This document shows positions 1-64,000 of a stretch of 64,000 nt of DNA, piece after piece; position 1 is the stretch's first letter, and each line of letters begins with the position of its first letter. Source of the stretch: a phage. The stretch lies in NCBI GenBank assembly GCA_029742005.1, contig GCA_029742005.1_4113.1; one strand, written 5' to 3'. A program made the translations under genes and the position numbers. The notes below the pieces were generated by a model. That model did not search any database and was not told the DNA's origin. It saw only the letters and a list, made by a program, of their open reading frames with translations.

Positions 1-196
1 TAGCACACTTTACTAGTGATGAATCGCGGGGCGTTCCCTATTGTGCTGTACATGTAAACACTGAGGGTAACTACTGGTTTACGGTTTACGGTTCATATTC
101 ATTTGGACGGCCAGGGCATCAAAAAATTCTGGATAAAGTACAGCCAACGGGTAAAAATATCACTGCTGAAATGTTTTATAAAAAATCATAAAGTAC

Positions 197-256
197 TTGC
201 AATTAGTTTTTAGTACTGTATAATATTTTACATCGCAAGGGGGAGCGGTTCCCCCT
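197..256 (+). promoter_or_regulatory. early promoter plus 5' stem-loop (PeSL-like)
   Basis: TTGCAA 197-202, 16-nt spacer, TATAAT 219-224; stem-loop AGGGGG/CCCCCT 238-256 just downstream. Confidence 0.65.
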
Positions 257-275
257 GGTAACTAAGGATAATCAA

Positions 276-575
276 ATGAAAATTGCAATCATCGCCCTGG
301 CTTTATCTGTTTCCTCTTTCGCTGTTAATGCGTCATTAGATGTAAGTAGTGAAAAATTCATTCAGTGCACTGTTGCAATGACCGATGAAAGTACTGGCGA
401 GATTGTTTTAAAGGATTTAGAGATCCAGCCGGAAGCATTTAAAAACGGGCCGTTCCATGAAGAAGACGAAAAAGGTAGCACGACAATTTATTACGATGCA
501 AGTACTAAACGCGGTTCGGTCACTGTTATGGATACTGAGAAAGTAACTCATACTGGCGTTATTAATTGCCGTTGA
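276..575 (+). CDS. hypothetical secreted protein (N-terminal signal peptide)
   Basis: ORF track; RBS AAGGA upstream; N-terminus MKIAIIALALSVSSFAVNA is signal-peptide like. Confidence 0.7.
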   Translation: MKIAIIALALSVSSFAVNASLDVSSEKFIQCTVAMTDESTGEIVLKDLEIQPEAFKNGPFHEEDEKGSTTIYYDASTKRGSVTVMDTEKVTHTGVINCR

Positions 576-596
576 TAGATACTACGGGGTAACATC

Positions 597-827
597 ATGA
601 CTAAGCGAATTGTTTTACTTAACGAAAGCAGTACTACACAACTACTTAACGCCGTGCATTATGATATTGAAACGAGCGTTAATCTTATCAGTACTGTCGT
701 ACTGTTGGACACTGGAAAGGTCGCCAATGATAAAGCGATTGCAGGTATACTAACGGATCTTGAGCCTGGTAGCAGTGCACCAATAACGTTAAATGGTAAA
801 GTGTTTAACATTTTACTTACTGATTAA
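597..827 (+). CDS. hypothetical protein
   Basis: ORF track; RBS GGGG upstream; followed by terminator. Confidence 0.6.
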   Translation: MTKRIVLLNESSTTQLLNAVHYDIETSVNLISTVVLLDTGKVANDKAIAGILTDLEPGSSAPITLNGKVFNILLTD

Positions 828-833
828 GTACAT

Positions 834-860
834 AGCCCACCCGGTGGGCTTTTTTGTTTT
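834..860 (+). terminator. rho-independent terminator
   Basis: AGCCCAC..GTGGGCT hairpin then T-run. Confidence 0.7.
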
Positions 861-908
861 TGTAGTATCGTAGTACTGAGATACTTTGAAAATAGTTTTA
901 AAAAATAG

Positions 909-936
909 TTGACATTACCGCAGAAAAGCGTAGAAT
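909..936 (+). promoter_or_regulatory. sigma70-like promoter
   Basis: TTGACA 909-914, 16-nt spacer, TAGAAT 931-936; about 120-nt leader before 1060. Confidence 0.55.
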
Positions 937-1059
937 GTATTACATCAAGACGGGGAGCACTAAGTAGACCGCCAGTAAGTCGAACGAAAAACTGGACACG
1001 TCGAGAAAACTTTGATACACTAATAAACGTAAACTAAACTTTAATTGAGGATTTATAAA

Positions 1060-1542
1060 ATGGCTAATGTAAAATCATTCATCAAAGCACTGGTAGCAAA
1101 TGAAACTAACGTCGCGGCAGAGATCCTGGCTGATCTGGATAACGATACCATGAAAGCGGTACGCAATAATTTTAACATCGCTTATAGTACTGCGAAAGAA
1201 CTACAAGCAAATAAAGCGGCAGAAATTGAAGCGGCAAAGGCGGCCCGTGAAGCAGAACTACAAGCAACAATTGAAAGTATCCAGGCGGCAGTAGTTGGAT
1301 TGGATCTGGAAGTAGTTACAGAGATGGCACAAAAAGCCCTGGCGGTTAAGTATGGGGAAGATAAGCCGGAATCTAAGCCTAAAAAATGGATTCAAAAACG
1401 TGTAGCGGTAGTACTGGACAACGGGGAAGAATATCTGATTCCGGTGCGTGGTAACTGCATTGCGGTAGTACTGGATGCGATTAACTCCAGTGGTATGACT
1501 CGCGAGGAATGGATCGAAGCTCATCGCAAAGTGGAAGCATAA
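1060..1542 (+). CDS. hypothetical protein (Ala/Glu-rich helical segment)
   Basis: ORF track frame; start moved to ATG 1060 behind RBS GAGGA; track ATG 1045 has no RBS. Confidence 0.7.
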   Translation: MANVKSFIKALVANETNVAAEILADLDNDTMKAVRNNFNIAYSTAKELQANKAAEIEAAKAAREAELQATIESIQAAVVGLDLEVVTEMAQKALAVKYGEDKPESKPKKWIQKRVAVVLDNGEEYLIPVRGNCIAVVLDAINSSGMTREEWIEAHRKVEA

Positions 1543-1563
1543 CAATTAAAGTACTGAATCACT

Positions 1564-1593
1564 AGCCCACCTTAAACGGTGGGCTTTTTTGTG
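1564..1593 (+). terminator. rho-independent terminator
   Basis: AGCCCACC..GGTGGGCT hairpin then T6. Confidence 0.75.
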
Positions 1594-1609
1594 TTTATCG
1601 TTTACCAGG

Positions 1610-1680
1610 CCACCAGCACCGCCTAGAAACGATTCTAACGCATTAAACTGATTATCTGATGCATTGCCCTAGCTGGTGGC
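1610..1680 (+). repeat. inverted repeat GCCACCAGC / GCTGGTGGC carrying Chi octamers on both strands
   Basis: 9-bp arms about 50 nt apart; right arm contains GCTGGTGG at 1672-1679. Confidence 0.5.
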
Positions 1681-1744
1681 GTTAAGGCTGTAAGAACGCG
1701 ATTGAGAGCGTTTAAAGTATTTTGCAAAAAGTAATAAAAAGTAC

Positions 1745-1806
1745 TTGCACGATTAAGAGATTAGCGTATAATGTTTTACATCGAGAGGGGGAAACGGTTC
1801 TCCTTC
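1745..1806 (+). promoter_or_regulatory. early promoter plus 5' stem-loop (PeSL-like)
   Basis: TTGCAC 1745-1750, TATAAT 1767-1772, GGGGGAAACGGTTCTCC hairpin. Confidence 0.6.
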
Positions 1807-1827
1807 CAAATCAAAGGAATTAAAACA

Positions 1828-2055
1828 ATGGCTATCGTAATCACTCGCGTAACTGGTACTACTGGCAATTCTTCTACTGTTGCTGTAATTACTAATAAGA
1901 AAGGTGCGGAATTGCATTTTGCAATGGATAAATGGGCCGTTAATGAGTTCGGTCAGTGGGCAAGTGTAGCATACATTGAAACCTATCAAGTGCCGTCAAT
2001 TAGTTTAACTGATTTGGGCGTTGAGCGTATCCTTTGCCTGGATGAATTAAATTAA
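1828..2055 (+). CDS. hypothetical protein
   Basis: track ORF 1771..2055 starts inside the -10 box; start moved to ATG 1828 behind RBS AAAGGA. Confidence 0.65.
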   Translation: MAIVITRVTGTTGNSSTVAVITNKKGAELHFAMDKWAVNEFGQWASVAYIETYQVPSISLTDLGVERILCLDELN

Positions 2056-2063
2056 AAAAGTAC

Positions 2064-2122
2064 TTGCAAAGTAAATCAGATAAAGTATAATACATTACAT
2101 CAAGGGGAGAAATGGTTCTCCC
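2064..2122 (+). promoter_or_regulatory. early promoter plus 5' stem-loop (PeSL-like)
   Basis: TTGCAA 2064-2069, TATAAT 2086-2091, hairpin GGGGAGAAATGGTTCTCCC. Confidence 0.6.
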
Positions 2123-2141
2123 TGATAATGAGGAAACTAAT

Positions 2142-2285
2142 ATGAAAACTTGTCAATGTGGTAAAAAATCTATTACTGGTTTAAAGCGGGGCGTTGCACT
2201 TTGCCAGTACCATTATAATTTACAAGTATGGGGTAAAGAATGGGCCGACCAGGTGGAAGCAGCAAAGAAAGCAAAAAGTAAGTAA
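2142..2285 (+). CDS. small Cys-containing protein (47 aa)
   Basis: hand-called; RBS GAGGAA; translation MKTCQCGKKS..CQYHYN; below track cutoff. Confidence 0.45.
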   Translation: MKTCQCGKKSITGLKRGVALCQYHYNLQVWGKEWADQVEAAKKAKSK

Positions 2286-2304
2286 AAATATTATCACAGT
2301 ACTA

Positions 2305-2333
2305 TTGACATAGTTTGATAGTACTGGCATAAT
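2305..2333 (+). promoter_or_regulatory. class-2 promoter (AGTACT-flanked, no stem-loop)
   Basis: TTGACA 2305-2310, 17-nt spacer, CATAAT; same architecture at 5159 and 11379. Confidence 0.55.
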
Positions 2334-2366
2334 AGATTTTATCAAGACAACTAAGAGGAAATTAAA

Positions 2367-2711
2367 ATGGCTAATATCAACACTATCGCAAAACAAAATA
2401 TCAACCTGTCTTCTGTTGAAGTTGTACATATTGCCGCTCGGCGTTGGTTCCAGGCTTCATATGGTAACACTTATTTCTCTTTAAGTGTAGACGTAGAAAT
2501 TGATGGTAATTTTATTGAAGTAGTAAACGTGCCGTTCCAATATGGATACGGGGATCACTTTGACACTGTAGCAATGGAAGAATTTAGCAAGGTTATTAAT
2601 ATGGAAGATAAGGAGTTTACACGCGGAACGTACCTTTCACGTTTTTGCCGTGATAATAATATCACTGTTTATAGTTCTGTTAGTGATGTTAAACGCAAAA
2701 AAGATCTTTAA
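2367..2711 (+). CDS. hypothetical protein (paralog of 8255..8578)
   Basis: ORF track; RBS AAGAGGA; shares GNTY..Y..VKRKKD with 8255 ORF. Confidence 0.7.
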   Translation: MANINTIAKQNINLSSVEVVHIAARRWFQASYGNTYFSLSVDVEIDGNFIEVVNVPFQYGYGDHFDTVAMEEFSKVINMEDKEFTRGTYLSRFCRDNNITVYSSVSDVKRKKDL

Positions 2712-2791
2712 TTAGCTTTACTTTATGCAGATACTTTGATATAGTGTCTGCATAGGGGAAAGAAATTAAATTAACTTAAGAGGATAGTATA

Positions 2792-3061
2792 ATGAAAAAT
2801 ATCAGTACTTTAATCGATGCAGGTACACATGTTCGGCGGTCAATGGTTGCAACCAGTACTACAAAACAAGTAGCGAGCGGTTATCTTGTATTTGTGCACG
2901 ATGGTAAACTCCTGGAACGTTCAATCAATTTTGATGTTAAAAACAATTGCCGTTTTATTATCTTTCGCCGTGAACAATATAAGATCGACATTCCAGCGAA
3001 GCCCATTAGCGGGGCGTATAACGTCTATTCATTGTTTGAGCGTCAACCATACACCTATTAA
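2792..3061 (+). CDS. hypothetical protein
   Basis: ORF track; RBS AAGAGGA. Confidence 0.6.
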   Translation: MKNISTLIDAGTHVRRSMVATSTTKQVASGYLVFVHDGKLLERSINFDVKNNCRFIIFRREQYKIDIPAKPISGAYNVYSLFERQPYTY

Positions 3062-3112
3062 TCAAAACATCGTTAGCGGTTGATTTAGGCCGCTTATATT
3101 GAGGATTATACC

Positions 3113-3385
3113 ATGAACGTTAATCAAGTACTGAATGAGATCGAAAGCATCATTAAACCGATGAAGCGTACTGATGCTATGTTAACACCGGAAGAATGCC
3201 GCCTATATGAGCGTTATAGCGTCGAACAAGTCCAGGCAATGGCTATGGCTACCCCAGCCGTTAAACCGCCTGAGAATGCGTTACAGGACGTTACAGGGGA
3301 TTATATCATCAATCCAGTACTAGGGAAGATGGCTGCAATCACCGAAGATCAACAAGACTACTTAAGCCAGTACTTAAAAGGTTAA
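3113..3385 (+). CDS. hypothetical protein
   Basis: ORF track; RBS GAGGA. Confidence 0.65.
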   Translation: MNVNQVLNEIESIIKPMKRTDAMLTPEECRLYERYSVEQVQAMAMATPAVKPPENALQDVTGDYIINPVLGKMAAITEDQQDYLSQYLKG

Positions 3386-3390
3386 TTAAT

Positions 3391-3600
3391 ATGCTTACTG
3401 TACAGGATAAGATCGACATCTTAAAGGTTAATATGTATGTGATTGATGCCGTACCTGGTAAAGTATTTGCATACGATGATAGTACTGTAAGCGATTTCTA
3501 CTATAGCCAGGACGTGGGGGATCTTTCTGTACAGTCGGTTATTGAAAACGTAGTTAATGCAGCGTATGAGCATTTACTTTCAAATAGTACTTGCAATTAG
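3391..3600 (+). CDS. hypothetical protein
   Basis: ORF track; 3' end overlaps next promoter. Confidence 0.55.
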   Translation: MLTVQDKIDILKVNMYVIDAVPGKVFAYDDSTVSDFYYSQDVGDLSVQSVIENVVNAAYEHLLSNSTCN

Positions 3601-3650
3601 TTTTTAAACGCGTATAATGTTTTACATGAAGGGGAGAAATGATTCTCCCC
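3591..3650 (+). promoter_or_regulatory. early promoter plus 5' stem-loop (PeSL-like)
   Basis: TTGCAA, TATAAT 3613-3618, hairpin GGGGAGAAATGATTCTCCCC 3631-3650. Confidence 0.6.
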
Positions 3651-3669
3651 ACTAATTAAGGAATATGAA

Positions 3670-3816
3670 ATGAAAGCATCAAAAAAGAGTAATACCAAGA
3701 AAGCATGTTCACCTTTCGCTGGGGTATTCCCTTTACGTTTCGTTGATGAAGTAGTTTCCTACCCGCCGGGCCTTACTCCTGAGATGGTAGAAAGTTTGCG
3801 TAAATCTAAAAAATAG
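3670..3816 (+). CDS. small hypothetical protein (48 aa)
   Basis: hand-called; RBS AAGGAA; below track cutoff. Confidence 0.45.
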   Translation: MKASKKSNTKKACSPFAGVFPLRFVDEVVSYPPGLTPEMVESLRKSKK

Positions 3817-3819
3817 TAC

Positions 3820-3879
3820 TTGCAATTAGTTTTTAGTACTGTATAATAGTTTACATGAAGGGGAGAAATGGTTCTCCCC
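3820..3879 (+). promoter_or_regulatory. early promoter plus 5' stem-loop (PeSL-like)
   Basis: TTGCAA 3820-3825, TATAAT 3842-3847, hairpin GGGGAGAAATGGTTCTCCCC. Confidence 0.6.
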
Positions 3880-3897
3880 AATAACAGGAGAATCAAA

Positions 3898-4050
3898 ATG
3901 AAACAATACAACGCTCGGTTTGATGTTACTATCGGTAACGGCAAAGGTCAATTCTCTTTCAGTACTCGCAAAAGTTATACAGAAAACTTCCTGCGTAATT
4001 GTGCACTGACCGCCGCACAAATTAAACATTATTTTCAGGCTAAAAAATGA
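3898..4050 (+). CDS. small hypothetical protein (50 aa)
   Basis: track ORF 3868..4050 starts inside the stem-loop; start moved to ATG 3898 behind RBS AGGAG. Confidence 0.5.
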   Translation: MKQYNARFDVTIGNGKGQFSFSTRKSYTENFLRNCALTAAQIKHYFQAKK

Positions 4051-4136
4051 AAACATTAGCTTACTATAGTTCGGCCCTGGTCGGTGCATTGATCGCGGCG
4101 TTGTTAGTAACCTATCTATTCTTTATGGTGATTTAA
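4047..4136 (+). CDS. putative small hydrophobic peptide (29 aa)
   Basis: hand-called; ATGA overlap with upstream stop; single hydrophobic helix. Confidence 0.3.
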   Translation: MKTLAYYSSALVGALIAALLVTYLFFMVI

Positions 4137-4280
4137 ATGAATCCAACAGGTTTAAACTATAAAAGTTGTTCGGCGTTTACGAAAGCAAATAAAGCGAATG
4201 CACGTAAAGCGAAAGTACAGGAATACATCAAGCAAGGCATGACGCGAAAGGCGGCGATTCTAAAAGCTAAAAATAAATGA
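4137..4280 (+). CDS. small basic protein (47 aa)
   Basis: hand-called; TAAATG overlap; Lys-rich. Confidence 0.35.
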   Translation: MNPTGLNYKSCSAFTKANKANARKAKVQEYIKQGMTRKAAILKAKNK

Positions 4281-4470
4281 AAAAAGTGGTTGACTCCGGT
4301 CAGCCATTTTGCTATTATATATTCATTGAGAGATAGCTCACTAGCCCACAGGGTGCATAAGTGTATCTATTATATAAGTATTGAGTACTGAAAACTATTT
4401 TTAAAAAGTACTTGCAAACTATCTCAATTGGCGTATAATGTTTTACATCGCAAGGGGAAACGGTTTCCCC
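4281..4470 (+). repeat. intergenic cassette copy 1: hairpin, conserved core, early promoter, 5' stem-loop
   Basis: AAAAAG-TGGTTGACTCCGGTCAGCCA-TTTT hairpin; core AGCCCACAGGGTGCATAAGTGTATC; TTGCAA 4412-4417, TATAAT 4434-4439. Confidence 0.6.
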
Positions 4471-4490
4471 TGGTAATAAGGAAACGAATC

Positions 4491-4832
4491 ATGACTATCT
4501 CAATTGCTCAATCTAACTTTGAAAACGAAATCATCGCCCAGGCACTGCGTTTAAATGATGGTCGGGCCGAAATTAATTACGGTTTCAATTCAGGCGGTTG
4601 CGAAAAATATCAGTACTTTGTAACGGCTGATGGCGGTGTCCTGGGGATCAATACAGTTATTGTAAACATTCAGAAAATTAATTTCAATGATCCAGAAGAT
4701 AGCCAGTTTTACATCACGGGTGTGAACGTGAACTATGAGGATGATTATCTAACTGATGATCACACTGGCGAGAAGTTAGAAAGTGCATACGGTGAAGATG
4801 ATTATCAGTCCGGTCCAGAAGATTTTGAATAA
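4491..4832 (+). CDS. hypothetical protein (acidic C-terminus)
   Basis: track ORF 4428..4832 starts in the promoter; start moved to ATG 4491 behind RBS AAGGAA. Confidence 0.7.
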   Translation: MTISIAQSNFENEIIAQALRLNDGRAEINYGFNSGGCEKYQYFVTADGGVLGINTVIVNIQKINFNDPEDSQFYITGVNVNYEDDYLTDDHTGEKLESAYGEDDYQSGPEDFE

Positions 4833-4846
4833 TATTAAAAAATAGT

Positions 4847-4906
4847 TTGACAATAGATTATAGTACTGTATAATAAGTTACATCAAGGGGAGAAATGATT
4901 CTCCCC
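4847..4906 (+). promoter_or_regulatory. early promoter plus 5' stem-loop (PeSL-like)
   Basis: TTGACA 4847-4852, 17-nt spacer, TATAAT 4870-4875, hairpin GGGGAGAAATGATTCTCCCC. Confidence 0.65.
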
Positions 4907-4927
4907 CACTAACAAAGAGAAAACAAA

Positions 4928-5140
4928 ATGGCTAATATCTGCACTGTACTGAAAAATGCAAAACAAGTTTTATTTTCTGATCATGAAAATTTCAACAAGG
5001 ATATTACGGGCGTTCGGAATATCAAAGATGTAAAAAGTGTTATGGGTATCTATTGCAATATGAAACGTGTTGGTACGTTCGGCGACAAAGTACTATACCA
5101 GGCAGGGGATTATAACTTTACATTAACCATTATCAATTAA
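4928..5140 (+). CDS. hypothetical protein
   Basis: ORF track; RBS AAGAGA. Confidence 0.65.
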   Translation: MANICTVLKNAKQVLFSDHENFNKDITGVRNIKDVKSVMGIYCNMKRVGTFGDKVLYQAGDYNFTLTIIN

Positions 5141-5158
5141 AATATATTACCAGTACTA

Positions 5159-5187
5159 TTGACAATGATTGATAGTACTGGCATAAT
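5159..5187 (+). promoter_or_regulatory. class-2 promoter
   Basis: AGTACTATTGACA..GATAGTACTGGCATAAT. Confidence 0.55.
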
Positions 5188-5231
5188 AACTTTTATCAAC
5201 AGTAGTTAACTTAACAAAAGAGAGAAACAAA

Positions 5232-5375
5232 ATGATCGCACTAGATTCATTCATCGACGCAGTACTGGCAAAAACTGGCGAGGATCTGACCGCAGAACAA
5301 TACGCGATGATCGAACAATGTCAGCAAAACGGTAAATCGGTGAAAGATACTGTTAAGATTATCCGCAAGATGTAA
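5232..5375 (+). CDS. small hypothetical protein (47 aa)
   Basis: hand-called; RBS AAGAGAGA; followed by terminator. Confidence 0.5.
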   Translation: MIALDSFIDAVLAKTGEDLTAEQYAMIEQCQQNGKSVKDTVKIIRKM

Positions 5376-5380
5376 GATTA

Positions 5381-5410
5381 TAGCCCACTGGTTAACGCTG
5401 GTGGGCTATA
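5381..5410 (+). terminator. terminator-like hairpin containing a Chi octamer
   Basis: TAGCCCAC..GTGGGCTA stem; GCTGGTGG at 5397-5404; weak T-tract. Confidence 0.5.
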
Positions 5411-5677
5411 ATTCATTACCCTATACAATGCCAGTACTAAACCGTTTATCTCGTTAGAATGCGTTACAGGACGTTTGACAATGATTAGCATGAAATCAGT
5501 ACAAAAACAAATAGAAACATTATCAAAAATTAAACGTAAACAATACTCCTTAGAATATAATATCAATGGTAACTATCATCTAATGAAAGAAAATAATTTT
5601 ATAGTCATTGATGAATCATTGCAAATTATTAGTATAGTACTGAAAGCATTAATCAATGACAGAAAAAAGTTAAAATA

Positions 5678-5935
5678 ATGGCTGTAGGATTCGCGAAAGA
5701 CGGGGCCGAGCAAGACGAGATTAACGCAGTGATTCAGGCCGCCGTAAACCACGCTAGAAAGCAAATTAACGCACAAATAGAATCACTGATACATTGCCGC
5801 GACTGCGGCGATATAATCCCTGAGAAACGACGCCAGGCCGTTAAGGGATGTAAGTACTGCATAACTTGCCAGGAGGATCATGATAGTACTTTTAAACGTC
5901 CCCCGCGTAATTGTTGGCATAGATCTATGAGATAA
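5678..5935 (+). CDS. TraR/DksA-like C4 zinc-finger protein (putative)
   Basis: ORF track; CxxC..CxxC pattern (CRDC..CKYC) in a basic ~85-aa protein. Confidence 0.5.
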   Translation: MAVGFAKDGAEQDEINAVIQAAVNHARKQINAQIESLIHCRDCGDIIPEKRRQAVKGCKYCITCQEDHDSTFKRPPRNCWHRSMR

Positions 5936-5941
5936 AAAGTA

Positions 5942-5999
5942 TTGACAGTACTATCCAGTAGTGTTATAGTACTTACATCAAGGGGAAACATCTTCCCCT
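5942..5999 (+). promoter_or_regulatory. early promoter plus 5' stem-loop (PeSL-like)
   Basis: TTGACA 5942-5947, TATAGT, hairpin AGGGGAAACATCTTCCCCT. Confidence 0.55.
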
Positions 6000-6016
6000 A
6001 CTAAGAGGAAATGAAA

Positions 6017-6205
6017 ATGGAAAACTTATCAAGTATTTTAGTACAAGATGATTTCGGTAATCCTGGAAGTGCTATCATTGTTCGGGGTAATAAAGCAACA
6101 TTTGTTATTGCTGGTGGACCTGTACAGCGTAGCATTAAAAACAATGCCGTTACTATTAATAATGTACGCTATCGCTTAGATAAAGAATTGATTCATAAAC
6201 TGTAA
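6017..6205 (+). CDS. hypothetical protein
   Basis: ORF track frame; second ATG 6017 better spaced from RBS AAGAGGA. Confidence 0.6.
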   Translation: MENLSSILVQDDFGNPGSAIIVRGNKATFVIAGGPVQRSIKNNAVTINNVRYRLDKELIHKL

Positions 6206-6232
6206 TATTAATTTAATAGAGGATAACAATAA

Positions 6233-6556
6233 ATGTACATTCATACTACTATCACAAAGGAAGTCCGTTGCCAGTTCGAAAGTATTCCGGGCGTATGTTT
6301 CATCACTGGTACGTTTTCCCCTGGTGATCGTGATAATCCAGTACTGTTACAATTACGCCATCCATCATGGGATAAAGCATTTGATCTACCGTTGAATGAA
6401 TTCGCAACTACTGCTGAAAAGTACATTAAAAATATTCGCGAGAATGATCGACTATTCATTAATGCTTTTAGTGATTCCGCGTTAAGCGAGATCCACGGCG
6501 TATTGGTTGCAATCATGGAATCAATGGAGAAAACTAAATTCAAACAAGGTGAATAA
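6233..6556 (+). CDS. hypothetical protein
   Basis: ORF track; RBS AGAGGA. Confidence 0.65.
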   Translation: MYIHTTITKEVRCQFESIPGVCFITGTFSPGDRDNPVLLQLRHPSWDKAFDLPLNEFATTAEKYIKNIRENDRLFINAFSDSALSEIHGVLVAIMESMEKTKFKQGE

Positions 6557-6562
6557 AAACTA

Positions 6563-6622
6563 TTGACAATGTAATCTAGTACTGTATAATAAGTTACATG
6601 AAGGGGAGAAATGATTCTCCCC
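6563..6622 (+). promoter_or_regulatory. early promoter plus 5' stem-loop (PeSL-like)
   Basis: TTGACA, TATAAT 6585-6590, hairpin GGGGAGAAATGATTCTCCCC. Confidence 0.65.
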
Positions 6623-6639
6623 ACTGAGAGGAAAGAAAA

Positions 6640-6852
6640 ATGCAAGGTCAACTAATCGTTCGTAAATGGTCTGATACTAACGAAAAACCGTGGGATGTAC
6701 AATACATCGGACCGGACGGTGTTTCACGTTATCAACCTGGCGTAACGCATAGTACTGAGCAATATGCCGCCGCTCACCGCGAACGCCTGTTAGAATCCAT
6801 GAAACAGGGATTCTGTGAAAAATTCATTCAAGATCATTGGCTGAAAGATTAA
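6640..6852 (+). CDS. hypothetical protein
   Basis: ORF track; RBS GAGAGGAAAG. Confidence 0.65.
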   Translation: MQGQLIVRKWSDTNEKPWDVQYIGPDGVSRYQPGVTHSTEQYAAAHRERLLESMKQGFCEKFIQDHWLKD

Positions 6853-6869
6853 TATAAGGAGTACAGCTT

Positions 6870-6962
6870 ATGCAAATGAATCCGATGATTATTGTTTTAG
6901 CTGTACTTATGATCATTCATGCAATTGTAGAAGTATTAACGCAATCAGGAGTAATAAAATGA
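6870..6962 (+). CDS. putative small membrane peptide (30 aa)
   Basis: hand-called; RBS TAAGGAG; hydrophobic. Confidence 0.4.
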   Translation: MQMNPMIIVLAVLMIIHAIVEVLTQSGVIK

Positions 6963-7132
6963 TTCAAGTAGAATTATCAGTACTGAAAGATCTGTTTTAT
7001 CGGATTGGTACTACTGGCGAATATCCGAAGGGTGATAATGCAAAACTTTACGTATCACTCGACTTATGGCAACGCGAACAATTAGCAACAGCGTGGCGTA
7101 AAGGTAAAGCAGATCGCGAGGTGAAAGCATGA
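6959..7132 (+). CDS. small hypothetical protein (57 aa)
   Basis: hand-called; ATGA start/stop overlap. Confidence 0.45.
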   Translation: MIQVELSVLKDLFYRIGTTGEYPKGDNAKLYVSLDLWQREQLATAWRKGKADREVKA

Positions 7133-7278
7133 AAGAATTCTTATTCGAAGTAGTGTTCCAGGGCGTAGGAAGTAACCAACTGATTCGATCAAGTGGTTAC
7201 AATGTTAACCAGGCATGGAATAACATTAAACAAATGTACCCGAACGCTATCACCTATCGCAACCCAAAACAAGTTTAA
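7129..7278 (+). CDS. small hypothetical protein (49 aa)
   Basis: hand-called; ATGA overlap. Confidence 0.4.
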   Translation: MKEFLFEVVFQGVGSNQLIRSSGYNVNQAWNNIKQMYPNAITYRNPKQV

Positions 7279-7494
7279 AAAGAATTGAAAAAGGGATTGA
7301 CTCCGGTCAGTCCCTTTGCTATTATATATTCATTGAAACAATCTAGCCCACAGGGTGCATAAATGTATCTATTGTTTGCTGGTGGCTAGTACTATCAAGT
7401 ACTGAAAACTATTTTTAAAAAGTACTTGCAAAGTATCACGATAAGCGTATAATGTTTTACATCAGGACGGGGAACGAAACAAGTAACTCCCCGT
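7279..7494 (+). repeat. intergenic cassette copy 2
   Basis: GGGATTGACTCCGGTCAGTCCC hairpin, conserved core, Chi GCTGGTGG 7378-7385, TTGCAA/TATAAT 7447-7452, stem-loop ACGGGGA..TCCCCGT. Confidence 0.6.
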
Positions 7495-7543
7495 TAAGTA
7501 GTCCAGGAGTAAGACATACGAAAACCTCCCCTGATAAAATAGT

Positions 7544-7571
7544 TTGACAATAGAAATTAAACGAGTATAAT
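7544..7571 (+). promoter_or_regulatory. sigma70-like promoter
   Basis: TTGACA 7544-7549, 16-nt spacer, TATAAT 7566-7571. Confidence 0.6.
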
Positions 7572-7601
7572 ACTTACATCAACCACAAAGAGGAATACAA
7601 A

Positions 7602-7802
7602 ATGAAACATTTTACTTTCGGTGTAGTAGGCTTTACAGTATCCAGCGGCGTTTATAAATCAGAACGCGGTGCTAAAAATGCAGCAAGTCGGGCGTATGGT
7701 TCACAGCGTGACTTACAGGTCGGTTATATTAGTAACATTAATAACATGTTTATTCCTGTTTCACAGCGTAAAGCGGGTAACATGAAATGGGAAACAATTT
7801 GA
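7602..7802 (+). CDS. hypothetical protein
   Basis: ORF track; RBS AAGAGGAA. Confidence 0.65.
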   Translation: MKHFTFGVVGFTVSSGVYKSERGAKNAASRAYGSQRDLQVGYISNINNMFIPVSQRKAGNMKWETI

Positions 7803-7811
7803 TAAAATAGT

Positions 7812-7870
7812 TTGACAATAGTTTTTAGTACTGTATAATAGTTTACATCAAGTGGGGAATAGTTCCCCAC
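7812..7870 (+). promoter_or_regulatory. early promoter plus 5' stem-loop (PeSL-like)
   Basis: TTGACA 7812-7817, TATAAT, hairpin GTGGGGAATAGTTCCCCAC. Confidence 0.65.
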
Positions 7871-7891
7871 CTAACAAAGAGAGAAATTAAA

Positions 7892-8167
7892 ATGCGGATT
7901 CTACTGACAGCTAACGAAATCGAGCAAGTACTGACTACTAACCTGGAAGACTGGAAACGTGATGCAGATATCCAGGCGGTTCAATGCCTTAACGATAAGT
8001 TAACGCCAGATGACTTAAGCACGATTGTTGATCCACAATTTTATGAAGATATTCACGACATGGATTTAAGCGTAGAGGATGTACTTGATAAGCACTACAT
8101 TGATACTGATTTACAGGTTTACGGTCGTAAAAACTTTATCACTATTCACGACATTTACAATACTTAA
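7892..8167 (+). CDS. hypothetical protein (acidic)
   Basis: ORF track; RBS AAGAGAGA. Confidence 0.7.
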   Translation: MRILLTANEIEQVLTTNLEDWKRDADIQAVQCLNDKLTPDDLSTIVDPQFYEDIHDMDLSVEDVLDKHYIDTDLQVYGRKNFITIHDIYNT

Positions 8168-8170
8168 GTA

Positions 8171-8231
8171 TTGACAAAGTATCTTAGTACTGTATAATAG
8201 TTTACATCAAGTGAGGGGAATGGTTCCCCTC
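8171..8231 (+). promoter_or_regulatory. early promoter plus 5' stem-loop (PeSL-like)
   Basis: TTGACA 8171-8176, TATAAT 8193-8198, hairpin GAGGGGAATGGTTCCCCTC. Confidence 0.65.
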
Positions 8232-8254
8232 CTAACAAAAAGAGAGAAATTAAA

Positions 8255-8578
8255 ATGGCTATGATCCTTACCCAGAAAGTAGAAATGAAAATTGTAACTT
8301 CCTTTGACATTAAAGTTAATCGGTGGACTGATAGCCACGGCAATACTTACCACTCATGCTACGTGTCTGCATTGATTGGTGACCGCTGGGAAGACCTGGG
8401 ACATGAAACCTTTACTTACGGTTACGGTACACAAGGCGAATACACGGGCTTGGAGATCATTAAAGAAACTGTAATAGGTTTCAACCCGAAAGAGAAAGTA
8501 CTACACAGAATTGAGGATGAGATCAACAAAGAAATTACAGTTCGTTACTACGATGTAAAACGTAAGAAAGACATGTAA
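8255..8578 (+). CDS. hypothetical protein (paralog of 2367..2711)
   Basis: ORF track; shared GNTY..YGYG..VKRKKD signature. Confidence 0.7.
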   Translation: MAMILTQKVEMKIVTSFDIKVNRWTDSHGNTYHSCYVSALIGDRWEDLGHETFTYGYGTQGEYTGLEIIKETVIGFNPKEKVLHRIEDEINKEITVRYYDVKRKKDM

Positions 8579-8600
8579 TAGAATCCATTTAAAGTACTAT

Positions 8601-8629
8601 TTGACATTACCCAGATAGTACTTTATAAT
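8601..8629 (+). promoter_or_regulatory. sigma70-like promoter
   Basis: TTGACA 8601-8606, 17-nt spacer, TATAAT 8624-8629. Confidence 0.6.
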
Positions 8630-8677
8630 AGACTCTAACTTGTAGTACTAATTAACTTAACTAATAGGATGTACACC

Positions 8678-9073
8678 ATGATTACTAAATTCTTCGCTAC
8701 CCGTGAACAAGCTCGCATCGTTGCCCGTGAAGAAGGTGAAACATTTAAAGACATGGGCAAAGATGCACCGAAAGGACAACGCTGGGCGGTACAGTTCAAA
8801 GAGATCTCTGATATTGTGAATTCACCTGAACCAGTACTTACTGAAGCAGAACTAAAGCAAGCTCAAGAACTGGCTGAAGTACTGAACGCTCAAGATGACT
8901 TCTTGGAAGGTTCTGATATTCAAGTACAAGTGAATAGTAATGCATGGACTCACGCGGATCACCTGGCAAACCTTAAGCGTCCAAGTGAACTGATTCGTAA
9001 CCAGAAAGAGATCCGTCATGACCGTAAAGGAAACCGTGTAACAGTATACAGTAAACGCCGCCAGGTTATCTAA
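8678..9073 (+). CDS. hypothetical protein
   Basis: track frame 8669..9073; ATG 8678 better spaced from RBS AGGAT. Confidence 0.7.
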   Translation: MITKFFATREQARIVAREEGETFKDMGKDAPKGQRWAVQFKEISDIVNSPEPVLTEAELKQAQELAEVLNAQDDFLEGSDIQVQVNSNAWTHADHLANLKRPSELIRNQKEIRHDRKGNRVTVYSKRRQVI

Positions 9074-9095
9074 TAACTTGCAGTACTAACAACAC

Positions 9096-9122
9096 GGCGG
9101 GTTCAGTTCCCGCCTTTTTTAT
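9096..9122 (+). terminator. rho-independent terminator
   Basis: GGCGGG-TTCAGTT-CCCGCC then T6. Confidence 0.75.
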
Positions 9123-9135
9123 AGGATAAACTAAA

Positions 9136-9390
9136 ATGATGAAGGTACAACTATCTAAAGATAATATCTTGCGGGTACACTATAAAGCACCACAGAGAAT
9201 CATCACAAAGGCCGTACAGCTTGCTAATGAGTTTATTAATGGTAGTCTATTACCCAGGAAGTTAAGCAACGGAAAACTACGTGTTATCGATGTAGACACT
9301 AACAATAGAATAGTAATTGAGAGTACTGGAAAAATTAATCTATATGAACACCAACAATACAATAAAAAAATAAAACTAATATCACGTTGA
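9136..9390 (+). CDS. hypothetical protein
   Basis: ORF track; RBS AGGA; AT-rich. Confidence 0.45.
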   Translation: MMKVQLSKDNILRVHYKAPQRIITKAVQLANEFINGSLLPRKLSNGKLRVIDVDTNNRIVIESTGKINLYEHQQYNKKIKLISR

Positions 9391-9415
9391 CAGTACTCAA
9401 TTGTTTTAGTATTAT
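9387..9415 (+). promoter_or_regulatory. sigma70-like promoter (duplicated at 9666)
   Basis: TTGACAGTACTCAATTGTTTTAGTATTAT. Confidence 0.55.
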
Positions 9416-9446
9416 GTATCTATACCAACACAGAGAGAGAAACAAA

Positions 9447-9665
9447 ATGAAATTATCTAAAATCGAAAAGAAAACTATTGATGAAGCAGTGAAGCACGGT
9501 TATACCTTTCGTAATGATTCACATTTTACCAATTTTCAACAAGGGTATCGTACTATTAAAAAACTAATTGACAAAGGTTTATTAGTTGAAGTCAATAACG
9601 GCAATGGCATTGAGTATCAACCAACACAAGACGCATTATCACTAAAGAAATATTCTATTATCTAA
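9447..9665 (+). CDS. hypothetical protein
   Basis: track ORF 9387..9665 starts at the -35 box; start moved to ATG 9447. Confidence 0.6.
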   Translation: MKLSKIEKKTIDEAVKHGYTFRNDSHFTNFQQGYRTIKKLIDKGLLVEVNNGNGIEYQPTQDALSLKKYSII

Positions 9666-9694
9666 TTGACAGTACTCAAATGTTTTAGTACTAT
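9666..9694 (+). promoter_or_regulatory. sigma70-like promoter (near-identical copy of 9387)
   Basis: TTGACAGTACTCAAATGTTTTAGTACTAT. Confidence 0.55.
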
Positions 9695-9722
9695 GTACGC
9701 ATACCAACACGGGGAAAACAAA

Positions 9723-9950
9723 ATGATTACTTTAGAAAAACGTATCAAAGAGACTACAACGCTGGTGGAACTGTTAACCGTTCTTAAATGCCGGGTAACT
9801 CCATTCAGTACACCGGACTTTATCAACATGGTGGACGTTAACGGTCGATATCGTATTGCGGTCGAACAAGGTACGGCAAAAGTATTCAGTACTAAAAATA
9901 CGCGTGAAGTATTCCACGCAGTTCAAGTAAAAAAAAGTAGTTGCCATTGA
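9723..9950 (+). CDS. hypothetical protein
   Basis: track ORF 9666..9950 starts at the -35 box; start moved to ATG 9723. Confidence 0.6.
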   Translation: MITLEKRIKETTTLVELLTVLKCRVTPFSTPDFINMVDVNGRYRIAVEQGTAKVFSTKNTREVFHAVQVKKSSCH

Positions 9951-9997
9951 TAGTAAAGTACTGTAATATAGTTTCATTAACTCAAGGAGTCAACACA

Positions 9998-10582
9998 ATG
10001 CGTAACTATACTAAATTCATCCGTTCACTTCATGCAATGGAAACCAACAAAGAGATCCTTTCAGCTTGTCGGTTAGCTGGACTGGAGATCGTCGGTGCGG
10101 GTTCTTCCCGTATTGTATTCGCTTTAAATGATCGGTTAGTGATTAAGGTCGCGAATTGTGATGCGGGTGTAGAACAAAATGAAACTGAATGTAAGGTATG
10201 GAATTTTTTAGATTATGACCGTCCGCACCTTAAACAGTTCTTTGCCAAGGTGCATATGCATTTATGCGATCCTGATAATCTGTTTATTGTTATGGATCGT
10301 TTGAGTACTGCAAGCAAAGGCAGTGTAAAGCATGTAAACGCGTGCAATGAGTTAAAGTACAATATTAAACGTAATACGGTAGAACGCCAACACCATTTCG
10401 CTGATGCTCTCAATCACGTTGATGATACATTATCCACACTAACGATAAGAGATATCAGAAAACAGAATATCGGCCAGGATCGCAACGGCTTGATTAAAGT
10501 ACTTGATTACGGTTTAACCCGCAATATCTGGAATCAGTACTATAAAAAACGTGATGTTAACGCGATAACTATAACACGATAA
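9998..10582 (+). CDS. putative protein kinase (eukaryotic-like kinase fold)
   Basis: VIKV (VAIK-like), IRDIRKQNIG (HRD-loop-like), DYG (DFG-like) in order; start moved to ATG 9998 behind RBS AAGGAG. Confidence 0.6.
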   Translation: MRNYTKFIRSLHAMETNKEILSACRLAGLEIVGAGSSRIVFALNDRLVIKVANCDAGVEQNETECKVWNFLDYDRPHLKQFFAKVHMHLCDPDNLFIVMDRLSTASKGSVKHVNACNELKYNIKRNTVERQHHFADALNHVDDTLSTLTIRDIRKQNIGQDRNGLIKVLDYGLTRNIWNQYYKKRDVNAITITR

Positions 10583-10784
10583 AAAAGATTAAAAAAGGGA
10601 TTGACTCCAGTCAGTCCCTTTGCTATTATATATTCATTGAGAGATAACTCACTGACCCATAGGGTGCGGAAGTGTATCTATTATATAAGTATTCAGTACT
10701 GAAAACTATTTGATAAAAAGTACTTGCAAACTATCTCAAAGAGCGTATAATGTTTTATATCGAGAGGGGGAAATGGTTTCCCCT
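10581..10784 (+). repeat. intergenic cassette copy 3
   Basis: GGGATTGACTCCAGTCAGTCCC hairpin, conserved core, TTGCAA 10724-10729, TATAAT 10746-10751, stem-loop GAGGGGGAAATGGTTTCCCCTC. Confidence 0.6.
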
Positions 10785-10803
10785 CAAGTCCAGGAGATAC
10801 ACC

Positions 10804-11067
10804 ATGAACACTATCGAAATCACTATCAATGCACACGTATACGACAACGTAGTACTGCAAACTACTATGACCGCTAACGATACCAGTACTTTGCGGAATA
10901 CTGTTATTAGTGCTGTATGTGCCGCTATCGGTGATGTCGCCCTGGAAAATGCAAAACACGTAAACGATGGTTTCACTATGTGCAAACGTGATAACGCAAA
11001 ACATATCATCGTAGAAGGTTACGGCGGTGTAGAATATAATGTTTATATGAAAAAAGTACTTGCATAG
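10804..11067 (+). CDS. hypothetical protein
   Basis: track ORF 10750..11067 starts in the -10 box; start moved to ATG 10804 behind RBS CAGGAGA. Confidence 0.65.
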   Translation: MNTIEITINAHVYDNVVLQTTMTANDTSTLRNTVISAVCAAIGDVALENAKHVNDGFTMCKRDNAKHIIVEGYGGVEYNVYMKKVLA

Positions 11068-11115
11068 TACTGAATAAAGCGTATAATGTTTTGCATAGGG
11101 GGAGATATCCTCCCC
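11060..11115 (+). promoter_or_regulatory. early promoter plus 5' stem-loop (PeSL-like)
   Basis: TTGCAT, TATAAT 11082-11087, hairpin GGGGGAGATATCCTCCCCC. Confidence 0.6.
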
Positions 11116-11134
11116 CACTAAAAGGAGTATTAAA

Positions 11135-11359
11135 ATGGCTAACTTTGATGAACTGATGCGGGAAGTAGCTAACCTGGCAGAAGAGAAGAAATCATTCGAT
11201 TCTATCTATAACACCGCTCACCGTGATTCAGTACTGGCATGTAACCAGGATCAAAAAGATGAACTAATCGCCACATATCATGAAGCATGGAAGTACTACC
11301 GACAATGGGAGAAAGAAGAAAGCGAGTCTACCATCGAAGGTATCAATAATCTAATCTAA
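11135..11359 (+). CDS. hypothetical protein
   Basis: ORF track; RBS AAAGGAG. Confidence 0.7.
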   Translation: MANFDELMREVANLAEEKKSFDSIYNTAHRDSVLACNQDQKDELIATYHEAWKYYRQWEKEESESTIEGINNLI

Positions 11360-11378
11360 AAGTTTTATTTCAGTACTA

Positions 11379-11407
11379 TTGACATAGCTTGATAGTACTG
11401 ATATGAT
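11379..11407 (+). promoter_or_regulatory. class-2 promoter
   Basis: AGTACTATTGACA..GATAGTACTGATATGAT. Confidence 0.5.
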
Positions 11408-11434
11408 AACTTTACTAACTAAAGGGGAAACATA

Positions 11435-11692
11435 ATGGAACAGTTCACACAATATCGGGTAAATCCTCAAGCGATGGCCTACGTAGAAGACCATAAAACG
11501 TTACCAGTACTGCAACCAGTTAAAGGCCATATCTATCGTGCAATGTCGTGGAGTGCGGCCCAGGATGGATATAAAACCGTCGCCGTGGGGATGTATTGCG
11601 GGAATGGTGAATGGTTTGATCCTAACAATCCGATTGCACTTGACAGTACTGAAAAAATGAAATGGGCCGACTACATCGAAGATATTTCATAA
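11435..11692 (+). CDS. hypothetical protein
   Basis: ORF track; RBS AAAGGGGAA. Confidence 0.7.
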   Translation: MEQFTQYRVNPQAMAYVEDHKTLPVLQPVKGHIYRAMSWSAAQDGYKTVAVGMYCGNGEWFDPNNPIALDSTEKMKWADYIEDIS

Positions 11693-11698
11693 AAACTA

Positions 11699-11760
11699 TT
11701 TGACAGTACTAACCAGTAATGTATAATGTTTTACATAGAGCGGGGGAATAGTTCTCCCGC
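11699..11760 (+). promoter_or_regulatory. early promoter plus 5' stem-loop (PeSL-like)
   Basis: TTGACA 11699-11704, 17-nt spacer, TATAAT, hairpin GCGGGGGAATAGTTCTCCCGC. Confidence 0.65.
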
Positions 11761-11782
11761 CAATAGTTTGGAGTAAAACATT

Positions 11783-11983
11783 ATGTCTATCGCTATCGCC
11801 CTGGTTGAAGTACTGAAAGAAGCTAAAGCCAACCTTATCGATGTACAGATTAAGGAATTGCAAAACGGCTTAATCGGCTGTACTTGTACCGCTGGTGGAG
11901 CGGCAGACTATCGAGAACACGAATCACTCGAATCACTGGTTCGGTATCTTACCATGATCGTTGATGATTGGAGAATCATCTAA
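11783..11983 (+). CDS. hypothetical protein
   Basis: ORF track; RBS GGAG. Confidence 0.65.
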   Translation: MSIAIALVEVLKEAKANLIDVQIKELQNGLIGCTCTAGGAADYREHESLESLVRYLTMIVDDWRII

Positions 11984-12208
11984 CAAAAAAGAATAAAAAA
12001 GGGATTGACTCCGGTCAGTCCCTTTGCTATTATATACGCATAGACAAAAACTAGCCCACTGGGTGCATAAGTGTATCCAAAATATATAGTTAATAACGGT
12101 GAGTAACTATCTGCTGGTGGAGTGAAAACTATTAATAAAAAAAGTATTGACAAAGTATATCAGTACTGCGATAATGTATCTCGTAGGGCGGCAATGGTGC
12201 GACGGCCC
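11984..12208 (+). repeat. intergenic cassette copy 4 (most diverged)
   Basis: GGGATTGACTCCGGTCAGTCCC hairpin, core GCCCACTGGGTGCATAAGTGTATC, Chi 12113-12120, TTGACA/GATAAT promoter, GC-rich stem-loop. Confidence 0.55.
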
Positions 12209-12228
12209 ACAAAGTTAGGAGATTCAAA

Positions 12229-12561
12229 ATGACTACTTCAATCGCTATCGTTAAAGCTTTCATCCGTACTAATGTTTCCTCTGTATTCATCGACGGCCTC
12301 GACCGTAACGTAGAATACTCAATCATTATCGCACAAACGGCAAACGGTTCTCGGTACATCCTGAATGATAGTGAAGCAAATCACTACTACTTCACTAAAG
12401 CCACTGGCTTTAAACGCATCGATGCTGATGTAGTATACGCTAAGATGAATAAGCTGGTAGATAAGATTAACGCTAAAGGTACTATAGATTTACAGTACTG
12501 GACCGAAACCGATCCAGAATATGGATCTCACCGCTACCTGAATCCAGGTATTAAAATGTAA
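12229..12561 (+). CDS. hypothetical protein
   Basis: ORF track; RBS TAGGAGA. Confidence 0.7.
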   Translation: MTTSIAIVKAFIRTNVSSVFIDGLDRNVEYSIIIAQTANGSRYILNDSEANHYYFTKATGFKRIDADVVYAKMNKLVDKINAKGTIDLQYWTETDPEYGSHRYLNPGIKM

Positions 12562-12568
12562 AAAGTAC

Positions 12569-12630
12569 TTGCATAGTACTTAGATTCATGTATAATGTTT
12601 TACATAGAGAGGGGGAAATGGTTCTCCCTC
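12569..12630 (+). promoter_or_regulatory. early promoter plus 5' stem-loop (PeSL-like)
   Basis: TTGCAT 12569-12574, TATAAT 12591-12596, hairpin GAGGGGGAAATGGTTCTCCCTC. Confidence 0.6.
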
Positions 12631-12650
12631 CTAAATTAAGGAGTTTTATC

Positions 12651-13052
12651 ATGACCTTCTCAATCACTTCCTTCGCTGACGTTTTAGTACTGGCTCGGAC
12701 TTTTGGTAAAGATGCACTGGAGTACGCTGTAAGTAATGGCACTATCCAACCGGAACAGTGCCGCATCATTGGAAACTGCAAACGTTGGGCGGTATCCAAT
12801 ACTATTGCACTGGAAAACTTCAACGATGGCAACAATGAATATTCTGTTGATGCAGTATTCGAAGCCGTAGACCTGGGCGGTATCTATAACACTAACCTGA
12901 ATGATGTGCGTATCGTTCGCACTGGCTTCGGTGCTTATGATGTATCTATCCGTGAAGCTATGGACAAGGGATACATTAGCAAGGACCAGTTAGCTTACAT
13001 CATGCAGCAAACTAAGGAGCGTAACGAAGCCCGTACTATCTTAGGGTTGTAA
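12651..13052 (+). CDS. hypothetical protein
   Basis: track ORF 12588..13052 starts in the promoter; start moved to ATG 12651 behind RBS AAGGAG. Confidence 0.7.
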   Translation: MTFSITSFADVLVLARTFGKDALEYAVSNGTIQPEQCRIIGNCKRWAVSNTIALENFNDGNNEYSVDAVFEAVDLGGIYNTNLNDVRIVRTGFGAYDVSIREAMDKGYISKDQLAYIMQQTKERNEARTILGL

Positions 13053-13120
13053 GCGTTACACATCACCAAACATCATAGGCCGCCTTGTAGCGGCCTTAAC
13101 TATATCAGGAGTACATACAC

Positions 13121-13330
13121 ATGATCTATACAGTATATAGCGTTCTAGGTACTATTGCAGGCGTACACGATAACGTCGATAGTGCTATGCGTACAGTACT
13201 GCAACAGGTTCCACTAAAGCCTAAGACCATTAAGCAGATGACAGCACGATTAACCAGGGCGACGGCTGGCGTGGAAGTATGGCAGGACTATGGGGATACA
13301 CAGATAATCGTAAGCGTAACGAAGGATTAA
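13121..13330 (+). CDS. hypothetical protein
   Basis: ORF track; RBS CAGGAG. Confidence 0.6.
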   Translation: MIYTVYSVLGTIAGVHDNVDSAMRTVLQQVPLKPKTIKQMTARLTRATAGVEVWQDYGDTQIIVSVTKD

Positions 13331-13561
13331 TGCGTAAAAGGATTTAGTACTGAATCAAAAAAAAGTCAAGGCATTTTTTTCATGCGTCGAAAAAAAACTT
13401 AACCAGTACACTATCACGCATGAAATAATTTTGACCAGTGATTATATCTCTTGCCCTAAAGGGCGGGTAATGTCTTAGCGAGCATATTGGAGTTCTTGGG
13501 TAGGACAAAATTATTTCTTGTGCTATAATTATATCGAATGTAATCATAGAAAGGAGTCCCT

Positions 13562-13759
13562 ATGCGTATTTTAACTGAAGAAGAGCACAACCACACACTC
13601 ATATCCAACATGGCATATATCCTACATATGTCACATATCCGTGGTATTGCATATAAGCGTGAATTGGTTATGAAACTTTTCATAGGAACTAACTATCAAG
13701 AAAAGTATATCGAACTATACTTACAAGAATTACGAAGGGACATAAAAGGAAGACGATGA
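13562..13759 (+). CDS. fam1 small protein (first array member)
   Basis: ORF track; RBS AAAGGAG; motif FIGTNYQEKY. Confidence 0.65.
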   Translation: MRILTEEEHNHTLISNMAYILHMSHIRGIAYKRELVMKLFIGTNYQEKYIELYLQELRRDIKGRR

Positions 13760-13956
13760 AAATGCGTATTTTAAATAAAGAAGATTATCAAGAACTGTTA
13801 TGTAAAAACATGGTAAAGATTTATAACACAGACACAAACTTAGAACGAATTGAGTTATACCTTTTGATTACATTGGGAACAAGCTATCAGAGAAGATGGG
13901 TGATTCAATATATGGATGCATTGAAAAATGAAATATTGTCCACGAGGAAACAATGA
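13756..13956 (+). CDS. fam1 small protein
   Basis: ORF track; ATGA overlap; motif LGTSYQRRW. Confidence 0.6.
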   Translation: MKMRILNKEDYQELLCKNMVKIYNTDTNLERIELYLLITLGTSYQRRWVIQYMDALKNEILSTRKQ

Positions 13957-14162
13957 AAACTATAACACGAACCCAATCATACGGTCTTATCTTGAGATAC
14001 ATGGACTTAATGTTGGATATCAGCAAAGACCTTCCTAAAACTGCAATTGAAGTTACAAGAGCAGAGATCCGCATGTTGGCTGTACTGAACACAAACCATC
14101 AGGAAGAGTATGTTGATGATTGGATTAATTTTTTAATTCAAGATATAAAGAGTAAACTATGA
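13953..14162 (+). CDS. fam1 small protein
   Basis: ORF track; ATGA overlap; motif LNTNHQEEY. Confidence 0.6.
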   Translation: MKTITRTQSYGLILRYMDLMLDISKDLPKTAIEVTRAEIRMLAVLNTNHQEEYVDDWINFLIQDIKSKL

Positions 14163-14371
14163 TTTTTTTAACACCAGAAGAATATAAGATACGTTTTGTT
14201 TCTGTCCAGAATAAAATCTTAATTATATACAATTCAAATGCAGACCTTAACTTATCAAGGGTATTAGAAAAAGATTTACTTATGGGTGCATTTTTGGATA
14301 CAGACTTTCAGGAGTATTATGTAGGGGAATACTTAATTGCACTCAAGAATTATATTAAGAGTAAACTATGA
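14159..14371 (+). CDS. fam1 small protein
   Basis: ORF track; motif FLDTDFQEYY; close paralog of next gene. Confidence 0.6.
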   Translation: MIFLTPEEYKIRFVSVQNKILIIYNSNADLNLSRVLEKDLLMGAFLDTDFQEYYVGEYLIALKNYIKSKL

Positions 14372-14583
14372 ATATCATTGCAAACTCAAATCAATATACC
14401 GAACGCGTCGCTGCAAGACAACTTGAAATTCTCATAGTATACGAAGAGACTTCTGATTTAAACTTAGCCGAGGTATTGGAAAATGATATACTATTGGGTG
14501 CATTCCTCGGCACAGACTATCAGGAGCACTTCTTGAATGAGTATATAATTGCACTCCAGAAATACATTAAGAGCAAACTATGA
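14368..14583 (+). CDS. fam1 small protein
   Basis: ORF track; motif FLGTDYQEHF. Confidence 0.6.
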   Translation: MNIIANSNQYTERVAARQLEILIVYEETSDLNLAEVLENDILLGAFLGTDYQEHFLNEYIIALQKYIKSKL

Positions 14584-14816
14584 AACATTTAAGTAACTCC
14601 GAGAAGAATAAAATTATCGTTGCTGCAATAAACAAATATTTTACACTTCCTCACACAGAAGGTTTATGTGTAAGAGAACACAGGATAAACACCACCGATA
14701 TACGCATGATGGCTGTACTGGGGACTAACTTTCAGAAGGAGTATGTTGATGCACACATTACCGCACTGATGAACTTTATAATGGGAAAGGTAAATGAAAC
14801 ACTTAACACTAGATGA
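14580..14816 (+). CDS. fam1 small protein
   Basis: ORF track; motif LGTNFQKEY. Confidence 0.6.
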   Translation: MKHLSNSEKNKIIVAAINKYFTLPHTEGLCVREHRINTTDIRMMAVLGTNFQKEYVDAHITALMNFIMGKVNETLNTR

Positions 14817-15051
14817 ATATGAAACTATAGTCCGTAAACTAACCCCTATAGCAAGGATAGTCTACGATGACCCCAGCCTTACATGGAACCAAATGCGAGC
14901 TAAAGTTAATGAGCTATGGTTGCTGTACTTTATGGGAACGCAATATCAAGATAAGTTTTGCACAGAATATGTCGAACAATTAATGAATGTTATACAGGAT
15001 AAACTAGATGATTATTGGCTCGCAAAACATGAAGACTTTATCAGGAGTTGA
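14794..15051 (+). CDS. fam1 small protein
   Basis: ORF track; motif MGTQYQDKF. Confidence 0.6.
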   Translation: MKHLTLDEYETIVRKLTPIARIVYDDPSLTWNQMRAKVNELWLLYFMGTQYQDKFCTEYVEQLMNVIQDKLDDYWLAKHEDFIRS

Positions 15052-15280
15052 GTATCAAACTGCCCTATTCTCTTTAATCCATACCCTTAGAAAAAACAAT
15101 GCCTTACATGGTGCACCTGAAGTGGATGTTATCAACGGTGAACTTTATCTGATGAAATTCATTGGAACAAACTATCAAGATCTGTTCATTCAACGATACC
15201 TATCAGCATTAAGAAACCAAATCCAATATAAAACCATCAAGGCCAAAAAAGAATGGAATAAACAATGCGACACAGACTAA
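15029..15280 (+). CDS. fam1 small protein
   Basis: track frame 15008..15280; start placed at ATG 15029 by paralog alignment; motif IGTNYQDLF. Confidence 0.55.
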   Translation: MKTLSGVEYQTALFSLIHTLRKNNALHGAPEVDVINGELYLMKFIGTNYQDLFIQRYLSALRNQIQYKTIKAKKEWNKQCDTD

Positions 15281-15516
15281 ATCACAAAATGTATTGTAAA
15301 CTATTGCAGACACTGGCACAGAAACACTATGACACGGTATCTGAAATATTACCCTATGATATCATGCGTTTACTTCACTGTGAGGCCGAGATGCTTGTAC
15401 TGATGACAGGCACAGATAAAAAAGCAATTGCCAAATCAATAGATATGTTCATCGAAGCACAATGTCAACACATTAGAACCGAGATATGGAGGCGAGAGAA
15501 TGATAACCCTAAATGA
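15265..15516 (+). CDS. fam1-like small protein (divergent motif)
   Basis: ORF track; motif degenerated to LMTGTDKKAI. Confidence 0.5.
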   Translation: MRHRLNHKMYCKLLQTLAQKHYDTVSEILPYDIMRLLHCEAEMLVLMTGTDKKAIAKSIDMFIEAQCQHIRTEIWRRENDNPK

Positions 15517-15715
15517 GTATCAGTATCATTGGAGGTTACAAGCTATAAGAAGGAAAGTTGTTAGTATTTCTTTAGACAAGTCTATTGCACAAGAGGACAA
15601 ATGTGTTATAATAGCTGAAATGAAGTTGGGTGTTTTCGTAGGGACAAACTATCAAAACATCTACACTGACGTATTGTTAAGTGTCTTACGTAACAAGGTG
15701 ATATCAAAAGAATGA
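15500..15715 (+). CDS. fam1 small protein
   Basis: ORF track; RBS GGAGG; motif FVGTNYQNIY. Confidence 0.65.
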   Translation: MITLNEYQYHWRLQAIRRKVVSISLDKSIAQEDKCVIIAEMKLGVFVGTNYQNIYTDVLLSVLRNKVISKE

Positions 15716-15929
15716 GAAAATTACAAGGCTTTGAATACATCAGGCTCCTGAAAACATGTGGCAGCAGAAGGAGAATGATATCAAGCGATAAGAGCATCTC
15801 TATTGACCTGAAGCACGCAATGAAAGCTGAACTCTATGTATGAGCACTATTGGGGACAAACTATCAACAAATGTATGTAGACCTATGGATTGATGCATTA
15901 GTCAAGGAGGTCCAAAGTAAATGCAAATG
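15712..15929 (+). pseudogene. fam1 pseudogene (in-frame TGA before the motif)
   Basis: ATG 15712 opens a fam1-like frame; TGA at 15841-15843 just before LLGTNYQQMY, which continues in frame to 15929. Confidence 0.55.
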
Positions 15930-16139
15930 ATTAATTTAAGTAAAGATGAATTTTATGTTCTACTGGCGAAAACTTATTCATTACGCAAGGCCGTTTATGA
16001 TAGTCACATTATTGAACCAACAAAGAAGTTGATTTTAGTATCTGAGATAAAGATGCTTTCAGTCTTAGGAACAAACTACCAAGAGAATGCTGTACTGTTG
16101 TTAATTGATGCCCTCAAGAGAGAGATACAAAGTAAATGA
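15921..16139 (+). CDS. fam1 small protein
   Basis: ORF track; motif LGTNYQENA. Confidence 0.6.
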   Translation: MQMINLSKDEFYVLLAKTYSLRKAVYDSHIIEPTKKLILVSEIKMLSVLGTNYQENAVLLLIDALKREIQSK

Positions 16140-16375
16140 TTCATTTATCTTACCATGATTATCAAAAACGTTTAAATGCATCAAGGGATATAAGAATTCA
16201 AATCTTCAATAACAAAAAATTGAAACCTGACACCAGAAGAATCAAAATAATCGAAGCAGAGTTATGCAACTTCCTGGGGACGAACTATCAGGCAGGTAAG
16301 GTAAAAAACTATCTTAGAGAACTCATGAATTGTATCGAAAATAAATGCGATGCTTTGGAGGATAAAAATGATTAA
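16136..16375 (+). CDS. fam1 small protein
   Basis: ORF track; motif FLGTNYQAGK. Confidence 0.6.
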   Translation: MIHLSYHDYQKRLNASRDIRIQIFNNKKLKPDTRRIKIIEAELCNFLGTNYQAGKVKNYLRELMNCIENKCDALEDKND

Positions 16376-16625
16376 TTTAAATTCTGATGAATATCATGAA
16401 CGCATGGCTAAAATCTCAACTAAACGAAATGAAATCTATCACAACCCAGAAATTCAACACAGTAAGAAAATGATTATGATGCGTGAGTTAAAGTTGGGTG
16501 TATTCTTAGGAACAAACTATCAAGAACCAGAGGTCCAACGCGTATTAAATGAATTACTAATGGAAATCAGAGGTAAGCTTTACTTTCATCAAATGACCCA
16601 ACCACTGAGGTGTACTGTGAAATGA
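16368..16625 (+). CDS. fam1 small protein
   Basis: track frame 16350..16625; start moved to ATG 16368 behind RBS GGAGG; motif FLGTNYQEPE. Confidence 0.6.
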   Translation: MINLNSDEYHERMAKISTKRNEIYHNPEIQHSKKMIMMRELKLGVFLGTNYQEPEVQRVLNELLMEIRGKLYFHQMTQPLRCTVK

Positions 16626-16837
16626 TCAACATCACATTACAAGAAAGATTCATCCGAATCAACTATGCAATTTCCAAATTAGATGCTACAATAGGATTTC
16701 AAAGTCTACCGTTCAAAACCAGAATGATATTAGAGTGCGAAGCCAGGTTAGGTGTACTGTTAGGGACGCAACACCAACAACGATATGTGGAAATCTGGAT
16801 TGATCTTTTAACCCAAAATGCACATGAGAGAATGTAA
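16622..16837 (+). CDS. fam1 small protein
   Basis: track frame 16610..16837; start moved to ATG 16622 (RBS GAGG); motif LLGTQHQQRY. Confidence 0.6.
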   Translation: MINITLQERFIRINYAISKLDATIGFQSLPFKTRMILECEARLGVLLGTQHQQRYVEIWIDLLTQNAHERM

Positions 16838-17068
16838 ATGCAAAATGAAATGATATACTTAACACATGATGAATTTCAAGAGAAGATGTTAAAAGCCAAT
16901 AACATTACTCTTAAGTTCGTTCCAAATCAATCAATATATGAAATGTCTGCGAATGTATTGTTTGAGAAGCTACCATACGTTCTTGGAACTGATAAACAAG
17001 AATTTATGGTTCAAAATATGATTGAGCATCTTGCAATGAGTATTATGGAAAAAGTAAATGCAAAATGA
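16838..17068 (+). CDS. fam1 small protein (MQNEM subgroup)
   Basis: ORF track; motif VLGTDKQEFM; N-terminus MQNEMIYLT shared with next two genes. Confidence 0.6.
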   Translation: MQNEMIYLTHDEFQEKMLKANNITLKFVPNQSIYEMSANVLFEKLPYVLGTDKQEFMVQNMIEHLAMSIMEKVNAK

Positions 17069-17318
17069 AATGAAATACTTAACATATAATGAATACGTCG
17101 AGAGATTAGTTAGTGCCAAGAGATATGCCAATCAACTTCCTAATGATCCAAACCAAACCCCAGAGGAAAAGAATGCGGAAGCTCTATTCCAAGCACTACC
17201 ATACCTTCTTGGAACTGATAGGCAGGAGTATCACGTTGAACGTATAATTAAATCTCTTAAAATCACTATTAAGGAAAAAGTAAATGCAAAAGGAAATGAT
17301 ATACTTAACAGACGATGA
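17058..17318 (+). CDS. fam1 small protein (MQNEM subgroup)
   Basis: ORF track; motif LLGTDRQEYH. Confidence 0.6.
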   Translation: MQNEMKYLTYNEYVERLVSAKRYANQLPNDPNQTPEEKNAEALFQALPYLLGTDRQEYHVERIIKSLKITIKEKVNAKGNDILNRR

Positions 17319-17541
17319 GTTAAAAGAACGATTAATTAAATCCAGAAAACTTACAAATCAACTTCCAAACGACACAAACAAGTCACCTGCCGAAAGGAGT
17401 GCAGAAGTTTTATACATTCAACTCATGTACTTTCTTGGAACTGACAGACAAGAGTATTACATTGAAAGTATGCTTCGATATCTTAAATTCTCTATAAAGG
17501 AAAAGATACATGCTCAAGAATTTAAAAATCCTAACAGCTAA
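17284..17541 (+). CDS. fam1 small protein (MQKEM subgroup)
   Basis: ORF track; motif FLGTDRQEYY. Confidence 0.6.
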   Translation: MQKEMIYLTDDELKERLIKSRKLTNQLPNDTNKSPAERSAEVLYIQLMYFLGTDRQEYYIESMLRYLKFSIKEKIHAQEFKNPNS

Positions 17542-17767
17542 TGAATATCATAAGATTGTAATGGAAACTAATAGTGCTTACGCTAAAAAATCAAACCCAA
17601 AGTATATACTGGAACACACATTTGAAGAACGTCAATTAGCTCTAGTTGAAGCAAAACTTCTTGCACTATTAGGAACAAACTATCAGGAAGAATACAATAG
17701 AAAACTAATATACCTTTTAACTAAACACATCAGGAAAAGAAAAAAGCATGAAACACTTGACAGATGA
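17510..17767 (+). CDS. fam1 small protein
   Basis: ORF track; RBS AAGGAAAAG; motif LLGTNYQEEY. Confidence 0.6.
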   Translation: MLKNLKILTANEYHKIVMETNSAYAKKSNPKYILEHTFEERQLALVEAKLLALLGTNYQEEYNRKLIYLLTKHIRKRKKHETLDR

Positions 17768-17978
17768 TGAACATGGGCTTATAGTAATGGATGTAATCAA
17801 CATCGAATTCAAAAAGTTGATACGCTACCGTTGTTATGAAGATAAGCAACTCGTTCTAGCAGAACAGAAGTTGTTTCGACTCTTAAACACAAACTACCAA
17901 GCACAATACGAAGAATCGTATATGTACCTTTTGGCGAGGAAAGCAAAAAGAGATTATGAAAATTTTAAGCCACGATAA
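17748..17978 (+). CDS. fam1 small protein
   Basis: ORF track; motif LLNTNYQAQY. Confidence 0.6.
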   Translation: MKHLTDDEHGLIVMDVINIEFKKLIRYRCYEDKQLVLAEQKLFRLLNTNYQAQYEESYMYLLARKAKRDYENFKPR

Positions 17979-18171
17979 ACAAACAGAATTGTTAATCTTT
18001 AATACAAGTAAATTCTTAAACATAACATTGTCTGATATAGATGAGGATGAAAAAGAGTTACTTAGAGCAGATTTAAGAGTTCTTTTATATATTGGAACTA
18101 ACTTCCAAGAGCAATTCGTTGAGGACTACATCGATGAACTTAAAGAATCTGTACTGAGAACATGCAAATGA
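17956..18171 (+). CDS. fam1 small protein
   Basis: ORF track; motif YIGTNFQEQF. Confidence 0.6.
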   Translation: MKILSHDKQTELLIFNTSKFLNITLSDIDEDEKELLRADLRVLLYIGTNFQEQFVEDYIDELKESVLRTCK

Positions 18172-18413
18172 AAATCCTTTCACCAAGTGAATACCACGAA
18201 CTATTAAGTAGTTTAATTCTAAAATTGTATATAGCAAAGACCACAGATTTACCAGATGAAGAAAAAAATATTCTAATGAGTGAAATCTATGTTAATTCTA
18301 CCCTAGGGACTAACTATCAAGAATGTAATATTAATGATTACATCAAAGAACTAAAAAGGTTTATCCAATGCAAATGCGAATCATTACCGGAGAAGAATAC
18401 CGAACAATCATAA
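18162..18413 (+). CDS. fam1 small protein
   Basis: ORF track; motif TLGTNYQECN; close paralog of next gene. Confidence 0.6.
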   Translation: MQMKILSPSEYHELLSSLILKLYIAKTTDLPDEEKNILMSEIYVNSTLGTNYQECNINDYIKELKRFIQCKCESLPEKNTEQS

Positions 18414-18610
18414 ATGGACTGTTTTTGAAGTTATTTGCCATTAACACATCAAAACTACCAGATACGGATAAAATTATTAAGTTAAATGAAATCTACGTTC
18501 AAGCTACTCTAGGAACTAACTATCAAGAAGCCAATGTGTATAATTACATTAATACACTTAAAAGGGTAATACAATTAAAATGCACAGACAGCACATACAC
18601 AAACCCCTAG
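18368..18610 (+). CDS. fam1 small protein
   Basis: ORF track; motif TLGTNYQEAN. Confidence 0.6.
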   Translation: MQMRIITGEEYRTIINGLFLKLFAINTSKLPDTDKIIKLNEIYVQATLGTNYQEANVYNYINTLKRVIQLKCTDSTYTNP

Positions 18611-18810
18611 GAACAGCAGAATACATTGAACTAATGGCAGCAAACTTCTCATCCTTTCAGAAACTGATGCAAGAATCAAATAATGATTTAGAATATCATA
18701 TCAAAAGTTCAGATTTAAGATTGTTACTCACTCTAGGAACAGACAGTCAGTACAAATTCGTACAGGAGCATATTAGAGCACTTTTAAATGGCATCAGGAA
18801 TAAACTATGA
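18580..18810 (+). CDS. fam1 small protein
   Basis: ORF track; motif TLGTDSQYKF. Confidence 0.55.
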   Translation: MHRQHIHKPLGTAEYIELMAANFSSFQKLMQESNNDLEYHIKSSDLRLLLTLGTDSQYKFVQEHIRALLNGIRNKL

Positions 18811-19022
18811 AGGTAATATCAAACCAAGAGTACTTGGCACTATTCAGAAAAAATAGTCAAGAATTTCTGAATCTTGATACAAGAACTGATATAAGTGAAC
18901 TTGAAAAAAATCTTTTGCGTTCAGAGATGATAGTACTGACACTCTTAGGAACACAGCACCAAGAGAGAACTGTTAATTCACACATAGGGATTCTTATACA
19001 GATAGTACAGGAAAAGATATGA
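18807..19022 (+). CDS. fam1 small protein
   Basis: ORF track; motif LLGTQHQERT. Confidence 0.6.
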   Translation: MKVISNQEYLALFRKNSQEFLNLDTRTDISELEKNLLRSEMIVLTLLGTQHQERTVNSHIGILIQIVQEKI

Positions 19023-19240
19023 GAATCATAACACAACAAGATATTCTTAAGTTCACAAGGGTTCATGCATCTGAATTTGATGCTATATTATCAAAAAGTT
19101 ACAACAACCCTTATACAGAAGATGTACACTACAGTGAATTATGGGTGTATATACTTTTAGGTACAGATCATCAAGAGCAAGCAGTACAGAAGTATTTGTT
19201 AGCGTTAAGTACTGCTACTGCTAATGGAGTATGTGTTTAA
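19019..19240 (+). CDS. fam1 small protein
   Basis: ORF track; motif LLGTDHQEQA. Confidence 0.6.
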   Translation: MRIITQQDILKFTRVHASEFDAILSKSYNNPYTEDVHYSELWVYILLGTDHQEQAVQKYLLALSTATANGVCV

Positions 19241-19241
19241 T

Positions 19242-19484
19242 ATGAAAGTACTGACAGAATTAGAAATGTATCATAGATTTAATAAGTACTATCATTTACT
19301 TAAACCTATACAGAGGATTAAGTGTCCCTTTGTAGTGAAACAGGTATTAATTTATGAGCATAAGTTATTTGTATCATTAGGTACGAATGAACAAGAGTAT
19401 TATTTGAAGTTGTACTTAATTACTTTAATTGAATTGATTAATTACAAAACTCAGAAAGCGAAGAAATCTAAAAATGAAAACTAA
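19242..19484 (+). CDS. fam1 small protein
   Basis: track frame 19224..19484; start moved to ATG 19242 behind RBS GGAG; motif SLGTNEQEYY. Confidence 0.6.
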   Translation: MKVLTELEMYHRFNKYYHLLKPIQRIKCPFVVKQVLIYEHKLFVSLGTNEQEYYLKLYLITLIELINYKTQKAKKSKNEN

Positions 19485-19815
19485 AATTCAACTCAGGGTA
19501 TACATATCGTATGAAAATATATACGTTAAAAGTAGTCTATGTAAAGATGTAATGGACTACAAAGGTAAACCATTCACAGTTACTTACAGTTTAACAGGAG
19601 GTTTATATATCTCTTTTGCTAATTACGAAAATAATATGTACGAACACATTGACATTGAAGATTTAAGTACTTTATCACCAGAGGAATACTTCCAGGAATC
19701 ATTAGTATGGGATTTAGAGTTCCCTATGCCATTAGTACATAAGATGATAGTACTAATGAAAGAATCTAAACAGGAGCCTAATAGTGCTTATGAAGAACAC
19801 ATTATTGAGTATTAA
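19474..19815 (+). CDS. fam2 protein (first member)
   Basis: ORF track; motif PEEYFQESLVWD. Confidence 0.6.
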   Translation: MKTKIQLRVYISYENIYVKSSLCKDVMDYKGKPFTVTYSLTGGLYISFANYENNMYEHIDIEDLSTLSPEEYFQESLVWDLEFPMPLVHKMIVLMKESKQEPNSAYEEHIIEY

Positions 19816-19827
19816 GAGTACTGATAT

Positions 19828-20043
19828 ATGAAAAGATTATCATACAAAGATTACAGTAAACTTATCAGTACTTTACAACCAGAAATTAGAAGAATTAATT
19901 ATCTTCCTATATCTAACGAAGAACGTGTAGTACTGAAAAATGAGTTAATCTTAAAACGCACAGTAGGTACTAACTATCAAGATAATAGTGTTCGCGATTT
20001 AATTAGAGGGTTAATGATCACAATAAAGGCCAAGTGCTATTGA
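19828..20043 (+). CDS. fam1 small protein
   Basis: ORF track; motif TVGTNYQDNS. Confidence 0.6.
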   Translation: MKRLSYKDYSKLISTLQPEIRRINYLPISNEERVVLKNELILKRTVGTNYQDNSVRDLIRGLMITIKAKCY

Positions 20044-20107
20044 CAGTACTTGACGGAGCTTTTCATTACTGATATAGTGCATCAACGTTAATCATAGGGT
20101 ACAGATT

Positions 20108-20353
20108 ATGTTAAAATTTTTAAATTTCCTTATCGTCTTGTGTATTGTTCTTGGAATTGCACCGTTTGTATTAGCGTATCTGGATTCAGATGAAATGCAG
20201 AAGATGAATTGCACAAAGACAGGACAGAGTAGAGAAGAGACGGTTATGATGCCTGTAACGGTTATTGTGAATAACATACCAATTACGAACATGATTCCTA
20301 CCCTAACGACAACGTACCAGTACTCTTGTGCTGACGGAGAGAGGTGGAGATGA
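20108..20353 (+). CDS. putative small membrane protein
   Basis: ORF track; hydrophobic N-terminal helix FLNFLIVLCIVLGIAPFVLAYL; promoter-like TTGACA about 60 nt upstream. Confidence 0.45.
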   Translation: MLKFLNFLIVLCIVLGIAPFVLAYLDSDEMQKMNCTKTGQSREETVMMPVTVIVNNIPITNMIPTLTTTYQYSCADGERWR

Positions 20354-20661
20354 AATTTAATATAGCAAAAACATCGAGTATATGTATTTTTGGTTATTCC
20401 TATGAATTGGGTGATATTGACATTCTATTGTACAAAACGAATGGTGTTATGCATTTCAAGTACCAGGATGAAGAGGCAGACAATTATCTTTTACCTAATT
20501 TAGTACAAATGCAGGAAGAGGAATTATTCCAGTACAGCTTAATATACGACATTGATATTTGCACGATGCCAGTATTAATTAGTATTCAAAAAGTGATGCT
20601 CGATATGTATGATAAGCTAATACAAGGTATGTCAGGGAGGATCATTGAAATCGATATATAA
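20350..20661 (+). CDS. fam2 protein
   Basis: track frame 20344..20661 (GTG); start moved to ATG 20350 behind RBS GGTGGAG; motif EEELFQYSLIYD. Confidence 0.6.
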   Translation: MKFNIAKTSSICIFGYSYELGDIDILLYKTNGVMHFKYQDEEADNYLLPNLVQMQEEELFQYSLIYDIDICTMPVLISIQKVMLDMYDKLIQGMSGRIIEIDI

Positions 20662-20857
20662 GAATTTACCTAATGAATATTTGTTGAAGTACAAAGAGTT
20701 TATTAAAGATGTATATGTAGATCCTTTTAATATCAAATTTGCAGAGTTCGAAGTATCATTTTATCTAGGGACAATAGTACAGGACCAATACGTTGATAAT
20801 CTAATAAGGTGTTTGAAAAAGGAGATACAATGCAGACCCAAATGTACAAAAAAATAA
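20645..20857 (+). CDS. fam1-like small protein (TTG start per track)
   Basis: ORF track with non-ATG start; motif YLGTIVQDQY. Confidence 0.45.
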   Translation: MKSIYKNLPNEYLLKYKEFIKDVYVDPFNIKFAEFEVSFYLGTIVQDQYVDNLIRCLKKEIQCRPKCTKK

Positions 20858-21093
20858 ACTGTTATTTGTATGCATCAAAGTACAGGGATTTTTGTTTACG
20901 AGGGGGAGAGGAAGATTTTGCTCTGAGATTATCGGAATTTAATATGTTATTTTATCTTGGTACATCAGTACAAGAAGAAATGGTACAGAAATTTATCAAT
21001 CACCTTGTACAAAAAATTAATATGCAAATTTTGATGCTTGAGTTACAGAATGAGATAAACAAATATGAACCCAACAATAGTACAGGATCTTAA
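20830..21093 (+). CDS. fam1-like small protein
   Basis: track frame 20809..21093; start moved to ATG 20830 behind RBS AAGGAGA; motif YLGTSVQEEM. Confidence 0.5.
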   Translation: MQTQMYKKINCYLYASKYRDFCLRGGEEDFALRLSEFNMLFYLGTSVQEEMVQKFINHLVQKINMQILMLELQNEINKYEPNNSTGS

Positions 21094-21454
21094 ACAAGTA
21101 ATATTCCTTTTGAATACAAGAAGTGAAATGTATACAGAGTTTAAAGAGATTAATGCATTTTATCAGAATTTTGTAATTCAAGAGTTCAGTGATTTAATTA
21201 CAGATGCATTATTTGAATTATCGGAAAAATACAAAGGAACAGAGTTCAGTGTTAAAAATGTATTACGTTCTTTATCAACGCGTATAATAAAATTAGATCA
21301 TTTCAAATTTGAAAATAAAGATTTATTCAGTCACAATCCAAGTACAGCTTTATATTTTATTCCTGATTCAGACAAAAATCATCCTATTCATTACGGATGG
21401 ATTTTGTCGTACATAGTACAAGGAAAGGAGTATCCTATTAAATGGAACGATTAG
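21065..21454 (+). CDS. hypothetical protein
   Basis: ORF track; no clear family motif. Confidence 0.5.
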   Translation: MNPTIVQDLKQVIFLLNTRSEMYTEFKEINAFYQNFVIQEFSDLITDALFELSEKYKGTEFSVKNVLRSLSTRIIKLDHFKFENKDLFSHNPSTALYFIPDSDKNHPIHYGWILSYIVQGKEYPIKWND

Positions 21455-21602
21455 GGCGATTAGATTATTACACAATTAATACAAATTATTTGTTGCGTAA
21501 TATAAAATCCGATTACAAAATATGGATAAAGAACAGAGATAGTATGTGTTATGAATTTTATTTAGATTATGCCATCAAACGCTTTTTAAGAGAAGAACAT
21601 TA

Positions 21603-21794
21603 ATGCACACACCGCACAAAGAGCACAAAAATACAAAAACGATAAATGTTTTAAATGATTCTTTATTGGTGAGTATAAATTTATATTATAAAATTCATTT
21701 AAATGGTGGTATTGAAAATTTTAGTTATTATTTGAGTGCAATATCGCAAGAGCATTTAATATACCAAGATCATTTATTGCACCCGAATCCATAA
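21603..21794 (+). CDS. hypothetical protein (low confidence)
   Basis: ORF track; AT-rich; weak RBS. Confidence 0.35.
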   Translation: MHTPHKEHKNTKTINVLNDSLLVSINLYYKIHLNGGIENFSYYLSAISQEHLIYQDHLLHPNP

Positions 21795-21802
21795 GGCGAA
21801 TT

Positions 21803-22348
21803 ATGAATGAGATAGAATTATTAGCACACAAGATTAGTACAATAATGCTTATCCTAAATAACAACCATCCTATATCGCAGATAGATGGAATCCTGAGTCA
21901 GAGGACAGGTGGTAGTTTATATTTGACATTAACAGAGGTTATCGCAAGGAATTACATTGATATTGAAATCGAGAACAGTGATGCATCAGGAAAGGTTGAT
22001 GTAGGTGCATTAATCAGTTCAAATCCAGTATCAGCATCCCCATTGACCAAAGGTGTTAGTACAGGATTCGAAGGGTATTTGTGGTACAATACCAATGATG
22101 ATTATTTTATATATCAGCATTCCAATACAAATTATGATGAAGACAAATTTCAGTTCATAGACCCTTATGATGAAGCTGAAGTATTTCAAAAATCATTAAT
22201 CACAAAACCGCATGAGATGATGTATCTAATGTTATTCAGTACAATGCATTTGAATCCATTAATTAAAGGTTTAAAATTTTATATTCAATTGAAATTAGTC
22301 CATGTAGTTTATGATTTATTAATGCAAGGATATAGTTATGAAGTATAA
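21803..22348 (+). CDS. fam2 protein
   Basis: ORF track; motif EAEVFQKSLITK. Confidence 0.6.
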   Translation: MNEIELLAHKISTIMLILNNNHPISQIDGILSQRTGGSLYLTLTEVIARNYIDIEIENSDASGKVDVGALISSNPVSASPLTKGVSTGFEGYLWYNTNDDYFIYQHSNTNYDEDKFQFIDPYDEAEVFQKSLITKPHEMMYLMLFSTMHLNPLIKGLKFYIQLKLVHVVYDLLMQGYSYEV

Positions 22349-22655
22349 AATGCTTAATACAGTATCAGGGATATATGTAGAATTAGAATCCGATTATTCA
22401 GATGGATGGAATTTTATTAAACGACACGATAGAAATACATGGTACATGGCACATTTGGATAATGACGTAATAATAGATAATTTTGTCGATTTTAATACAT
22501 TATCAGAAGAAGAATTTTTCCAAATGCAATTTGTGCTTGATACAAATGGATTTGATTTGCTATTATTAAGGAATATTCAGAAAGCGGTTAATGAATTCAT
22601 AATCCAAAATAATTCAGGTAAAATGGGGATGTTCCATGATCTGGAAGTACAATGA
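22338..22655 (+). CDS. fam2 protein
   Basis: ORF track; motif EEEFFQMQFVLD. Confidence 0.6.
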   Translation: MKYKMLNTVSGIYVELESDYSDGWNFIKRHDRNTWYMAHLDNDVIIDNFVDFNTLSEEEFFQMQFVLDTNGFDLLLLRNIQKAVNEFIIQNNSGKMGMFHDLEVQ

Positions 22656-23193
22656 AATTCAGTACACCTACGCTAATGCAATCCTTATGGGACAAAAGTT
22701 AGCTTGTATTGTTGCAGCCTTATATAATGCACAGAAAGATTACAAGCGTCATATCCACAAATGTATTGGTATTATTCCATCGAAGTACAATACATATATT
22801 GCGTGCACGAGTCATTTTGATAAACGATTCAATACACCTGATACCCCAAATGCCAGTAGTGTTATTGGTCTTTTGGATTTCGCACCTGGTGCTGTTATTG
22901 GAAAGAATGATTTAGAGTACACATGGTATAATAAAAATGCCCCGTTAGTAATGGGAAAATATGATACAGAAACGAACAAAACAATAGAGTACAATACATA
23001 TAAATCAGAGGAAGAATTTTTCCAAGGTTCATTGCTTGTACCAGTGCGTTTGTTGTTTTATAATGTCCTTATTAGTACAGTACACAATAGTCCATTACAC
23101 AAGAATCACAAAATTAATTTCAATTTTTGTGCTTATGCGATTGATGGTGTGTATGAGTGTTTAATGGAGGTATTGAGTTATGAAGCTGAATAA
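22636..23193 (+). CDS. fam2 protein
   Basis: ORF track; RBS GGGGA; motif EEEFFQGSLLVP. Confidence 0.6.
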   Translation: MIWKYNEIQYTYANAILMGQKLACIVAALYNAQKDYKRHIHKCIGIIPSKYNTYIACTSHFDKRFNTPDTPNASSVIGLLDFAPGAVIGKNDLEYTWYNKNAPLVMGKYDTETNKTIEYNTYKSEEEFFQGSLLVPVRLLFYNVLISTVHNSPLHKNHKINFNFCAYAIDGVYECLMEVLSYEAE

Positions 23194-23521
23194 TACATTT
23201 GATATTAATAAGTTAAGAGAATGGTTTTATAGTATTGAAATTGAAGCCATCCCGTATCATAGATATGAACAATATAATTTAACCAGTATTGATATCCGTG
23301 AGTTGTACGCGTATTATCAAAGTGCATTAGAGATGCATAAGTTATTTTTGAGTACAGATTTTGTTATAAATTACAATTTTGAGGAATTTAATAATTATAA
23401 TTTAGTACAGAAATATGTAGTAGCAAAGTACATGTACCTTCAAGGAATTACAAGTAATTTGGAATTCAATACAGTCCTGGCTTTAGTTGAGGTAATTTTA
23501 TGCAGTACATGTATGATTTAG
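23180..23521 (+). CDS. hypothetical protein (possible divergent fam2)
   Basis: ORF track; motif not clear. Confidence 0.5.
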   Translation: MKLNNTFDINKLREWFYSIEIEAIPYHRYEQYNLTSIDIRELYAYYQSALEMHKLFLSTDFVINYNFEEFNNYNLVQKYVVAKYMYLQGITSNLEFNTVLALVEVILCSTCMI

Positions 23522-23895
23522 AGTTTAGTTTAGATGCTGCCTTTAAATTTGTTCACAAGATAGAAACAATATACAGTACATTATGTGCAATACAATCAGT
23601 ATCATCTGAGTTTGATGTTGGTGAAAAATATCAGGTATGGAATAATACATTTCTAAACAAAGAACGTTGCTCTACGGGGTTTAATATTTTAACATTTAAT
23701 CCCAGCAATTGTTACCCAGAGAAGCATGAACGTTATCCGAATGACGACATGTGGTTTGATTACACAAAAGATGGTGATATGTCATCCCTTGTAGTTCCTG
23801 ATGATTTTAATGCCGAAGATTTAACGGAAGAGTGGTGGTTTCAACAGAATTTAGTTCACGATGATATTGATTTATTTTTTTTATGTAGTATTTAA
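23500..23895 (+). CDS. fam2 protein
   Basis: ORF track; RBS GAGG; motif EEWWFQQNLVHDD. Confidence 0.6.
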   Translation: MQYMYDLEFSLDAAFKFVHKIETIYSTLCAIQSVSSEFDVGEKYQVWNNTFLNKERCSTGFNILTFNPSNCYPEKHERYPNDDMWFDYTKDGDMSSLVVPDDFNAEDLTEEWWFQQNLVHDDIDLFFLCSI

Positions 23896-24089
23896 AATGC
23901 TTTATCACAACAATATATTAAAAGATAGTGTGTTTTTTTCATGTCTATATATTGATGATTTGTACAATGAAATCCAAATCAACATTCCCAGCACGCCTGT
24001 ATCGTAAGATATGGGCTTTTTTCGTTTTGGTATTGACAAAGAAGTGCAAAGCTGTTATCATGTGTAATCATTTTAAAGGAGAACATATA

Positions 24090-24602
24090 GTGAGTTTCAT
24101 AATCCCAAGTACATACGAAGATGCATCAAGTGCAGTTCATAAGATTCATTATATTTTTAATTTAATTATTAGATCTGCAAAAATTAAAATGTATGCACCT
24201 CTTGTGGAATACGATAAAAATGAGGAAATTTTTGTTAGCACAGACCAAATTATTTTTCCATATTTCAATGAAGATAGATTGTGGTTCATGCATTTAGCTG
24301 CATTACAAAAATATAAAATGTCAATTCGTAATAATTTGGATATACCGTTATATCATCCTGATATTGGAGAGGATGAATATTTTCAGTACAGTACAGTACA
24401 CCGCCATGAAGATATCTTTGTTGCTATGCTTATTGCTAAATTGAATACCGTTGATTTGGAGCAGTACAAATACAATAATAAATCATGTAAGATCATAATC
24501 CCTGCATTCATAGCTCTTTATGATTATGTGGTGCATAACAAAAAAGATGATACATATGCTTTCAATGAAGAGTATTTGAATTTTTTTAAGGAGAACATAT
24601 GA
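24090..24602 (+). CDS. fam2 protein (GTG start)
   Basis: track ORF 23928..24602 runs through an internal TTGACA promoter; start placed at GTG 24090 behind RBS AAAGGAG; motif EDEYFQYSTVH. Confidence 0.5.
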   Translation: MSFIIPSTYEDASSAVHKIHYIFNLIIRSAKIKMYAPLVEYDKNEEIFVSTDQIIFPYFNEDRLWFMHLAALQKYKMSIRNNLDIPLYHPDIGEDEYFQYSTVHRHEDIFVAMLIAKLNTVDLEQYKYNNKSCKIIIPAFIALYDYVVHNKKDDTYAFNEEYLNFFKENI

Positions 24603-25126
24603 GCAGTGAAGTGCTGAAATCAATGACATTCAATGAAATTGGTGCATTTAAAGATAAGATCATTGATTGCATTGAATACATGATTTGTAGTAATATCGAA
24701 AGTATTGAGATATTTAACAAGACAAATCGCTCTTACCATATGATGTACATTGCAAACAATAATGGTATCATTCCATTTATTTCGGATAGTACAATATGGT
24801 ACGCATGTGATACGAAAAAAACCACAATAGGTTTACATTCATTTGAGACACATTATGATCTAATTATTCCTGAACATTGTATGCAAGAAGAAGAATATTT
24901 TCAAATGCAATGTATACATTCACCATTAGTGTTGTTTAGTTTATATATTATACCTTATATCACCAAATGTGTTCATGAGAATAAAGCTCCGTGGAATCAT
25001 GAATTTGTATCGTTGAAGTTATTGTATAATGTATTAGTAGAATATTATGATTACAGGCACAATGGTACAATCAGTGATGTATGGGATTTTGAATCGCTAA
25101 GGGTGAAAACATACACAGGTGAATGA
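24599..25126 (+). CDS. fam2 protein
   Basis: ORF track; ATGA overlap; motif EEEYFQMQCIH. Confidence 0.6.
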   Translation: MSSEVLKSMTFNEIGAFKDKIIDCIEYMICSNIESIEIFNKTNRSYHMMYIANNNGIIPFISDSTIWYACDTKKTTIGLHSFETHYDLIIPEHCMQEEEYFQMQCIHSPLVLFSLYIIPYITKCVHENKAPWNHEFVSLKLLYNVLVEYYDYRHNGTISDVWDFESLRVKTYTGE

Positions 25127-25127
25127 T

Positions 25128-25742
25128 ATGACCAGAATTAAAATGTATGATTTGATGCAGTACAGTAAAATTGCCATTCCAGTGCTTAATAAAGTGCTGG
25201 ATGCATTCATTGCCAAATACCCTGAGAATTCAGTGTTATGTATTCCATTTAGTGTTCCAGATAAAGATGATATATTCCAAGTGAATGTCAGTACACGTGG
25301 TATTACATTGCAGCAGAAATACATGGATACGGAATATTATGGAATAAAGTTGGATTCAGTACAGGGTTCAAAATCAGCCTATGATTTTTTTGTTCCTAAT
25401 AATATAGAGTCATGGGAAACAAACATTTCAAAGAAAGATGAAAATGATGTTCCTATTAGTGGTGTGTTCAACAATAAAGTTTTTTATTATTACGAAACCG
25501 ACAAATTCCCTGAAGAGTTATATTACAATTCAGAAATGATTGAAGATGTAGATGCATTCATGTTTCAATTATCGTTAGTACATGATATCATTGATGTTCA
25601 AGAGTTAAGAGCAGAAATCAATTTAGCTAAAGAGTTATCGGACATGCTGCCACCGTTTAGTATGCTTTTTTGTGAAGGAGGTTATTTTTCAAAAGAAGTG
25701 TTTGAACATTTCGTAGATGTTGTAAAAGGGTTGGATATATAG
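25128..25742 (+). CDS. fam2 protein
   Basis: track frame 25119..25742; start moved to ATG 25128 behind RBS AGGTGA; motif DAFMFQLSLVHD. Confidence 0.6.
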   Translation: MTRIKMYDLMQYSKIAIPVLNKVLDAFIAKYPENSVLCIPFSVPDKDDIFQVNVSTRGITLQQKYMDTEYYGIKLDSVQGSKSAYDFFVPNNIESWETNISKKDENDVPISGVFNNKVFYYYETDKFPEELYYNSEMIEDVDAFMFQLSLVHDIIDVQELRAEINLAKELSDMLPPFSMLFCEGGYFSKEVFEHFVDVVKGLDI

Positions 25743-25743
25743 T

Positions 25744-25938
25744 ATGCTTACAGTTGATGTTAAACAAAAATACCGTAAGTTTGATTGGTTCACCGACAGT
25801 TTCCAGCTTGAATTATTACATTTGAATATCTGTGAAACATTATGTGCAGAAACACAAGATGAATTTGATGATAGAGTGCTTCACATCGTAGTTCTTTCTT
25901 GCTTTAAACATTTTGGTTATTTTTTCGGACAGAATTGA
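25744..25938 (+). CDS. hypothetical small protein
   Basis: ORF track; weak RBS. Confidence 0.4.
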   Translation: MLTVDVKQKYRKFDWFTDSFQLELLHLNICETLCAETQDEFDDRVLHIVVLSCFKHFGYFFGQN

Positions 25939-25946
25939 GGTAAAAA

Positions 25947-26465
25947 ATGCATCAACACAAGCATCATTCATATGATTTTGCAATTAACATTATGAAGTTC
26001 ATTCGAGCGTTGGAGGATGGGAAGCTTAGTCATAAGTACACCAAAGTGGGTGACAATTGGTTCAGAAATGATGATGATGAGTTCAGAAGTCATAAGATTG
26101 TTTACAGCAATAATTACAGTGCCAATTACCTACAAGATGTAGTGATGTGTTTTGAATACGTGTTACAGTTCAGGGGTTCCATCAGTCCTGAGCTAAGAGA
26201 ACACATGTACATTCGATACCTACCAATGCTTAAGGATGAGAAATCAATATTCAATTCAGTACACCACAGAGTACGAGAGAGAACATTCAGAGATATTTTG
26301 GAAGATGAAGCTGCCTATTTTCAGCAATCATTGATTGATGCTCCTGATGTGTTACAGATGCAGAATTTGTATAATGTATTAGATGCGAACATCGATACGG
26401 ATATCTTTTTTTCCTTAAGTGATTATGAAACATTTTTGGAAGATTTAAAGGAAATAGGATTATGA
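25947..26465 (+). CDS. fam2 protein
   Basis: ORF track; RBS GAGGT; motif DEAAYFQQSLID. Confidence 0.6.
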   Translation: MHQHKHHSYDFAINIMKFIRALEDGKLSHKYTKVGDNWFRNDDDEFRSHKIVYSNNYSANYLQDVVMCFEYVLQFRGSISPELREHMYIRYLPMLKDEKSIFNSVHHRVRERTFRDILEDEAAYFQQSLIDAPDVLQMQNLYNVLDANIDTDIFFSLSDYETFLEDLKEIGL

Positions 26466-26806
26466 GTAGATTTTCAGTTTATATAGTAAACGTCAGTAAA
26501 GATGGTAGTTTAATTGAATTTGATGTAGTTGATAACAATGATAATTCATATGGTATTAAGGTACAGGACAATGATGTACAGTTCAGTACAAGGACAAATT
26601 TTGAGAATCCAGTCCAAGTTCCGAATTTCATAGAAGATGAAGCTGCACGATTCCAATACGAAACGGCCTTTGATAATTTAGCGATGCATATTATTATGCA
26701 AGAAAGTTTAGTTCAATTGCTTCAGGTATTCAGACAAAATATATATGTACATGAAGTGTCGATTAATGGCATTCAAAGTTCCGTTTTGTTCGGTACAAAT
26801 ATGTAA
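26462..26806 (+). CDS. fam2 protein
   Basis: ORF track; motif DEAARFQYETAFD. Confidence 0.55.
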   Translation: MSRFSVYIVNVSKDGSLIEFDVVDNNDNSYGIKVQDNDVQFSTRTNFENPVQVPNFIEDEAARFQYETAFDNLAMHIIMQESLVQLLQVFRQNIYVHEVSINGIQSSVLFGTNM

Positions 26807-26816
26807 GGAAAGTACA

Positions 26817-27371
26817 ATGAGTTCAATGAGTTTATTAGATACATTAGAAAAAGACAGAAGTGCCATTAAGAGATTAAAAAATCTTGTCCAGAGCATTGCG
26901 AACAACGCTGAGAAGTTCAGTGACAATCTTAGTATAGGTGATATAACCAGTACAGGAATAAAATCCCTGAAGTCAGATTTATTAATTCATAAGGAAGATA
27001 AATTATTATTTGTATTGAGTTCAGATTTAATGGTTGCAAGTAATGGTTTCAATTCGATATCAACACAAGATGGTAGCACAGGATTATATCTATCACAGGG
27101 TGTCCAGACGAACGAACAGAAGTGTTTTAGTTCAGGAGTACAGAATCCCTTTAAGTTCAGTACAGAACAAGCTACAGAGCTTTTAGAGGCTTCAGAAGAG
27201 ATGTTATTTCAGTACAAAACGGTTCATACAGATTTTGAATTACGATGCATGTACGCTGTTAAGCATTATGTTCAGGAGTTCGAGGATTTAAGTTATCTTT
27301 TAGTTCGAACGAATACAAAGAACATTGGTGCATTAGAAGATTACATTTCAAAAGTTGTTAAAGGTTGTTAA
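26817..27371 (+). CDS. fam2 protein
   Basis: track frame 26745..27371; start moved to ATG 26817 behind RBS AAGGAAAG; motif EEMLFQYKTVH. Confidence 0.6.
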   Translation: MSSMSLLDTLEKDRSAIKRLKNLVQSIANNAEKFSDNLSIGDITSTGIKSLKSDLLIHKEDKLLFVLSSDLMVASNGFNSISTQDGSTGLYLSQGVQTNEQKCFSSGVQNPFKFSTEQATELLEASEEMLFQYKTVHTDFELRCMYAVKHYVQEFEDLSYLLVRTNTKNIGALEDYISKVVKGC

Positions 27372-27380
27372 AGGGTGCTG

Positions 27381-27542
27381 ATGAAAGAGTTATTTGAAGA
27401 ACAGTTCGATACATATGTGGATAATATTCTTTATTCTAGCCGTGCTAGTCAACGAGGAAATCGTGCTTACAACATAGATTACCTATTAACGGTGCTGAGT
27501 TCACAGTACACCTACGCTGTACAGAGGACATATTATGAATAA
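27381..27542 (+). CDS. small hypothetical protein (53 aa)
   Basis: hand-called; below track cutoff. Confidence 0.35.
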   Translation: MKELFEEQFDTYVDNILYSSRASQRGNRAYNIDYLLTVLSSQYTYAVQRTYYE

Positions 27543-27738
27543 TTTTAGAGATGTTGCAAAGGAGAAGTTCAAGTGCAGTTTAGATTACGGTTTAAATGAT
27601 TTTCTTACATGCACAATGTACAGGAATGATGATTATGAGCAATCCGTAATTTCGTTGCACAGATATTTCGAAATAATTTACGCAAGATATCTTAGAAGGT
27701 TAGAGGGAATAGGGGATTGGAATTATGATTACGTTTGA
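27535..27738 (+). CDS. hypothetical small protein
   Basis: ORF track. Confidence 0.45.
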   Translation: MNNFRDVAKEKFKCSLDYGLNDFLTCTMYRNDDYEQSVISLHRYFEIIYARYLRRLEGIGDWNYDYV

Positions 27739-27949
27739 AGAGCCGGAAGTGGTATATTGCTTTAGTGTGAAAGGTTTTGAATACATGATGGATTCGATTT
27801 TGAAGGATACATATTTGGTTCAGATTGCAGTTACAGATAATACAGATAATGCATTACAGCGTGTAATGAATATGTACGAGAAGACAAGTCGAAGGCTTTG
27901 TGCAATGAAAAGGATTGAAGAAATCAAGGTTTCTAGGCTGAATAAATAG
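27725..27949 (+). CDS. hypothetical small protein
   Basis: ORF track. Confidence 0.45.
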   Translation: MITFEEPEVVYCFSVKGFEYMMDSILKDTYLVQIAVTDNTDNALQRVMNMYEKTSRRLCAMKRIEEIKVSRLNK

Positions 27950-28147
27950 AGACGTTTCATTTTGACAGGCCGCAGGGGGGTCAAAAAAATTTCCGCTGAA
28001 AAACATGCTAAGGTATATGTTTAATATAAAGTTTTATATTGTGTTTTTCAGAGTACAGTTCATGTTTCCTGAAACAAAAAAAATACCCCGCCACCGAACG
28101 TGCTCCTTATATTGGAGTTTACCTTATTAATTATAGTAGAGATTAAG

Positions 28148-28525
28148 ATGGAAATAAAATATAATGAATTTTGTGCAAGGACATGGATGTACACTGGTGA
28201 GTTAGTTACGCACTCTAACTTATACAAGGGTGATTTAAACTACGCTAGGGACAAGATTTTAAAGTACTGGAATGCTGACTTTTATTTGATGGATTTTAGT
28301 ACTGGGTTTAGGGGTAAAGCAACCGAGATGTTGGACTATACAGTACTTGATGATGCTGCACTGTTTCAGGAGGCATTAGTATTTGATAAGAAGTACATCT
28401 GTACATTAGAAGAGATGATTGAATTACAGCGTAGAATTAAATGTATTCACAGGGAATGTATAGATATCTGGTGCAGTACTGGTGAAGTTGATTTTTGTAA
28501 TCATTTCAATCTAGGGGAAGTGTGA
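28148..28525 (+). CDS. fam2 protein (triplet copy 1)
   Basis: track frame 28100..28525; start moved to ATG 28148; motif DAALFQEALVFDKKYICTLEE. Confidence 0.6.
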   Translation: MEIKYNEFCARTWMYTGELVTHSNLYKGDLNYARDKILKYWNADFYLMDFSTGFRGKATEMLDYTVLDDAALFQEALVFDKKYICTLEEMIELQRRIKCIHRECIDIWCSTGEVDFCNHFNLGEV

Positions 28526-28881
28526 TGGAATTTGATTTTTTAATATCAGTACATTCTTTTAAGCACAGTTTTCAGTACTTTTGTAATTTAAACAAAGGTG
28601 ATTTAATGCACAGTGCGAATGAGTATATTCATTTTACTGATGGTAAATTCTCATTTATTGATTACAGTTCATTAGATTTTCCATACACTGATATGCCGGA
28701 CTATACATTGATGGATGCTGGTGAACTATTTCAAGCTGCATTAGTATTTGACAAGAAGTACATCTGTACATTTGAAGAAGTAATTACTATACAAAATGAA
28801 ATGAAGGTGTATGCATCGTTGAATAAACCTAATGAATGTATTAATCAAGAATACAAATTCAATATAGGAATTCCAAAATGA
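28522..28881 (+). CDS. fam2 protein (triplet copy 2)
   Basis: ORF track; motif GELFQAALVFDKKYICTFEE. Confidence 0.6.
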   Translation: MMEFDFLISVHSFKHSFQYFCNLNKGDLMHSANEYIHFTDGKFSFIDYSSLDFPYTDMPDYTLMDAGELFQAALVFDKKYICTFEEVITIQNEMKVYASLNKPNECINQEYKFNIGIPK

Positions 28882-29237
28882 CATATGATTATTCTATGTA
28901 CTATTATAAGTTACCTAAAGGATGGGACTTGTGCTGTAATCTTATTAAGGGAGACTCGGAACATGAGTTGAGTTTATATATGCACTACAAAGATTCTTGT
29001 TTTAAATTTATTCATGTATTACATGATGGCTATGACTATGAATCTGAGAGTCTTATAGATTATACAGTACTGGACGATGGTGAACTATTTCAGGAAGCAT
29101 TAGTGTTTGATAAGAATAAGTACTCCTGTACATTTGAAGAAATGGTTTCTTTGCAAAATGAAATGAAGAGATTTGAAAAAGAAAACGTATTTAATCCATC
29201 CCCATCAAGAACGAATAATTATTATTTCAATATATGA
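28878..29237 (+). CDS. fam2 protein (triplet copy 3)
   Basis: ORF track; motif GELFQEALVFDKNKYSCTFEE. Confidence 0.6.
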   Translation: MTYDYSMYYYKLPKGWDLCCNLIKGDSEHELSLYMHYKDSCFKFIHVLHDGYDYESESLIDYTVLDDGELFQEALVFDKNKYSCTFEEMVSLQNEMKRFEKENVFNPSPSRTNNYYFNI

Positions 29238-29246
29238 GATTATAAA

Positions 29247-29741
29247 ATGACATTACAGAGTTCATTGGAAAAAGCAAAGAAGATTCATGAGTACATGAAT
29301 ATGGCAAAAGAAGGTTCAGTTTACGGTGTTTTCAAAGACACAAGTACTCAATATTATGTGCCAGATAACCTCCTTTATAATGACTGCTCAGATACAGAAA
29401 CGTGCGTACTGGATACAGAAACGTGCATACTAGATACCGACCCTAATGATTATGAATGTTTCATTGATATGCATAATGAGTACATGGTCTATATTAATGA
29501 TGCAGATATTACCATATACAGTACTGACTGCGATTCCGATGACATTATAATTCCGAGTGAAGTACTAGAAGGTCAGTGGGATAGTGAAGAGTATTACTTC
29601 CAACAAAGTACTGTTTACGATGATGAAGTACTTGAAGTATTAGTTATTATGTGGTACTTTAAAAGTATTGGTTCTGGGAACTTCTATTTCGATTACAGAT
29701 ACGTAACGAAAACTGTAGATAACGGTATTAACAGGGGTTGA
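29247..29741 (+). CDS. fam2 protein (MSLxxALE subgroup)
   Basis: ORF track; motif SEEYYFQQSTVYDDEVLEVLVIMWYFKS. Confidence 0.65.
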   Translation: MTLQSSLEKAKKIHEYMNMAKEGSVYGVFKDTSTQYYVPDNLLYNDCSDTETCVLDTETCILDTDPNDYECFIDMHNEYMVYINDADITIYSTDCDSDDIIIPSEVLEGQWDSEEYYFQQSTVYDDEVLEVLVIMWYFKSIGSGNFYFDYRYVTKTVDNGINRG

Positions 29742-29742
29742 A

Positions 29743-30213
29743 ATGAGTTTAGAAAGAGCATTAGAGATTGCGAAGTTAATTGATTTATGCAGCAAAGAAA
29801 TTGTATCAAATTGTCTCAATGGATATCTATTCAAGGAAGGTAAATCATATTGTCGAATGATATACGATGACAGTAGTGAATATATCCATATGTATGAAGA
29901 AAACTTAGATGATTCTGACATAGTACTCACAGGATGTGATGTTAATTTGGAAGATAATTACATGTACTTCTGCCGTGATGCTGATATTTTAATCCAAGAT
30001 TCATTAATTCAAACAGGTGCACCAGAGGTATATCTTCCGTATTCAGTACTGGATAATAACTGGGGTAGTGAAGATTACTATTTCCAGCAGAGTACTATAT
30101 ATAATGAAGATATACTTGACAAACTTGTTATTTCGTGGTACTTTCATAACACGGATTATAGTAGCTTCTACATAGACTTGGATCTACTAAGAGTACTTAA
30201 AGAGGATATATGA
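29743..30213 (+). CDS. fam2 protein (MSLxxALE subgroup)
   Basis: ORF track; motif SEDYYFQQSTIYNEDILDKLVISWYF. Confidence 0.65.
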   Translation: MSLERALEIAKLIDLCSKEIVSNCLNGYLFKEGKSYCRMIYDDSSEYIHMYEENLDDSDIVLTGCDVNLEDNYMYFCRDADILIQDSLIQTGAPEVYLPYSVLDNNWGSEDYYFQQSTIYNEDILDKLVISWYFHNTDYSSFYIDLDLLRVLKEDI

Positions 30214-30650
30214 GTTTAGAAAGAGCACTAGAACTAGCCAACAAAATACATCAGTACTACGATAAAATAAAAAGTGGGTTCTATGGTGATAAAGTACATG
30301 CATATGGGAATGAATATTACCTCACAGGAGTAAAGAGATACTCTAATGATATTTTACTTATGGGTCATGATAAAGACTATACTATACAGTACTCTTCATG
30401 TAGTCAATATACTAGTTTTATGGTATATATTCCTGGTACTAAGATTACTTTTGACACATCAAATACACCTGTTGACTTTGAAGTGTTGGAAGGACCGTGG
30501 GGTACTGAAGAATATTACTTCCAACAGAGTCTCATTTTTAACCAAGAAATGCTTGATTCCTTGGTTGTGTTGTGGTACTTTAAGGAATTGAATTTTGAAC
30601 CATTCTTTCTTGACTGGGGATCATGTGAGTATTTAATTTCAGGGGAATAA
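30210..30650 (+). CDS. fam2 protein (MSLxxALE subgroup)
   Basis: ORF track; motif TEEYYFQQSLIFNQEMLDSLVVLWYF. Confidence 0.65.
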   Translation: MSLERALELANKIHQYYDKIKSGFYGDKVHAYGNEYYLTGVKRYSNDILLMGHDKDYTIQYSSCSQYTSFMVYIPGTKITFDTSNTPVDFEVLEGPWGTEEYYFQQSLIFNQEMLDSLVVLWYFKELNFEPFFLDWGSCEYLISGE

Positions 30651-30652
30651 TA

Positions 30653-31141
30653 ATGTCATTACAAAGTGCATTGAAAGAAGCAAAGAAAATTCATGAGTTC
30701 ATGATTATGGTACAGGAAGGTTCAGTACCAGGTGTATACAAAACATCAGATACGGAATTCTTCGTTAAGGATAGAGATGATTATGACGATTCAGAGGTAT
30801 GTGCAGAAACATTAGTACTGCACACTGATACTGGTGACAGTGATAACTGTGAATATCATATGTACAATCAGTACATTAGTTATTGCCGTAATGAAGATAT
30901 TACCATCTACAACACAGATAGTGATGCTGATGACACTATCATTCCTTATTCAGTACTGGAAGGTCCGTGGGATAGTGAAGAATATTACTTCCAGAATAGT
31001 ACTATCTACAATGAAGAAGAACTGGATGTTATTGTGATTATGTGGTATTTCAAAAGTATTGACTCCAGTAGTTTCTATTTTGATTATGAATATGTAGAGA
31101 ATACAGTAGGAGAAGGTAATGTCATTACAAAGTGCTCTTGA
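30653..31141 (+). CDS. fam2 protein (MSLxxALE subgroup)
   Basis: ORF track; motif SEEYYFQNSTIYNEEELDVIVIMWYF. Confidence 0.65.
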   Translation: MSLQSALKEAKKIHEFMIMVQEGSVPGVYKTSDTEFFVKDRDDYDDSEVCAETLVLHTDTGDSDNCEYHMYNQYISYCRNEDITIYNTDSDADDTIIPYSVLEGPWDSEEYYFQNSTIYNEEELDVIVIMWYFKSIDSSSFYFDYEYVENTVGEGNVITKCS

Positions 31142-31571
31142 AAAAGCAAAAGAACTACATGGATACTTTGAAGATATAAAGGCCGGAAAGTTCAAAGAAG
31201 TGTACAAAGCCGAGAACGGTAACTACTACAAAGATGAAATGTATAATAACTCCGTTGGTGTAAGGGTTATTCTTGGGTTGAATTCCAATAGTCCTATATC
31301 GTTTTCTGAATACAATAGAGATGCAGAATTTATTAGTTATGTTGAAAATGGTAGCATTCGTTTTATTAATAGACAAAAACCATTAATTTTGAATTATGAA
31401 GTACTGGATGGACAGTGGAATAGTGAAGAGTATTACTTCCAAAACAGTACTGTATATGATGATGAAGTACTTGAAGCATTAGTTATTATGTGGTACTTCA
31501 AGAGTGTTAGCTGTCCTCGATTTTATTTGGATTTCGAAGATCTTCGTAAAGATCCAGAAGGTATAGAATGA
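31119..31571 (+). CDS. fam2 protein (MSLxxALE subgroup)
   Basis: ORF track; RBS GGAGAAGG; motif SEEYYFQNSTVYDDEVLEALVIMWYF. Confidence 0.65.
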   Translation: MSLQSALEKAKELHGYFEDIKAGKFKEVYKAENGNYYKDEMYNNSVGVRVILGLNSNSPISFSEYNRDAEFISYVENGSIRFINRQKPLILNYEVLDGQWNSEEYYFQNSTVYDDEVLEALVIMWYFKSVSCPRFYLDFEDLRKDPEGIE

Positions 31572-31882
31572 AAAACTTATTCAGTGTTCAGTACGTTCCT
31601 GGTGAAATTGGTTTATTGTATCTATTTGACCATGATAATTCATTATTACTAGTAGTGAAGAAATGCCAAGCTAGTTCGTTTGTTGAATACATTCACGATA
31701 GTGAATACATTCCTGATTTCCTAGAGTGTGATTATCACGATGAACATGAATCATTTATTTTTCAGGAATCACTCGTTTGGGATAAGTCTATTAACTTCTT
31801 TACGTTAATTGAATTACAAAAGCAGGTGAAGTATCATTGGGATTACTTAATTACACAGGATTACATTGAGATAGAAATATAA
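31568..31882 (+). CDS. fam2 protein
   Basis: ORF track; motif HESFIFQESLVWDK. Confidence 0.6.
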   Translation: MKNLFSVQYVPGEIGLLYLFDHDNSLLLVVKKCQASSFVEYIHDSEYIPDFLECDYHDEHESFIFQESLVWDKSINFFTLIELQKQVKYHWDYLITQDYIEIEI

Positions 31883-32190
31883 TGACTAAAAATGAATTTG
31901 ATTCACTTTGTACGGTTTATAATTCATTGACAGAAATACCTGACTTTATTAATTACATTTCAGCTTTAAATCAAATTATGCATAGTTTTGAACAATCGTT
32001 TGAAGAGAAATATGCAGGTAGAAAAGTTCTATGTCATATGTCAATGTACTTGGGAGATGGTGAGCCTTACACTACCAGTACTACATGTGAAATAAAAAAA
32101 TATAATATATTATTGGGCACAATAGAATTCACAGTATCCAATGGTGGTAGTTATATGTACTTTAGAGATGGAGTGGTTGAATTATTATGA
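31882..32190 (+). CDS. hypothetical protein (non-family)
   Basis: ORF track; no family motif. Confidence 0.5.
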   Translation: MTKNEFDSLCTVYNSLTEIPDFINYISALNQIMHSFEQSFEEKYAGRKVLCHMSMYLGDGEPYTTSTTCEIKKYNILLGTIEFTVSNGGSYMYFRDGVVELL

Positions 32191-32636
32191 GTTACGAAAG
32201 TGCAATCAAGAAAGCAAATGATATTCTAAAAGTTGTTCAGTTCTTCAAAGAAAATCCTGAATACTTAGCTGATGAAAACCATGATCACGATGAGAGATTG
32301 AGACGAAAAATTGTTTCTTTATTTGACACTAATGCAGATAATTATAGTCTAATTGAGTTAGCATACGATTATATTTCATTGAACCGAAACGGACATTTAG
32401 TTAATATAGAAAGACATGCGACTGAAGAATCTTTTAAAATTTCAGACATTTTATCCCTGAGTACTGAAGAAGGGTACTTCCAGGGTAGTACTGTTTATGA
32501 ACAAGGAACGCTTGACAATCTATGCACATTCAGTGTAATATATCAGAAATCAGTACTGGATGTATTTTATCTTGACACTGCTGAACTGGATACACTAATC
32601 AATTTTGTTACTACTGAAGAGGCCACATTCGAGTGA
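32187..32636 (+). CDS. fam2 protein
   Basis: ORF track; motif TEEGYFQGSTVYEQ. Confidence 0.6.
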   Translation: MSYESAIKKANDILKVVQFFKENPEYLADENHDHDERLRRKIVSLFDTNADNYSLIELAYDYISLNRNGHLVNIERHATEESFKISDILSLSTEEGYFQGSTVYEQGTLDNLCTFSVIYQKSVLDVFYLDTAELDTLINFVTTEEATFE

Positions 32637-33169
32637 TGAAAGTTAACATCAATGACTTTGATGCATTACAAGATTTATCAAAAAAGATTCGTATCATCGT
32701 ACCAGTACTAAAAAAATGCAGTACTGGTTTAATTGATCCTAGTACTGTTGTTAATGAGAAGTACAATTTTCATCGTGTATTACAGGGTACAGGTGCATTT
32801 CAGAAGTGTGATGTACGTGAGAAACACGTAATTGATACATCATTGTTTTCTATTGGTGCACCTGTGTCGAATAATTCTATTTTCTTGGATAACGCAGGAA
32901 ATATTCAACAATTAACATTTAAGAAAAGGAAAAAGAACAATAACATTGGTGTGTACGCGATGAAGTGGGGGAAACCTGATTTGAAGCGTGAAATTCACAT
33001 CCCTAAGTACAATTACAATGCATTTGACGAACAGTGTTTTCAACTATCGTGTACTGACCCTGACTATGCAATCATTCAGTTCTATATGGAATTGCAGATA
33101 GCATTTAATAGTAATTTGTATATTAACTTATTGGCGATGAACATCGATGAAGTATTCAAAAACATTTAA
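32633..33169 (+). CDS. fam2-like protein
   Basis: ORF track; motif FDEQCFQLSCTDPD. Confidence 0.55.
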   Translation: MMKVNINDFDALQDLSKKIRIIVPVLKKCSTGLIDPSTVVNEKYNFHRVLQGTGAFQKCDVREKHVIDTSLFSIGAPVSNNSIFLDNAGNIQQLTFKKRKKNNNIGVYAMKWGKPDLKREIHIPKYNYNAFDEQCFQLSCTDPDYAIIQFYMELQIAFNSNLYINLLAMNIDEVFKNI

Positions 33170-33365
33170 TCGAATTGAATACATGAGAACTGTGAGTGCA
33201 GTGTGGGATATATGGTTCACTACTAAACCAAAAATGGATTACCATGACTTTAAGCTATTGTTCTTCATTGGCTCTAACAAACAGGATGTTGCAATGAAGG
33301 GTTATATTCAGCACTTACAGGAACTAATACAGAAGAGGGTTAATGAAAATAATAGACCAAGATGA
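33147..33365 (+). CDS. fam1-like small protein inside the fam2 array
   Basis: ORF track; motif FIGSNKQDVA. Confidence 0.5.
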   Translation: MKYSKTFNRIEYMRTVSAVWDIWFTTKPKMDYHDFKLLFFIGSNKQDVAMKGYIQHLQELIQKRVNENNRPR

Positions 33366-33534
33366 TATTGCTAAACTATTCAATATATATTCTACTAGAA
33401 TGATGCAAACAGACTCATATAGTACTGAATTCAAAGAGTTGAAAGTACTGATGTACTTGGGAACCCAATATCAGGAACAAGTTATTTTGGAATATATTAA
33501 TTCGTTGAAGAAGGATATCCGTTATGTACGATGA
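33343..33534 (+). CDS. fam1 small protein inside the fam2 array
   Basis: ORF track; RBS AGAGGG; motif YLGTQYQEQV. Confidence 0.55.
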   Translation: MKIIDQDDIAKLFNIYSTRMMQTDSYSTEFKELKVLMYLGTQYQEQVILEYINSLKKDIRYVR

Positions 33535-34084
33535 TTTAGATCTTGCGTTTGAACGTATGGTAATTTTAATGCAATGTGCAGAAATGCATGAAACAATCCG
33601 TCGCACCAAAGGGATTGAATATACAAGTAAACTATTCTCATACGAAAGTCGTCGAGGGATGGATCATTTTTACTGCACTGATTGTTCAAAGTTTTCAGTA
33701 CTGAAATATTATCATCCTACTGTTTCCAATAATAGTTTAATATCCACATATGACGGTGATCTGTTTAGTGTAATGTATGACACATTACATCCATCAATTT
33801 CAATCTATAAAGATTGCGATAGTAGTTTATCGTATATAATTGAAGATTACTTATCTCCTAATACTGAAGAGAATATTTTTCAGAACAGTGTGTTGCATGA
33901 TGAATTAAGTATAAAATGCATCTATATGTTCAATAAGTTAAAAGAGTACGCCGATAATAATTACTTCATTGATGATTTAGCGGTATTGTCTGTTTCCGTT
34001 TTTAATACAAATGATATTGATATGAAATACTATAATGAGATTTGTAAAGTACATCATATGTATAAGGAACTATTATGTCAATAA
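33524..34084 (+). CDS. fam2 protein
   Basis: ORF track; motif EENIFQNSVLHDE. Confidence 0.6.
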   Translation: MYDDLDLAFERMVILMQCAEMHETIRRTKGIEYTSKLFSYESRRGMDHFYCTDCSKFSVLKYYHPTVSNNSLISTYDGDLFSVMYDTLHPSISIYKDCDSSLSYIIEDYLSPNTEENIFQNSVLHDELSIKCIYMFNKLKEYADNNYFIDDLAVLSVSVFNTNDIDMKYYNEICKVHHMYKELLCQ

Positions 34085-34677
34085 ATGCAAATAAATGTTG
34101 TAGTGCAAATGTGCATTTGTTTTTTAAGAAATTAGCAAATGATATTATATATATGCAGGAAATGATTTATCACAAACGAGCGGATTTAGAAAAAGCATTA
34201 GTACAGTTCTCATTTATGCTTGATGGTGATATATTTCTAGAGAGTGATGCATTGCGAATAGTATTAGACAAAAATGCTAAAAGATTTTTATTTCATATAG
34301 ATAATAAATTATGTTCCTCCGTATGTCGTACTTTTTATAATCGTGATTCGGACTTATATCAATTCCTTTATTCCAAAGGTGCAGTAGAAGCATCATATGG
34401 TGATGGTTATGCCCTAGGAAAGAGTATTCCATTTATGAAATCATTTAAAATAGAACACATCAGTACTGATGAAGATGCAATGTTCACAAATGATATAACT
34501 ATGGGACGTGAAGATGCAATGCGATATATTACAAATTCTATGCATACATTCTTTCAACGAACAGAATTTGATAATGTATATATATCAAATGTAAATATTT
34601 TCAATGACCTGTGTCAGTACTTGAGAAGTGTTTGTGACTTCGATGAAAGTTATTGTAAGCTATACACTGAGGTATAA
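34075..34677 (+). CDS. fam2-like protein (divergent motif)
   Basis: ORF track; RBS AAGGAA; motif DEDAMFTNDIT. Confidence 0.5.
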   Translation: MSINANKCCSANVHLFFKKLANDIIYMQEMIYHKRADLEKALVQFSFMLDGDIFLESDALRIVLDKNAKRFLFHIDNKLCSSVCRTFYNRDSDLYQFLYSKGAVEASYGDGYALGKSIPFMKSFKIEHISTDEDAMFTNDITMGREDAMRYITNSMHTFFQRTEFDNVYISNVNIFNDLCQYLRSVCDFDESYCKLYTEV

Positions 34678-34682
34678 AACAA

Positions 34683-35045
34683 ATGAACACATTAAGTATT
34701 ACATACTATACAACTAAAAAATTAGTTACTTGTTTAATATCTTTGAAGACAAACCATGATGATATGTTTGATATGGCTGCATATGAATTAGAATTATCAG
34801 AAGATGGCTTCAAGAGCTATGAATTATATAGCTATGTCCGTGAAGATGTAATTGACACTACACTAATGCAAGAGGATGAGTTATTCCAAGAAAGTTTAGT
34901 ATGGGATAATAAGTACGATTGTAACTTTGATTTCTTATGTTTAATCCAGAAAGAAATGAAAAGAATCTTTGATAATTATCCAATCAAACGTTTCAGTACT
35001 GCACCTGAGCAATATAAAAGGATTATATTCACCTATGAAGATTGA
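34683..35045 (+). CDS. fam2 protein
   Basis: ORF track; RBS GAGGT; motif EDELFQESLVWDN. Confidence 0.6.
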   Translation: MNTLSITYYTTKKLVTCLISLKTNHDDMFDMAAYELELSEDGFKSYELYSYVREDVIDTTLMQEDELFQESLVWDNKYDCNFDFLCLIQKEMKRIFDNYPIKRFSTAPEQYKRIIFTYED

Positions 35046-35412
35046 ATTTGAAGTTATTACATATAGTATAGGTGATGGTATCCGTTGCTATGTACAAGCA
35101 AGGCATATGGTTCCTGATGATAAACTGTCACCCAAAAGCTTCTGTATCACACAAGATCTCTTAGATATCAACGGAGAGTACAAGTACATATATTATCTTA
35201 CTAAGGGTTATTGTAGTACACGTGGTTTTAATATTGTAGCTGTTTCTAGAGATGAAATTGATGATTTAACTGAGTACGGGGAAGAAGAGATGTTCCAGTA
35301 CAGTACTGTTTTTAATGAACTGGATGTGTTTCTGTTACGAAAAATACAACACATTATGCAAGAATGTTTGCATCATAAGAGAGGTATTGTATGCGACGTG
35401 AATCTGAATTAG
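35035..35412 (+). CDS. fam2 protein
   Basis: track frame 34969..35412; start moved to ATG 35035; motif EEEMFQYSTVFNE. Confidence 0.55.
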   Translation: MKIEFEVITYSIGDGIRCYVQARHMVPDDKLSPKSFCITQDLLDINGEYKYIYYLTKGYCSTRGFNIVAVSRDEIDDLTEYGEEEMFQYSTVFNELDVFLLRKIQHIMQECLHHKRGIVCDVNLN

Positions 35413-35732
35413 TTAAAGTAATGTACGCTACTCATATTAAACTACTACTTGTTAAATTTGATTATAATAAAAAACATAATGATTTCTATACTTTAATTCG
35501 TGATGAAAATACATTCTCCTTGCGATGCAACAATATACCCTTGAAGATAAATGATTTTACTTCACTTGACGAGGGGGAATTATTTCAAGAATCATTAGTT
35601 TTTAATAGTAATATAAAAATTGATATAGAAGTTATTAAAAAATACCAGATTCTATTGAACAAAATTATGAATTGTTATCCATGTGAAATAGGTGGTCATA
35701 TGCAGTTCAAATCAAAAATGTATGAATTATGA
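35391..35732 (+). CDS. fam2 protein
   Basis: ORF track; RBS GAGAGG; motif DEGELFQESLVFN. Confidence 0.6.
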   Translation: MRRESELVKVMYATHIKLLLVKFDYNKKHNDFYTLIRDENTFSLRCNNIPLKINDFTSLDEGELFQESLVFNSNIKIDIEVIKKYQILLNKIMNCYPCEIGGHMQFKSKMYEL

Positions 35733-35739
35733 GGTTTAT

Positions 35740-36276
35740 ATGTTAGATAAAAAAATGAACTCTGGAACCCAATATAATCATCTTAAGTTGGATACATTCG
35801 AATCAGCTATCAGTACAGCACAAGATATAATTGATATTATCAAGTTCATTAAAAAAGATAAGTTCAAATGTTTGAAAATACTAAATCGTTCAATGTACCG
35901 TGATAAAAATATTCATGTATCAGTACGTAGACCGAAAGATCAAGAAAGTGGGAGAGATTTCTATAACAACAGTGAGCAGTTCGAATGTGAATATGATCCA
36001 GAATTTAGAGGTGGTTTCATGTGTTACAGTATGAAGGATACCTCACACATTGAGATACGTTCATCGAAAGGTGGCATACGTACATTAGAGTTTATTGATA
36101 TAGTTTTAAATCAGGAATACTACTTTCAACTATCATTATTGTTTCCTGCATACGATTTAGGAGTTCTATTCATGTATAAGTACTTTCATGAGCACTGGAA
36201 TGAAGACTTCTATCTGGACTTAGAAGATTACCAATTAGTTTGGGAAGAAATGGTAGAACTTCGCAACCACTCTTGA
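35740..36276 (+). CDS. fam2 protein
   Basis: track frame 35692..36276; start moved to ATG 35740 behind RBS GAGG; motif NQEYYFQLSLLFP. Confidence 0.6.
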   Translation: MLDKKMNSGTQYNHLKLDTFESAISTAQDIIDIIKFIKKDKFKCLKILNRSMYRDKNIHVSVRRPKDQESGRDFYNNSEQFECEYDPEFRGGFMCYSMKDTSHIEIRSSKGGIRTLEFIDIVLNQEYYFQLSLLFPAYDLGVLFMYKYFHEHWNEDFYLDLEDYQLVWEEMVELRNHS

Positions 36277-36330
36277 CACCCACCGATTTTTTGTGATATA
36301 ATCCCTTTATATTAATTGTAAAGGGTTATA
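36273..36330 (+). promoter_or_regulatory. internal promoter (TTGACA plus extended -10 TGATATAAT) and 5' stem-loop
   Basis: TTGACA, about 18-nt spacer, TGATATAAT; hairpin CCCTTTA..TAAAGGG before the RBS of 36336. Confidence 0.55.
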
Positions 36331-36335
36331 ACACA

Positions 36336-36812
36336 ATGTCCAAAGACCTATCATTTAGCAATGCACAAAAAATAGCAAAAGACATTATCAGGGTTTATAA
36401 ATTCCTTGCGAATGTTACTGAAGATTTTTTAATTGATAAAAATAAAGTTATTAAACGAAATGGATATCTTTCCTTTATGGATGGGTTACTCTATAGCTCA
36501 GATGAATCAACTTGTAGTATTAGAGTGCTTGATGAAGTACCAAGTGGTGATTTTATTTCATACCATTTCCCAAGTTCAGATAATTTCAAATACTACAATC
36601 ATCTTCTTATAAATGAAGCATTTGATACGATTGTAATTAACACTGAAGAAGAGTTCTTCCAGTACAGTACTGTGTATCCAGAGAGGATTGTTTTCAGTTC
36701 AGTGATTTTAACAGCCCTTAAAAATGAACTAAATTCCGATAGTGATCATTTCTACTTGGACCTGAACAATGTCGATTGTATTATTGAGTACCTGGAGAAA
36801 AATGGTTTATGA
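36336..36812 (+). CDS. fam2 protein
   Basis: ORF track; motif EEEFFQYSTVYPE. Confidence 0.65.
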   Translation: MSKDLSFSNAQKIAKDIIRVYKFLANVTEDFLIDKNKVIKRNGYLSFMDGLLYSSDESTCSIRVLDEVPSGDFISYHFPSSDNFKYYNHLLINEAFDTIVINTEEEFFQYSTVYPERIVFSSVILTALKNELNSDSDHFYLDLNNVDCIIEYLEKNGL

Positions 36813-37303
36813 TTACTACAGAATATGATTACGATGGTGTTTTAGAATTTGCAGAAAATATCTATCGCATTGCAAAGGAGTTCAGAAGTCCTAAACCTTT
36901 TGGTGGTATGTTTCAATACGATGAGTTCAGTTCATCTAAAGGAAGACTAGCATTTACTAATGGTAGAGGTAATCAAATCTACGCGGAGTACTTTGATGAT
37001 AATGACTTTCATTACAAAGCAGAATACATTTCATATTGCCCTGGGTCTGATTTGAAGATTAATATTGATACATTTAGAGAAGCAGTACAAGTTCCATATA
37101 ATGATTTAGTATTCATGTCAGAGGAAATGTACTTTCAGAAATCATTGATTAATGATACAAAAGTACTTAATGCTATGTTATTTTATGGTGCACTACTTCA
37201 TCATTACAAATACAAACAACGATTCTTTTTAGATTTAGCAGTATACTATAAATGCGTGGATTATTTGAATGCAAAATACGACAACAATTCAGTACATGAC
37301 TGA
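36809..37303 (+). CDS. fam2 protein
   Basis: ORF track; motif SEEMYFQKSLIND. Confidence 0.6.
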   Translation: MITTEYDYDGVLEFAENIYRIAKEFRSPKPFGGMFQYDEFSSSKGRLAFTNGRGNQIYAEYFDDNDFHYKAEYISYCPGSDLKINIDTFREAVQVPYNDLVFMSEEMYFQKSLINDTKVLNAMLFYGALLHHYKYKQRFFLDLAVYYKCVDYLNAKYDNNSVHD

Positions 37304-37631
37304 TGGTACTGAATACTTTGTTTCAAGATATGTAATCAACCACAACCATTATGTAACCTATATTCCAGAATACAATCAATTTTATATCCAGATTTATCAA
37401 TATAATGGAAAGATAAATGATATATATTCAGAAATAAAAATCCCTGATTATAGTACTTTATCAGAAGAGGAATTATTTCAGGAGAGCACTATAAGTACTG
37501 AAGATGTGTACGAAATAATGGAATACCAGAAGGTACTTAAACATTTTCATGAAGCAAATGATATACAAATCGATATTGTTAAACCGTGGTGTTACAATAC
37601 ATATGAGGTAAATTATGTTAGAAATGATTAA
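37269..37631 (+). CDS. fam2 protein
   Basis: ORF track (start uncertain; alternative ATG 37296); motif SEEELFQESTIS. Confidence 0.55.
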   Translation: MQNTTTIQYMTDGTEYFVSRYVINHNHYVTYIPEYNQFYIQIYQYNGKINDIYSEIKIPDYSTLSEEELFQESTISTEDVYEIMEYQKVLKHFHEANDIQIDIVKPWCYNTYEVNYVRND

Positions 37632-38028
37632 AATTATGCAACGTTGTGTTGTTGACCAACACGGGATATATGGATATCGTTTAAGTGCTCCTATTGACAA
37701 AAATAAAACAACCTATGTAAGCTATAATGCTGTACAAGGATTTGATATATTCATTAGTACTAATTATCAAATCAAACAAGCTAAAGATGTGTCTATAATG
37801 ACCCCTGATGAGTTATTTCAGTACAGCTTAGTCTTTCCTACATGTATCGATTTACAACGTCTAGGAGCGATACAGAAGGTTTTACGCGAACATAAAGTAC
37901 AACCCAATAAAGTCACACACATTCCAGAAACAATCTTCAAAACCATAGAAGTAGAAACTCCTGATTATATGTTAAGTGATGATGAGTACTACGAGAAACG
38001 CTTCCCTGGTAAAGTTTGGAGAGACTAA
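37615..38028 (+). CDS. fam2 protein
   Basis: ORF track; motif PDELFQYSLVFP. Confidence 0.6.
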   Translation: MLEMIKIMQRCVVDQHGIYGYRLSAPIDKNKTTYVSYNAVQGFDIFISTNYQIKQAKDVSIMTPDELFQYSLVFPTCIDLQRLGAIQKVLREHKVQPNKVTHIPETIFKTIEVETPDYMLSDDEYYEKRFPGKVWRD

Positions 38029-38519
38029 TGAACCGAAAGTACAGAGAAACTATGAAGTTCGCTAAGGAGTGTTTAGAAGTGTTTGAGTTCATCAATGCTC
38101 ATAAAGATTTACTCCATAGATACATTGCAATCAGTGAGACAGATGACCATAGGTACATATGTTCTCGAATTCAAGATAAGATATATAAGATTGTGTTCTC
38201 GGAAACATACACAGATACATCTAATTCACTATATGATTTTGCACGTACTGATTACGTTTCATACAAATCTTGGTCTGATAGTATTAAAATTGTGCACAAG
38301 CAAAATACATTTTATTCTTTTCTTACGGACATTTCCGAAGAAAGTTACTTTCAAAACAGTTTAATTTATACAGAAAAAGAACTCAAAATGTTATATATTA
38401 TGTCGTACTTTAAAAAGTACTGCAAATTTAATACATTATCTTTTGAGATTTCTGCAATGAAAGTATTCATTAAAAATGTAAAAGAATTAAAGAGGGCTTT
38501 TAATGTACATAGAAAATGA
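38028..38519 (+). CDS. fam2 protein
   Basis: track frame 38016..38519 (TTG); start moved to ATG 38028 behind RBS GGAGAG; motif EESYFQNSLIYT. Confidence 0.6.
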   Translation: MNRKYRETMKFAKECLEVFEFINAHKDLLHRYIAISETDDHRYICSRIQDKIYKIVFSETYTDTSNSLYDFARTDYVSYKSWSDSIKIVHKQNTFYSFLTDISEESYFQNSLIYTEKELKMLYIMSYFKKYCKFNTLSFEISAMKVFIKNVKELKRAFNVHRK

Positions 38520-39045
38520 GAATGTAAAATGCATTACTGACATTTGTATAAAATTAATGAAAATTTTCATTAACCCAAAATACAAAAAACGTTCATTACA
38601 TCATAATATTGATGAGCATTGTACCATTAATATACTAGGTAGTATTCTTGATGTAAAATATGATGGTAAACTGTTATTCGGTATAAGAGAAGAGAAAATA
38701 GATGATGCATTCTTTTCCTGTAAAGATAAATTTGAACCTTCTGATTATAAAGTAATTATTCGTGATGATAGCATCTACATTAGTAGTGATTATTCAAATT
38801 ACTTCGATAAAATATACACTGAAAACGTTGACTACCATTATGAAATGATAGATTTACCAGTAACAGACATTGATATGGAGAGAATCAAATTTTCATTATC
38901 AGATAATGAGTACTTAGGTATACAAACATATTATTCACTACAAGGAAAGATTCCACCTGCTATGTATATAAGGATTGAGATTGGTAATGTATTCAATGAT
39001 AAGGTTATATCAATTGCTGATAAAATATTGAGGGTTGAATTATGA
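38503..39045 (+). CDS. hypothetical protein (possible divergent fam2)
   Basis: ORF track; RBS AGAGGG; motif not clear. Confidence 0.5.
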   Translation: MYIENENVKCITDICIKLMKIFINPKYKKRSLHHNIDEHCTINILGSILDVKYDGKLLFGIREEKIDDAFFSCKDKFEPSDYKVIIRDDSIYISSDYSNYFDKIYTENVDYHYEMIDLPVTDIDMERIKFSLSDNEYLGIQTYYSLQGKIPPAMYIRIEIGNVFNDKVISIADKILRVEL

Positions 39046-39605
39046 ATATCAATGATTACCAATTTCATAGGCTTGAATTTCGTCATTGTGTTGCATTTGC
39101 AAAAACATTGATGTGCATCATTGACACTCTTTCATCCAAACAATTTCGTAAGGATAATGATTTATTTCTGAAAAAAGGTCGTGTAACATCAACCGATATC
39201 GGTATTGAACTATTTGTTGATATCAGTGTTGATACCGGAGACAGTACAAGGGTTGGTTGTATAGGTCATATTGGTACACATTGCTTCACATGGAATCCAA
39301 ATACAAGTCAAGTGCGAATTGATTATAGAAATTCACGTTGGGTTGATCTTAGTACTGAATCAGATTTAGAATCAGCTATGTTCCAGCTAAGTTTAATTCA
39401 CAATCCTAATGAACTTCTTTACATTATTACTTTCAGTTATCTGTTACAAAACTACGATAATCCATCAGGGTTTTTCATAGAATCGGATATAGAAGAAATT
39501 ATGGCAGTGTTTCCTAGTTTAAAGGATATTCTGGAAGAAAAAGATTTCTATGAAGACTTCAGAGATTTATACGACATGCACTTGGAGTTATTTAAGAATG
39601 GATAA
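39042..39605 (+). CDS. fam2 protein
   Basis: ORF track; motif LESAMFQLSLIHN. Confidence 0.6.
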   Translation: MNINDYQFHRLEFRHCVAFAKTLMCIIDTLSSKQFRKDNDLFLKKGRVTSTDIGIELFVDISVDTGDSTRVGCIGHIGTHCFTWNPNTSQVRIDYRNSRWVDLSTESDLESAMFQLSLIHNPNELLYIITFSYLLQNYDNPSGFFIESDIEEIMAVFPSLKDILEEKDFYEDFRDLYDMHLELFKNG

Positions 39606-40113
39606 AGATGATATTCTAATTAGACTAATTAATAGTTTAATAAAGTTCTCAAATAATGATGTCGATACATACAAAGTAGGGGATATTGAATTTAAATCAT
39701 TTGGTATGTACGGTGATAAAACATATTATGCGTCAATGAAATTTCAAGATTTTCACGAGATGTTAATATCGTTATCATATGAAGATGTTGATCCAAGATG
39801 GAGTTCCAGTATTTCACTATCGAGAATGGTAATTCGTAGTAAGCATCGTTATATTTCGTCAAAGAATACTCCTAACTTGATTAATATTGTGTTGAATGAA
39901 AATACAAATCCCCTATCTAAACATGATATCGTACCGTTAACCGATGAAGTTCTTTTTCAATTGAGTACCATTTGTGATGAAGATGTGATATCATGTATGA
40001 AAATTTATGAGAAGGTTGGGAGTGATATTCCCATGAACTATTACCTAACTATAGATGGAACGTACCTTCGAGATGAGGTTCTAGCGTACATTGACAGTGT
40101 TTTACCCAAATAA
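39598..40113 (+). CDS. fam2 protein
   Basis: track frame 39550..40113; start moved to ATG 39598; motif DEVLFQLSTICD. Confidence 0.55.
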   Translation: MDKDDILIRLINSLIKFSNNDVDTYKVGDIEFKSFGMYGDKTYYASMKFQDFHEMLISLSYEDVDPRWSSSISLSRMVIRSKHRYISSKNTPNLINIVLNENTNPLSKHDIVPLTDEVLFQLSTICDEDVISCMKIYEKVGSDIPMNYYLTIDGTYLRDEVLAYIDSVLPK

Positions 40114-40140
40114 AGACCCGTATGGGTCTTTTTGTGTTTA
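40114..40140 (+). terminator. rho-independent terminator
   Basis: AGACCCGTATGGGTCT hairpin then T-run. Confidence 0.7.
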
Positions 40141-40145
40141 TGGCT

Positions 40146-40175
40146 TTACAAGAGCATTCAGGTGTGTTATACTTG
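40146..40175 (+). promoter_or_regulatory. sigma70-like promoter
   Basis: TTTACA, 17-nt spacer, TATACT with upstream TG. Confidence 0.5.
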
Positions 40176-40200
40176 ATTTTAAATAGAGTTGGAGGAATCT

Positions 40201-40767
40201 ATGAGTACTGAATTAATTAAAGAAGTCACATTACTTCTGAAGCATTGTTTTAAGTTCATTCCTGATACTGGTTCCCGCCAGTACATTAAAGTTAATGAGA
40301 AATATAACATCAATATCCTTGTATCTGAAACTGCGAGCAGTTATGCTAACATTGAGTTGGATTCTGAAGAAAAATATACAGTATTACAAATCATAGCAGA
40401 TGTACAACGTAAACAAGATTATCGTTCTTCATTTTACAACGATCATCTGTGTGTTTGCTCAAACTTCAGTGAGAATAAAATTGTGTATAAGAATTTATAC
40501 ACACATGAAGTGATTGATACATATAATTATAAAATTTCATCTGATGAATACAATGTTCTAATGTTCAACGCAAACCTTTTGTATGATGCCAGTACTGTAC
40601 GCTGTTTAGAGTTAGCATATAAAATTCCAAAGATCATGGAAAGAAAAGATTTGATTCACTTTAAAACTATTTTAAAATACAGTACAAAAGAATTAGAGGA
40701 TTTAGTACAGGCTCTTAAGAATTTCATTAATGAACATGTACCTGTTAAATTCGAGGATGCACAATGA
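40201..40767 (+). CDS. hypothetical protein (possible divergent fam2)
   Basis: track frame 40189..40767; start moved to ATG 40201 behind RBS GGAGG. Confidence 0.6.
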   Translation: MSTELIKEVTLLLKHCFKFIPDTGSRQYIKVNEKYNINILVSETASSYANIELDSEEKYTVLQIIADVQRKQDYRSSFYNDHLCVCSNFSENKIVYKNLYTHEVIDTYNYKISSDEYNVLMFNANLLYDASTVRCLELAYKIPKIMERKDLIHFKTILKYSTKELEDLVQALKNFINEHVPVKFEDAQ

Positions 40768-41348
40768 ACCATATCAGAACTAAAATTTTGAGACTCATGC
40801 ATGACATTGCAGAACTTTCAGAGATTCATGACATTACGGAAATTGTTGAATTTGATAATTATCGACTGAAAATTGAAAACAAATCCAAACATCGTTTTGG
40901 TTCAGTTCAGTTGGATGTATATAAAACTTATGAATTTTCTAAAAAAATTAAAAGTTCATGGGATACGATTACTATGTACATTCGCACATCCAGAAATCGT
41001 GAACGTATTGGTTCTATTTCTTATAATATGGTATTTGCGAATGCATTACATGAAAAAATGAATAAAATTGTAGAATCTAATTTCAGTGAAGATGATGGTT
41101 TTATTGGTTTGGAAGTTCCACCAGAATTAGACCAAAGTGAAGATATTCGAGATGCATTCATTTTCCAGAAATCATTGTTGGACAATTACAAAGAATTCGA
41201 GTACTTAATGCTTTGTTACGATACTGCAAAAGTTCTTGATTGTGGTGAACTAGTTATGTACAATGATTTTATCAATTGCAAGACTGATGTTCTGAATACA
41301 CTACTTCAAAATATAGAATCTGTTAAGGAAAAATATGAACGCTTATAG
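40764..41348 (+). CDS. fam2 protein
   Basis: ORF track; RBS GAGGA; motif RDAFIFQKSLLDN. Confidence 0.6.
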   Translation: MNHIRTKILRLMHDIAELSEIHDITEIVEFDNYRLKIENKSKHRFGSVQLDVYKTYEFSKKIKSSWDTITMYIRTSRNRERIGSISYNMVFANALHEKMNKIVESNFSEDDGFIGLEVPPELDQSEDIRDAFIFQKSLLDNYKEFEYLMLCYDTAKVLDCGELVMYNDFINCKTDVLNTLLQNIESVKEKYERL

Positions 41349-41913
41349 TTATATGACAGAACGCCATCAGTTATTATATGATATCAGTAAAAAAATGCTA
41401 TCAATTGTTGGTAGTGCGAAAGAAATTGAAAAACAATATCTCATCCGTGATGTAGCAATTTCATCTAAATGTTGGTCAAATGAATATTACGACCACGGTA
41501 TTCTTACTATTTCTGGGGCCAGAAATATTTGTATTGTAAAAAATAAAAGTAAAAGTAATGAAGAGTGTGAGATTAGAACCGATATACAAATTAAGGATGA
41601 TGGAAGTTTTTCACATCACCCATTCCATATTAGTACTGTTGGTGTTTTATATAATATTAAAGTTCTATTCGGTGATGAAGAGTATGTGTTAAAAGCTATC
41701 AATCCAGATTCAAGTACAGTTGAAGAAGAACTGTTCCAGATGAGCACTGTTATACCTGAAGAGGTTCTTAGTACTGTTATTTTTTGTAGTTTAATTTATC
41801 ATGAATACAAAAAGAACCAGTTCGATTTCCACATGTTAGGAACGTACATCTTCAATAATTTGAATGTAGATCGTTTAAAAGCATTAAATTCAGCAATGGA
41901 TAAGGTGCTATAA
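41335..41913 (+). CDS. fam2 protein
   Basis: ORF track; RBS AAGGAA; motif EEELFQMSTVIPE. Confidence 0.6.
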   Translation: MNAYSYMTERHQLLYDISKKMLSIVGSAKEIEKQYLIRDVAISSKCWSNEYYDHGILTISGARNICIVKNKSKSNEECEIRTDIQIKDDGSFSHHPFHISTVGVLYNIKVLFGDEEYVLKAINPDSSTVEEELFQMSTVIPEEVLSTVIFCSLIYHEYKKNQFDFHMLGTYIFNNLNVDRLKALNSAMDKVL

Positions 41914-42341
41914 TGACAAGAGATGATTGTTTGTACATATGGGATATAATTGAAACTACACTTTCAAATCCAGAAAATTATAAAACACAAAAAAGACAAC
42001 GACACAAAACATGGATAGATTTGTTCGTTGAGGACATACACGCAGTGACTATTTGGGATTCACCGAGGACATCAGCATCTACTCTGTTGGACAATGAATG
42101 CATTGATTGTATTAATTCCACTTTTCATCTCCACGGTACTACAATTTTTGGTACATTTCTGGATATTGAAAGTAAAGATGATATTGATTCACTTGCGTTA
42201 CAATACCAAGTACTGTATAATACTAAATTAATTTACGATTTAGTACTAGCTTCTTATGTGTATAAATTAATGATGAAATATAATCATATTTCTGTTTCAG
42301 TTTATACTAAGGATATTCTTTCATTAAGAGACAAAACATGA
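41913..42341 (+). CDS. hypothetical protein (possible divergent fam2)
   Basis: ORF track; TAATG overlap; LQYQVLY variant. Confidence 0.5.
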   Translation: MTRDDCLYIWDIIETTLSNPENYKTQKRQRHKTWIDLFVEDIHAVTIWDSPRTSASTLLDNECIDCINSTFHLHGTTIFGTFLDIESKDDIDSLALQYQVLYNTKLIYDLVLASYVYKLMMKYNHISVSVYTKDILSLRDKT

Positions 42342-42847
42342 GTTTATTAAATGCACGCGAATTGGTTGAGATGTATGAGATTTTGTCTTCATATAAAAAT
42401 TCTCATGGAGATGTGATTCTCGACAAAAAGTTCCATGTCAGTGTTGAAAATATATCAAATATAGATATGATTTCTTTGGTGGAAAGTAATAAGTCAGGTC
42501 TTGAACGCGATATCATGCGTTTGATTTATATTCCCAAACCATCATATACTAATGATAGTTCAATTAGTAATGAGACATTCATGTATAGTCCTGGTACGGA
42601 TTCTACTATAGTATCGCTGTCCAATAAATCAATGGGTACTTTCCAATTCATCTATACCAGTACTGATAACATTGAAGAAATTGAATTTCAAAACAATACA
42701 TTAAGTCCATGTAGTAGTGTTATAACCTTTATGTCATATCTATGGTCAACTAAAACAAGTGCTGTTGTATATAGTTCAAATTATACACAAGATAGTATTG
42801 TTGAATCATATAAAGTTCTAAAGGAATACTATGAAAATAACAAATGA
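42338..42847 (+). CDS. fam2-like protein
   Basis: ORF track; motif EEIEFQNNTLSP. Confidence 0.55.
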   Translation: MSLLNARELVEMYEILSSYKNSHGDVILDKKFHVSVENISNIDMISLVESNKSGLERDIMRLIYIPKPSYTNDSSISNETFMYSPGTDSTIVSLSNKSMGTFQFIYTSTDNIEEIEFQNNTLSPCSSVITFMSYLWSTKTSAVVYSSNYTQDSIVESYKVLKEYYENNK

Positions 42848-43412
42848 TTTTATTAAAAGTGTAGTACACCCTATGCTTAGTATTATGAAAAAAATACAGA
42901 ATCTACCGGAAGATAACGATTACAAGTTTAATCGTTTTGATTCAGATGTGTTTTGTATTGAAATTGAAATTAATAACAATCGCAATTTACATTTAAAATT
43001 CAAAGAATCGTCAAGTCCGTACTACAACTTTGATATGAATTTTAAAATAGATACTGACATTGAAGAAAACGTAATATCAAATCATACTAGCAAAAATGGT
43101 TTTATGCATAGAACTACTATGTACAATAATAAAAATAGTATTATATCTAAATGGAATCATCAATTCACTAAAATTTGTGAAATTGAATATAGTGATTTTG
43201 GTGAAGAGAATTACTTTCAGTTAAGTACAATTCATGAACTTCCACCGTATGATTATGTTAAAACATGGTTTGATATTCATAATATAATTGATGATGCAAT
43301 CAAACTTCCATTTGGTGTGTCAATATCATATACTGCTCCTAAAACATTTGTTTTTACTGAAGATATGATTATGAAAAAGATATGGGCAATTATCCCACTT
43401 ATGATGGATTAA
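42831..43412 (+). CDS. fam2 protein
   Basis: ORF track; RBS AAGGAA; motif EENYFQLSTIHE. Confidence 0.6.
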   Translation: MKITNDFIKSVVHPMLSIMKKIQNLPEDNDYKFNRFDSDVFCIEIEINNNRNLHLKFKESSSPYYNFDMNFKIDTDIEENVISNHTSKNGFMHRTTMYNNKNSIISKWNHQFTKICEIEYSDFGEENYFQLSTIHELPPYDYVKTWFDIHNIIDDAIKLPFGVSISYTAPKTFVFTEDMIMKKIWAIIPLMMD

Positions 43413-43417
43413 ATTCG

Positions 43418-43445
43418 TACCAGGGGTTGACTCTGGTATTTTTGT
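43418..43445 (+). terminator. rho-independent terminator
   Basis: TACCAG..CTGGTA stem (loop GGGTTGACT) then T5. Confidence 0.65.
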
Positions 43446-43473
43446 ATGATACATTGTCCTAAAGGAGAATTTT

Positions 43474-44025
43474 ATGAACTACAATCATGATCTTTTTACA
43501 TTATGTGCATCCAAATGTGTTGATGGATGGACAGATAAAATCAATACCATAATTCATCGATATCTGGTCTTTAGTTCTCGTGCACGAAGTGAGGGGGCTA
43601 TGGATTTCAAATATACACTATCTATTGATGGTGTAACTATCCATGCAGACGAAGAACGTCTGAGCATTAATTTGTATGATTCCTGTGTATTTGCTATTCA
43701 CCAAAAGATGGGGAAAGGATGGGGTTGTAATAACATTAACTCAAAAGCTATCTTTTGGGTTGGTCACCACCAGACAGTACTTGATCCTTCAATCAAATCT
43801 AATCTTTTATCCGATAATATGGTTTATGATTTATTGTACTCCGAAGAACAACATTTTCAGTTAAGTACATTACATGATCTGGCACAGTACGAGGATTGTT
43901 ACAAAACATTAGAACTATGCCATTCCCTTGAACTTAAAGATAAATTGATACAAGTTTACCCTTCATTCTTTCATGAAGAAGTACAAAGTACACTAGATCA
44001 TATTTTATATGGATACGATAAATGA
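43474..44025 (+). CDS. fam2 protein
   Basis: ORF track; RBS AAAGGAG; motif EEQHFQLSTLHD. Confidence 0.65.
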   Translation: MNYNHDLFTLCASKCVDGWTDKINTIIHRYLVFSSRARSEGAMDFKYTLSIDGVTIHADEERLSINLYDSCVFAIHQKMGKGWGCNNINSKAIFWVGHHQTVLDPSIKSNLLSDNMVYDLLYSEEQHFQLSTLHDLAQYEDCYKTLELCHSLELKDKLIQVYPSFFHEEVQSTLDHILYGYDK

Positions 44026-44624
44026 GAAAAAGTTATCAAGAAGCTATTGACTTAATTCGTGAAGTTATCAAGGTGGCTCCTGCTGCTATTGAGTTCAAGA
44101 AGTCCATATACAAGAAGTATGGTTCAATGTCGAGTATGTGCTTTCAAAAGAAACGTAGAGCATTCACTACCCAGTACTGGAATGATTCTATCATCCTGAG
44201 CAATGAGACTCAGCGTATTTTAACACTAGAATCTGAACCTAATGAGTACGGGGAAGGGAACATTTGTGTACCTGATTATGATGAAATTAACTTCAACTGC
44301 GGTGATTTTGAAACAACATTATTACTTCATGAGGGTTATCCAGAAGGTGATGTATTAGCTGAGTACAATCCAAAAACTAAAATTCTCAAAAGAGGAATCC
44401 AGTTCACTATTAATAACAAAGATGATGTTCAAGCAGCACTGATGCAACTGAGTACAAGTGAACCTATCACTATTAGTGTAGAAGAGTTATGGGGAATTAT
44501 TTCAGTACTCAATGAGTGCTATAAAGTAAAATCATTGCGTAAACACAGCATTATATTACATACCAATATGGCAAATATAAAATGTAAGCACATTCAAGAA
44601 ATGGTGGTTCCAGATGGACTTTAA
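44022..44624 (+). CDS. fam2-like protein
   Basis: ORF track; variant motif AALMQLSTSEP. Confidence 0.55.
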   Translation: MRKSYQEAIDLIREVIKVAPAAIEFKKSIYKKYGSMSSMCFQKKRRAFTTQYWNDSIILSNETQRILTLESEPNEYGEGNICVPDYDEINFNCGDFETTLLLHEGYPEGDVLAEYNPKTKILKRGIQFTINNKDDVQAALMQLSTSEPITISVEELWGIISVLNECYKVKSLRKHSIILHTNMANIKCKHIQEMVVPDGL

Positions 44625-45198
44625 AGAAATTGAAAGTAAATTAAAGTACTTCAAAGATATCAAACTTCTTTGGGAAAAGTATAAAGTTGATTACAATTTC
44701 AGTGATGATGACACTGTAAAAACAATTGAGATTAATATCAAAATCAAGTTCAAGAATAATAATTATGGTGAAGTAACCTTAAATCATACTGGTATATCAC
44801 TCAAGGACTATGATGGTTCAACACTCGCATATTTTGACTTCACACCAGAACCAGGTGAAACACTACTTAGTGAGATAAATTCCTATGACATGGAAGTGTT
44901 CGGCGGGAATCCGTTACTGTTCCGACTTTCTGAAGATTGGAGTGAAGAATACTACACTTACAAAGATGGTGTAGTACTTGACATTAATGGTGAAGTTGTG
45001 AATGACTTGGAAGAACGCTTGTTCCAAGAATTGTGTGTTTCAAATACTTCATATGCATACAATCATATCCTTGACATGTTTGATTTATATAGTAAAATAG
45101 ATGCTGAAATGAATGCACATGGTATTCATTATCTTACAATCAACGACTATGCTCAACTTGAAACTGTAGTGAAAGCATTGACTAAAGTACTGAAATAG
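44614..45198 (+). CDS. fam2-like protein
   Basis: ORF track; motif EERLFQELCVSN. Confidence 0.55.
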   Translation: MDFKEIESKLKYFKDIKLLWEKYKVDYNFSDDDTVKTIEINIKIKFKNNNYGEVTLNHTGISLKDYDGSTLAYFDFTPEPGETLLSEINSYDMEVFGGNPLLFRLSEDWSEEYYTYKDGVVLDINGEVVNDLEERLFQELCVSNTSYAYNHILDMFDLYSKIDAEMNAHGIHYLTINDYAQLETVVKALTKVLK

Positions 45199-45207
45199 GA
45201 ATGAAAT

Positions 45208-45621
45208 ATGAAACTGTATCATGCGAGTACTGTAAAAATTGATAACTTTTATATCCCGTATGGTGGTCTTCATATGGGAGGTAAACACAGTGCTTTGGAA
45301 GCTGCATTACGCAAGCTCAGAAGTCCACTGAACGTAGTAGACGCATGTACAGTATACTTGCATACCTTAGAAGTTGATGTTGATAACGTGCTTCTGTGTG
45401 AAGATTTAGGTAGTGATGATGAGTGGCGTTCACTTATTGAGAATTGCACTGCTCAAGGTTATGATGCTGTTCAGTACAAAAATGATTACGAGCCAGACAA
45501 TGTTCCTAGTTTTATGATTTGGGATGCATCTAAAGTTCGCATCATTGAAGTTGATGCTATGCATATGGATGAAGCTGAAATGATTATCGAAGATTTTCTT
45601 GATGAATATGAAGGTGTATAA
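45208..45621 (+). CDS. hypothetical protein (non-family, acidic C-terminus)
   Basis: ORF track; RBS AGGAA; no family motif. Confidence 0.6.
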   Translation: MKLYHASTVKIDNFYIPYGGLHMGGKHSALEAALRKLRSPLNVVDACTVYLHTLEVDVDNVLLCEDLGSDDEWRSLIENCTAQGYDAVQYKNDYEPDNVPSFMIWDASKVRIIEVDAMHMDEAEMIIEDFLDEYEGV

Positions 45622-46139
45622 TGATTGAACCTATGACAGTACTAGCACGTACTAAATTATTATTGAGGATTGGTGAGATATTCACTGATATTTTGTACAG
45701 TGGGATTGATATACTTGAATTAGGCATTAAGCAACCGTGGGAATTAACCAAGTTCTCTGCGTTCCATCGTTTATCCTATAAAGGGGAAACGGTTCTTGAC
45801 TTGAACCCCAAAGCCAGATTCATGGACTATGCAGCTTTATATGGAACATGTGGAGGAATAACAAATGATTTCAAAGAAATTAAAGTTCAAACAGCGTCAC
45901 ATGAATTTAATGATTTATTATATCCAGAATTTAAGTTAACAGAAGAATCATTCTTCCAGTACTCATTGATTTTAAAAGATCTTAATGATTTAGAGTACTA
46001 CAAAGAGTTAGTAGATATTTTTATTAATACACGACTTTCAAAAGATATTGTGATATTCTGGTATACAGAGCATGTTACGGAGGAATTGCTTACTGAATTT
46101 CTTCTAAATATGACAGCTATAAAGGAGAAGTTATGTTAG
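45621..46139 (+). CDS. fam2 protein
   Basis: ORF track; motif EESFFQYSLILKD. Confidence 0.6.
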   Translation: MIEPMTVLARTKLLLRIGEIFTDILYSGIDILELGIKQPWELTKFSAFHRLSYKGETVLDLNPKARFMDYAALYGTCGGITNDFKEIKVQTASHEFNDLLYPEFKLTEESFFQYSLILKDLNDLEYYKELVDIFINTRLSKDIVIFWYTEHVTEELLTEFLLNMTAIKEKLC

Positions 46140-46606
46140 ATATTTTAGGAAACATCGACACTGCAAATTATTTTATTCAAGATGCATTGTTTAATACAGT
46201 ACAACAAGGTTTAGAAGTTCACCACAATGTTTATCAGGGTGATGGATATTTTGTTGATATTATCGAGACACGTAAAAATACATTTAATGTTAACATTACG
46301 ACGCTTGGAAGACAGAACATTGCACGAATTTTAGTAAGTAAAGATGAAATAGTACTGAGATACAGTGCTAAGTTTATGTTGACTTATAAGAAAAAAACTG
46401 ATATGTTCAGTACTAATTTATTTGATGAGCCATTTGACCTTGAAGATATTGAAGCTACTTTCTTTACTCAAAGTACTATGGTAAAATACACTGATGTTCA
46501 ATTTTCTGCTGATGTAATGTCAGAAACATTACAAATGATCAAGGTATTATTTTATGCATTTGAGCAATTTAGAGAAGAAAGAAACAAGGTTAACAACCAC
46601 AGATGA
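46133..46606 (+). CDS. fam2-like protein
   Basis: ORF track; RBS AGGAGAAG; variant motif EATFFTQSTMV. Confidence 0.55.
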   Translation: MLDILGNIDTANYFIQDALFNTVQQGLEVHHNVYQGDGYFVDIIETRKNTFNVNITTLGRQNIARILVSKDEIVLRYSAKFMLTYKKKTDMFSTNLFDEPFDLEDIEATFFTQSTMVKYTDVQFSADVMSETLQMIKVLFYAFEQFREERNKVNNHR

Positions 46607-46967
46607 ACTAATAGAGGCGATCACTAAGGAGTCAAAATACCATAAAGGTATTCGTCTATACTTTATAGATACTGGTTCGATGGAAGGTACATACATTTAT
46701 GGTTCACAATCGTTGTCTTATGATGCAATGCCAAATAAACATGTTAAAATCTTTTTAGGTTCAAGTAATAAAACTTTCTTGACAATTAATGATAGCAGTG
46801 TTATTATGAATTCGTTGGGTCATGATAAGGTGGAAATTGATCTAAACACGCTGGAGGATATTGATTTTTTTCAATACGAGTGTTTAGGTGTTGACTTACA
46901 TGGCATTAGTAGCGATATGATAAAATCATTAATCAAATATTTCGAAGGTGTTCATAAATGTATCTAA
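46554..46967 (+). CDS. fam2-like protein (start uncertain)
   Basis: ORF track; 52-nt overlap with upstream gene; motif EDIDFFQYECLG. Confidence 0.45.
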   Translation: MHLSNLEKKETRLTTTDELIEAITKESKYHKGIRLYFIDTGSMEGTYIYGSQSLSYDAMPNKHVKIFLGSSNKTFLTINDSSVIMNSLGHDKVEIDLNTLEDIDFFQYECLGVDLHGISSDMIKSLIKYFEGVHKCI

Positions 46968-47455
46968 CTAAATCAATGAAAAATTCATTTGATAAAATCA
47001 AGAGTTGTCTTGATGGAGAAAATATTACAAGTGTTACACAAACTGCTGACCAAATTCAAAGCAGTTCAAGTGATTGCACTGTTATTTTTGGTTTACATAG
47101 TCTGCGTTTATCAATAGTAAATAATATTGACAACACTGCTATTGTAATCACACCATGCAATATTCAAAATGAGAATGGTGTATATCTTCATCACATGGGA
47201 ACAGTATTTCACATTTTCAATTCAAACGAAAACATTGTTAAGGAATACAATACTCTTAATATTGATTCAGGTGAATTATTTCAAATGAGTACTTTGTACT
47301 CATGTAATTTTACAGATACTTCATGTATTTTGCCATTTTTCTTGGAAATTATTAAGAAAATGGAAAATTTAAAACGTGAATACAATAAAGAAATGGTTCC
47401 TGAAGCTATATTAAATATTACTAATGCTATAGAGAAGTATAATGCAGTGACTTAA
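46958..47455 (+). CDS. fam2 protein
   Basis: ORF track; motif SGELFQMSTLYS. Confidence 0.6.
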   Translation: MYLTKSMKNSFDKIKSCLDGENITSVTQTADQIQSSSSDCTVIFGLHSLRLSIVNNIDNTAIVITPCNIQNENGVYLHHMGTVFHIFNSNENIVKEYNTLNIDSGELFQMSTLYSCNFTDTSCILPFFLEIIKKMENLKREYNKEMVPEAILNITNAIEKYNAVT

Positions 47456-47497
47456 TAAAAACGCACATGGAGTGCATTAGAAGATCAAGGATAGATC

Positions 47498-47971
47498 ATG
47501 GAGATTAAAACTGTTGAAAATGGGAAAATTGATGACATTTTAGAGTTGGACGCATTCAAAGTTCATGATATAATGTTTAATGTGAAGGACATTATTCAAT
47601 GTCTATTTTTGTGTAGCAAGACAATGCATGATTTTTTTCACAACCCAAATACTAACGTTTTTATACTAACAATCAGTACTGAAAACTCGTTTATCATGGG
47701 TATGCCTATGAGTACAAATGAACAATATATTGATTGTGTTATTCGTAATAACGATAGTATTACGCCACAATCTGAAGTACGTAAAAAGAAAAACACCTAC
47801 ACAATCAAAGATGATAAAATTATGATGTGCTGTAGTAAAGGGTTTATATTAGATAATTTTATCGTAAAAGACAGTTATCACGACTTTAAAGTATCTGAAA
47901 ATCAATCCAATGTAGTTCTTTATGCGAGTGACATAGAAAGTCTAACAGTTAAAGATCCCAGTTTGGAGTAA
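47498..47971 (+). CDS. hypothetical protein
   Basis: ORF track; RBS AAGGA; no family motif. Confidence 0.55.
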   Translation: MEIKTVENGKIDDILELDAFKVHDIMFNVKDIIQCLFLCSKTMHDFFHNPNTNVFILTISTENSFIMGMPMSTNEQYIDCVIRNNDSITPQSEVRKKKNTYTIKDDKIMMCCSKGFILDNFIVKDSYHDFKVSENQSNVVLYASDIESLTVKDPSLE

Positions 47972-47973
47972 GT

Positions 47974-48105
47974 ATGGCTAAGAAAGTAAACAATTTCGTA
48001 CAGAAACACATGAATGAGTTTAACAAGCCTCAGACACATGTGGATCGTAAAAAAGAAATGAAAAATGGTAAAGTAAAACACAAGTCGAGATTTATTCTCG
48101 ACTAA
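47974..48105 (+). CDS. small basic protein (43 aa)
   Basis: hand-called; RBS GGAG; Lys-rich MAKKVNNFVQKH.. Confidence 0.4.
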   Translation: MAKKVNNFVQKHMNEFNKPQTHVDRKKEMKNGKVKHKSRFILD

Positions 48106-48134
48106 TTTTTTGTATAAATTTATGAGGATTGTAT

Positions 48135-48983
48135 ATGTTAGACATTTCAGATTTTCTTAATTTTAAAAAGTATTCAGTACTTGAACATATCAACGAATTT
48201 CTGAATTCTACTACACCATTTGGTATCAGTACATCAGATGTATACGATGGATATACAATCTTCCCATACAATGACTTTCAAATTTCCGTCAAAAAAGGTT
48301 TTACAAAAGAAGTTGCAATTCGTGATGTAGTAATGTATAGCGATTCTTCTATTTCTTACTGTCATGATGTGAACAAGTTTGAATCTCTTGCAACACCTAA
48401 TTGTTCATACTACAAATCCCATGACACGATGATGTATAAAGAACAACATATCAATGGTGTTTCGTTCTATAAAACTAGCAGTGATAAATCATATACATCT
48501 AGAGATGATTTTGGAAAATACACATGTACTATGCACACGGATAATGAAAAAACAAATTACACTCATTCATTCGAGTCCAAATTCCAAGAGAGTGAAGTTT
48601 CAAATATCACTATACAAGAACAGGTTTCAGAAGGCATTGTATATCGTAGCACTGCATTCTTTCGCATGAAAGATATTGTCACAGGCAGACCAATGATGTA
48701 CAATATTGACATATACATGAAAGGTGATATATCCGAAGTAGTGATTAGTACTGGTTATCGTGAAAAATATACAGTTACAATGGAATCACCAGATGCATCA
48801 TTAGTTCACCTCTTTAACAATTTATATACATTCCAATTCGAACTTAGTTTCGATCCAAATGAATATCAAATATTTGATATATTAAAAAGTAATATTATTA
48901 ATAAGTTAGAATATTACTACAAGTTAGGTGGTAAGATGTGCATAGTTAATACTATGTTACATAACATAAAAGAAACATTATAA
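48135..48983 (+). CDS. hypothetical protein (282 aa)
   Basis: track frame 48129..48983 (TTG); start moved to ATG 48135 behind RBS GAGGA. Confidence 0.6.
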   Translation: MLDISDFLNFKKYSVLEHINEFLNSTTPFGISTSDVYDGYTIFPYNDFQISVKKGFTKEVAIRDVVMYSDSSISYCHDVNKFESLATPNCSYYKSHDTMMYKEQHINGVSFYKTSSDKSYTSRDDFGKYTCTMHTDNEKTNYTHSFESKFQESEVSNITIQEQVSEGIVYRSTAFFRMKDIVTGRPMMYNIDIYMKGDISEVVISTGYREKYTVTMESPDASLVHLFNNLYTFQFELSFDPNEYQIFDILKSNIINKLEYYYKLGGKMCIVNTMLHNIKETL

Positions 48984-48999
48984 ATCTGGAGGATTTGGT

Positions 49000-49293
49000 A
49001 TGGATACTAAATTCAAAATTATTTTTAAAACTAAGCCGTATATTCCACATACAGCAGAACGTTTTATACCACATGGTGCTGAGGAAATTATTCACCAAGA
49101 TGGTACTAAGTTATACCTTGTTCCTTGTTCTTATGAACGTGCAGTAGAAATGTTGCTAATGAATGCTAGACTATGCAAAAACAAGTACATTAGTTACCTA
49201 TACAATGAACATATTTTAGATTTCAATGATGAAAATATGTTCATTCTAGCAATTGAGGATTTTGATAACTGGTACAATATTATTAAAATCTAA
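49000..49293 (+). CDS. hypothetical protein
   Basis: ORF track; RBS GGAGGA. Confidence 0.6.
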   Translation: MDTKFKIIFKTKPYIPHTAERFIPHGAEEIIHQDGTKLYLVPCSYERAVEMLLMNARLCKNKYISYLYNEHILDFNDENMFILAIEDFDNWYNIIKI

Positions 49294-49301
49294 TGAAAAT
49301 A

Positions 49302-49348
49302 ATGTGAACATATTAGATTCTTGTGATATAATGTTCACATCTTTTTTT
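49302..49348 (+). terminator. terminator-like 10-bp perfect inverted repeat overlapping a TGATATAAT box
   Basis: ATGTGAACAT 49302-49311 and ATGTTCACAT 49331-49340 flank TTGTGATATAAT; followed by CTTTTTTT. Confidence 0.5.
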
Positions 49349-49364
49349 GATAACGGAGATATAG

Positions 49365-49751
49365 ATGAATACAAGTTCAGTCCTAAAAGCAATTGGTGGT
49401 GTTTTACTCATTGAAGTAAAAGGTGAGCCAAAGCTATGCTGTTTAGAAGATATGAAGAATACAAAACACTTCAGTACTGGTCAGATTTTCAATGCCATTC
49501 GTATTCTAAATGACAAATCCATTGCTGATTATGGAAAAGTTTGGCCTGTATATCAAAATGCTGATGGTGATATCAGTACTGATTGGAAAACAATTGAGGC
49601 GGTACGACAAAGTTGTGAGAGTGATTGGGACTTCATTGTTGAAGTTTGTGATCAACTACAAGAAGATGTTCCAGAAATTGTTGAACGAAAAGAAGTTCTA
49701 GCACGACTTGAAAAATTCCGTCACGGAACACTACAGTATGACACAATCTAA
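49365..49751 (+). CDS. hypothetical protein
   Basis: ORF track; RBS GGAGA. Confidence 0.6.
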   Translation: MNTSSVLKAIGGVLLIEVKGEPKLCCLEDMKNTKHFSTGQIFNAIRILNDKSIADYGKVWPVYQNADGDISTDWKTIEAVRQSCESDWDFIVEVCDQLQEDVPEIVERKEVLARLEKFRHGTLQYDTI

Positions 49752-49800
49752 TCTGCTTATTAAAAATATCTAATTAACATTATATAAAAGGAATTTAAAA

Positions 49801-50106
49801 ATGGAAGACAATGGAATGAAATTTGATATGTTTGAAGGTGTACCAGAGTTCGATTTCAACAAACTTGAAGAAGGTGAGGAATCAGAACTAGTTAGTGTTA
49901 CACTTAAAGCAGATTCTAAAAAGAAATATTCATCATCAGTACGTTCACGTTCACAAGAAGAATACGAATCATTTATTGAAAGTATTCATTATGAAACATT
50001 CCATCACGCAGATGGAACTCCATATGAAGTACGTGTAACAGTACTGAAGCCTGAAGTAAATCCAATGGAAAATCTACGTCCTGTTTACTGCTGGGCAAGT
50101 CACTAA
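49801..50106 (+). CDS. hypothetical protein (acidic)
   Basis: ORF track; RBS AAGGAA. Confidence 0.6.
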   Translation: MEDNGMKFDMFEGVPEFDFNKLEEGEESELVSVTLKADSKKKYSSSVRSRSQEEYESFIESIHYETFHHADGTPYEVRVTVLKPEVNPMENLRPVYCWASH

Positions 50107-50114
50107 TAAACCAA

Positions 50115-50147
50115 AGGACGGGATTTGTTATCTCGTCCTTTTTTTGT
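50115..50147 (+). terminator. rho-independent terminator
   Basis: AGGACG..CGTCCT hairpin then T7. Confidence 0.7.
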
Positions 50148-50157
50148 CTGGAGATGT

Positions 50158-51012
50158 ATGAAACTTTATCTAATCGTTGACTACAATAAGGATTATGCTG
50201 GTAACTTCACCGAAGATTCGGATGGATATTGCACATCGACTAATGTCAATGTACGTAGCAGTAGTGCTCATGAACATGAATCTTGTAAAAATCTAAAAGA
50301 TTTTATCGCATACCGAGCATTTGAAAAGAACTTCTGCCGCAGTAGATATTCGAAGTTTGAGTACCCGTTAATTGATGTTCCTGATGATTTAATGTTCCAG
50401 TTAATGCTGACTGGAGTTCAAGATTATGATTACATAGCGTATAATCATATTACTAAGAAAATTTATATTGGTACATCATCACATGACACTTCTATGTATG
50501 CATCATGCCCAGATGATCGAATGAATGATAGAAAATCATACTATAGTGGGTCAGTTGGTTTAAATGATTCATTAAATAAAAATTCATTCTTTGAGTATGT
50601 TTATGATTACCATCATGAGAAAAAAGAACGTGAAGATTACTGTATAGCAATTGATAGTACTAATGGTTATGAAGACGTGAAAGAAGCACTTATGCCGTAC
50701 ATTATTGAAAAGTACTACAAAGATTTTCAGTACTGTAGTAATTTTCTAATCAGAAATTCTATTATAATCGGTCGCCAATCTAGTGCATACTCTCAGTACT
50801 ATAATGATTCACCAGTAGCATCGGCAAATGAAATGTGTGATATTTTACAAATTCCACGTGAAGATATGGCATTCATTTTTACATCTTTTATTGAAGATGA
50901 TGAGTTGTATATTAAAAATAAACACCGTTTCATGCCAAGCAAGATTGAGGTTATTCGAAGTTTTAGTGTTGATATACTAACAAATTTCACAGAAAAAACC
51001 GAATATAACTGA
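50158..51012 (+). CDS. hypothetical protein (284 aa, fam2-like motif)
   Basis: track ORF 50125..51012 starts in the terminator; start moved to ATG 50158 behind RBS GGAG; motif DDLMFQLMLTG. Confidence 0.6.
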   Translation: MKLYLIVDYNKDYAGNFTEDSDGYCTSTNVNVRSSSAHEHESCKNLKDFIAYRAFEKNFCRSRYSKFEYPLIDVPDDLMFQLMLTGVQDYDYIAYNHITKKIYIGTSSHDTSMYASCPDDRMNDRKSYYSGSVGLNDSLNKNSFFEYVYDYHHEKKEREDYCIAIDSTNGYEDVKEALMPYIIEKYYKDFQYCSNFLIRNSIIIGRQSSAYSQYYNDSPVASANEMCDILQIPREDMAFIFTSFIEDDELYIKNKHRFMPSKIEVIRSFSVDILTNFTEKTEYN

Positions 51013-51042
51013 GACAAATGATAAGTTAATGATATAATATAA

Positions 51043-51075
51043 GGTGACAACATAATATGTTAGTCACCTTTTTTA
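51043..51075 (+). terminator. rho-independent terminator
   Basis: GGTGAC..GTCACC hairpin then T6. Confidence 0.7.
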
Positions 51076-51690
51076 ATCCTGAAAGGTTCCCATAAGGAAA
51101 TGATTAAAAGCCTAATCCACTCGAAAATGTAGAGGGTAGATGAGTAGTCCTTTCAGTACGAACAGCAGATGAAACCCGTTAGATGATGGCATAGTTTGAA
51201 CCACTCACGGCAATGCGGCTGTATAAAGAACTCCAATAGGATAAAGAGAGTTCCTCGATAGACATATAAGGATCGCACCTTACCAATTATCTAAGGGAGA
51301 TTTCATAAGAAATATGCGGTCGGAATTATACAATATAGTTGCGTCCAAATTTTGTGAAATCAAATACAAGTACTGGTCATATGGTATTTGTATTATGTGT
51401 CGGGATGTTTAAGACCGACGACCGTTGCTACAAGAACCGCGATAGAGAGAAACAGAGCAACCCGCTTTCGTCTCGTAAGAGAATTCGTGATATGAACTAT
51501 GTGAAGGCCACCAGCGTCAAACTTTTTTTGTTCTTTCCCCTGCGGGGGGATGAAATATGCTCAAGCAAACCCCGTCAATATTAATTAAAAGAAAATAGTA
51601 CTTGTAGAATTAGACATGCGTAGCATGGTAATTCTACTGATGTTGATGCAATCAACGTCACGTATATTCATTGATGTTTCCATAGGAATA

Positions 51691-52236
51691 ATGATGGCAT
51701 TTATTAGAAAAGAAAAAACTGTTACTTATAAAACTTTGAATTTTGATGATTGCATTAATCAATCACAAGACGAAGATATCTTTACTGGATATGTGGTTAT
51801 TAAAGAAAAAGGATGCATTTCTTATATAAAGGAATTACAAAATGGAATTGAAGTGACTTCAGTTAAATTACTTCCTACTCAAAAACCAACAATATCAAAA
51901 GCCCAGTATGGTAATTATTTTGAAGAAAGATATAGTAATAATTCAATAAGTGTTAAGGCTCATATTATTAAAGGAGAACTAGAAGGAGAATATAGAAAAT
52001 ACAACCCACAAGGAAAATGTGTTTGGGTTAAATACTTCAATTCAGGATATGATGTAACATCTGAAATTATAGAATTCTTGGGTTTAAAATGTACCCCTGA
52101 GACTATTCATGATTACAAGTTCAATACTGAAGAAGAGTTTAATCTGATGATGCGTTACGGTTCACATTTTAAATTTTTATATGAATATAACATTGACAGT
52201 AGTACTTTTGATAAGATAGTACACAACTGTCTCTAA
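51691..52236 (+). CDS. hypothetical protein
   Basis: track frame 51616..52236; start moved to ATG 51691 behind RBS AGGAA. Confidence 0.55.
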   Translation: MMAFIRKEKTVTYKTLNFDDCINQSQDEDIFTGYVVIKEKGCISYIKELQNGIEVTSVKLLPTQKPTISKAQYGNYFEERYSNNSISVKAHIIKGELEGEYRKYNPQGKCVWVKYFNSGYDVTSEIIEFLGLKCTPETIHDYKFNTEEEFNLMMRYGSHFKFLYEYNIDSSTFDKIVHNCL

Positions 52237-52252
52237 CAAAAGGAATTATATA

Positions 52253-52774
52253 ATGTCGAAGAAGGATGCTTCGAAAAAACATTCAGTACATTTCAGTACT
52301 GGAAAAGATAACTGGACAACTCCCAAAGATTTCTTTGAAGATTTGGATGAGTTATGGGGATTTACACTTGATGCTGCTTGTGTAGATGAGACTGCATTGT
52401 GTGATAATTTTTTCACTCCAGAAGATGATTCACTATCACAGGATTGGGGAAATAATATAGTTTGGTTGAATCCACCATACAGTGACTTGAAAACTTGGTT
52501 ATCTAAAGCAGTAGATGCATATAATAACGGGGCAACTGTAGTTATTCTTGTACCCTCAAGAACCGACACAATTGCTTTTCAGGATTATGCTGCTAAAATA
52601 TGTGATTGTATTTGTTTTATTAAGGGAAGATTACGATTTGGTATACCAGAAGAACCCGATAAGAAAACAGATTCAGCACCATTTCCTTCGTGTCTGATAG
52701 TACTGGATAAGTACTTAACCACTGCTAAAATCAATTATCTTAAATCTCTTGGGTTGGTGATGAAGAATTTATGA
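52253..52774 (+). CDS. dam: DNA N6-adenine methyltransferase (small phage Dam family)
   Basis: ORF track; RBS AAAGGAA; NPPY catalytic motif (LNPPYSD) in a ~170-aa protein. Confidence 0.75.
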   Translation: MSKKDASKKHSVHFSTGKDNWTTPKDFFEDLDELWGFTLDAACVDETALCDNFFTPEDDSLSQDWGNNIVWLNPPYSDLKTWLSKAVDAYNNGATVVILVPSRTDTIAFQDYAAKICDCICFIKGRLRFGIPEEPDKKTDSAPFPSCLIVLDKYLTTAKINYLKSLGLVMKNL

Positions 52775-53304
52775 AAGAAACATGTGTATTAACGTTTGGT
52801 CGTATTAATCCTGTACATCGTGGACATGGTTTAGTTTTTGAAAAGGCCAAAACATTACAAGAACAGTACAATGCTGATTTAAAAATATATCTAAGCACCA
52901 GTACTGACAATATAAAAAACCCACTCCCACCTGAACTAAAAATGTATTATACAGAGGGATTCTATCCTTCAGTGCAAGAGAACATCTACACAGAAGACAA
53001 TCTGTTTGATATAATGAGAGAACTGGATGGAAAGTACTTAGATGTTCTTTTCATATGTGGTTCTGACCGTATTGAATCTTTTCAAAAAACTCTTGACATG
53101 TACAATGGTAAGTTGTATAATTTTTGTAGTATAAAAGCAATTCAAGCAGGTATTGACCGTAATGTAAGTCAATATAGCTCAACACAAATGCGTAACTTCG
53201 CAAAAAATGAAGATTTTGATAGTTTTCGTGAGTTTTTACCTGGAAATGACGAGGACTTAAAAATACAATTATTTGAAGACGTTATAAAATACATGAGGAA
53301 ATAA
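52771..53304 (+). CDS. nucleotidyltransferase, HxGH superfamily (cytidylyl/adenylyltransferase-like)
   Basis: ORF track; ATGA overlap with dam; N-terminal LTFGRINPVHRGHG matches the (T/H)xGH signature. Confidence 0.55.
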   Translation: MKETCVLTFGRINPVHRGHGLVFEKAKTLQEQYNADLKIYLSTSTDNIKNPLPPELKMYYTEGFYPSVQENIYTEDNLFDIMRELDGKYLDVLFICGSDRIESFQKTLDMYNGKLYNFCSIKAIQAGIDRNVSQYSSTQMRNFAKNEDFDSFREFLPGNDEDLKIQLFEDVIKYMRK

Positions 53305-53306
53305 TT

Positions 53307-53600
53307 ATGTCAGTACTGTTCAAAACCAATCCAGTACTTTGGGATCAAAATGAGCAATCAGGATTTCGTTCCATCCATGTTGAATACAAAGGTAATACTG
53401 TAGTTGCAATTATTGCTAACAAAACTCTAGGAAACTGGACTGCACAGGTTGTTCCTATGGGATATTCTTACACATCTGATGAGGTTCAATTCCTGGCTGA
53501 ACTATATCGTCAAGTGCCGTTTATCATTAATGTACTAGAAGGTAATGATACATTATCACATGAAGATGTGATTAATTTTCTTGGAAACTTACATGTGTGA
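53307..53600 (+). CDS. hypothetical protein
   Basis: ORF track. Confidence 0.55.
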   Translation: MSVLFKTNPVLWDQNEQSGFRSIHVEYKGNTVVAIIANKTLGNWTAQVVPMGYSYTSDEVQFLAELYRQVPFIINVLEGNDTLSHEDVINFLGNLHV

Positions 53601-53880
53601 TGAAATAAATCTTACAGGATATTTTTTACAAGAATCAATGATTAAATTTAGTGATAAATTTTCAGTACTGGATGGTATCGAAATGTGGCATGTCAAACCA
53701 CTGTTCCACACTTTCAGTAAAGAGCACAAAATGTTATTGACTGAAGCCAGTAAATCAAATAACATATGTGAAATCAAAATTGGTGTAAATGTCTATAAAG
53801 GGATGGTTATCTTTTTTGACAATAACAGCAACTACTTTTATATTGTTAAGGAGCATTACGTTGACAAATACAAATACTAA
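53581..53880 (+). CDS. hypothetical protein
   Basis: ORF track. Confidence 0.5.
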   Translation: METYMCDEINLTGYFLQESMIKFSDKFSVLDGIEMWHVKPLFHTFSKEHKMLLTEASKSNNICEIKIGVNVYKGMVIFFDNNSNYFYIVKEHYVDKYKY

Positions 53881-54475
53881 TACATATTTCCGTTATCTTC
53901 GCTTAGGTCTTTCCCTACGTCCGATCCGTGGAAAGTGCGATTCACTCGCTGACCTTGACTATGCATATGCATTACATCATGAAGGTGTACAGTATGTATT
54001 GGGTGATTATGGTGAATTTGAAGAAACAAATGACAGTACTGGAATTAATGCTGGTGTAGAAAATCTTAACAACATTGCTAACAGTTCTCGCCATGACATT
54101 GTGTTACAGATTCAAAACTTTATTGAGCAGCACACAGGTAAACGTGTTTGGTGCTATGTCGGTACGGATGCACAAATGTCAATTTCATTCGGTAACGATG
54201 AAGGATATGTTGCACAGCTTATTATGGATTTTGAATCTGAAGAGAAGTTTTTAGAATTCAAAGAAAAGATTATTCAGTCACTTGTTGATATGGGTATCCC
54301 CGAAGATAAAATGCCAGAAGTCCAAAACATTGATGAATTTGTTTTGATTCCATCTGATGAGAAATATGATGCAATGTTTACTGCTCTTAATATTCCAGGA
54401 GTTATTGTGGAGTACTTTGATGATGGTGATGATAGTATCTATATCGATCTAGATGACGATGACGACGATGAATAA
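53861..54475 (+). CDS. hypothetical protein with poly-acidic C-terminus (TTG start inferred)
   Basis: track frame 53789..54475 overlaps upstream gene; RBS AAGGAG precedes TTG 53861; ends DLDDDDDDE. Confidence 0.45.
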   Translation: MTNTNTNTYFRYLRLGLSLRPIRGKCDSLADLDYAYALHHEGVQYVLGDYGEFEETNDSTGINAGVENLNNIANSSRHDIVLQIQNFIEQHTGKRVWCYVGTDAQMSISFGNDEGYVAQLIMDFESEEKFLEFKEKIIQSLVDMGIPEDKMPEVQNIDEFVLIPSDEKYDAMFTALNIPGVIVEYFDDGDDSIYIDLDDDDDDE

Positions 54476-54481
54476 TGTACA

Positions 54482-54510
54482 TAGCCCGACATAAGTTCGG
54501 GCTATTTTTG
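54482..54510 (+). terminator. rho-independent terminator
   Basis: TAGCCCGA..TCGGGCTA hairpin then T5. Confidence 0.7.
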
Positions 54511-54521
54511 TAAGGGGATAT

Positions 54522-54797
54522 ATGAATTATAAAGTTCTACAATATACATACAGTGTTTTGTTTGATTTACATCACAATGGAAGATATCTCAATACAATAC
54601 GAGAAAACACATTCACTCATACTATCTGGATTAATCACTTAATAATGATACGTGAATATTTTGTTAATAGTGAGATAATCATTCGTGGTAAAAAACAGAA
54701 GATAGAACAAGTTAATAGTTTTGGTGGTAAATTAGTACTATCATTTATAGATAGTAATACTAATGAAAGATATAGTATAGATTTGGTGGACATATGA
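54522..54797 (+). CDS. fam3 small protein
   Basis: ORF track; N-terminal LQYTYSVLFDL signature. Confidence 0.55.
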   Translation: MNYKVLQYTYSVLFDLHHNGRYLNTIRENTFTHTIWINHLIMIREYFVNSEIIIRGKKQKIEQVNSFGGKLVLSFIDSNTNERYSIDLVDI

Positions 54798-55059
54798 ATT
54801 ATAAAGATTTCCTACTAACATACAAGATTATTCGAGATTTAGCACACGACAATGATAGCCCTAGTCTAGAAGACACATGCACTGAAATGATTCATACGAT
54901 TCGTGGTAAGATTAAAAAAAATTCAGTACTGTTATTATTGGTGATGACCATGCAGAATTTTCTGATATAATCATTAGACGTGATGGTAAAGTTGAGGTTC
55001 AGTACTACACTGATTTTGGATTTACCAGTATTCCGTTGGAGATATTCCCTTGGGATTAA
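54794..55059 (+). pseudogene. fam3 copy disrupted by a frameshift at an A8 run
   Basis: ATG 54794 opens a fam3-like frame that stops after about 58 codons; the rest continues in another frame across an A8 homopolymer near 54919. Confidence 0.4.
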
Positions 55060-55361
55060 ATTTAAATGATATACAATTCACTTATAAGATCCTATATGAT
55101 TTGTATGATTTATACCTTGTTAGTAACAAAATAGGTTCACATAACTCATCCAAAGAACAACCATTTATTGATTTATATATTGAGTACTTAGATTCAGTAG
55201 GTGAATATATAAAAAAGAATTACAGTACTTTTAACGATGGAAATGATATATTCGAGTTCTCTGGAGTTAAATCATACAATGGGATTATCCATGTTGAATT
55301 TCTTGAAATAACCGATAGGGGATTTATCGAGATTAAAGTTGTGAAGTTGGTGAATTTATAA
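55050..55361 (+). CDS. fam3 small protein (TTG start per track)
   Basis: ORF track with non-ATG start; signature LNDIQFTYKILYDLYDLY. Confidence 0.5.
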   Translation: MGLNLNDIQFTYKILYDLYDLYLVSNKIGSHNSSKEQPFIDLYIEYLDSVGEYIKKNYSTFNDGNDIFEFSGVKSYNGIIHVEFLEITDRGFIEIKVVKLVNL

Positions 55362-55371
55362 GAGGTTACAT

Positions 55372-55683
55372 ATGTTATTAAATGATATACAATTCACATA
55401 CAAATTTTTGTATATCCAATACGCTACGGTTGATGCTGGAGAATATCTCTACGGTGAAATCTATCGTTCGGTATGGATAAAGTTTTTGGATGAATTACAT
55501 GAATATTACCATGATTTGTGTATAGTTCGTGATAATAAAATATACAAATTCCTCGATATTGTTAGTCATAGCGGTAAGCTACGATTGGAATTAAGTACTG
55601 ATAGTGATGTTGATTGGATTGGTGTAAATTTACTGGAGTTGGAGAATGAAAAACAACTTAAAGGAAATACAAGTATTTTATAA
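55372..55683 (+). CDS. fam3 small protein
   Basis: ORF track; RBS AGAGG; signature LNDIQFTYKFLYIQY. Confidence 0.6.
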   Translation: MLLNDIQFTYKFLYIQYATVDAGEYLYGEIYRSVWIKFLDELHEYYHDLCIVRDNKIYKFLDIVSHSGKLRLELSTDSDVDWIGVNLLELENEKQLKGNTSIL

Positions 55684-55930
55684 ATTCTTATACTTGTCAT
55701 ATGTAAAAGATGAGTACTATGAAAGTGTGTATTATTTTTTATGGCAACATTACCGTACTATAGTAAGAGATTTATATATAGGAAAATCTATCATATCCAA
55801 TGGTGAAAAATGTATATGTACTGATGTTGTTAGTTTTAATGGTTCGTTAACACTGTGTTTCAGATGCGATAATAATAGTGGGTCATTTTCATTAAACGTA
55901 TATCAGTTAGAAGGAATAAATTTTGAATAA
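55646..55930 (+). CDS. fam3 small protein
   Basis: ORF track; signature EIQVFYKFLYLSY. Confidence 0.55.
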   Translation: MKNNLKEIQVFYKFLYLSYVKDEYYESVYYFLWQHYRTIVRDLYIGKSIISNGEKCICTDVVSFNGSLTLCFRCDNNSGSFSLNVYQLEGINFE

Positions 55931-56123
55931 ATGTCCATATTGTAACAGTACTCAATTAGCTCGTTTCCGTTTAGATTCAGACTGGGCGACTGGTGCTGGT
56001 GATTTCTTCCCTATTAATGATGATGCGGAATACACCGAAGAACAGCACAAAGATTTTGATAAATCATGGCGACCTGACATTGAGTGCATTTATTGCCTTA
56101 ATTGTGAGCGTGTTCATGACTAA
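55923..56123 (+). CDS. small zinc-ribbon protein
   Basis: ORF track; CPYC..CIYCLNC (two CxxC pairs). Confidence 0.55.
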   Translation: MNKCPYCNSTQLARFRLDSDWATGAGDFFPINDDAEYTEEQHKDFDKSWRPDIECIYCLNCERVHD

Positions 56124-56379
56124 AGCTGAACTAATAGTTCATACATATAAAATGATATCAAGTACTAAGTTATCATATAGTGAAGATAATCCAGTACTGG
56201 ATTATTTTGTTGAATTATTGAAAGAGCATTATATTGGTAAATCACTGATTCTTAATAATATTAATTTCACGGTAAAGGATGTAGCACCTGGAAAAAACGT
56301 ACTAATAGTATGTGTTACTTCATCTGATAACCCAGTATACCCAATATCAATAATTTTTGAGATATTAGGAGATTTATGA
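56116..56379 (+). CDS. fam3-like small protein
   Basis: track frame 55993..56379 overlaps upstream gene; start moved to ATG 56116. Confidence 0.5.
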   Translation: MTKAELIVHTYKMISSTKLSYSEDNPVLDYFVELLKEHYIGKSLILNNINFTVKDVAPGKNVLIVCVTSSDNPVYPISIIFEILGDL

Positions 56380-56666
56380 ATATCATTTTAATGCAGAAAA
56401 CATATGCTATATTGGTGAAAGATTATTCCATTACTTTCGATTCACAAGAAAGTGCTCTACATAACCTATACAAAAACGTAACACAAGAATACAGAAATAT
56501 GTTTTCTGACTTAGTAGTAGGAAGGTATTTCAGTACTAGAAAATACCCAAAACTTCAAATAGTTGATGTTTCTTTTTATTTCAATGGTCATATTACTATT
56601 CATACTTTAGACCAAGATTCAACAACGTACTTAAACTTTTCATTTGATGAGGTAACATTTTTATGA
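56376..56666 (+). CDS. fam3 small protein
   Basis: ORF track; signature MQKTYAILVKDY. Confidence 0.55.
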   Translation: MNIILMQKTYAILVKDYSITFDSQESALHNLYKNVTQEYRNMFSDLVVGRYFSTRKYPKLQIVDVSFYFNGHITIHTLDQDSTTYLNFSFDEVTFL

Positions 56667-56839
56667 GAGCAGTATTTTTTATCTGGAGTCTTTTTTCATT
56701 GGCAGTACTGACAGTATGTGGGATTTGTTTCCTTTCATCAATTAATACTTGGTATATCAATTTACTATTTCCATTTGTCTGTGTTGGTTTAGGGTTTACT
56801 TTGCATAGTGTATGTAAGGATTACAATGAGAACAAATGA
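56663..56839 (+). CDS. putative small membrane protein (58 aa)
   Basis: hand-called; ATGA overlap; two hydrophobic segments. Confidence 0.4.
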   Translation: MRAVFFIWSLFSLAVLTVCGICFLSSINTWYINLLFPFVCVGLGFTLHSVCKDYNENK

Positions 56840-57104
56840 AGTACTTATTGCTGAAACAATGAAGATGATTTACAATATCACGTCAGCACAGAATATGCCC
56901 TATCCAACTAAGTCTTTATTGAGGACTGTGTATCTGGGGATAGTACAGGAGTACTACAAATCCAAGCACCGAAGCATTATTAGTGTTTATCGTGATTATG
57001 AAAGGATTCGTATTTTATTCTGGAACAAGAATCGAGTACGTTCTGAATGTGACCTAGTGGACTTTAAATTAGAGAATCTTTATTGCTATAAACAGGGACA
57101 ATAG
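56826..57104 (+). CDS. fam3-like small protein
   Basis: track frame 56808..57104 (GTG); start moved to ATG 56826. Confidence 0.5.
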   Translation: MRTNEVLIAETMKMIYNITSAQNMPYPTKSLLRTVYLGIVQEYYKSKHRSIISVYRDYERIRILFWNKNRVRSECDLVDFKLENLYCYKQGQ

Positions 57105-57162
57105 TTTAATTCATGATATAATAATGGGTAAGGAACAATAATTAACACAAGGAGTGTGTGAA

Positions 57163-57891
57163 ATGCTTGACCGTATCCGTTTCGCTACAGAGATGGCGAA
57201 TGAATTAAACATGGCAAATTTCCAAATGTTAACATCAGTAATGGCTGAACATGCATGTGCTTATTCTGTAAGTGGTGTGCAGTGTGGTCAGGAGAATATG
57301 TTAGCAGATGTTTATAGTGAAGTGCAAAGTAAGCAATATAGTGTAAAGACATATAAGGATAAGTTTGTTAGTCTTTATATGAACGAAGATATTGCCGAAG
57401 ACCGTAAATTCACTGATTTTATTATTGAACGCCGAGTATCAGGTGTATCTAATCCTAATGCATCAAGCGAGGAAGTTTTTGCAGAAGTACTGAAAGATAT
57501 ATACGAAAATGAATTAAAAAGTAAGAATCATTACAATGTACGTGAAACTAACACAGTGCTCTTGGGATATGATGAAGACGAAGAATACTATTATTTTCGT
57601 ATGACTGAAGTTCCTTTTGAATACAAATCTCCATATACAACTACAGTGAAAGAATTTACTGAAAAAAGTAAAAACTTCATGAAGCATGAAGGAAATCGTT
57701 GTAGTATAAATGGTTACGACGAAAATGGCATTCACATTTATGAGTGGGTTCACCCAAATTGTCAGACATACACTCGTTGCTTGAAAAAACGTTATAATTT
57801 AGAAGAGCATGAATCATTCTATTTTAAAGTTAAGAAGCAAGGTTACACTCGCCCCGCCGATTCTGAATTGATGGGTATGATATATTTCTAA
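57163..57891 (+). CDS. hypothetical protein (242 aa)
   Basis: track frame 57154..57891; start moved to ATG 57163 behind RBS AAGGAG; TGATATAAT promoter-like box about 45 nt upstream. Confidence 0.6.
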   Translation: MLDRIRFATEMANELNMANFQMLTSVMAEHACAYSVSGVQCGQENMLADVYSEVQSKQYSVKTYKDKFVSLYMNEDIAEDRKFTDFIIERRVSGVSNPNASSEEVFAEVLKDIYENELKSKNHYNVRETNTVLLGYDEDEEYYYFRMTEVPFEYKSPYTTTVKEFTEKSKNFMKHEGNRCSINGYDENGIHIYEWVHPNCQTYTRCLKKRYNLEEHESFYFKVKKQGYTRPADSELMGMIYF

Positions 57892-57901
57892 GGAAACTTC
57901 T

Positions 57902-58183
57902 ATGGATTTTTATCTACACACATGGACATACGAACAATATATTACATTATATCTTGAAATTATTAACACAGAACCTAGGTGTGGTTGTTGGTTCGCAGAT
58001 ATCATAAAAGAGTATGCTGACGAGTTCGAGTTTGTGTATCTTGGGTCTGATATATTTGTAAAAAGTGTAGGTAAAACCGGACGAATCACTGATATAGATT
58101 ACGACACTGTTAGTGTGAATTTCTATGTTGATTTTCCTGATGCTGGAGTTGATGGTGTATATTGTCTTTATGAAATAATTTAA
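57902..58183 (+). CDS. hypothetical protein
   Basis: ORF track. Confidence 0.55.
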   Translation: MDFYLHTWTYEQYITLYLEIINTEPRCGCWFADIIKEYADEFEFVYLGSDIFVKSVGKTGRITDIDYDTVSVNFYVDFPDAGVDGVYCLYEII

Positions 58184-58189
58184 ATTCTT

Positions 58190-58216
58190 AGGCCAGCGTT
58201 TGCTGGTCTTTTTTCG
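58190..58216 (+). terminator. rho-independent terminator
   Basis: AGGCCAGC..GCTGGTCT hairpin then T6. Confidence 0.7.
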
Positions 58217-58227
58217 CAGGTACAAAG

Positions 58228-58530
58228 ATGTTCAGTATAGATTTAATTAACAGTACTATCAAAATGTTGGCTGATTTGGTGAGACAATCCAATGGAACTT
58301 TATATCCATCAATGTATAAAATGTTTGACCGATACATCAAGGATTGTAACATATCATTATATGGACTTACTGTTGATATAGACGATTACTATGGAATTAA
58401 TACTTCATATAAAACAGGAATTTTAATTGGTATTAATATAAAGATGGGGTATTTCCCTTATTACTGTATAGGATTACCAGATAATACTTTGGTAGAATAT
58501 CCAGCCAGTACTATTAAATTAAGAGGATAA
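58228..58530 (+). CDS. hypothetical protein
   Basis: ORF track. Confidence 0.55.
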   Translation: MFSIDLINSTIKMLADLVRQSNGTLYPSMYKMFDRYIKDCNISLYGLTVDIDDYYGINTSYKTGILIGINIKMGYFPYYCIGLPDNTLVEYPASTIKLRG

Positions 58531-58537
58531 AACTAAA

Positions 58538-59116
58538 ATGAATGTATTAGAATTAAGTACTAAGCTGATTAGTATGCGTAATGAGTGGTACGATTGGTTT
58601 TATAATGGTACTGATATGAATTTTTCAAAATATCCATTTATGGAATCAGGATGTGATTCAAGATACCGCTGGTTGAGCAAAAGTGATTCTGGTTTACATA
58701 TTAGAATCGATGATAGTGGTCGAGGAATTATACACGATTTACTTCAAGTTGATCAATTCGTCCATGACAATTGGTGTGATAACGATCCATACCTTGGAAA
58801 TATGATTTATATAAGTGAAGATGATTGCGTATTCGTTATCCAGCGACATGGTAATTCTATGTTTTATGTAGCAGACAGCAGTACACCAGAAGGTGCAGCA
58901 GCCGATGGACTTATGCCTAAAATTGATATATTGGAATTTGGATTACCTGAGCACTTCCAGATTAGTACTTTATACGATATTCCACCACTTGAGTTCTTTG
59001 AAGAATTTAAATTGTACTTCAATGATCTTCAAAAATTGAGTACTGATAGACGCATTGAAATAACTGTTAAGTACATGGACGGAACGAAATTAACCGATAC
59101 GGGGATAGAATTTTGA
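58538..59116 (+). CDS. fam2-like protein
   Basis: ORF track; motif LPEHFQISTLYD. Confidence 0.55.
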   Translation: MNVLELSTKLISMRNEWYDWFYNGTDMNFSKYPFMESGCDSRYRWLSKSDSGLHIRIDDSGRGIIHDLLQVDQFVHDNWCDNDPYLGNMIYISEDDCVFVIQRHGNSMFYVADSSTPEGAAADGLMPKIDILEFGLPEHFQISTLYDIPPLEFFEEFKLYFNDLQKLSTDRRIEITVKYMDGTKLTDTGIEF

Positions 59117-59802
59117 TTAAAGATTTAGATAGAATTTTATATGTACTAAGGGGTGTAATTACATTACATCCACAAATCAATCGAATTGAAAGTACATTTC
59201 AGTTGGAGTCAAGAGAAACTCCATATTCACATATATCAAATGTAGTTGGTTCACTCAGTACTGAAGACTCGTCTTACGATATTTGTGTATGTGAAGTACA
59301 ACCAAGTTCGGATCTTGGATTTGCTATTTTTGATAAAAATCAAAATCTCATTAGTATGTTTCAGTGCAATAATCCTTTTTGGAAAACATGCCTGTATCCA
59401 GAGTGGGCTATGCTTGATCCAACCAAGAGTACCATTAAAGTTTATGACTCTAAAAATGATGAAGTCGTTATTGATTTGGATGAGTCAATGTCAGAGGAAG
59501 AACACTTTCAGCTAATGATGATGCGTGCTATGCCTGAATACAATGCAATGATTAACACAGTGCAATACATTAAGGATACCATGCCATCGTTGCGTACACA
59601 TGAGTTTTGTCATCCGGTATTGTATGAACATCTAGATTTAGACTTCAGTACTATTAAATTTAAAGATAGTGTTATTAGATATATCCAAGAAGTTACTAAA
59701 TTTAATTTCATTAGTACAATGAATAATAACCCTGAAACAAATTTCAGACGACAATATAATGAATCTTTGTCTAATGGACGTGATACCAGTTGGTGGAAAT
59801 AA
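59113..59802 (+). CDS. fam2-like protein
   Basis: ORF track; motif EEEHFQLMMMRA. Confidence 0.55.
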   Translation: MIKDLDRILYVLRGVITLHPQINRIESTFQLESRETPYSHISNVVGSLSTEDSSYDICVCEVQPSSDLGFAIFDKNQNLISMFQCNNPFWKTCLYPEWAMLDPTKSTIKVYDSKNDEVVIDLDESMSEEEHFQLMMMRAMPEYNAMINTVQYIKDTMPSLRTHEFCHPVLYEHLDLDFSTIKFKDSVIRYIQEVTKFNFISTMNNNPETNFRRQYNESLSNGRDTSWWK

Positions 59803-59803
59803 T

Positions 59804-59956
59804 ATGAATATCCAAGATAGATTACAATTACTGTACACACTTGAACAGGCTGCTTATGAACTTGTTCGAAAAATCTCTGAAGAACTCCCTAAAGGAACTA
59901 AAGTTCGTGTACGTGAGATGAATTATTTTTCTGGAAAATTGAAGAACAAGTACTAA
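59804..59956 (+). CDS. small hypothetical protein (50 aa)
   Basis: track frame 59759..59956; start moved to ATG 59804 (TAATATG junction). Confidence 0.4.
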   Translation: MNIQDRLQLLYTLEQAAYELVRKISEELPKGTKVRVREMNYFSGKLKNKY

Positions 59957-60062
59957 CAGTGAATAAAGTAACATACTATGAATCTGAGTTGTCTATTCAG
60001 TGTGAATCAGATGATGGATTAATATCATATTATGGGACTGATATAGACATAGAGGTAATAAA

Positions 60063-61205
60063 ATGACCCTTTTGCAAATATATGAAGATTTAATGCACTT
60101 ATGTAATACAAACGATGCATTCTTTTATGTGGATCATAAAAGTCCTGCTGGTGGCACGTATCGTGTATTCAGTTATCGTCTAGCATCATACACTGATTTC
60201 ATGCAACCAAATGCGTTGGAAACCCGTGGCTCTATGTGGGAAATTGATGAAGAAGGTGAAATGATACGTTGTGCAGCACGTACAATGAAAAAGTTCTTCA
60301 ATGCTTACGAGAATCCTGCTACAATGTTCCCTGCTAACACCACATGCGATGACATTGCGGTAGTGATGCCTAAGTTGGATGGTTCGATTATCAGTACTTA
60401 CCGTGATAATGATGGTGAGATTCGTTGTAAATCACATACTGCATTGTATTCTGACCATGCGATTAATAGTACTCGACTTATTAACGAGAACCAGAATTTG
60501 TATCAGTACATCGACGAAGCGGAACGTTTAGGTTACACAGTTAATATGGAGTATACAAGCCCAGAGTACCGAATTGTATTACCATATCAGGTAGAACAAC
60601 TGTTTGTACTGAACGTTCGTCATCGTGTGAGTGGTGAGTTGCTATGTGGTAAAGCACTACGTGATAAGTTTCCATGTCTTGCACAGTACAGTACTAATAT
60701 GACTGGAAAAGATATTCATCACACTTTTCCGGTACGAAATACCTTCCGTGAAAGCGTGGAGGAAGTTCATAAAATGCTTGATATTGAGGGTTTTGTGTGC
60801 ATCCTAAATAATGGGACAATGTGTAAAATAAAGACTGACTGGTACAGTTCATTACATCTTACAAAAGATAGTATTATTATTGATTCTCATTTATATGAAG
60901 CAGTATTAAATGGTTCAAGTGATGATTTAAAACAATTGTTCAGTACTGATGAATATGCTATGCAAAAGATATTAAGAATGGAACAATTGGTATTTTCGTG
61001 CTATAATGCATTACAAGATGAAGTAGAAAGCTTCGTCAAGGAACACAAGCACTTGGAGCGAAAGGAATTCGCAATGAAGGTTCAGGAGTGTTTAACTAAT
61101 GAACTGAATCGTCAGGGCTTGGCCTTTGCAATGTATAACAATAAGAAAGTTGATTACAAAGAGACTCTTATAAAATACATGAAAATTGTACTAAAGGATT
61201 TTTAG
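60063..61205 (+). CDS. rnlA: RNA ligase 1 (T4 RnlA-like)
   Basis: ORF track; RBS GAGG; KxDG adenylation motif (PKLDGS); YRVFSY, EKFFN..ENP, KIKTDWY..LH..K and SDDLK blocks match recalled T4 RnlA in order; T4-like length 380 aa. Confidence 0.8.
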   Translation: MTLLQIYEDLMHLCNTNDAFFYVDHKSPAGGTYRVFSYRLASYTDFMQPNALETRGSMWEIDEEGEMIRCAARTMKKFFNAYENPATMFPANTTCDDIAVVMPKLDGSIISTYRDNDGEIRCKSHTALYSDHAINSTRLINENQNLYQYIDEAERLGYTVNMEYTSPEYRIVLPYQVEQLFVLNVRHRVSGELLCGKALRDKFPCLAQYSTNMTGKDIHHTFPVRNTFRESVEEVHKMLDIEGFVCILNNGTMCKIKTDWYSSLHLTKDSIIIDSHLYEAVLNGSSDDLKQLFSTDEYAMQKILRMEQLVFSCYNALQDEVESFVKEHKHLERKEFAMKVQECLTNELNRQGLAFAMYNNKKVDYKETLIKYMKIVLKDF

Positions 61206-61235
61206 TACTATCTAGCCTAAGCACAAGGAGAAGTG

Positions 61236-61490
61236 ATGGCTAAACCTAAGTATAAAAATGACGGTTCCCTTTCTCCGACTGAGTTCAGGAAAATACAAGA
61301 AGAAATCGATGAATTACAGCACAAACGCTCAATGAAAGGTGTGAAGATAAGTAAGAAACGAATCGAGAATACCTTCGGATGTAGTAGTACTGAATACAAG
61401 AAGAAAAGGAAACCAAAAGGTGTTAAGCCGAGAATACATGATGTAACTCGCTATACATCGAAACGTGAAAATAAATTTGATCCACTATAA
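61236..61490 (+). CDS. hypothetical basic protein
   Basis: track frame 61233..61490 (GTG); ATG 61236 behind RBS AAGGAGAAG. Confidence 0.55.
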   Translation: MAKPKYKNDGSLSPTEFRKIQEEIDELQHKRSMKGVKISKKRIENTFGCSSTEYKKKRKPKGVKPRIHDVTRYTSKRENKFDPL

Positions 61491-61499
61491 GGAGTTCAT

Positions 61500-61730
61500 A
61501 TGAAAGTTGAAGTTCAGCATAGTATTGTTCAGGATATGTCAGTAGTTAAATTTCTTTCTCTGAAAGATTACTTCAGATGTATCAAGTTCCTAGAAGAATC
61601 TCAATTACAGTGGACCCCATTAAAGTACAGTTCATCCAATGATACTGCTAGTATTCGTTGTGATGAATCTGTACTTGTGAAAATCTCCAAGCGATTTGGA
61701 GTAGGAAAAGTTAATGAGCACAGTAAGTGA
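61500..61730 (+). CDS. hypothetical protein
   Basis: ORF track; RBS AAGGAG. Confidence 0.55.
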   Translation: MKVEVQHSIVQDMSVVKFLSLKDYFRCIKFLEESQLQWTPLKYSSSNDTASIRCDESVLVKISKRFGVGKVNEHSK

Positions 61731-61968
61731 CCTAAAATACTACAACAAAACTGCGGATACGTTTATTACTCATTTATATGAAGAATTTAGTCGTATCCGT
61801 AAGGAATATACAGGTAAATGTATTTTATATAGTTCTTATCATAGTGGTGGAATTGAAAGTGCTTACATTACTAAAGTGAAGTTTTCTGATGACTATCAAT
61901 TACTCTTTGAATTAGATGATTGTTTCGTTATTGAAGCTTGTTTGATAGTGGATGTTCTAGATAATTGA
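61714..61968 (+). CDS. hypothetical protein
   Basis: ORF track. Confidence 0.5.
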   Translation: MSTVSDLKYYNKTADTFITHLYEEFSRIRKEYTGKCILYSSYHSGGIESAYITKVKFSDDYQLLFELDDCFVIEACLIVDVLDN

Positions 61969-61974
61969 GGACAT

Positions 61975-62289
61975 ATGAATAAAGAACTTGCATTTGAGAG
62001 GATCGAAAAGTTAAAGTACATTGAAAAGGAACTAATAGAATCTGTCGAATCAATGGTCGAAGATTACGTTTTCGATTTTAAGAAAACATTGATTGGATGT
62101 AAAGTTAAATGCTGGGATCATACAATCAGAGAATGGTTCAGTACTATAATTCTTGATGTTAAAGTATCGCGTACTGCTATTGGTAATTTAGTAAATGGTG
62201 AATGCTTTGTATACACTGAATACAATAACGGAACAAGAAACCTTTCAAGAGGATGGCACAAACTCGAAGATGTAGAATTCATTGAGTAA
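61975..62289 (+). CDS. hypothetical protein
   Basis: ORF track; RBS GAGGA. Confidence 0.55.
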   Translation: MNKELAFERIEKLKYIEKELIESVESMVEDYVFDFKKTLIGCKVKCWDHTIREWFSTIILDVKVSRTAIGNLVNGECFVYTEYNNGTRNLSRGWHKLEDVEFIE

Positions 62290-62301
62290 CAAGGAGTAAT
62301 A

Positions 62302-63234
62302 ATGCCAACTATTACACTAACAGTTGGATTACCTGGGTGTGGTAAAACCACATGGGCAGTTCAAGAAATTAAAAATGCCAAATCCAAGACTATCAACATC
62401 AACCGTGATGATATTCGTGAATCTATGGCTGGGTCACATGATGCTTACAAATTCAACGATGCTAATGAGCAGTACGTAACTAATTTACAGTTCAGTGCAG
62501 CAAATTCAGCAGCAGAGAATGGTTGGAACATCATCATATCCGATACAAACCTTAAACAACATTTCCGTAATCTCTGGAAAGTATGGGCTAAAGATAATGG
62601 TTATGATTACAAAGAAAAGAACTTCTATGATGATTTTGTACCTAATGAAGACCGTGGTGCAGATGTTCATGAATTCTTTAAGATTAAAGAGTTCGTAAAA
62701 CTTTGTAAGAAATATAACCTTCAGCGTGAGCGTTCAGTACAAGATAATATCATTGACACAATGGCAGATACGTACTATTATAGTAAGGCATTGCACATTG
62801 GTTACTATGGTAATTCACGAGAAGCTGCTGTTATCGTTGATATTGACGGTACTCTTGCTCATAAATGGGGTCGTAATCCTTACGATGAAAGTACTGTTCT
62901 TCAGGATACACCTGATGAAGAAGTTATTTTGTCTATTATCGCTGAAGCAGTTTTTCATAAACGCAAGATTATCGTCATGAGTGGGCGTACTGAAGGGTGT
63001 CGTACTGACACCGAACAGTGGCTTAAGAATTGGGGTGTTCCTTACGATGCATTGTTTATGCGAGGCATCGATGATAAACGTCCTGATGATGTTGTTAAAT
63101 TCGACCTGTACATGAAAAATGTGGTTAATCAATACGATGTTAAAAAGGTATATGATGACCGCGAAGCCGTGACGTTCATGTGGCGTAAGCTACTTGGTTT
63201 GAAGGTATTTCAAGTAGATTTTGGACGTTTTTGA
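62302..63234 (+). CDS. pnk: polynucleotide 5'-kinase / 3'-phosphatase (T4 Pnk-like)
   Basis: ORF track; RBS AAGGAG; N-terminal P-loop GLPGCGKTT; C-terminal HAD-type DxDGT (VDIDGTLA); blocks match recalled T4 Pnk in order. Confidence 0.8.
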   Translation: MPTITLTVGLPGCGKTTWAVQEIKNAKSKTININRDDIRESMAGSHDAYKFNDANEQYVTNLQFSAANSAAENGWNIIISDTNLKQHFRNLWKVWAKDNGYDYKEKNFYDDFVPNEDRGADVHEFFKIKEFVKLCKKYNLQRERSVQDNIIDTMADTYYYSKALHIGYYGNSREAAVIVDIDGTLAHKWGRNPYDESTVLQDTPDEEVILSIIAEAVFHKRKIIVMSGRTEGCRTDTEQWLKNWGVPYDALFMRGIDDKRPDDVVKFDLYMKNVVNQYDVKKVYDDREAVTFMWRKLLGLKVFQVDFGRF

Positions 63235-63274
63235 TAAAATAAATAGTGCATATATGACAAAAAGGACTTTCTAT

Positions 63275-63961
63275 ATGCACTATTATATTATATATAAAAT
63301 AACCAATTTAATTAATAATAAAATTTATATTGGTGCTCATATGACTGATGACATAAATGATGAATATATGGGTTCAGGTGTTCTGATAAAGAAATCCATT
63401 AAGAAATATGGAATTGAAAAATTCAATAAAGAAATACTTTATATTTTTGATAATAAAGAAGAAATGTATAACAAAGAAAGAGAAATTGTTAATGAACAAT
63501 TTATACAAAGAAGCGACACATATAACATCAAACGTGGTGGAGAAGGTGGCTACGGCGTAATTGATAAAGAAAATTGGAAAAAACAAATATCAACGACACA
63601 AAAGAAGCGATATTCTTCAGGTGTTGTGGCTTGGAATAAAGGTAAATCTGTATCAGAAGAAACACGTATTCAAATGAGTCAGAGGATGAAAGGTCGTTTC
63701 CCTGGAGATAAAAATCCTATGCATGGTAAACCCTGTACATATAAAATGACAGATGAAGAAAAAACATCATGGTCCAACAATATAAAGAAATCAAACACTG
63801 GTAAAAAGAGAACTGATGTTCAAAAACAAAAATATTCTTCGGTCGCGTCAAAACGAATTTGGTTAGTTCATAAAAGTGGTAAAGTTACTAATACACAAAA
63901 TGAAAATGACCCACGTTTGAATGATCCAGATTGGCAACGTGGTCAAAAGTGGAGAGAATGA
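63275..63961 (+). CDS. GIY-YIG homing endonuclease (Seg/I-TevI-like)
   Basis: track frame 63221..63961; start moved to ATG 63275 behind RBS AAAGGA; IYKITN..KIYIG..NIKRGGEG pattern; basic C-terminal half; locally very AT-rich. Confidence 0.65.
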   Translation: MHYYIIYKITNLINNKIYIGAHMTDDINDEYMGSGVLIKKSIKKYGIEKFNKEILYIFDNKEEMYNKEREIVNEQFIQRSDTYNIKRGGEGGYGVIDKENWKKQISTTQKKRYSSGVVAWNKGKSVSEETRIQMSQRMKGRFPGDKNPMHGKPCTYKMTDEEKTSWSNNIKKSNTGKKRTDVQKQKYSSVASKRIWLVHKSGKVTNTQNENDPRLNDPDWQRGQKWRE

Positions 63962-64000
63962 ATATTTTTATGGATTATAATTTTTGAGGGATCATAATTT

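Follow-up and report, generated by a model that had tools for sequence, protein, structure and literature searches.

Two tandem gene families beside the terminal repeat of an Asteriusvirus jumbo coliphage and the conservation of their copies

Between positions 28148 and 31571 of the phage DNA studied here eight adjacent genes resemble one another, a triplet followed by a quintet, and similar runs of smaller genes stand upstream of them. Are these genes young copies which are still being multiplied or old members of gene families, and what might the phage use them for? The window, that is, the whole stretch of 64,000 nucleotides that was analyzed, belongs to an Asteriusvirus jumbo coliphage (121Q/PBECO4 group); it is 95% identical to 121Q at the nucleotide level and is matched by 36 Asteriusvirus records. 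When the annotation of the direct terminal repeat (DTR) of vB_Ec-M-J is mapped onto the window, positions 1..13463 (+ strand) fall within the terminal repeat, of which they are the final ~13.4 kb; the rest of the window is the DNA beyond it. The genes in the repeat part are individually promoted, as seen from the enrichment of promoters and terminators. The arrays of similar genes start directly to the right of the repeat and are coded almost wholly on one strand by tightly abutting open reading frames. Sigma-70 promoters are not enriched within the arrays (97 found, 112 expected) and thus do not show early expression.

The flagged open reading frames are all present, all on the + strand, and carry the sequence motifs quoted for them in an earlier note on this DNA. 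The triplet comprises short-type members at 28148..28525, 28522..28881 and 28878..29237, the quintet long-type members at 29247..29741, 29743..30213, 30210..30650, 30653..31141 and 31119..31571. The first gene is assigned by the open reading frame list and its match to PHROG 15629 (E = 2e-58), the next five by open reading frame, ortholog and PHROG match, joined by the tree for quintet copies 2 and 3. For quintet copies 4 and 5 the open reading frame list is complemented by a structure model and by the comparison of copies, respectively. A GTG at 28100 provides an alternative start for the first triplet gene. Just past the flagged range the open reading frame list and profile searches give a further short-type member (31568-31882, +) and a further long-type member (32187-32636, +). 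Between the two lies an unrelated open reading frame (31882-32190, +), at the position of which Ecwhy_1, SP27 and ph0011 have a member of the superfamily. That the listed neighbors are homologous is borne out by BLASTP clusters (E <= 1e-4) and by profile E-values of 1e-10 to 1e-37, with no match at all to reversed or shuffled sequences.

Triplet and quintet belong to a single superfamily, as profile searches started from each converge on the same 37-38 open reading frames. Starting from two independent seeds, iterated profile searches delimit an array of 38 members in ~28 kb (19474..47455, +), which adjoins the DTR and lies upstream of Rnl1 and PNKP. In the alignment a Phe-Gln pair within the motif EExxFQxS is invariant in all 38 members, for which we call the proteins the FQ superfamily. 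The pair is also found in every large-family match of 121Q (39), A4 (40) and Turkey5 (33) and in 16 of 17 matches of the Salmonella phage SE_PL, where the motif-bearing proteins are again arranged in an array (example motif TEELYFQYSLLYS). In the model of quintet copy 4 (pLDDT 86, pTM 0.82) the motif, F113-Q114-x-S116, falls into a helix that is predicted with confidence, within a compact fold. The invariant pair could belong to the folding core instead of being a functional site. For this confidently predicted fold the PDB offers no match. A fold search with Foldseek points to the phages RaK2, GAP32 and BF at E-values of only 3e-3 to 6e-2. The proteins are acidic (median pI 4.78).

The large family matches PHROGs 9317, 12674, 15629, 13866 and 32253 (E = 1e-53 to 1e-70). 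The first four of them, matched at E = 1e-53 to 1e-66, show cross-hits among one another. According to the profile searches one superfamily here is split among several groups there. Its known distribution is narrow: a word-indexed search for relatives found only 39 proteins, and a HMMER scan 129 matching cluster representatives among 1.84 billion. Among ten sampled representatives nine came from Asteriusvirus phages or contigs, mostly contigs of ~350 kb, three of the nine being known only from short contigs. The tenth, a protein of 348 aa from a 5.3-Mb contig matched in four short stretches, is probably spurious.

The second array (13562..21093, +) consists of ~29 genes for proteins of 65-94 aa with the motif LGT(N/D)xQ, as defined by similarity clusters and matches to PHROG 4148 (E = 1e-10 to 1e-22). 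It includes the small genes at 16838/17058/17284 and 18162/18368; similarity searches place two further members at 33147-33534. A confident AF2 model predicts a three-helix fold. Both families have an aromatic-Gln motif, and we considered a kinship between them; a hhalign probability of 0.2% led us to reject it. For both families PDB profile searches gave nothing below E = 0.3, and searches of Pfam, NCBIfam and PADLOC no match; all matched PHROGs are labelled "unknown function". With 38 and ~29 adjacent, co-oriented and homologous genes the arrays are tandem multigene families formed by tandem duplication. Together they fill ~36 kb, roughly a tenth of a 350-kb genome.

The proposal of the earlier note that the arrays arose by tandem duplication and that the copies continue to exchange sequence is supported by three kinds of traces: a cassette, a register shift and a conversion cluster. 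The cassette of 589 bp lies between exact direct repeats of 32 nt in 121Q and G17 and is missing here, where the single copy of the repeat (28523-28554) forms the first 32 nt of the second triplet gene. The register shift concerns the small family. At 16828..17513 (+) the self-match and the coverage by isolates delineate three tandem units of ~220 nt (16828-17287 against 17048-17513, 69.7% nt identity); vB_Ec-M-J and PBECO4 have two units only. The shift of 220 nt is seen against vB_Ec-M-J, whose DNA aligns to the tandem units in both registers. In both cases the breakpoints fall at homologous positions of adjacent copies. The copy number differs across isolates: this phage, 121Q, A4 and Turkey5 have 38, 39, 40 and 33 members of the large family and 31, 26, 25 and 22 of the small one. 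The third trace is a putative micro-conversion tract in quintet copy 1 (29636-29645), where six clustered changes are private to this phage and all six match copy 5 (31473-31487), the apparent donor. Around the tract a 112-nt patch (29558-29669) is 89% identical to copy 5, and between these two copies pS is 0.33 in the C-terminal module and 0.77 upstream of it. The donor could instead have been an unsampled allele of copy 1.

Exchange need not be confined to one genome. The arrays might have been built mainly by horizontal import of related cassettes at conserved gene boundaries, with little duplication in place. Indeed, for one and the same pair of genomes dS can leap from 0 to 0.35 between adjacent genes, and isolates carry different family members at the same position, namely at 29247 (another member in ph0011 and CMSTMSU), at 31882 (see above) and at the pair 18162/18368, for which 121Q and A4 have one or the other type. 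Neighboring copies are more alike than distant ones in both families, by a small margin: adjacent pairs have 19.0% identity against 16.7% for random pairs in the large family (permutation p = 0.0016) and 28.6% against 23.8% in the small family (p = 0.0002). From this slight signal it follows that some members may have come by recombination with other phages and not by duplication in place. The junctions at the direct repeat and the register shift, however, are within-array events. Moreover, the searches found the family only in this phage group, so that any donor would be a relative carrying these arrays as well, and duplication would still stand at their beginning. We therefore regard import as the main builder of the arrays as unlikely.

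We then ask how old the copies are. The earlier note took them for very recent, near-identical duplicates which arise by ongoing unequal crossing-over, in the manner of a genomic accordion, while positive selection diversifies their variable parts. Several observations agree with this: for several genes the neighbors are the closest relatives, footprints of unequal crossing-over and copy-number differences exist, and the variable center has the highest dN/dS. The degree of divergence does not fit. The nucleotide self-comparison confirms that similarity is present, yet at best it amounts to ~69% over ~480 nt with short patches of 80-89%. The proteins are 31-58% identical within the quintet, 37-43% within the triplet and about 47-53% for the small genes (47-50% for 16838/17058/17284, 49% for 18162/18368), which is far from near-identical. 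Synonymous differences between the copies are saturated (pS 0.53-0.76), whereas the same-position orthologs in other Asteriusvirus isolates are about 69-100% identical in amino acid sequence. All eight flagged genes have one-to-one orthologs in 121Q, PBECO4, G17, SP27 and Ecwhy_1; for the first triplet gene they are 94-99% identical, and 68% in ph0011. In a neighbor-joining tree the genes cluster by position and not by genome. Likewise, the complete small triplet and the pair are collinear at 91-96% nucleotide identity in Turkey3, phAPEC6 and slurp01. Nowhere did we find the combination of ~95% or more nucleotide identity and low synonymous divergence that marks recent duplication, nor are copies missing or collapsed in close relatives, where only single units vary. 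Saturated synonymous sites, positional orthologs and trees grouping by position thus refute the very recent origin; as read from the sequences, the duplications are old.

The view that the N-terminal parts diverge faster than the C-terminal modules is roughly right. The C-terminal module is conserved, but in the quintet so are the first ~15 residues, and it is the center that varies: by thirds of the protein the mean pairwise identity is 0.24, 0.16 and 0.47. Diversifying selection finds no support, as dN/dS between orthologs is 0.06-0.67 gene-wide. It reaches 0.33 in the variable center against 0.20-0.23 in the conserved ends, which indicates weaker constraint there and not an omega above 1; at the scale of genes the ratio stays below 1 throughout. 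Between paralogs the ratio is uninformative because the synonymous sites are saturated. Net purifying selection has maintained every copy as a gene of its own. Considering in addition that arrays of the family exist in another phage lineage (SE_PL), we judge a recent accordion under positive selection to be very improbable. More generally, neither recent duplication nor positive selection can be concluded from runs of similar neighboring genes in a jumbo phage.

The explanation which we consider probable is that of two old and unrelated tandem families whose copies are conserved and undergo birth-and-death evolution, the large family serving, as we guess, as binders of host targets. As the sequence comparisons show, tandem duplication had expanded both families well before the Asteriusvirus isolates sampled here diverged; for the large one this dates back beyond its separation from the Salmonella phage SE_PL lineage. 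The arrays are now in birth-and-death evolution: recombination between the similar 5' ends of neighboring copies deletes or adds whole-gene cassettes, the conserved C-terminal modules exchange short gene-conversion tracts, and co-infecting relatives swap alleles. The large-family protein itself appears to be a conserved scaffold, made of an N-terminal helix and the helical EExxFQxS module, which bears a variable, beta-rich center. Our best guess is that these proteins are diversified intracellular binders of host targets which could act in host takeover or counter-defence. For such a role the support is positional, the arrays lying next to the DTR and upstream of Rnl1 and PNKP. Essentiality data for this phage group were not found, the transposon-mutagenesis papers being concerned with other phages. 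Every sampled member of the genus retains both families copy by copy, which amounts to a large and stable investment. Old and constrained copies on one scaffold with an invariant motif also turn the locus into a tractable question, namely what each copy binds.

The array products might also be packaged as internal-head or ejection proteins similar to the phiKZ-type inner-body paralogs, with ExxFQxS as a processing site. An inner body of as yet unassigned composition is present in 121Q and in phAPEC6, and the motif loosely resembles a protease recognition site of the ExxYxQ(G/S) type. Yet the proteome table of phAPEC6 virions, with 62 detected proteins, contains no gp4xx product, the array there being gp~426c-442c, and among the records examined not one gives an array member a structural annotation. 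The motif also lies in a confidently predicted helix within a compact fold. For this reason, and since virions lack the proteins, the likeness of ExxYFQxS to a TEV-type protease site was set aside. We consider such a role in the virion to be even less probable than a recent accordion. Finally, that the open reading frames are not genes and their similarity reflects repeated noncoding DNA is practically negligible, as the lack of a functional annotation in the libraries searched is outweighed by the tightly abutting one-strand coding, by ortholog dN/dS below 1, by a protein similarity stronger than the DNA similarity and by confident AF2 models for both families.

Two old tandem families are thus the reading with which we compare the locus to known systems. 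The existence of the array is already known in print for 121Q and phAPEC6: the tandem array of 121Q was remarked on by Hua et al. (2017, mBio, PMC5646251) and Wagemans et al. (2020, PMC7247149) repeated the remark for phAPEC6. These phages are of the same genus, and the genes meant are very probably the same. Both papers devote one sentence to it, without a definition of the family, its age, motif, structure or dynamics, and leave open which of the two arrays is meant; the published "very similar" overstates the identities, which are 15-58% here. A comparative review of jumbo phages does not discuss the array. Phage G has a lineage-specific expansion of ~35 zinc-ribbon genes (Iyer et al. 2021, PMC7824862; Hua et al. 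2017). As here, a family of small proteins has undergone a large tandem expansion in a jumbo phage, but the zinc-ribbon family differs in fold and kinship from both families of the window, neither of which matched a zinc-ribbon or other Pfam domain.

The MGF110/360/505 genes of African swine fever virus and the host-range families of poxviruses are terminal multigene families of large DNA viruses of eukaryotes. Like the arrays described here they consist of diverged tandem paralogs beside terminal repeats, they encode non-virion products, and their copy content varies among isolates via recombination within the array. The proteins are unrelated. For the eukaryotic viruses a function in host range or immune evasion has been demonstrated; for the phage it is a guess. 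By analogy, the ~38 FQ proteins, perhaps together with the ~30 small three-helix ones, might be terminal multigene families of phages, with an undescribed fold that has the invariant EExxFQxS as its core and presents a hypervariable beta surface, each paralog neutralizing a different host factor or defence system. We offer this tentatively, as rather doubtful; if true, the array would determine which hosts RaK2-like jumbo phages can infect. The genomic accordions of poxviruses, known from the amplification of K3L, provide the second comparison. There, too, the copy number shifts by recombination between tandem copies, but accordion copies are near-identical and transient, whereas the phage copies have saturated synonymous sites and are fixed throughout the genus.

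The 27-33 kb region matches 36 phage records, all of them from E. coli or Salmonella jumbo phages, with 121Q as the top match (95.4% nucleotide identity over 99% of the query). The classification as Asteriusvirus is read from the matching records that were opened, except for Turkey5, whose record lacks the genus. The open reading frames named in an earlier note are present in the ORF list of the window, and the gene runs singled out there are indeed homologous. In an all-against-all BLASTP comparison (clustering cut-off E<=1e-4) the short-type triplet (28148, 28522 and 28878) falls into a cluster of 7 and the long-type quintet (29247, 29743, 30210, 30653 and 31119; copies 1-5) into one of 8, and the small genes (triplet 16838/17058/17284 and pair 18162/18368) belong to a cluster of 29. 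The copies had been called near-identical, but protein identity is just 31-58% within the quintet, whose two most similar members (29247 and 30653) are not neighbours, 37-43% within the triplet, 47-50% among 16838/17058/17284 and 49% for 18162/18368. A sensitive nucleotide self-comparison, the dot-plot proposed in that note, gave only about 69% identity over about 470-485 nt for the best pairs and a few patches of 80-89%, each about 90-110 nt long. The elevated identity between neighbours, whose absence was to speak against recent duplication, is present in both families, though small: neighbours are 19.0% identical versus 16.7% for random pairs in the large family (p=0.0016) and 28.6% versus 23.8% in the small family (p=0.0002).

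The duplications are old and not very recent as had been proposed; four tests agree. Synonymous differences between the copies are saturated (pS 0.53-0.76; dS from 0.9 to beyond measurement). All eight flagged genes, that is, triplet and quintet, have same-position orthologs in 121Q, PBECO4, G17, SP27 and Ecwhy_1 (69-100% amino acid identity), and seven of the eight have them in ph0011 (65-83%); their best paralogs are only 31-58% identical. Orthologs of four quintet genes are still recognisable in the divergent phage A4 (60-88%), and Turkey5 and JNE01 keep part of the arrangement. In a neighbour-joining tree the sequences cluster by position rather than by genome. Finally, the complete 2-kb stretch with the triplet and pair of small genes aligns collinearly and without a break in Turkey3 (95.6% nucleotide identity), phAPEC6 (91.3%) and slurp01 (91.2%), and the copies within it differ among themselves by about 30% of their nucleotides.

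Diversifying selection on the variable part was likewise suggested, but is not borne out by the orthologs. Gene-wide dN/dS is 0.06-0.67, mostly 0.2-0.35. Pooled across the quintet plus gene 32187, dN/dS between orthologs reaches 0.33 in the variable centre, against 0.23 in the N-terminal helix and 0.20 in the C-terminal module. Thus, the centre is less constrained than the ends. The C-terminal module is conserved, as had been noted, but so are the first ~15 residues, and it is the centre rather than the N-terminus which varies (mean pairwise identity of the quintet by thirds 0.24, 0.16 and 0.47).

Of the earlier interpretation the mechanism stands, duplication and exchange between copies, whereas recency and diversifying selection do not. 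Continuing unequal crossing-over is supported by a cassette flanked by direct repeats, a register shift and copy-number differences among isolates. Phages 121Q and G17 carry 589 bp extra between triplet copies 1 and 2, which encode a 75-aa fragment starting exactly as triplet copy 2 (MEFDFLISVH...), then a 122-aa superfamily member (...SEEEFFQESTVW...). On either side of the insert stands an exact direct repeat of 32 nt, TGATGGAATTTGATTTTTTAATATCAGTACAT. In the window this sequence occurs once (28523-28554); its left flank is that of one repeat and its right flank that of the other. Such a junction is the footprint of adjacent paralogs recombining at their 5′ ends. In the small family, three units of ~220 nt are found at 16828-17513 and two in vB_Ec-M-J, whose DNA can be aligned with the window units in either register; the first unit or the 18162/18368 region is missing from several further isolates. 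The large family counts 38 members in the window, 39 in 121Q, 40 in A4 and 33 in Turkey5; the respective counts of the small family are 31, 26, 25 and 22.

Exchange also occurs at a smaller scale. Only 8 sites set quintet copy 1 apart from all five of its close orthologs; 6 of these sites fall within 10 nt (29636-29645), and all six match the state of copy 5 at the aligned positions. We infer that this is a short conversion tract private to the phage of the window. Between copies 1 and 5 pS is 0.33 in the C-terminal modules and 0.77 upstream. For one genome pair dS shifts from 0 to ~0.35 between successive genes, and some array positions are occupied by different family members in different isolates, which together point to an exchange of alleles between phages. 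At 31882-32190 the window has an ORF of 102 aa outside both families, where Ecwhy_1, SP27 and ph0011 bear a 147-157-aa superfamily member instead; one cassette has apparently replaced another here. In ph0011 (ORF 3603-4016) and CMSTMSU (ORF 3668-3991) a fourth short-type member stands in place of quintet copy 1. A further small ORF is annotated in ph0011 at 4013-4198, and the CMSTMSU record is apparently full of frameshifts in the array region.

Triplet and quintet belong to one superfamily. Iterated profile searches of the window ORFs, seeded separately with the quintet and the triplet, end at the same set of 37-38 ORFs, which lie between 19,474 and 47,455, and neither profile matches reversed or shuffled window ORFs even at E<=10. 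The short members (104-120 aa, triplet included) match only from profile positions ~40-55 to ~131-153 and therefore lack about the N-terminal third of the long form. In the alignment of 38 sequences the sole invariant residue pair, the start methionine aside, is Phe-Gln within a near-invariant EExx-F-Q-x-S-(L/T)-(V/I) motif. Identity to the alignment reference is 8-24%, except for the four other quintet members (30-58%) and 32187 (29%). The proteins are mostly acidic (median pI 4.78). A search of the predicted fold against predicted viral structures returned other Asteriusvirus proteins and, at E 3e-3 to 6e-2 (probability 0.8-1.0), uncharacterised proteins from Klebsiella phage RaK2, Serratia phage BF and Cronobacter phage GAP32. 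A relative outside the sampled genus was confirmed in Salmonella phage SE_PL, whose polynucleotide kinase is 53% identical to its counterpart in the window. Upstream of the RNA ligase, SE_PL has a syntenic array (MT001829.1, 236000-285900) with more than 20 ORFs of 150-220 aa bearing (T/E)EExxFQxS, for example, TEELYFQYSLLYS and TEEKLFQYSTIYP; 17-20 of the SE_PL ORFs match the profile built from the window. When 1.84 billion cluster representatives were scanned in full with HMMER, 129 matched. Nine of ten sampled are from Asteriusvirus phages or contigs, and the tenth is probably spurious. Most of the sampled Asteriusvirus-type contigs are ~350 kb long and often labelled E. coli; three are short contigs without source name. 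Clusters P0040-P0229 likewise hold many Asteriusvirus proteins deposited as "Escherichia coli" on ~350-kb contigs of bacterial assemblies. E. coli sequencing projects thus seem often to pick up whole phage genomes, as carrier state or contamination. The A4 member A4_348 (18064-18600) is named "DNA ligase" in the public record, a name without support here and probably an annotation error.

The small genes at 13.5-21 kb form a separate family with the motif LGT(N/D)xQ; kinship with the large family was rejected (profile-profile probability 0.2%). The model is a predicted three-helix protein (pLDDT 93), for which the structure search returned generic helical matches only. No small-family member was found in the SE_PL array region, so that the family may be an Asteriusvirus-specific expansion. 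Two isolated members (33147-33365 and 33343-33534) lie within the large-family array, 12 kb from the remaining family, and share 99-100% protein identity with their orthologs in 121Q.

Passages in Hua et al. 2017 (PMC5646251) already note the tandem array of 121Q and passages in Wagemans et al. 2020 (PMC7247149) that of phAPEC6, and PHROGs holds both families as unknown function; the phenomenon is therefore in print. What this analysis adds is an age for the copies, the union of triplet and quintet in a single FQ-motif superfamily whose predicted fold has no PDB match and which is also present in SE_PL, and concrete traces of unequal crossover and micro-conversion. The arrays are an ordinary jumbo-phage feature, noted before, and the unexplained protein family that they contain is of modest interest. 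Array products are absent from the 62 proteins detected in phAPEC6 virions (the table passes from gp347 to gp549; array members are gp426c and gp442c), and the products are therefore taken to be intracellular. An accessory, host-directed role would fit the location of the arrays beside the terminal repeat and upstream of tRNA-repair genes, the acidity of the proteins and the fact that every copy has been kept over a long time. Our favoured guess is that the proteins are diversified binders sharing one scaffold.

The direct terminal repeat annotated at 1-21,525 in vB_Ec-M-J ends at ~13,463 when mapped to the window, between genes 13121-13330 and 13562-13759, and thus the gene arrays begin at the repeat boundary. 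By this mapping the window comprises the final ~13.4 kb of the repeat and the initial ~50 kb of unique DNA. Almost all coding is on the + strand, with ORFs that tightly abut or overlap. Sigma-70 promoters are not enriched in the arrays (97 found versus 112 expected). The repeat part (1-13463) differs: genes are spaced apart, seven perfect 12/12 sigma-70 consensus promoters lie on the + strand (4847, 6563, 7544, 7812, 8171, 8601 and 11700), and terminator-like sites are roughly twice as many as expected. The genes here look like early genes, each with a promoter of its own. Downstream of the arrays, a T4 Rnl1-type RNA ligase 1 (60063-61205) is followed by a polynucleotide kinase/phosphatase (62302-63234); the two enzymes are those of a T4-like tRNA-repair (anti-anticodon-nuclease) pathway. 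Beside them lies an ORF with a NUMOD3 motif (63221-63961), possibly a homing endonuclease. Within the repeat an intergenic cassette of ~200 nt recurs at 4270-4471, 7278-7474, 10581-10784 and 11986-12086 (78-87% identity between copies). It carries a hairpin with a 12-bp stem, AAAGGGATTGACTCCGGTCAGTCCCTTT, with a -35-like TTGACT within the stem and TATTAT after it, and we take these cassettes to resemble the promoter-early stem-loop cassettes of T4-type phages.

Follow-up and report, generated by a model that had tools for sequence, protein, structure and literature searches.

The Phe-Gln motif that recurs along the 64,000-nucleotide stretch of phage DNA analysed here (the window) is most probably the conserved core helix of a duplicated, phage-specific α+β domain, whose resemblance to the sites of viral proteases is coincidental. 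That the TEV-like strings in these proteins serve as protease cleavage sites can almost certainly be dismissed. The DNA of the window belongs to a jumbo coliphage of the 121Q/PBECO4 type (Rak2-like), a giant phage of E. coli.

The motif has the signature EExx[YLF]-F-Q-x-S-[LT]-[VIL] and marks a family, here called family 2, of at least 39 co-oriented ORFs within 19.5–59.8 kb, 39 window ORFs being recovered at E < 1e-3. The main array (19474-47455, plus strand) contains 37 ORFs identified by iterative HMM, as well as about eight borderline ORFs with FQ at the equivalent position, and its genes overlap or abut for the most part. An outlying member with the string SEEEHFQLM was found at 59356-59802 on the plus strand (E = 7.5e-6, broad HMM). 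The array comprises dozens of small, divergent paralogs in tandem and in one orientation, and it is confined to one phage clade; over 25 kb of a 350-kb phage genome, some 7%, is taken up by the superfamily.

The initial annotation had located the motif at 29247-31571. This segment does hold it, [ST]E[ED]YYFQ[QN]S being present once in each of five ORFs, but these are only the five closest paralogs of a far wider family. All five are seeds or matches of the family-2 profile with F-Q at the equivalent column, and all lie on the plus strand: 29247-29741 (164 aa; SEEYYFQQS at aa 113-121, DNA 29583-29609), 29743-30213 (156 aa; SEDYYFQQS at aa 109-117, DNA 30067-30093), 30210-30650 (146 aa; TEEYYFQQS at aa 99-107, DNA 30504-30530), 30653-31141 (162 aa; SEEYYFQNS at aa 108-116, DNA 30974-31000), and 31119-31571 (150 aa; motif DNA 31422-31448), the last of which was used for structure modelling. 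Every instance cited in that annotation was found in a window ORF, including EEEFFQGS (22636-23193), DEAAYFQQS (25947-26465), TEEGYFQGS (32187-32636), EESYFQNS (38028-38519), and EENYFQLS (42831-43412).

In the window ORFs, [ED][ED]..FQ.S occurs 22 times and FQ.S 38 times, while shuffles gave expectations of 0.0 and 2.2, respectively. The recurrence, which had been described as striking, is therefore far over chance; nevertheless, its source is paralogy and not independent gain, as the 37–39 ORFs concerned are homologous products of gene duplication. Conservation was evaluated in a set of 185 sequences, 148 of them external homologues. Both F and Q are kept in 185/185, and they are the sole invariant internal columns among the 37 paralogs, for which the mean column identity is 13%. 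The columns of next-highest conservation are aromatic or hydrophobic, as is typical of a protein core. The family is under purifying selection (pooled pN/pS 0.32), its proteins are mostly acidic (median pI 4.8), and the F of the motif lies at a median of 50 aa before the C-terminus. In a natural two-unit fusion, P0001, FQ is found at residues 71 and 193 with the junction near residue 122. In a metagenomic relative, two copies have F-M where the family has F-Q, and these retain the fold signature. The absolute invariance of F, which is never Y, L or W in the 185 sequences, exceeds what is usual for a core position.

The AF2 model of ORF 31119-31571 is an α+β domain predicted with high confidence (pLDDT 90.8, pTM 0.84), comprising H3-21, seven strands between residues 28 and 91, H93-97, the motif helix H103-110, H115-129, and E135-138. 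A separate BFVD model of a 121Q paralog superposes on it with a TM of 0.85. According to DSSP, the motif forms the short helix H103-110, with S102 as N-cap and F107 and Q108 as the invariant residues; the block has a pLDDT of ~98 and is flanked by structured elements on both sides. The FQxS string is thus predicted to sit in a short helix within a confident fold and not in a loop, the point for which structure prediction had been proposed. Together with the mid-unit position of FQ in the fusion, this supports the earlier preference for a conserved structural element of a small domain over a cleavage site. Position −5 is S, T or D in 150/182 sequences and is followed by E, E, and E or another residue, with the modelled helix beginning at −4; helices commonly carry negative charge at their N-terminal end. 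Judged by conservation, positions −4, −1, 0, and +3 share one side of the helix, and +2 varies most of all. When the helix is drawn as an ideal wheel, Q(+1), E(−3), and E(−2) fall opposite the hydrophobic face.

We propose that Rak2-like jumbo phages (121Q, PBECO4, RaK2, GAP32, and relatives) have amplified a phage-specific α+β domain of about 100–200 aa in tandem, to about 40 genes or more per array. The motif would be a two-turn helix, its N-end capped by S/T/D at −5 and its first turn filled by acidic residues. The aromatic residue at −1, the invariant F, S at +3, and L/T at +4 would form one face that may pack against the sheet and so bury the F. A short strand-like segment, [VIL]-aromatic-[DN], would come after the motif, and then a long C-terminal helix. 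The proteins are most likely made intact.

A residue with a structural role alone would not usually be expected opposite the hydrophobic face, where the invariant Q lies, so that a functional polar surface may exist here. It is conceivable, though unlikely, that the F-Q helix is such a surface: all paralogs would bind the same partner or ligand, of host or phage origin, by means of the invariant Q and the acidic residues at −4 to −2, while the variable remainder of each protein adds a second specificity of its own, in the manner of a set of adaptors or decoys. Neither F nor Q varies in the 185 sequences whereas the ordinary core position −1 does (Y/L/F/I/M), the wheel sets Q(+1), E(−3), and E(−2) away from the hydrophobic stripe, and the family is acidic for the most part. 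Nevertheless, the wheel geometry is crude because the helix has only 8 residues, the remaining top-conserved columns resemble a hydrophobic core, Q-to-M is tolerated in the two copies of the relative, and the homologues are all stand-alone proteins with neither informative fusions nor a known partner. A more elaborate proposition, which we consider rather improbable, is that the F-Q helix and its acidic face are a common docking or recognition element by which some 40–47 diversified early proteins all bind a single factor of the host or the phage. Such an array would serve as a combinatorial set of adaptors, or as a set of decoys that titrates a defence-associated protease or sensor of the host, on a fold without known relative. 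The acidity of the proteins is also a weak lead towards a DNA-mimic or anti-restriction role.

The distribution of family 2 is narrow. It has just 129 cluster representatives among 1.84 billion proteins, and the BFVD matches come solely from 121Q, SP27, RaK2, GAP32, Serratia BF, and Yersinia fHe-Yen9-04. Searches of Pfam, NCBIfam, and PDB sequences with family 2 gave no match, and the fold has no solved relative. The SUKH (SMI1-KNR4) immunity-protein superfamily was considered on account of viral tandem arrays of ~150-aa α+β proteins and was rejected, there being no fold similarity to solved structures and no Pfam match. The tandem, co-oriented arrays of family 2 adjoin a second array, that of family 1, and are restricted to Rak2-like jumbo phages; a metagenomic relative (L003) has 25 family-2 and 18 family-1 genes within 20 kb. 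In the window, the family-1 array (LGTN[YF]QE; 13562-21093, plus strand) has 27 ORFs, and further family-1 ORFs are found at 33147-33365 and 33343-33534. It had been suggested that family 1 shares the [YF]-Q dipeptide and hence perhaps a common module with family 2. The first part is inconsistent, as only the Q is invariant in family 1 and the residue before it is Y or F in 19/29 copies. The second finds no support: family 1 is a 71-aa four-helix all-α fold, family 2 is α+β, and hhalign gives a probability of 0.12% for their relationship. ORF 37615-38028, a candidate for a protein with both motifs, was discarded since its ISTNYQ string is a chance match (E = 1.1).

Following our preferred reading, that of a core helix in an amplified domain, family-2 proteins might act inside the cell as diversified binders in host takeover or counter-defence, with specificity provided by the variable N-terminal helix and the sheet. 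Their expression would probably be early, from host σ70 promoters, and their products would not be packaged into virions. Gene junctions overlap in 70/91 cases. TG-extended σ70-like promoters are found in 5/9 intergenic gaps, two of them preceded by a terminator hairpin, although the window-wide promoter count shows no enrichment over shuffles. All are on the plus strand: TTGACG-17-TATAGT with a TG-extended −10 at 20050-20078; TTGACA-17-TATCAT with TG at 24033-24061, after a terminator-like hairpin and T-run at 23995-24022; a perfect 12/12 match, TTGACA-18-TATAAT with TG, at 36273-36302 in the gap before ORF 36336-36812; TTTACA-17-TATACT with TG at 40145-40173, after the terminator-like hairpin GACCCGTATGGGTC and T-run at 40115-40133; and TTGACT-17-TACATT with TG at 43427-43455 in an intergenic gap. 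The hairpin at 23995-24022 and the promoter that follows it fall within the over-extended 5′ end of ORF 23955-24602. It is from these promoter-like sequences that we infer early expression of family-2 genes. The neighbourhood of the arrays includes Rnl1, PNKP, and a gp0.7-like kinase; Rnl1 and PNKP are known counter-defence genes. The 62 virion proteins listed for phAPEC6 (PMC7247149) do not include its orthologues, gp411c-gp466c; the published mass-spectrometry data cover virions only. In one 50-kb block of the phAPEC6 annotation nearly all entries are 'hypothetical protein'. A literature search for a description of the family or an Asteriusvirus transcriptome returned only generic remarks on paralogs, and no infected-cell proteome for this phage group was found in the literature.

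The TEV NIa-Pro site is ENLYFQ/(S/G), with the consensus E-x-x-Y-x-Q-(S/G), and that of HRV 3C/PreScission is LEVLFQ/GP. It had been suggested that the motif has the architecture of such a site and that the proteins could be substrates or decoys of a Gln-specific protease, or be matured by one encoded elsewhere. On this reading, an enzyme of the TEV NIa/3C type, from another part of the phage genome or from the host, would mature or inactivate them by cutting after the Q. We regard this as very improbable. Upstream of the presumed scissile bond there is a sequence resemblance: P6 is E in 149/185 sequences, P3 is Y in 73/185, P2 is F and P1 is Q in all, and a few copies share EVLFQ with the HRV 3C site. 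ExxYxQ fits a minority of the family, 62/185, among which are the five ORFs of 29247-31571. Downstream the proposed architecture fails: the conserved Ser is off-register, at P2′ (163/185) and not at P1′. P1′ is the most variable position of the motif and is mostly bulky or charged (of 185: Y41, E32, L30, N21, Q19, M11, A8, K7, G6, S1); a small residue, G, S or A, occupies it in only 15/185, the strict ExxYxQ[GS] is found in 5/185, and Gly-Pro at P1′-P2′ in 0/185. Moreover, proteases bind substrates in extended conformation, while the motif is modelled as a helix at pLDDT ~98 inside a folded domain. F-M variants occur, and in the fusion P0001 FQ lies mid-unit and not at the junction.

A suitable enzyme was not detected either. 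The 20 window ORFs with a length of at least 170 aa gave no peptidase match in Pfam, in agreement with the initial annotation, which saw no chymotrypsin-like protease in the window. A wider search was also negative: tblastn of TEV NIa-Pro and HRV14 3C (query sequences entered by hand) against 50,697 phage records gave nothing at E ≤ 1. The annotations of Rak2-like relatives list only ClpP and a T4 gp21-like (S77) prohead protease, and in the fully annotated phage CBB the only proteases listed are ClpP and Peptidase_S77 prohead protease. We know of no Gln-specific endoprotease in E. coli. Taken together, the misfit at P1′, the helical conformation, and the lack of a NIa/3C homologue in the phage records searched and in the annotations of Rak2-like relatives speak against the substrate or decoy proposal.

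The prohead protease itself was considered as well. T4 gp21-like enzymes cleave after Glu in [LI]-x-E, and family-2 proteins might be cut at the [LMI]-[ST]-E that immediately precedes the motif. A Peptidase_S77 prohead protease is present in the phage group, and [LI]-x-E ends at the conserved Glu −4 in 53/185 sequences. This is, however, only 29%, and the cut would fall where a structured helix is N-capped; moreover, the virion proteome of phAPEC6 lacks the orthologues, which are hence not prohead core proteins. Processing of this kind, to which we assign an extremely small probability, was rejected as a minority pattern in non-virion proteins. The idea that a nucleotide-level element recurs here, for example a signal for regulation or recombination that is translated by chance, has nothing but the recurrence itself in its favour and is practically negligible: the four F-Q codon pairs (TTT/TTC × CAA/CAG) are used about evenly, 13/10/9/7 times, and the Ser at +3 is encoded by both AGY and TCA codons, which are not interconvertible, so that codon usage rules out a DNA-level motif and selection must act on the protein.

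A majority of the genes of jumbo phages are unexplained. In the present case PHROG families labelled 'unknown function', more than 20 in number, merge into one superfamily marked by the invariant F-Q helix and placed behind σ70-like promoters, beside Rnl1 and PNKP. Large, fast-diversifying arrays of putative early genes such as this one are, in jumbo phages, leading candidates for a part in host takeover or anti-defence. A protease site of this kind would have been remarkable in a bacteriophage, yet the evidence does not bear that reading out. A practical point follows from the one third of the sequences that carry ExxYxQ: when TEV-cleavable expression tags are used, TEV could in principle cut the family-2 proteins themselves if the helix unfolds.

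With respect to known systems, the window proteins match PHROG families 9317, 12674, 13866, 15629, and others of 'unknown function' with E-values reaching 1e-60 or lower. The sequences are therefore already catalogued, but PHROGs splits them into more than 20 groups and does not record one superfamily with a common F-Q core. Likeness to the TEV NIa site resides in Glu at P6 (81%), Tyr at P3 (39%), and Phe at P2 with Gln at P1 (100%), and the five ORFs at 29247-31571 read E-E/D-Y-Y-F-Q. The differences are P1′, which is Q/N in these five ORFs and Y/E/L/N/Q across the family, with Ser at P2′; the setting, a helix in a fold and not a linker, with no NIa-type protease detected in the searches above; and the biology, a plant RNA virus polyprotein as against a dsDNA phage of E. 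coli. An E-x-L-F-Q subfamily (TDEVLFQLS, SEEELFQES) repeats the P5–P1 string of the picornavirus 3C site, but no member has its Gly-Pro (0/185), and the objections from structure and genome raised against TEV apply here too. A further likeness is to the helix N-capping box, with an S/T/D N-cap and an acidic first turn, which corresponds to S/T/D at −5 and the acidic run after it. Although it does not account for the F-Q invariance, this generic motif accounts for the acidic 'P6–P4' residues.

The 2.3-kb region at 29247-31571 is 97% identical to Escherichia phages 121Q and vB_Eco_slurp01 and 80-95% identical to some 30 further jumbo coliphages of the Asteriusvirus (Rak2-like) group, whose genomes measure roughly 350 kb; nearly all genes of the window lie on the + strand. 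Each of the motif instances quoted in the initial annotation was found in ORFs of the window, and [ST]E[ED]YYFQ[QN]S occurs once per ORF in 5/5 ORFs within 29247-31571. The motif is thus located there as claimed, but these coordinates do not bound it, since the F-Q domain family (family 2) spreads well past them. All-against-all BLAST and iterative HMM searches gave 37 homologous ORFs at 19474-47455, while a broader HMM gave 39 window ORFs with E < 1e-3, adding 59356-59802 and 26462-26806, and about eight further borderline ORFs with FQ at the equivalent place. The pattern [ED][ED]..FQ.S was observed 22 times, where shuffled sequences gave an expectation of 0.0, an excess that is due to common descent and not to independent recurrence.

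Column identity averages 13% across the 37 paralogs, in which no internal columns other than F and Q are invariant. When 1.84 billion representative proteins were searched exhaustively with HMMER, only 129 matched, all of 55-200 aa; when these were combined with word-indexed matches and the window copies, F-Q was kept in 185/185 sequences, with the consensus [STD]-E-E-x-[YLF]-F-Q-x-S-[LT]-[VIL]-[YFHW]-[DN]. All four synonymous F-Q codon pairs are in use (13/10/9/7) and Ser at +3 (F being 0) is encoded by AGY as well as TCA; therefore, the constraint acts on the protein. The sole exceptions seen come from L003, a metagenomic relative with the family-1/family-2 layout of the window (18 family-1 and 25 family-2 genes in 20 kb), in which F-M replaces F-Q in two family-2 copies, 17202-17789 (TEESFFMHSTLY) and 17850-18323 (SSEDYFMNLCLF), with profile matches still at E 1e-10 to 1e-15.

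The preference of the initial annotation for a structural element found support in the structure prediction that it had proposed. The AlphaFold2 model of ORF 31119-31571, built on the 37-paralog alignment, is confident (pLDDT 90.8, pTM 0.84) and comprises helix 3-21, seven strands between 28 and 91, helices 93-97, 103-110 and 115-129, and strand 135-138; superposition with an independent BFVD model, that of another 121Q paralog, gives a TM of 0.85. The motif, E103-S110, is modelled as a short helix N-capped by S102 (block pLDDT 98), so the acidic residues assigned to P6-P4 of a protease site would form the first helical turn, the standard place for negative charge in helix capping. Projected onto a helical wheel, -4, -1, 0 and +3 fall on the same side, the invariant Q, E(-3) and E(-2) lie on the opposite face, and variability is greatest at +2. 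The absolute invariance of F-Q may reflect either a keystone of the fold or an interaction face common to the family.

As a signature helix, the motif characterises a small domain that is confined to one clade and has been massively duplicated. Family 2 has no match in Pfam, NCBIfam or PDB sequences, its members are spread over more than 20 PHROGs, every one of unknown function, and the BFVD structural neighbours come only from 121Q, SP27, RaK2, GAP32, Serratia phage BF and Yersinia phage fHe-Yen9-04. The suggestion that family 1, the separate LGTN[YF]QE array, shares a module with family 2 is unsupported. Other small paralog groups in the window, three ORFs at 54522-55930 and the pair 2367-2711 and 8255-8578, show no kinship to either family. 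Since its contig is only 563 nt, a 103-aa member labelled Actinomadura adrarensis at NCBI almost certainly reflects contamination of that assembly with phage or E. coli.

Compared with the related phage phAPEC6, the pooled pN/pS is 0.32 and divergence is mosaic, some ORFs being 100% identical and their neighbours having dS of 0.24-0.35, which suggests recombinational exchange of array cassettes between co-circulating phages. The pattern can be seen by comparing 28525-31882 with 34683-37631, where contrasting paralogs are only a few kb apart. In the family-1 array, the apparent gap at 15716-15920 holds a copy (HMM E = 7e-19) in which a stop codon breaks the frame immediately ahead of ALLGTNYQQ; this copy is likely a pseudogene and suggests birth-and-death turnover. 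A second "gap", 20662-20829, holds the remnant FYLGTIVQDQYVDNLIRCLKKEI (E = 7e-12), which has no ORF starting at an ATG. The family-2 copy 23500-23895 stops 16 residues past F-Q (…DLFFLCSI*), while its phAPEC6 orthologue gp456c runs on for 168 aa with a C-terminal sequence that the window encodes in frame +1; the copy carries a frameshift, so either it is decaying or the sequence has an error here.

Genes of the 13.5-48 kb arrays overlap at 70/91 junctions. TG-extended sigma-70 promoters, one a perfect TTGACA-18-TATAAT, are predicted in 5/9 gaps longer than 40 nt, and terminator-like hairpins precede 2/5 of them. ORF 23955-24602, read from ATG to stop, is over-extended at its 5′ end; within it, a terminator-like hairpin occupies 23995-24022 and a strong promoter 24033-24061. 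Its orthologue in phAPEC6, gp455c, has a shorter length of 513 nt, and the real start codon probably lies close to 24090. Upstream of the array, 9941-10582 has weak protein-kinase Pfam matches (E ~1e-3) and the length of phAPEC6 gp031c, whose annotation reads T7/K11 gp0.7-like protein kinase; such kinases are a classic early means of host takeover. Downstream lie T4-type RNA ligase 1 (Rnl1, 60063-61205) and polynucleotide kinase-phosphatase (PNKP, 62302-63234), the tRNA-repair pair against PrrC anticodon nuclease, and a GIY-YIG/NUMOD3 homing-endonuclease-like ORF (63254-63961). These neighbours fit an early, host-interaction region. The family-2 proteins are aromatic-rich and for the most part acidic (median pI 4.8), and their phAPEC6 orthologues (gp411c-gp466c) are missing from the 62-protein virion proteome (PMC7247149). 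We infer that they are probably early intracellular binders in host takeover or counter-defence.

It had also been suggested that these proteins could be substrates or decoys of a Gln-specific protease. The window offers no obvious chymotrypsin-like protease, as noted initially: none of twenty window ORFs of 170 aa or more has a peptidase Pfam domain. Farther afield, TEV NIa-Pro and HRV14 3C queries gave no match in 50,697 phage records (tblastn, E <= 1). The proteases listed in published annotations of Rak2-like phages are limited to a prohead protease of the T4 gp21 type (Peptidase_S77) and a ClpP homologue, and the CBB tables hold no trypsin-like, Peptidase_C or Peptidase_M entries. From F to the C-terminus the median distance is 50 residues. 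In P0001, a naturally occurring 242-aa protein in which two short-form units are fused, FQ stands at 71 and 193 and the junction near 122, so a cut after Q would break each domain and not part the two units. P0001 comes from another phage genome and fuses two adjacent genes, whose counterparts in the window (28148-28525 and 28525-28881) are separate ORFs with overlapping stop and start. With the motif modelled as a helix, FQ mid-unit, no NIa/3C match in those phage records and a misfit at P1′, the substrate or decoy idea is unsupported.

The resemblance itself is partial. Family 2 has E at P6 in 149/185 and Y at P3 in 73/185 sequences, and ExxYxQ fits 62/185. However, P1′ is its most variable position (Y41, E32, L30, N21, Q19, M11, A8, K7, G6, S1); only 5/185 fit the TEV pattern ExxYxQ[GS], and the G-P that follows Q in 3C-type sites occurs in 0/185. 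The conserved Ser (163/185) stands at P2′, one register away from the Ser of TEV. The family-2 motif resembles the TEV and 3C sites only by coincidence.

Follow-up and report, generated by a model that had tools for sequence, protein, structure and literature searches.

Coding content and conservation of the gap

What does a phage carry in a stretch of DNA where no gene can be found? The question is raised by positions 51013-51690 of the window, the window being the whole stretch of 64,000 nucleotides that we analysed, which shares 99.7% identity with phage 121Q and belongs to a 121Q/PBECO4-type jumbo coliphage. The upstream ORF ends at the TGA at 51010-51012, and the next credible start is the ATG at 51691/51694, with AGGA ahead of it at 51684-87. 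As the initial annotation had proposed, no ORF with a ribosome-binding site precedes 51691, the gap being devoid of any credible ORF from the 51012 stop onward, and the 81-aa ORF at 51339-51584, which it had dismissed as spurious, has indeed no PHROG match. A PHROGs search returned nothing in the gap, and the two flanking ORFs are complete, with end-to-end matches to PHROG families 15199 and 16210. In ten homologous copies each of the six frames contains at least 5 stops, and comparison of homologous copies revealed no frame-preserving substitution pattern in the gap region. A protein-coding gene or pseudogene was rejected on the basis of these stops, the lack of a PHROG match and the compensatory variation described below, and no clean protein-coding homolog of the region was found. 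Tiny ORFs are put into the gap by PHANOTATE-based annotations, and a minus-strand gene (gene 516) is annotated in 121Q within the paralogue that we term P3. The locally higher GC content noticed initially is real (39.5% versus 33.7% for the window) but modest, since it reaches only the 92nd percentile among 615-nt windows of the whole 64 kb. No tRNA-like T-arm had been recognised, in agreement with ARAGORN, which called no tRNA or tmRNA gene in the window; a tRNA or tmRNA was rejected on this ground.

The gap is more conserved than the genes that flank it, identity being 99.3% for the gap alone versus 94.2% for the gap with its flanks in UB, and 95.2% versus 88.4% in WPEC5. In distant genera, Mimasvirus and Eneladusvirus among them, the element can still be recognised, its identity there being 66-75%. 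Self-BLAST within the 64-kb window disclosed no second copy, the paralogues lying outside it: phage 121Q has four copies, each within an unannotated gap, and every Rak2-like jumbo phage carries 4-5 paralogues, the fifth lineage occurring in genera other than that of 121Q. Their map positions are conserved (near 30, 175, 260 and 335 kb on a genome of ~355 kb), and the copies group by genomic locus across genera and are therefore ancient and separately maintained. The genes downstream differ from paralogue to paralogue, and paralogue P4 of 121Q (not to be confused with helix P4 below) lies between minus-strand genes, with its own promoter and its own terminator. That all copies share the same orientation is uninformative, because only 34 of the 554 ORFs of CBB are on the minus strand. 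A scan of IMG/VR by exact 15-mer gave mostly chance matches and was filtered with nhmmer.

RNA fold and covariation

The structured RNA extends over about 51045-51580 on the + strand, and its fold has at least 16 helices, three pseudoknots included. Across 37 sequences, 97.1% of the model's positions were paired, versus 34-45% when the partners were slid, and the covariation score was 0.489 versus 0.06-0.10. With 64 non-redundant copies and an 86-pair pseudoknotted model, 95.1% were paired (35-43% when slid), double-sided changes were seen at 65 of the 86 pairs, and 1005 compensatory cells were counted against 103-149 for slid partners, the observed values being reached in 0 of 500 shuffles. 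The covariation scan demanded double-sided changes together with stacking; a looser, all-against-all version was flooded by one-sided G-U changes. At many pairs G-U alternates with G-C or A-U, and therefore the + strand is the functional one. About 36% of the aligned positions are at least 90% conserved, and many of those are unpaired, while the folding energy of single sequences is no better than that of shuffles (z = -0.95 and -0.09). A covariance model of the 3' core domain (R1) scored 111.5 bits on the window copy. A structured non-coding RNA, one of two candidates put forward in the initial annotation, is thus strongly supported by the covariation of 65/86 pairs, the three pseudoknots, the RNA's own promoter and its conservation across genera, and a covarying conserved structure was found where its lack had been named as grounds for refutation.

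Covariation delineates a 5' domain at 51079..51159 (here, as for every element below, on the + strand). It comprises P1, CUGAAAGG/CCUUUCAG (51079-86/51149-56), with double-sided changes at 7/8 pairs; P2, UUCC/GGAA (51087-90/51096-99), with double-sided changes at 5/5 pairs; P3 (51112-22/51132-39), with loop GAAAAUGUA; a GAUGAG junction; and pseudoknot PK1, GUA/UAC (51144-46/51157-59), which is paired in 100% of cases and whose middle pair varies as UA:31 AU:22 CG:11. There follows a region at 51162..51222 with P4, ACAGC/GCUGU (51162-66/51218-22), and P5, CCGU/ACGG (51176-79/51207-10), both 100% paired, which encloses the invariant GAAACCCGUUAG and a swappable peripheral module, then the invariant CACGGCAAUGCGGCU. 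The module, which is the GGCAUAGUUUGAACC hairpin in the window copy, occurs in four alternative forms; in L115, L122, L136 and L224 it is no more than a CCCG-UUCG-CGG tetraloop hairpin. The next block (51228..51299) holds P6, GAACUC/GAGUUC (51228-33/51248-53), with compensatory changes at 6/6 pairs and versions reading GAACUC, GCAUGA, GAAACA and GAAGUA; the conserved junction GAUAGACAUAUAAGG (51257-71); P7, UAAG/CUUA (51267-70/51279-82), UAAGGGA being invariant in 64/64 sequences; and the invariant UAAGGGAG (51292-99). P8, GAU/AUC (51299-301/51359-61), in which 3/3 pairs covary, closes an optional module with the motif UACAAUAUAGUUGCGUCCAAAUUUU; the module is missing in some paralogue lineages, and the motif then sits inside P13.

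The 3' core, likewise defined by covariation, spans 51363..51496. The long hairpin P9 (51363-74/51383-94) presents its loop, GUCAUAU (51376-82), to AUAUGAA (51490-96) in pseudoknot PK2, with compensatory changes at 7/7 pairs and 99.6% pairing. P10, UGUC/GACG (51398-401/51417-20), is followed by pseudoknot PK3, GUUGC/GCAAC (51424-28/51457-61; 100% paired), by P11, CGCGA/UCGUG (51438-42/51485-89), where 5/5 pairs covary, and by P12, GAGAG/CUUUC (51445-49/51465-69), and P13, CUC/GAG (51472-74/51479-81).

Downstream of the core, the region 51497..51536 contains a conserved, apparently unpaired block, CCACCAGCGUCAA (51508-20), and a U-run (51523-29). The Chi complement that had been noted here is present (CCACCAGC, 51508-51515), but the match is incidental, because most family members have CTATCATC at the equivalent position. 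P14, the G-run hairpin CCCC-UGCG-GGGG (51537-40/51545-48), is 99% paired, with C-G/U-G alternation only, and corresponds to the GC hairpin CCCCTGCGGGGGG (51537-51549) that had been picked out near 51548, now seen to be conserved. The family's conservation ends with the tail CAAGCAAACCCCGUCAA, whose last position is 51578. Throughout the family the GGGG and CGUCA blocks do not vary, and nor does a G6 run after the U-run near the 3' end of the RNA. In about half of the family an intrinsic-terminator hairpin is inserted in the region equivalent to 51497..51536, upstream of P14 and the tail; the one in paralogue P4 of 121Q (L008 24066-83) was recognised by terminator prediction on the + strand. 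One simple RNA product is difficult to square with such a terminator in about half of the copies.

By eye, ACAGAGCAACCCGCUUUCG resembles segments of RNase P M1 RNA, a resemblance to the hammerhead CUGAUGAG motif can be seen where the family has CAG[A/U]UGAG, and UAAGGGAG looks like a Shine-Dalgarno sequence; as these resemblances are backed by no test, they are leads only.

Promoter, predicted leader hairpin and boundaries

A promoter scan found GAGACA, a 16 nt spacer and TATAAT with a TG extension (10/12 matches) just where the upstream ORF ends: the -35-like box TGAGACA (51010..51016) overlaps the stop codon TGA at 51010-12, and the extended -10 element TGaTATAAT, also supported by comparison of the copies, lies at 51030..51038. 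TGnTAnnnT occurs at the equivalent place in 77 of the 89 unique copies, and nearly all phage copies carry a box of the family TGAAACG/TGGAACG/TGAGACA/GGGACA about 16 nt upstream of TGnTATAAT. Transcription is predicted to start at about 51044-51046. Genes for primase, exonuclease and topoisomerase (topoisomerase II) are preceded by the same promoter type as the phage RNA copies; for 121Q, the promoter coordinates equal true genome positions only below 148 kb. In CBB/GAP32 the counterpart of this promoter is the one termed "divergent RpoD-like" (PMC5259590).

Immediately downstream, at 51043..51074, stands the hairpin GGTGAC...GTCACC (51043-68) with a T-run (51069-74). It was initially read as a terminator (51043-51075), and both hairpin and T-run are there; the element is an annotated terminator in GAP32, Munch and G17, and was not called at 51043-51074 by a simple terminator scan. 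It serves as the terminator of the upstream gene and is also predicted to form a hairpin in the 5' leader of the RNA; GAP32, CBB, XbC2, Munch and BF keep the promoter-then-hairpin order in their syntenic copy. Because the promoter sits upstream of this "terminator", the start of the unit lies near 51010, ahead of 51076, where the segment had been taken to start. The window-copy promoter fires directly into the terminator-like hairpin and T-run, which could abort transcripts.

At the other end, the promoter-like AGTACTTG to which attention had been drawn is present (51597-51604), but it lies outside the RNA element, and is most likely, judging from motif counts, the UP/-35 part of an early promoter of the next gene. 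It falls within an UP/-35-like motif, AAATAGTAC-TTGTAG (51593..51607), whose consensus is AAA(A/T)AGTACTTGCAA. The motif AAA(A/T)AGTAC-TTGCAA occurs 15 times in the window versus 4.6 expected, a number reached in 0 of 100 shuffles, and is clustered at 1.7-12.6 kb of the window.

Copies on bacterial islands

Nine full-length copies (277-396 bits) were found in bacteria. They adjoin integrases on small integrative islands in the chromosomes of E. coli (LR-29-1 is one carrier strain), Serratia, Enterobacter and other Enterobacterales, with one copy on each. The island copies converge on a repressor gene, and most of them have a different, operator-controlled promoter; their palindrome TAATGAnAAGAGCnTCATTA may be the operator of the neighbouring CI-like repressor. 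On the E. coli island, the copy has a phage-type promoter box resembling that of paralogue P1 of 121Q. No replication genes were seen in the complete E. coli island, nor in 8-kb stretches of the other islands, and by tblastn the only gene common to islands and phage encodes a DUF4326/mSLOG protein. The initial annotation, made from sequence only, could not have seen the paralogues, the islands or the promoter upstream of the "terminator".

Proposed role and alternative explanations

Overall, we consider it likely that about 51010-51580 of the window (+ strand) constitutes a self-contained gene for a ~530-nt, multiply pseudoknotted non-coding RNA of a previously undescribed family; we infer its expression, transcript ends and abundance from sequence. 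Of the features of a generic stand-alone structured ncRNA gene, a promoter, covariation on one strand and the absence of coding capacity are present. We favour an RNA that acts in trans. The host RNA polymerase would transcribe it from a replication-phase ("middle"-like) promoter, and the transcript would adopt a compact tertiary core, in which the invariant nucleotides left unpaired may form a binding or catalytic surface. It could then serve as a decoy or a ribozyme, belong to an RNP, or assemble from RNA alone in the manner of GOLLD and ROOL; its partner would be something conserved across Enterobacterales hosts, and the interchangeable peripheral modules might tell the paralogues apart.

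The main rival to a trans-acting RNA, which we regard as unlikely, is a cis-acting replication origin whose structured pre-primer would resemble ColE1 RNA II or the transcripts of T4 ori(uvsY)/ori(34): a persistent RNA-DNA hybrid near the conserved G-run would prime the leading strand from 4-5 origins over the 350-kb genome, and the islands would be satellites with one origin each, amplified by the replication machinery of a helper phage. In T4, two origins are middle-mode promoters. This precedent speaks for an origin, as do the 4-5 copies at conserved map positions, each paralogue lineage being tied to its own locus, the invariant G6 run after the U-run near the 3' end, and the RNase H and UvsW-like helicase that the phages encode. 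Likewise in its favour are the islands, on which no replication genes were seen (complete E. coli island, 8-kb stretches of the others) and of which that of E. coli has the promoter box similar to that of 121Q P1, and the promoter class, which the RNA shares with genes for primase, exonuclease and topoisomerase II (also PMC5259590). However, it is not obvious why an R-loop primer should need three covarying pseudoknots and about 150 nearly invariant positions. Neither DnaA boxes nor iterons nor an AT-rich unwinding element came to light, the GC skew does not inflect at this locus, the element overall is not G-rich, and most copies on the islands rely on another promoter, one under operator control. 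With the map positions, the promoter class of replication genes and the islands without visible replication genes, a cis role fits equally well.

A cis-regulatory 5' leader of the downstream operon, such as an HK022 put/EAR-like antiterminator or a giant riboswitch co-transcribed with gene 416 onward, appears highly improbable. No terminator separates the RNA from the co-oriented next gene in the window copy and its orthologues, and terminator-like hairpins in or just before the element would suit antitermination; yet 121Q P4 is flanked by opposite-strand genes and ends at its own terminator, the island copies run towards a repressor gene, and the downstream genes vary among paralogues, the next gene having its own promoter motif. 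As the genes facing P4 and the island copies are convergent, the RNA does not always stand before a co-oriented regulated gene, and a leader was rejected on this criterion. Equally little credence, or slightly less, is given to a selfish or mobile RNA, an ORF-less group I-/II-like intron or retroelement template spread through phages and islands. Several copies per genome, in backgrounds as unrelated as phage and integrative island, the recombinases beside the island copies and pseudoknotting of ribozyme-like degree would be in keeping with mobility, but the copies lie at orthologous intergenic loci across genera without interrupting genes, each has its own promoter, a reverse transcriptase or homing endonuclease is never consistently adjacent, and the stretch 50900-51800 has no group I or II intron match (RF00028/RF00029) in Rfam at E up to 10. 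A group I/II intron was rejected on the complete flanking ORFs, the position of P4 between opposite-strand genes and this lack of an Rfam match. Finally, we attach practically no probability to a decayed protein gene or a plain spacer of terminator and promoters. The tiny PHANOTATE ORFs, gene 516 of 121Q in P3 and the unremarkable folding energy could be cited for it; the closed frames in all copies tested and the compensatory changes in helices refute it, and conservation above that of the flanking genes and across genera, together with the lack of a PHROG match, also stands against it. The second candidate of the initial annotation, a decayed inserted gene, falls with it, the gap being more conserved than its neighbours, without any frame pattern and with compensatory helix changes.

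More tentatively, we suggest that a new class of large pseudoknotted RNA may link jumbo phages and SOS-type islands, be it as a cis-acting replication origin that enables satellites or as a new ribozyme or RNA-only assembly used by phage and island alike in the conflict between phages and hosts. If the origin reading were true, the protein-poor islands would be jumbo-phage satellites, amplified by the helper and perhaps packaged. The paralogues, the pseudoknots, the replication-type promoter and the home on islands point to a core jumbo-phage function that annotation has overlooked, and dozens of deposited genomes, which leave ~700-bp gaps empty or filled with spurious small ORFs, can be corrected. 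In bacteria and phages, very few large RNAs of complex fold have been described (RNase P, tmRNA, group I/II introns, OLE, GOLLD, ROOL, HEARO), and each past find of this kind opened new biochemistry. Since E. coli phages that can be cultured carry the RNA (121Q, PBECO4 and phAPEC6 among them), as do E. coli strains with sequenced genomes, genetic study is immediately possible.

Comparison with known RNA families

The family is new and unrecognised by databases. Against Rfam 15 (4227 families), the whole window gave no match at the gathering threshold, 50900-51800 at E up to 10 gave only chance fragments of snoRNA, miRNA and sRNA, six distant phage orthologues gave nothing at E up to 1, and nine bacterial loci gave nothing at the RNA at the gathering threshold. 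The papers on CBB, PA5oct and fEgEco12 describe neither the gaps nor the RNAs, and nor does the survey of structured RNAs in IMG/VR, with its candidates of 29-151 nt; a literature search found no transcriptome for any Asteriusvirus, Mimasvirus or Eneladusvirus phage.

Among lytic phages, the nearest parallels are ncRNA001-004 of PA5oct (PMC7318152) and a ~800-nt transcript of ICP1 (PMC7567579), abundant transcripts, defined by RNA-seq, from gaps of several hundred nt without ORFs. PA5oct, a distant relative of 121Q/GAP32, likewise has four such transcripts; ncRNA001, 002 and 004 gave by nhmmer a best E of 2.7, off-target, and with R1, filters off, at most 15.4 bits, with hits off the annotated ncRNAs. 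The PA5oct and ICP1 RNAs have expression data and no published structure, whereas the present family is known by its structure, from sequence alone.

Like ColE1 RNA II and T4 ori(uvsY)/ori(34), the RNA would be a ~500-nt transcript with a promoter of its own, and how it folds could be important in cis; it too has a run of G near its 3' end and shares its promoter class with replication genes, and T4-like genomes also hold several copies each. In contrast to these origins, with which it has no sequence similarity, no antisense regulator of the RNA I type is seen here, and its tertiary structure and conservation go far beyond the needs of a primer. RNase P RNA and tmRNA, housekeeping RNAs that some phages also carry, belong to the same 350-550 nt class and likewise combine multiple long-range pseudoknots with conserved unpaired core nucleotides. 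They differ from the present RNA in that the latter has 4-5 copies per genome and that their Rfam models found no match in 50900-51800 even with E allowed up to 10; as to tmRNA, ARAGORN finds none, and the RNA has neither T-arm nor tag reading frame.

GOLLD and ROOL (RF01998, RF03087) resemble the RNA in being hundreds of nt long, with an elaborate covarying fold that includes pseudoknots, and in forming stand-alone genes of unassigned function on phage or prophage-like carriers. Both are reported to multimerise, as seen by cryo-EM (PMC12286853), and the present RNA might conceivably do the same. The RF01998 and RF03087 models have no match here at the gathering threshold or at relaxed E, and their hosts are Firmicutes and lake metagenomes, whereas those of the present RNA are Enterobacterales. 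Unlike GOLLD and ROOL, the present RNA does not lie beside tRNA genes; each phage genome carries 4-5 paralogues of it, ancient and diverged, and further copies lie on small islands beside integrases.

A conserved, multicopy locus devoid of reading frames

The gap analysed here lies between an upstream ORF (50125-51012, stop TGA at 51010-12; phrog_15199) and gene 416 (start ATG 51691/51694 with AGGA in front; phrog_16210). The 1-kb stretch around it matches Escherichia phage 121Q (KM507819, Asteriusvirus; 121Q position approximately window position x + 141,733) at 99.7% identity, and about 30 further jumbo coliphages of the 121Q/PBECO4 group at 87-99%. The gap is better conserved than its flanking genes, as identities were higher for a 615-bp query confined to the island than for a 1001-bp query with flanks (99.3% vs 94.2% in UB, 98.5% vs 93.6% in slurp01, and 95.2% vs 88.4% in WPEC5). 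In more distant phages, infecting Salmonella, Klebsiella, Erwinia, Serratia, Yersinia, Cronobacter, Pectobacterium and Xanthomonas, the core (query positions ~30-525) retained 66-75% identity by blastn, and the syntenic gap of ~700 bp was unannotated or held tiny PHANOTATE ORFs in all those records.

The initial annotation saw no credible ORF here, and at least five stops per frame were indeed found in ten homologous copies; the 81-aa ORF it judged spurious had no PHROG match. Its terminator-like hairpin (51043-68, followed by a T-run), GC hairpin CCCCTGCGGGGGG (51537-49) and Chi complement (51508-15) were all located, and ARAGORN, like the Rfam scan it had proposed, returned no match, in keeping with its failure to see a tRNA-like T-arm. 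The GC content is higher as described (39.5% vs 33.7%), but reaches only the 92nd percentile. Among its two candidates, the structured non-coding RNA gained support from covarying helices, a promoter of its own and closed frames, while the decayed gene had to be abandoned, the RNA being neither a protein gene nor a pseudogene (all frames closed in ten copies).

BLAST placed the island sequence at 4-5 locations per phage record. Four copies were located in 121Q, all on the + strand and every one in an unannotated gap: at 90.3 kb, behind a sigma-factor gene; at 192.8 kb, the copy of the window; at 247.5 kb, where it overlaps gene 516, a doubtful minus-strand annotation; and at 326.7 kb (copy P4), flanked by minus-strand genes 594 and 595. 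A 3'-core covariance model retrieved exactly these four (99-114 bits; next match, 18 bits), and found no family member in other unannotated 121Q gaps (121Q 135194-137161, equal to L005 37194-39161 and ~2 kb long; L004 25776-26057 and 28353-28705). Small "hypothetical protein" ORFs annotated within copies, namely 121Q gene 516 (minus strand, L006 42799-42954) and SHEFM2K M2K_0050-0053 (L002 1715-2285), are almost certainly spurious. A pattern of two invariant blocks, GACCGT...AGAAAY.G...RACCCGCTT, matched 44 IMG/VR locations, all in jumbo-phage contigs of ~350-378 kb or fragments thereof, with 4-5 per genome, while a second, 5'-domain pattern disclosed a fifth, more divergent copy lineage in Mimasvirus- and Eneladusvirus-type genomes. 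The paralogues group by genomic locus across genera, which argues that the duplications predate the genera and that each copy has been separately maintained.

Covariation supports a pseudoknotted fold

RNAalifold analysis of 37 copies yielded 76 pairs, and at 48 of these compensatory double changes were seen; 97.1% of cells were paired vs 34-45% for slid partners, the covariation score was 0.489 vs 0.06-0.10, and none of 500 shuffles was as high as the observed values. We then pooled phage, metagenome and bacterial sequences (147 nhmmer hits, giving 89 unique full-length sequences and 67 clusters at 97% identity). When column pairs were searched without bias for stacking and double covariation, the helices were recovered and three pseudoknots emerged in addition. 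The full model comprises 86 pairs in 16 helices, with 95.1% paired vs 35-43% when slid, double changes at 65 pairs (1005 cells) vs 28-38 pairs (103-149 cells), and a score of 0.522 vs 0.06-0.11. In pseudoknot PK2, where the loop of the long P9 hairpin (51376-82) pairs with 51490-96, compensatory changes occur at all seven pairs, which are 99.6% paired. At many pairs G-U alternates with G-C or A-U, which is workable on the + strand only and thus identifies + as the functional strand. The single-sequence folding energy is unexceptional (z = -0.95); support for the fold is evolutionary, not thermodynamic.

With pairwise identity down to 53%, 84 of 420 well-aligned columns are invariant and 152 at least 90% conserved. 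Many invariant nucleotides are unpaired (GAAACCCGUUAG, CACGGCAAUGCGGC, GAUAGACAUAUA, UAAGGGA, ACGACCGU and AGAAAC...ACCCGCUU). Peripheral modules swap between copies: the element closing helix P5 occurs in four forms, the smallest a bare UUCG-type tetraloop, and the motif UACAAUAUAG(A/U)UNCGUCCAAAAUUU sits in the P8 module or, alternatively, within P13. Direct CGUCA(A/G) repeats (51515-51520 and 51573-51578; alignment columns ~607-612 and 699-704) flank a U-run and the P14 hairpin, and their last base switches together by clade, both ending in A or both in G, which suggests a common partner, e.g. a protein or a shared pairing site. An intrinsic terminator follows the core in about half of the copies, such as 121Q P3 and P4, and P14 and the CAAAUCNCGUCAR tail are conserved 3' of it; the window copy has none. 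Two more hairpins, GTAGAATTA...TAATTCTAC and GTTGAT-GCA-ATCAAC, lie between the last conserved block and gene 416 (51604-51657), where distant orthologues have other hairpins; they could form the 5' UTR of that gene, or else extend the RNA variably at its 3' end.

Predicted promoters of the RNA and of gene 416

The window copy has a + strand promoter (TGAGACA 51010-16, a 16-17 nt spacer, and TGaTATAAT 51030-38), called independently with 10/12 matches and a TG extension, just upstream of the hairpin first read as a terminator; in the syntenic copy the promoter leads straight into such a hairpin. The extended -10 is present in 77 of the 89 copies, and nearly all phage copies carry a TGAAACG, TGGAACG, TGAGACA or GGGACA box ~16 nt upstream of it. 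The same promoter was described as "divergent RpoD-like" in the work on CBB and GAP32, mostly in front of DNA-synthesis genes (PMC5259590). The + strand of the 121Q-type genome contains 16 matches to the pattern vs 1-3 in shuffles, with genes for primase, exonuclease, topoisomerase II and others among those preceded by it; 121Q sites (records L003, L004 and L005) of the form TG(A/G)(A/G)AC, 14-18 nt, TGnTATAAT include 5263, 15293, 21683, 27380, 38012, 44765 and 101439. The class looks like a replication-phase ("middle"-like) regulon, and the RNAs, sharing it, are probably expressed together with the replication genes.

The promoter-like AGTACTTG reported at the end of the gap is present (51597-604, +), but lies after the RNA; being part of a recurrent early-promoter motif, AAA(A/T)AGTAC-TTGCAA, it most likely serves gene 416. 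The AAA(A/T)AGTACTTGCA(A/T) motif recurs ~10 times along 11 kb of small ORFs (1736-12574, +; e.g. 2055, 3582, 3811, 4403, 7417, 10715, 11051 and 12560), and looks like the UP-element plus -35 of phage early sigma-70 promoters.

Copies in bacterial integrative islands

A full-length copy (396 bits) was detected in 2 of 5,426 complete E. coli genomes, within a ~10 kb island inserted between ffs and ybaA in LR-29-1 (NZ_AP027515.1 ~3473200-3483560; L141 5959-16303) and EEC_W5 (H92). Besides the RNA homologue, this island contains an IS3-disrupted tyrosine integrase, a DuOB/DUF488/mSLOG-DUF4326 conflict-system cluster and a serine recombinase; another ~700 bp downstream of the RNA is unannotated (L141 10550-11259). 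Screening a single genome for each bacterial species added eight full-length copies, in Buttiauxella, Silvania, Serratia (two), Enterobacter chinensis, two Enterobacteriaceae genomes and a 2.8-kb contig binned as Clostridium sp. (L148, DPOH01000171.1). The last, an island-type copy near-identical to those of Enterobacterales, most likely reflects contamination of the bin rather than true presence in Firmicutes.

The recurrent island order is integrase (tyrosine or large serine type), same-strand RNA, divergent CI-type repressor (HTH plus S24 peptidase), Ner-like HTH_35 protein and membrane protein, with variable cargo further on (DuOB/DUF488/mSLOG-DUF4326, resolvases, ParB-like proteins). Islands and phage share no gene except a DUF4326 protein. 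The E. coli copy retains the phage-type box, like 121Q P1, whereas most island copies have a promoter unlike the phage type, overlapped by an operator-like palindrome. In L142, L144, L145, L148, L149 and metagenome twins, the promoter TTGGTATAAT is overlapped by the conserved TAATGAyAAGAGCrTCATTA, ~35-60 nt upstream of the core, a possible operator site of the CI-like or Ner-like regulator encoded alongside.

Identity and possible mode of action

Comparative evidence establishes a conserved non-coding locus with a promoter, whose + strand folds into a pseudoknotted architecture and which is under strong purifying selection across several genomic contexts. We hold the RNA gene and its fold with high confidence, and consider the finding both real and important: the island belongs to a family of large structured RNAs that had not been described before. 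The gaps go unmentioned in the genome papers on these phages, and a large IMG/VR structured-RNA survey yielded motifs of 29-151 nt only. ARAGORN excluded a tRNA or tmRNA, and the absence of Rfam matches excluded known families, including RNase P, group I and II introns, GOLLD, ROOL, HEARO and OLE; none of three RNA-seq-defined ncRNAs of PA5oct tested is related. Nor is the RNA the leader of one particular operon, since genes converge on P4 and on the island copies.

We propose that a stand-alone RNA of ~450-540 nt would be made during the replication phase by the RNA polymerase of the host, and that its conserved unpaired core would act on a partner common to Enterobacterales infections. The main rival, a cis-acting structured pre-primer or origin, would fit the promoter class, the conserved map positions, the G-run close to the RNA 3' end and the apparent absence of replication genes from the islands, which would then be satellites of jumbo phages. 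We regard it as unlikely, and favour with moderate confidence an action in trans because context and neighbours vary freely, one copy is enough on islands, and conservation follows a pattern like that seen in RNase P- or tmRNA-type RNAs. Any specific biochemical function is proposed with low confidence; candidates are an RNP, a decoy, a ribozyme or an RNA-only assembly, as in GOLLD and ROOL.
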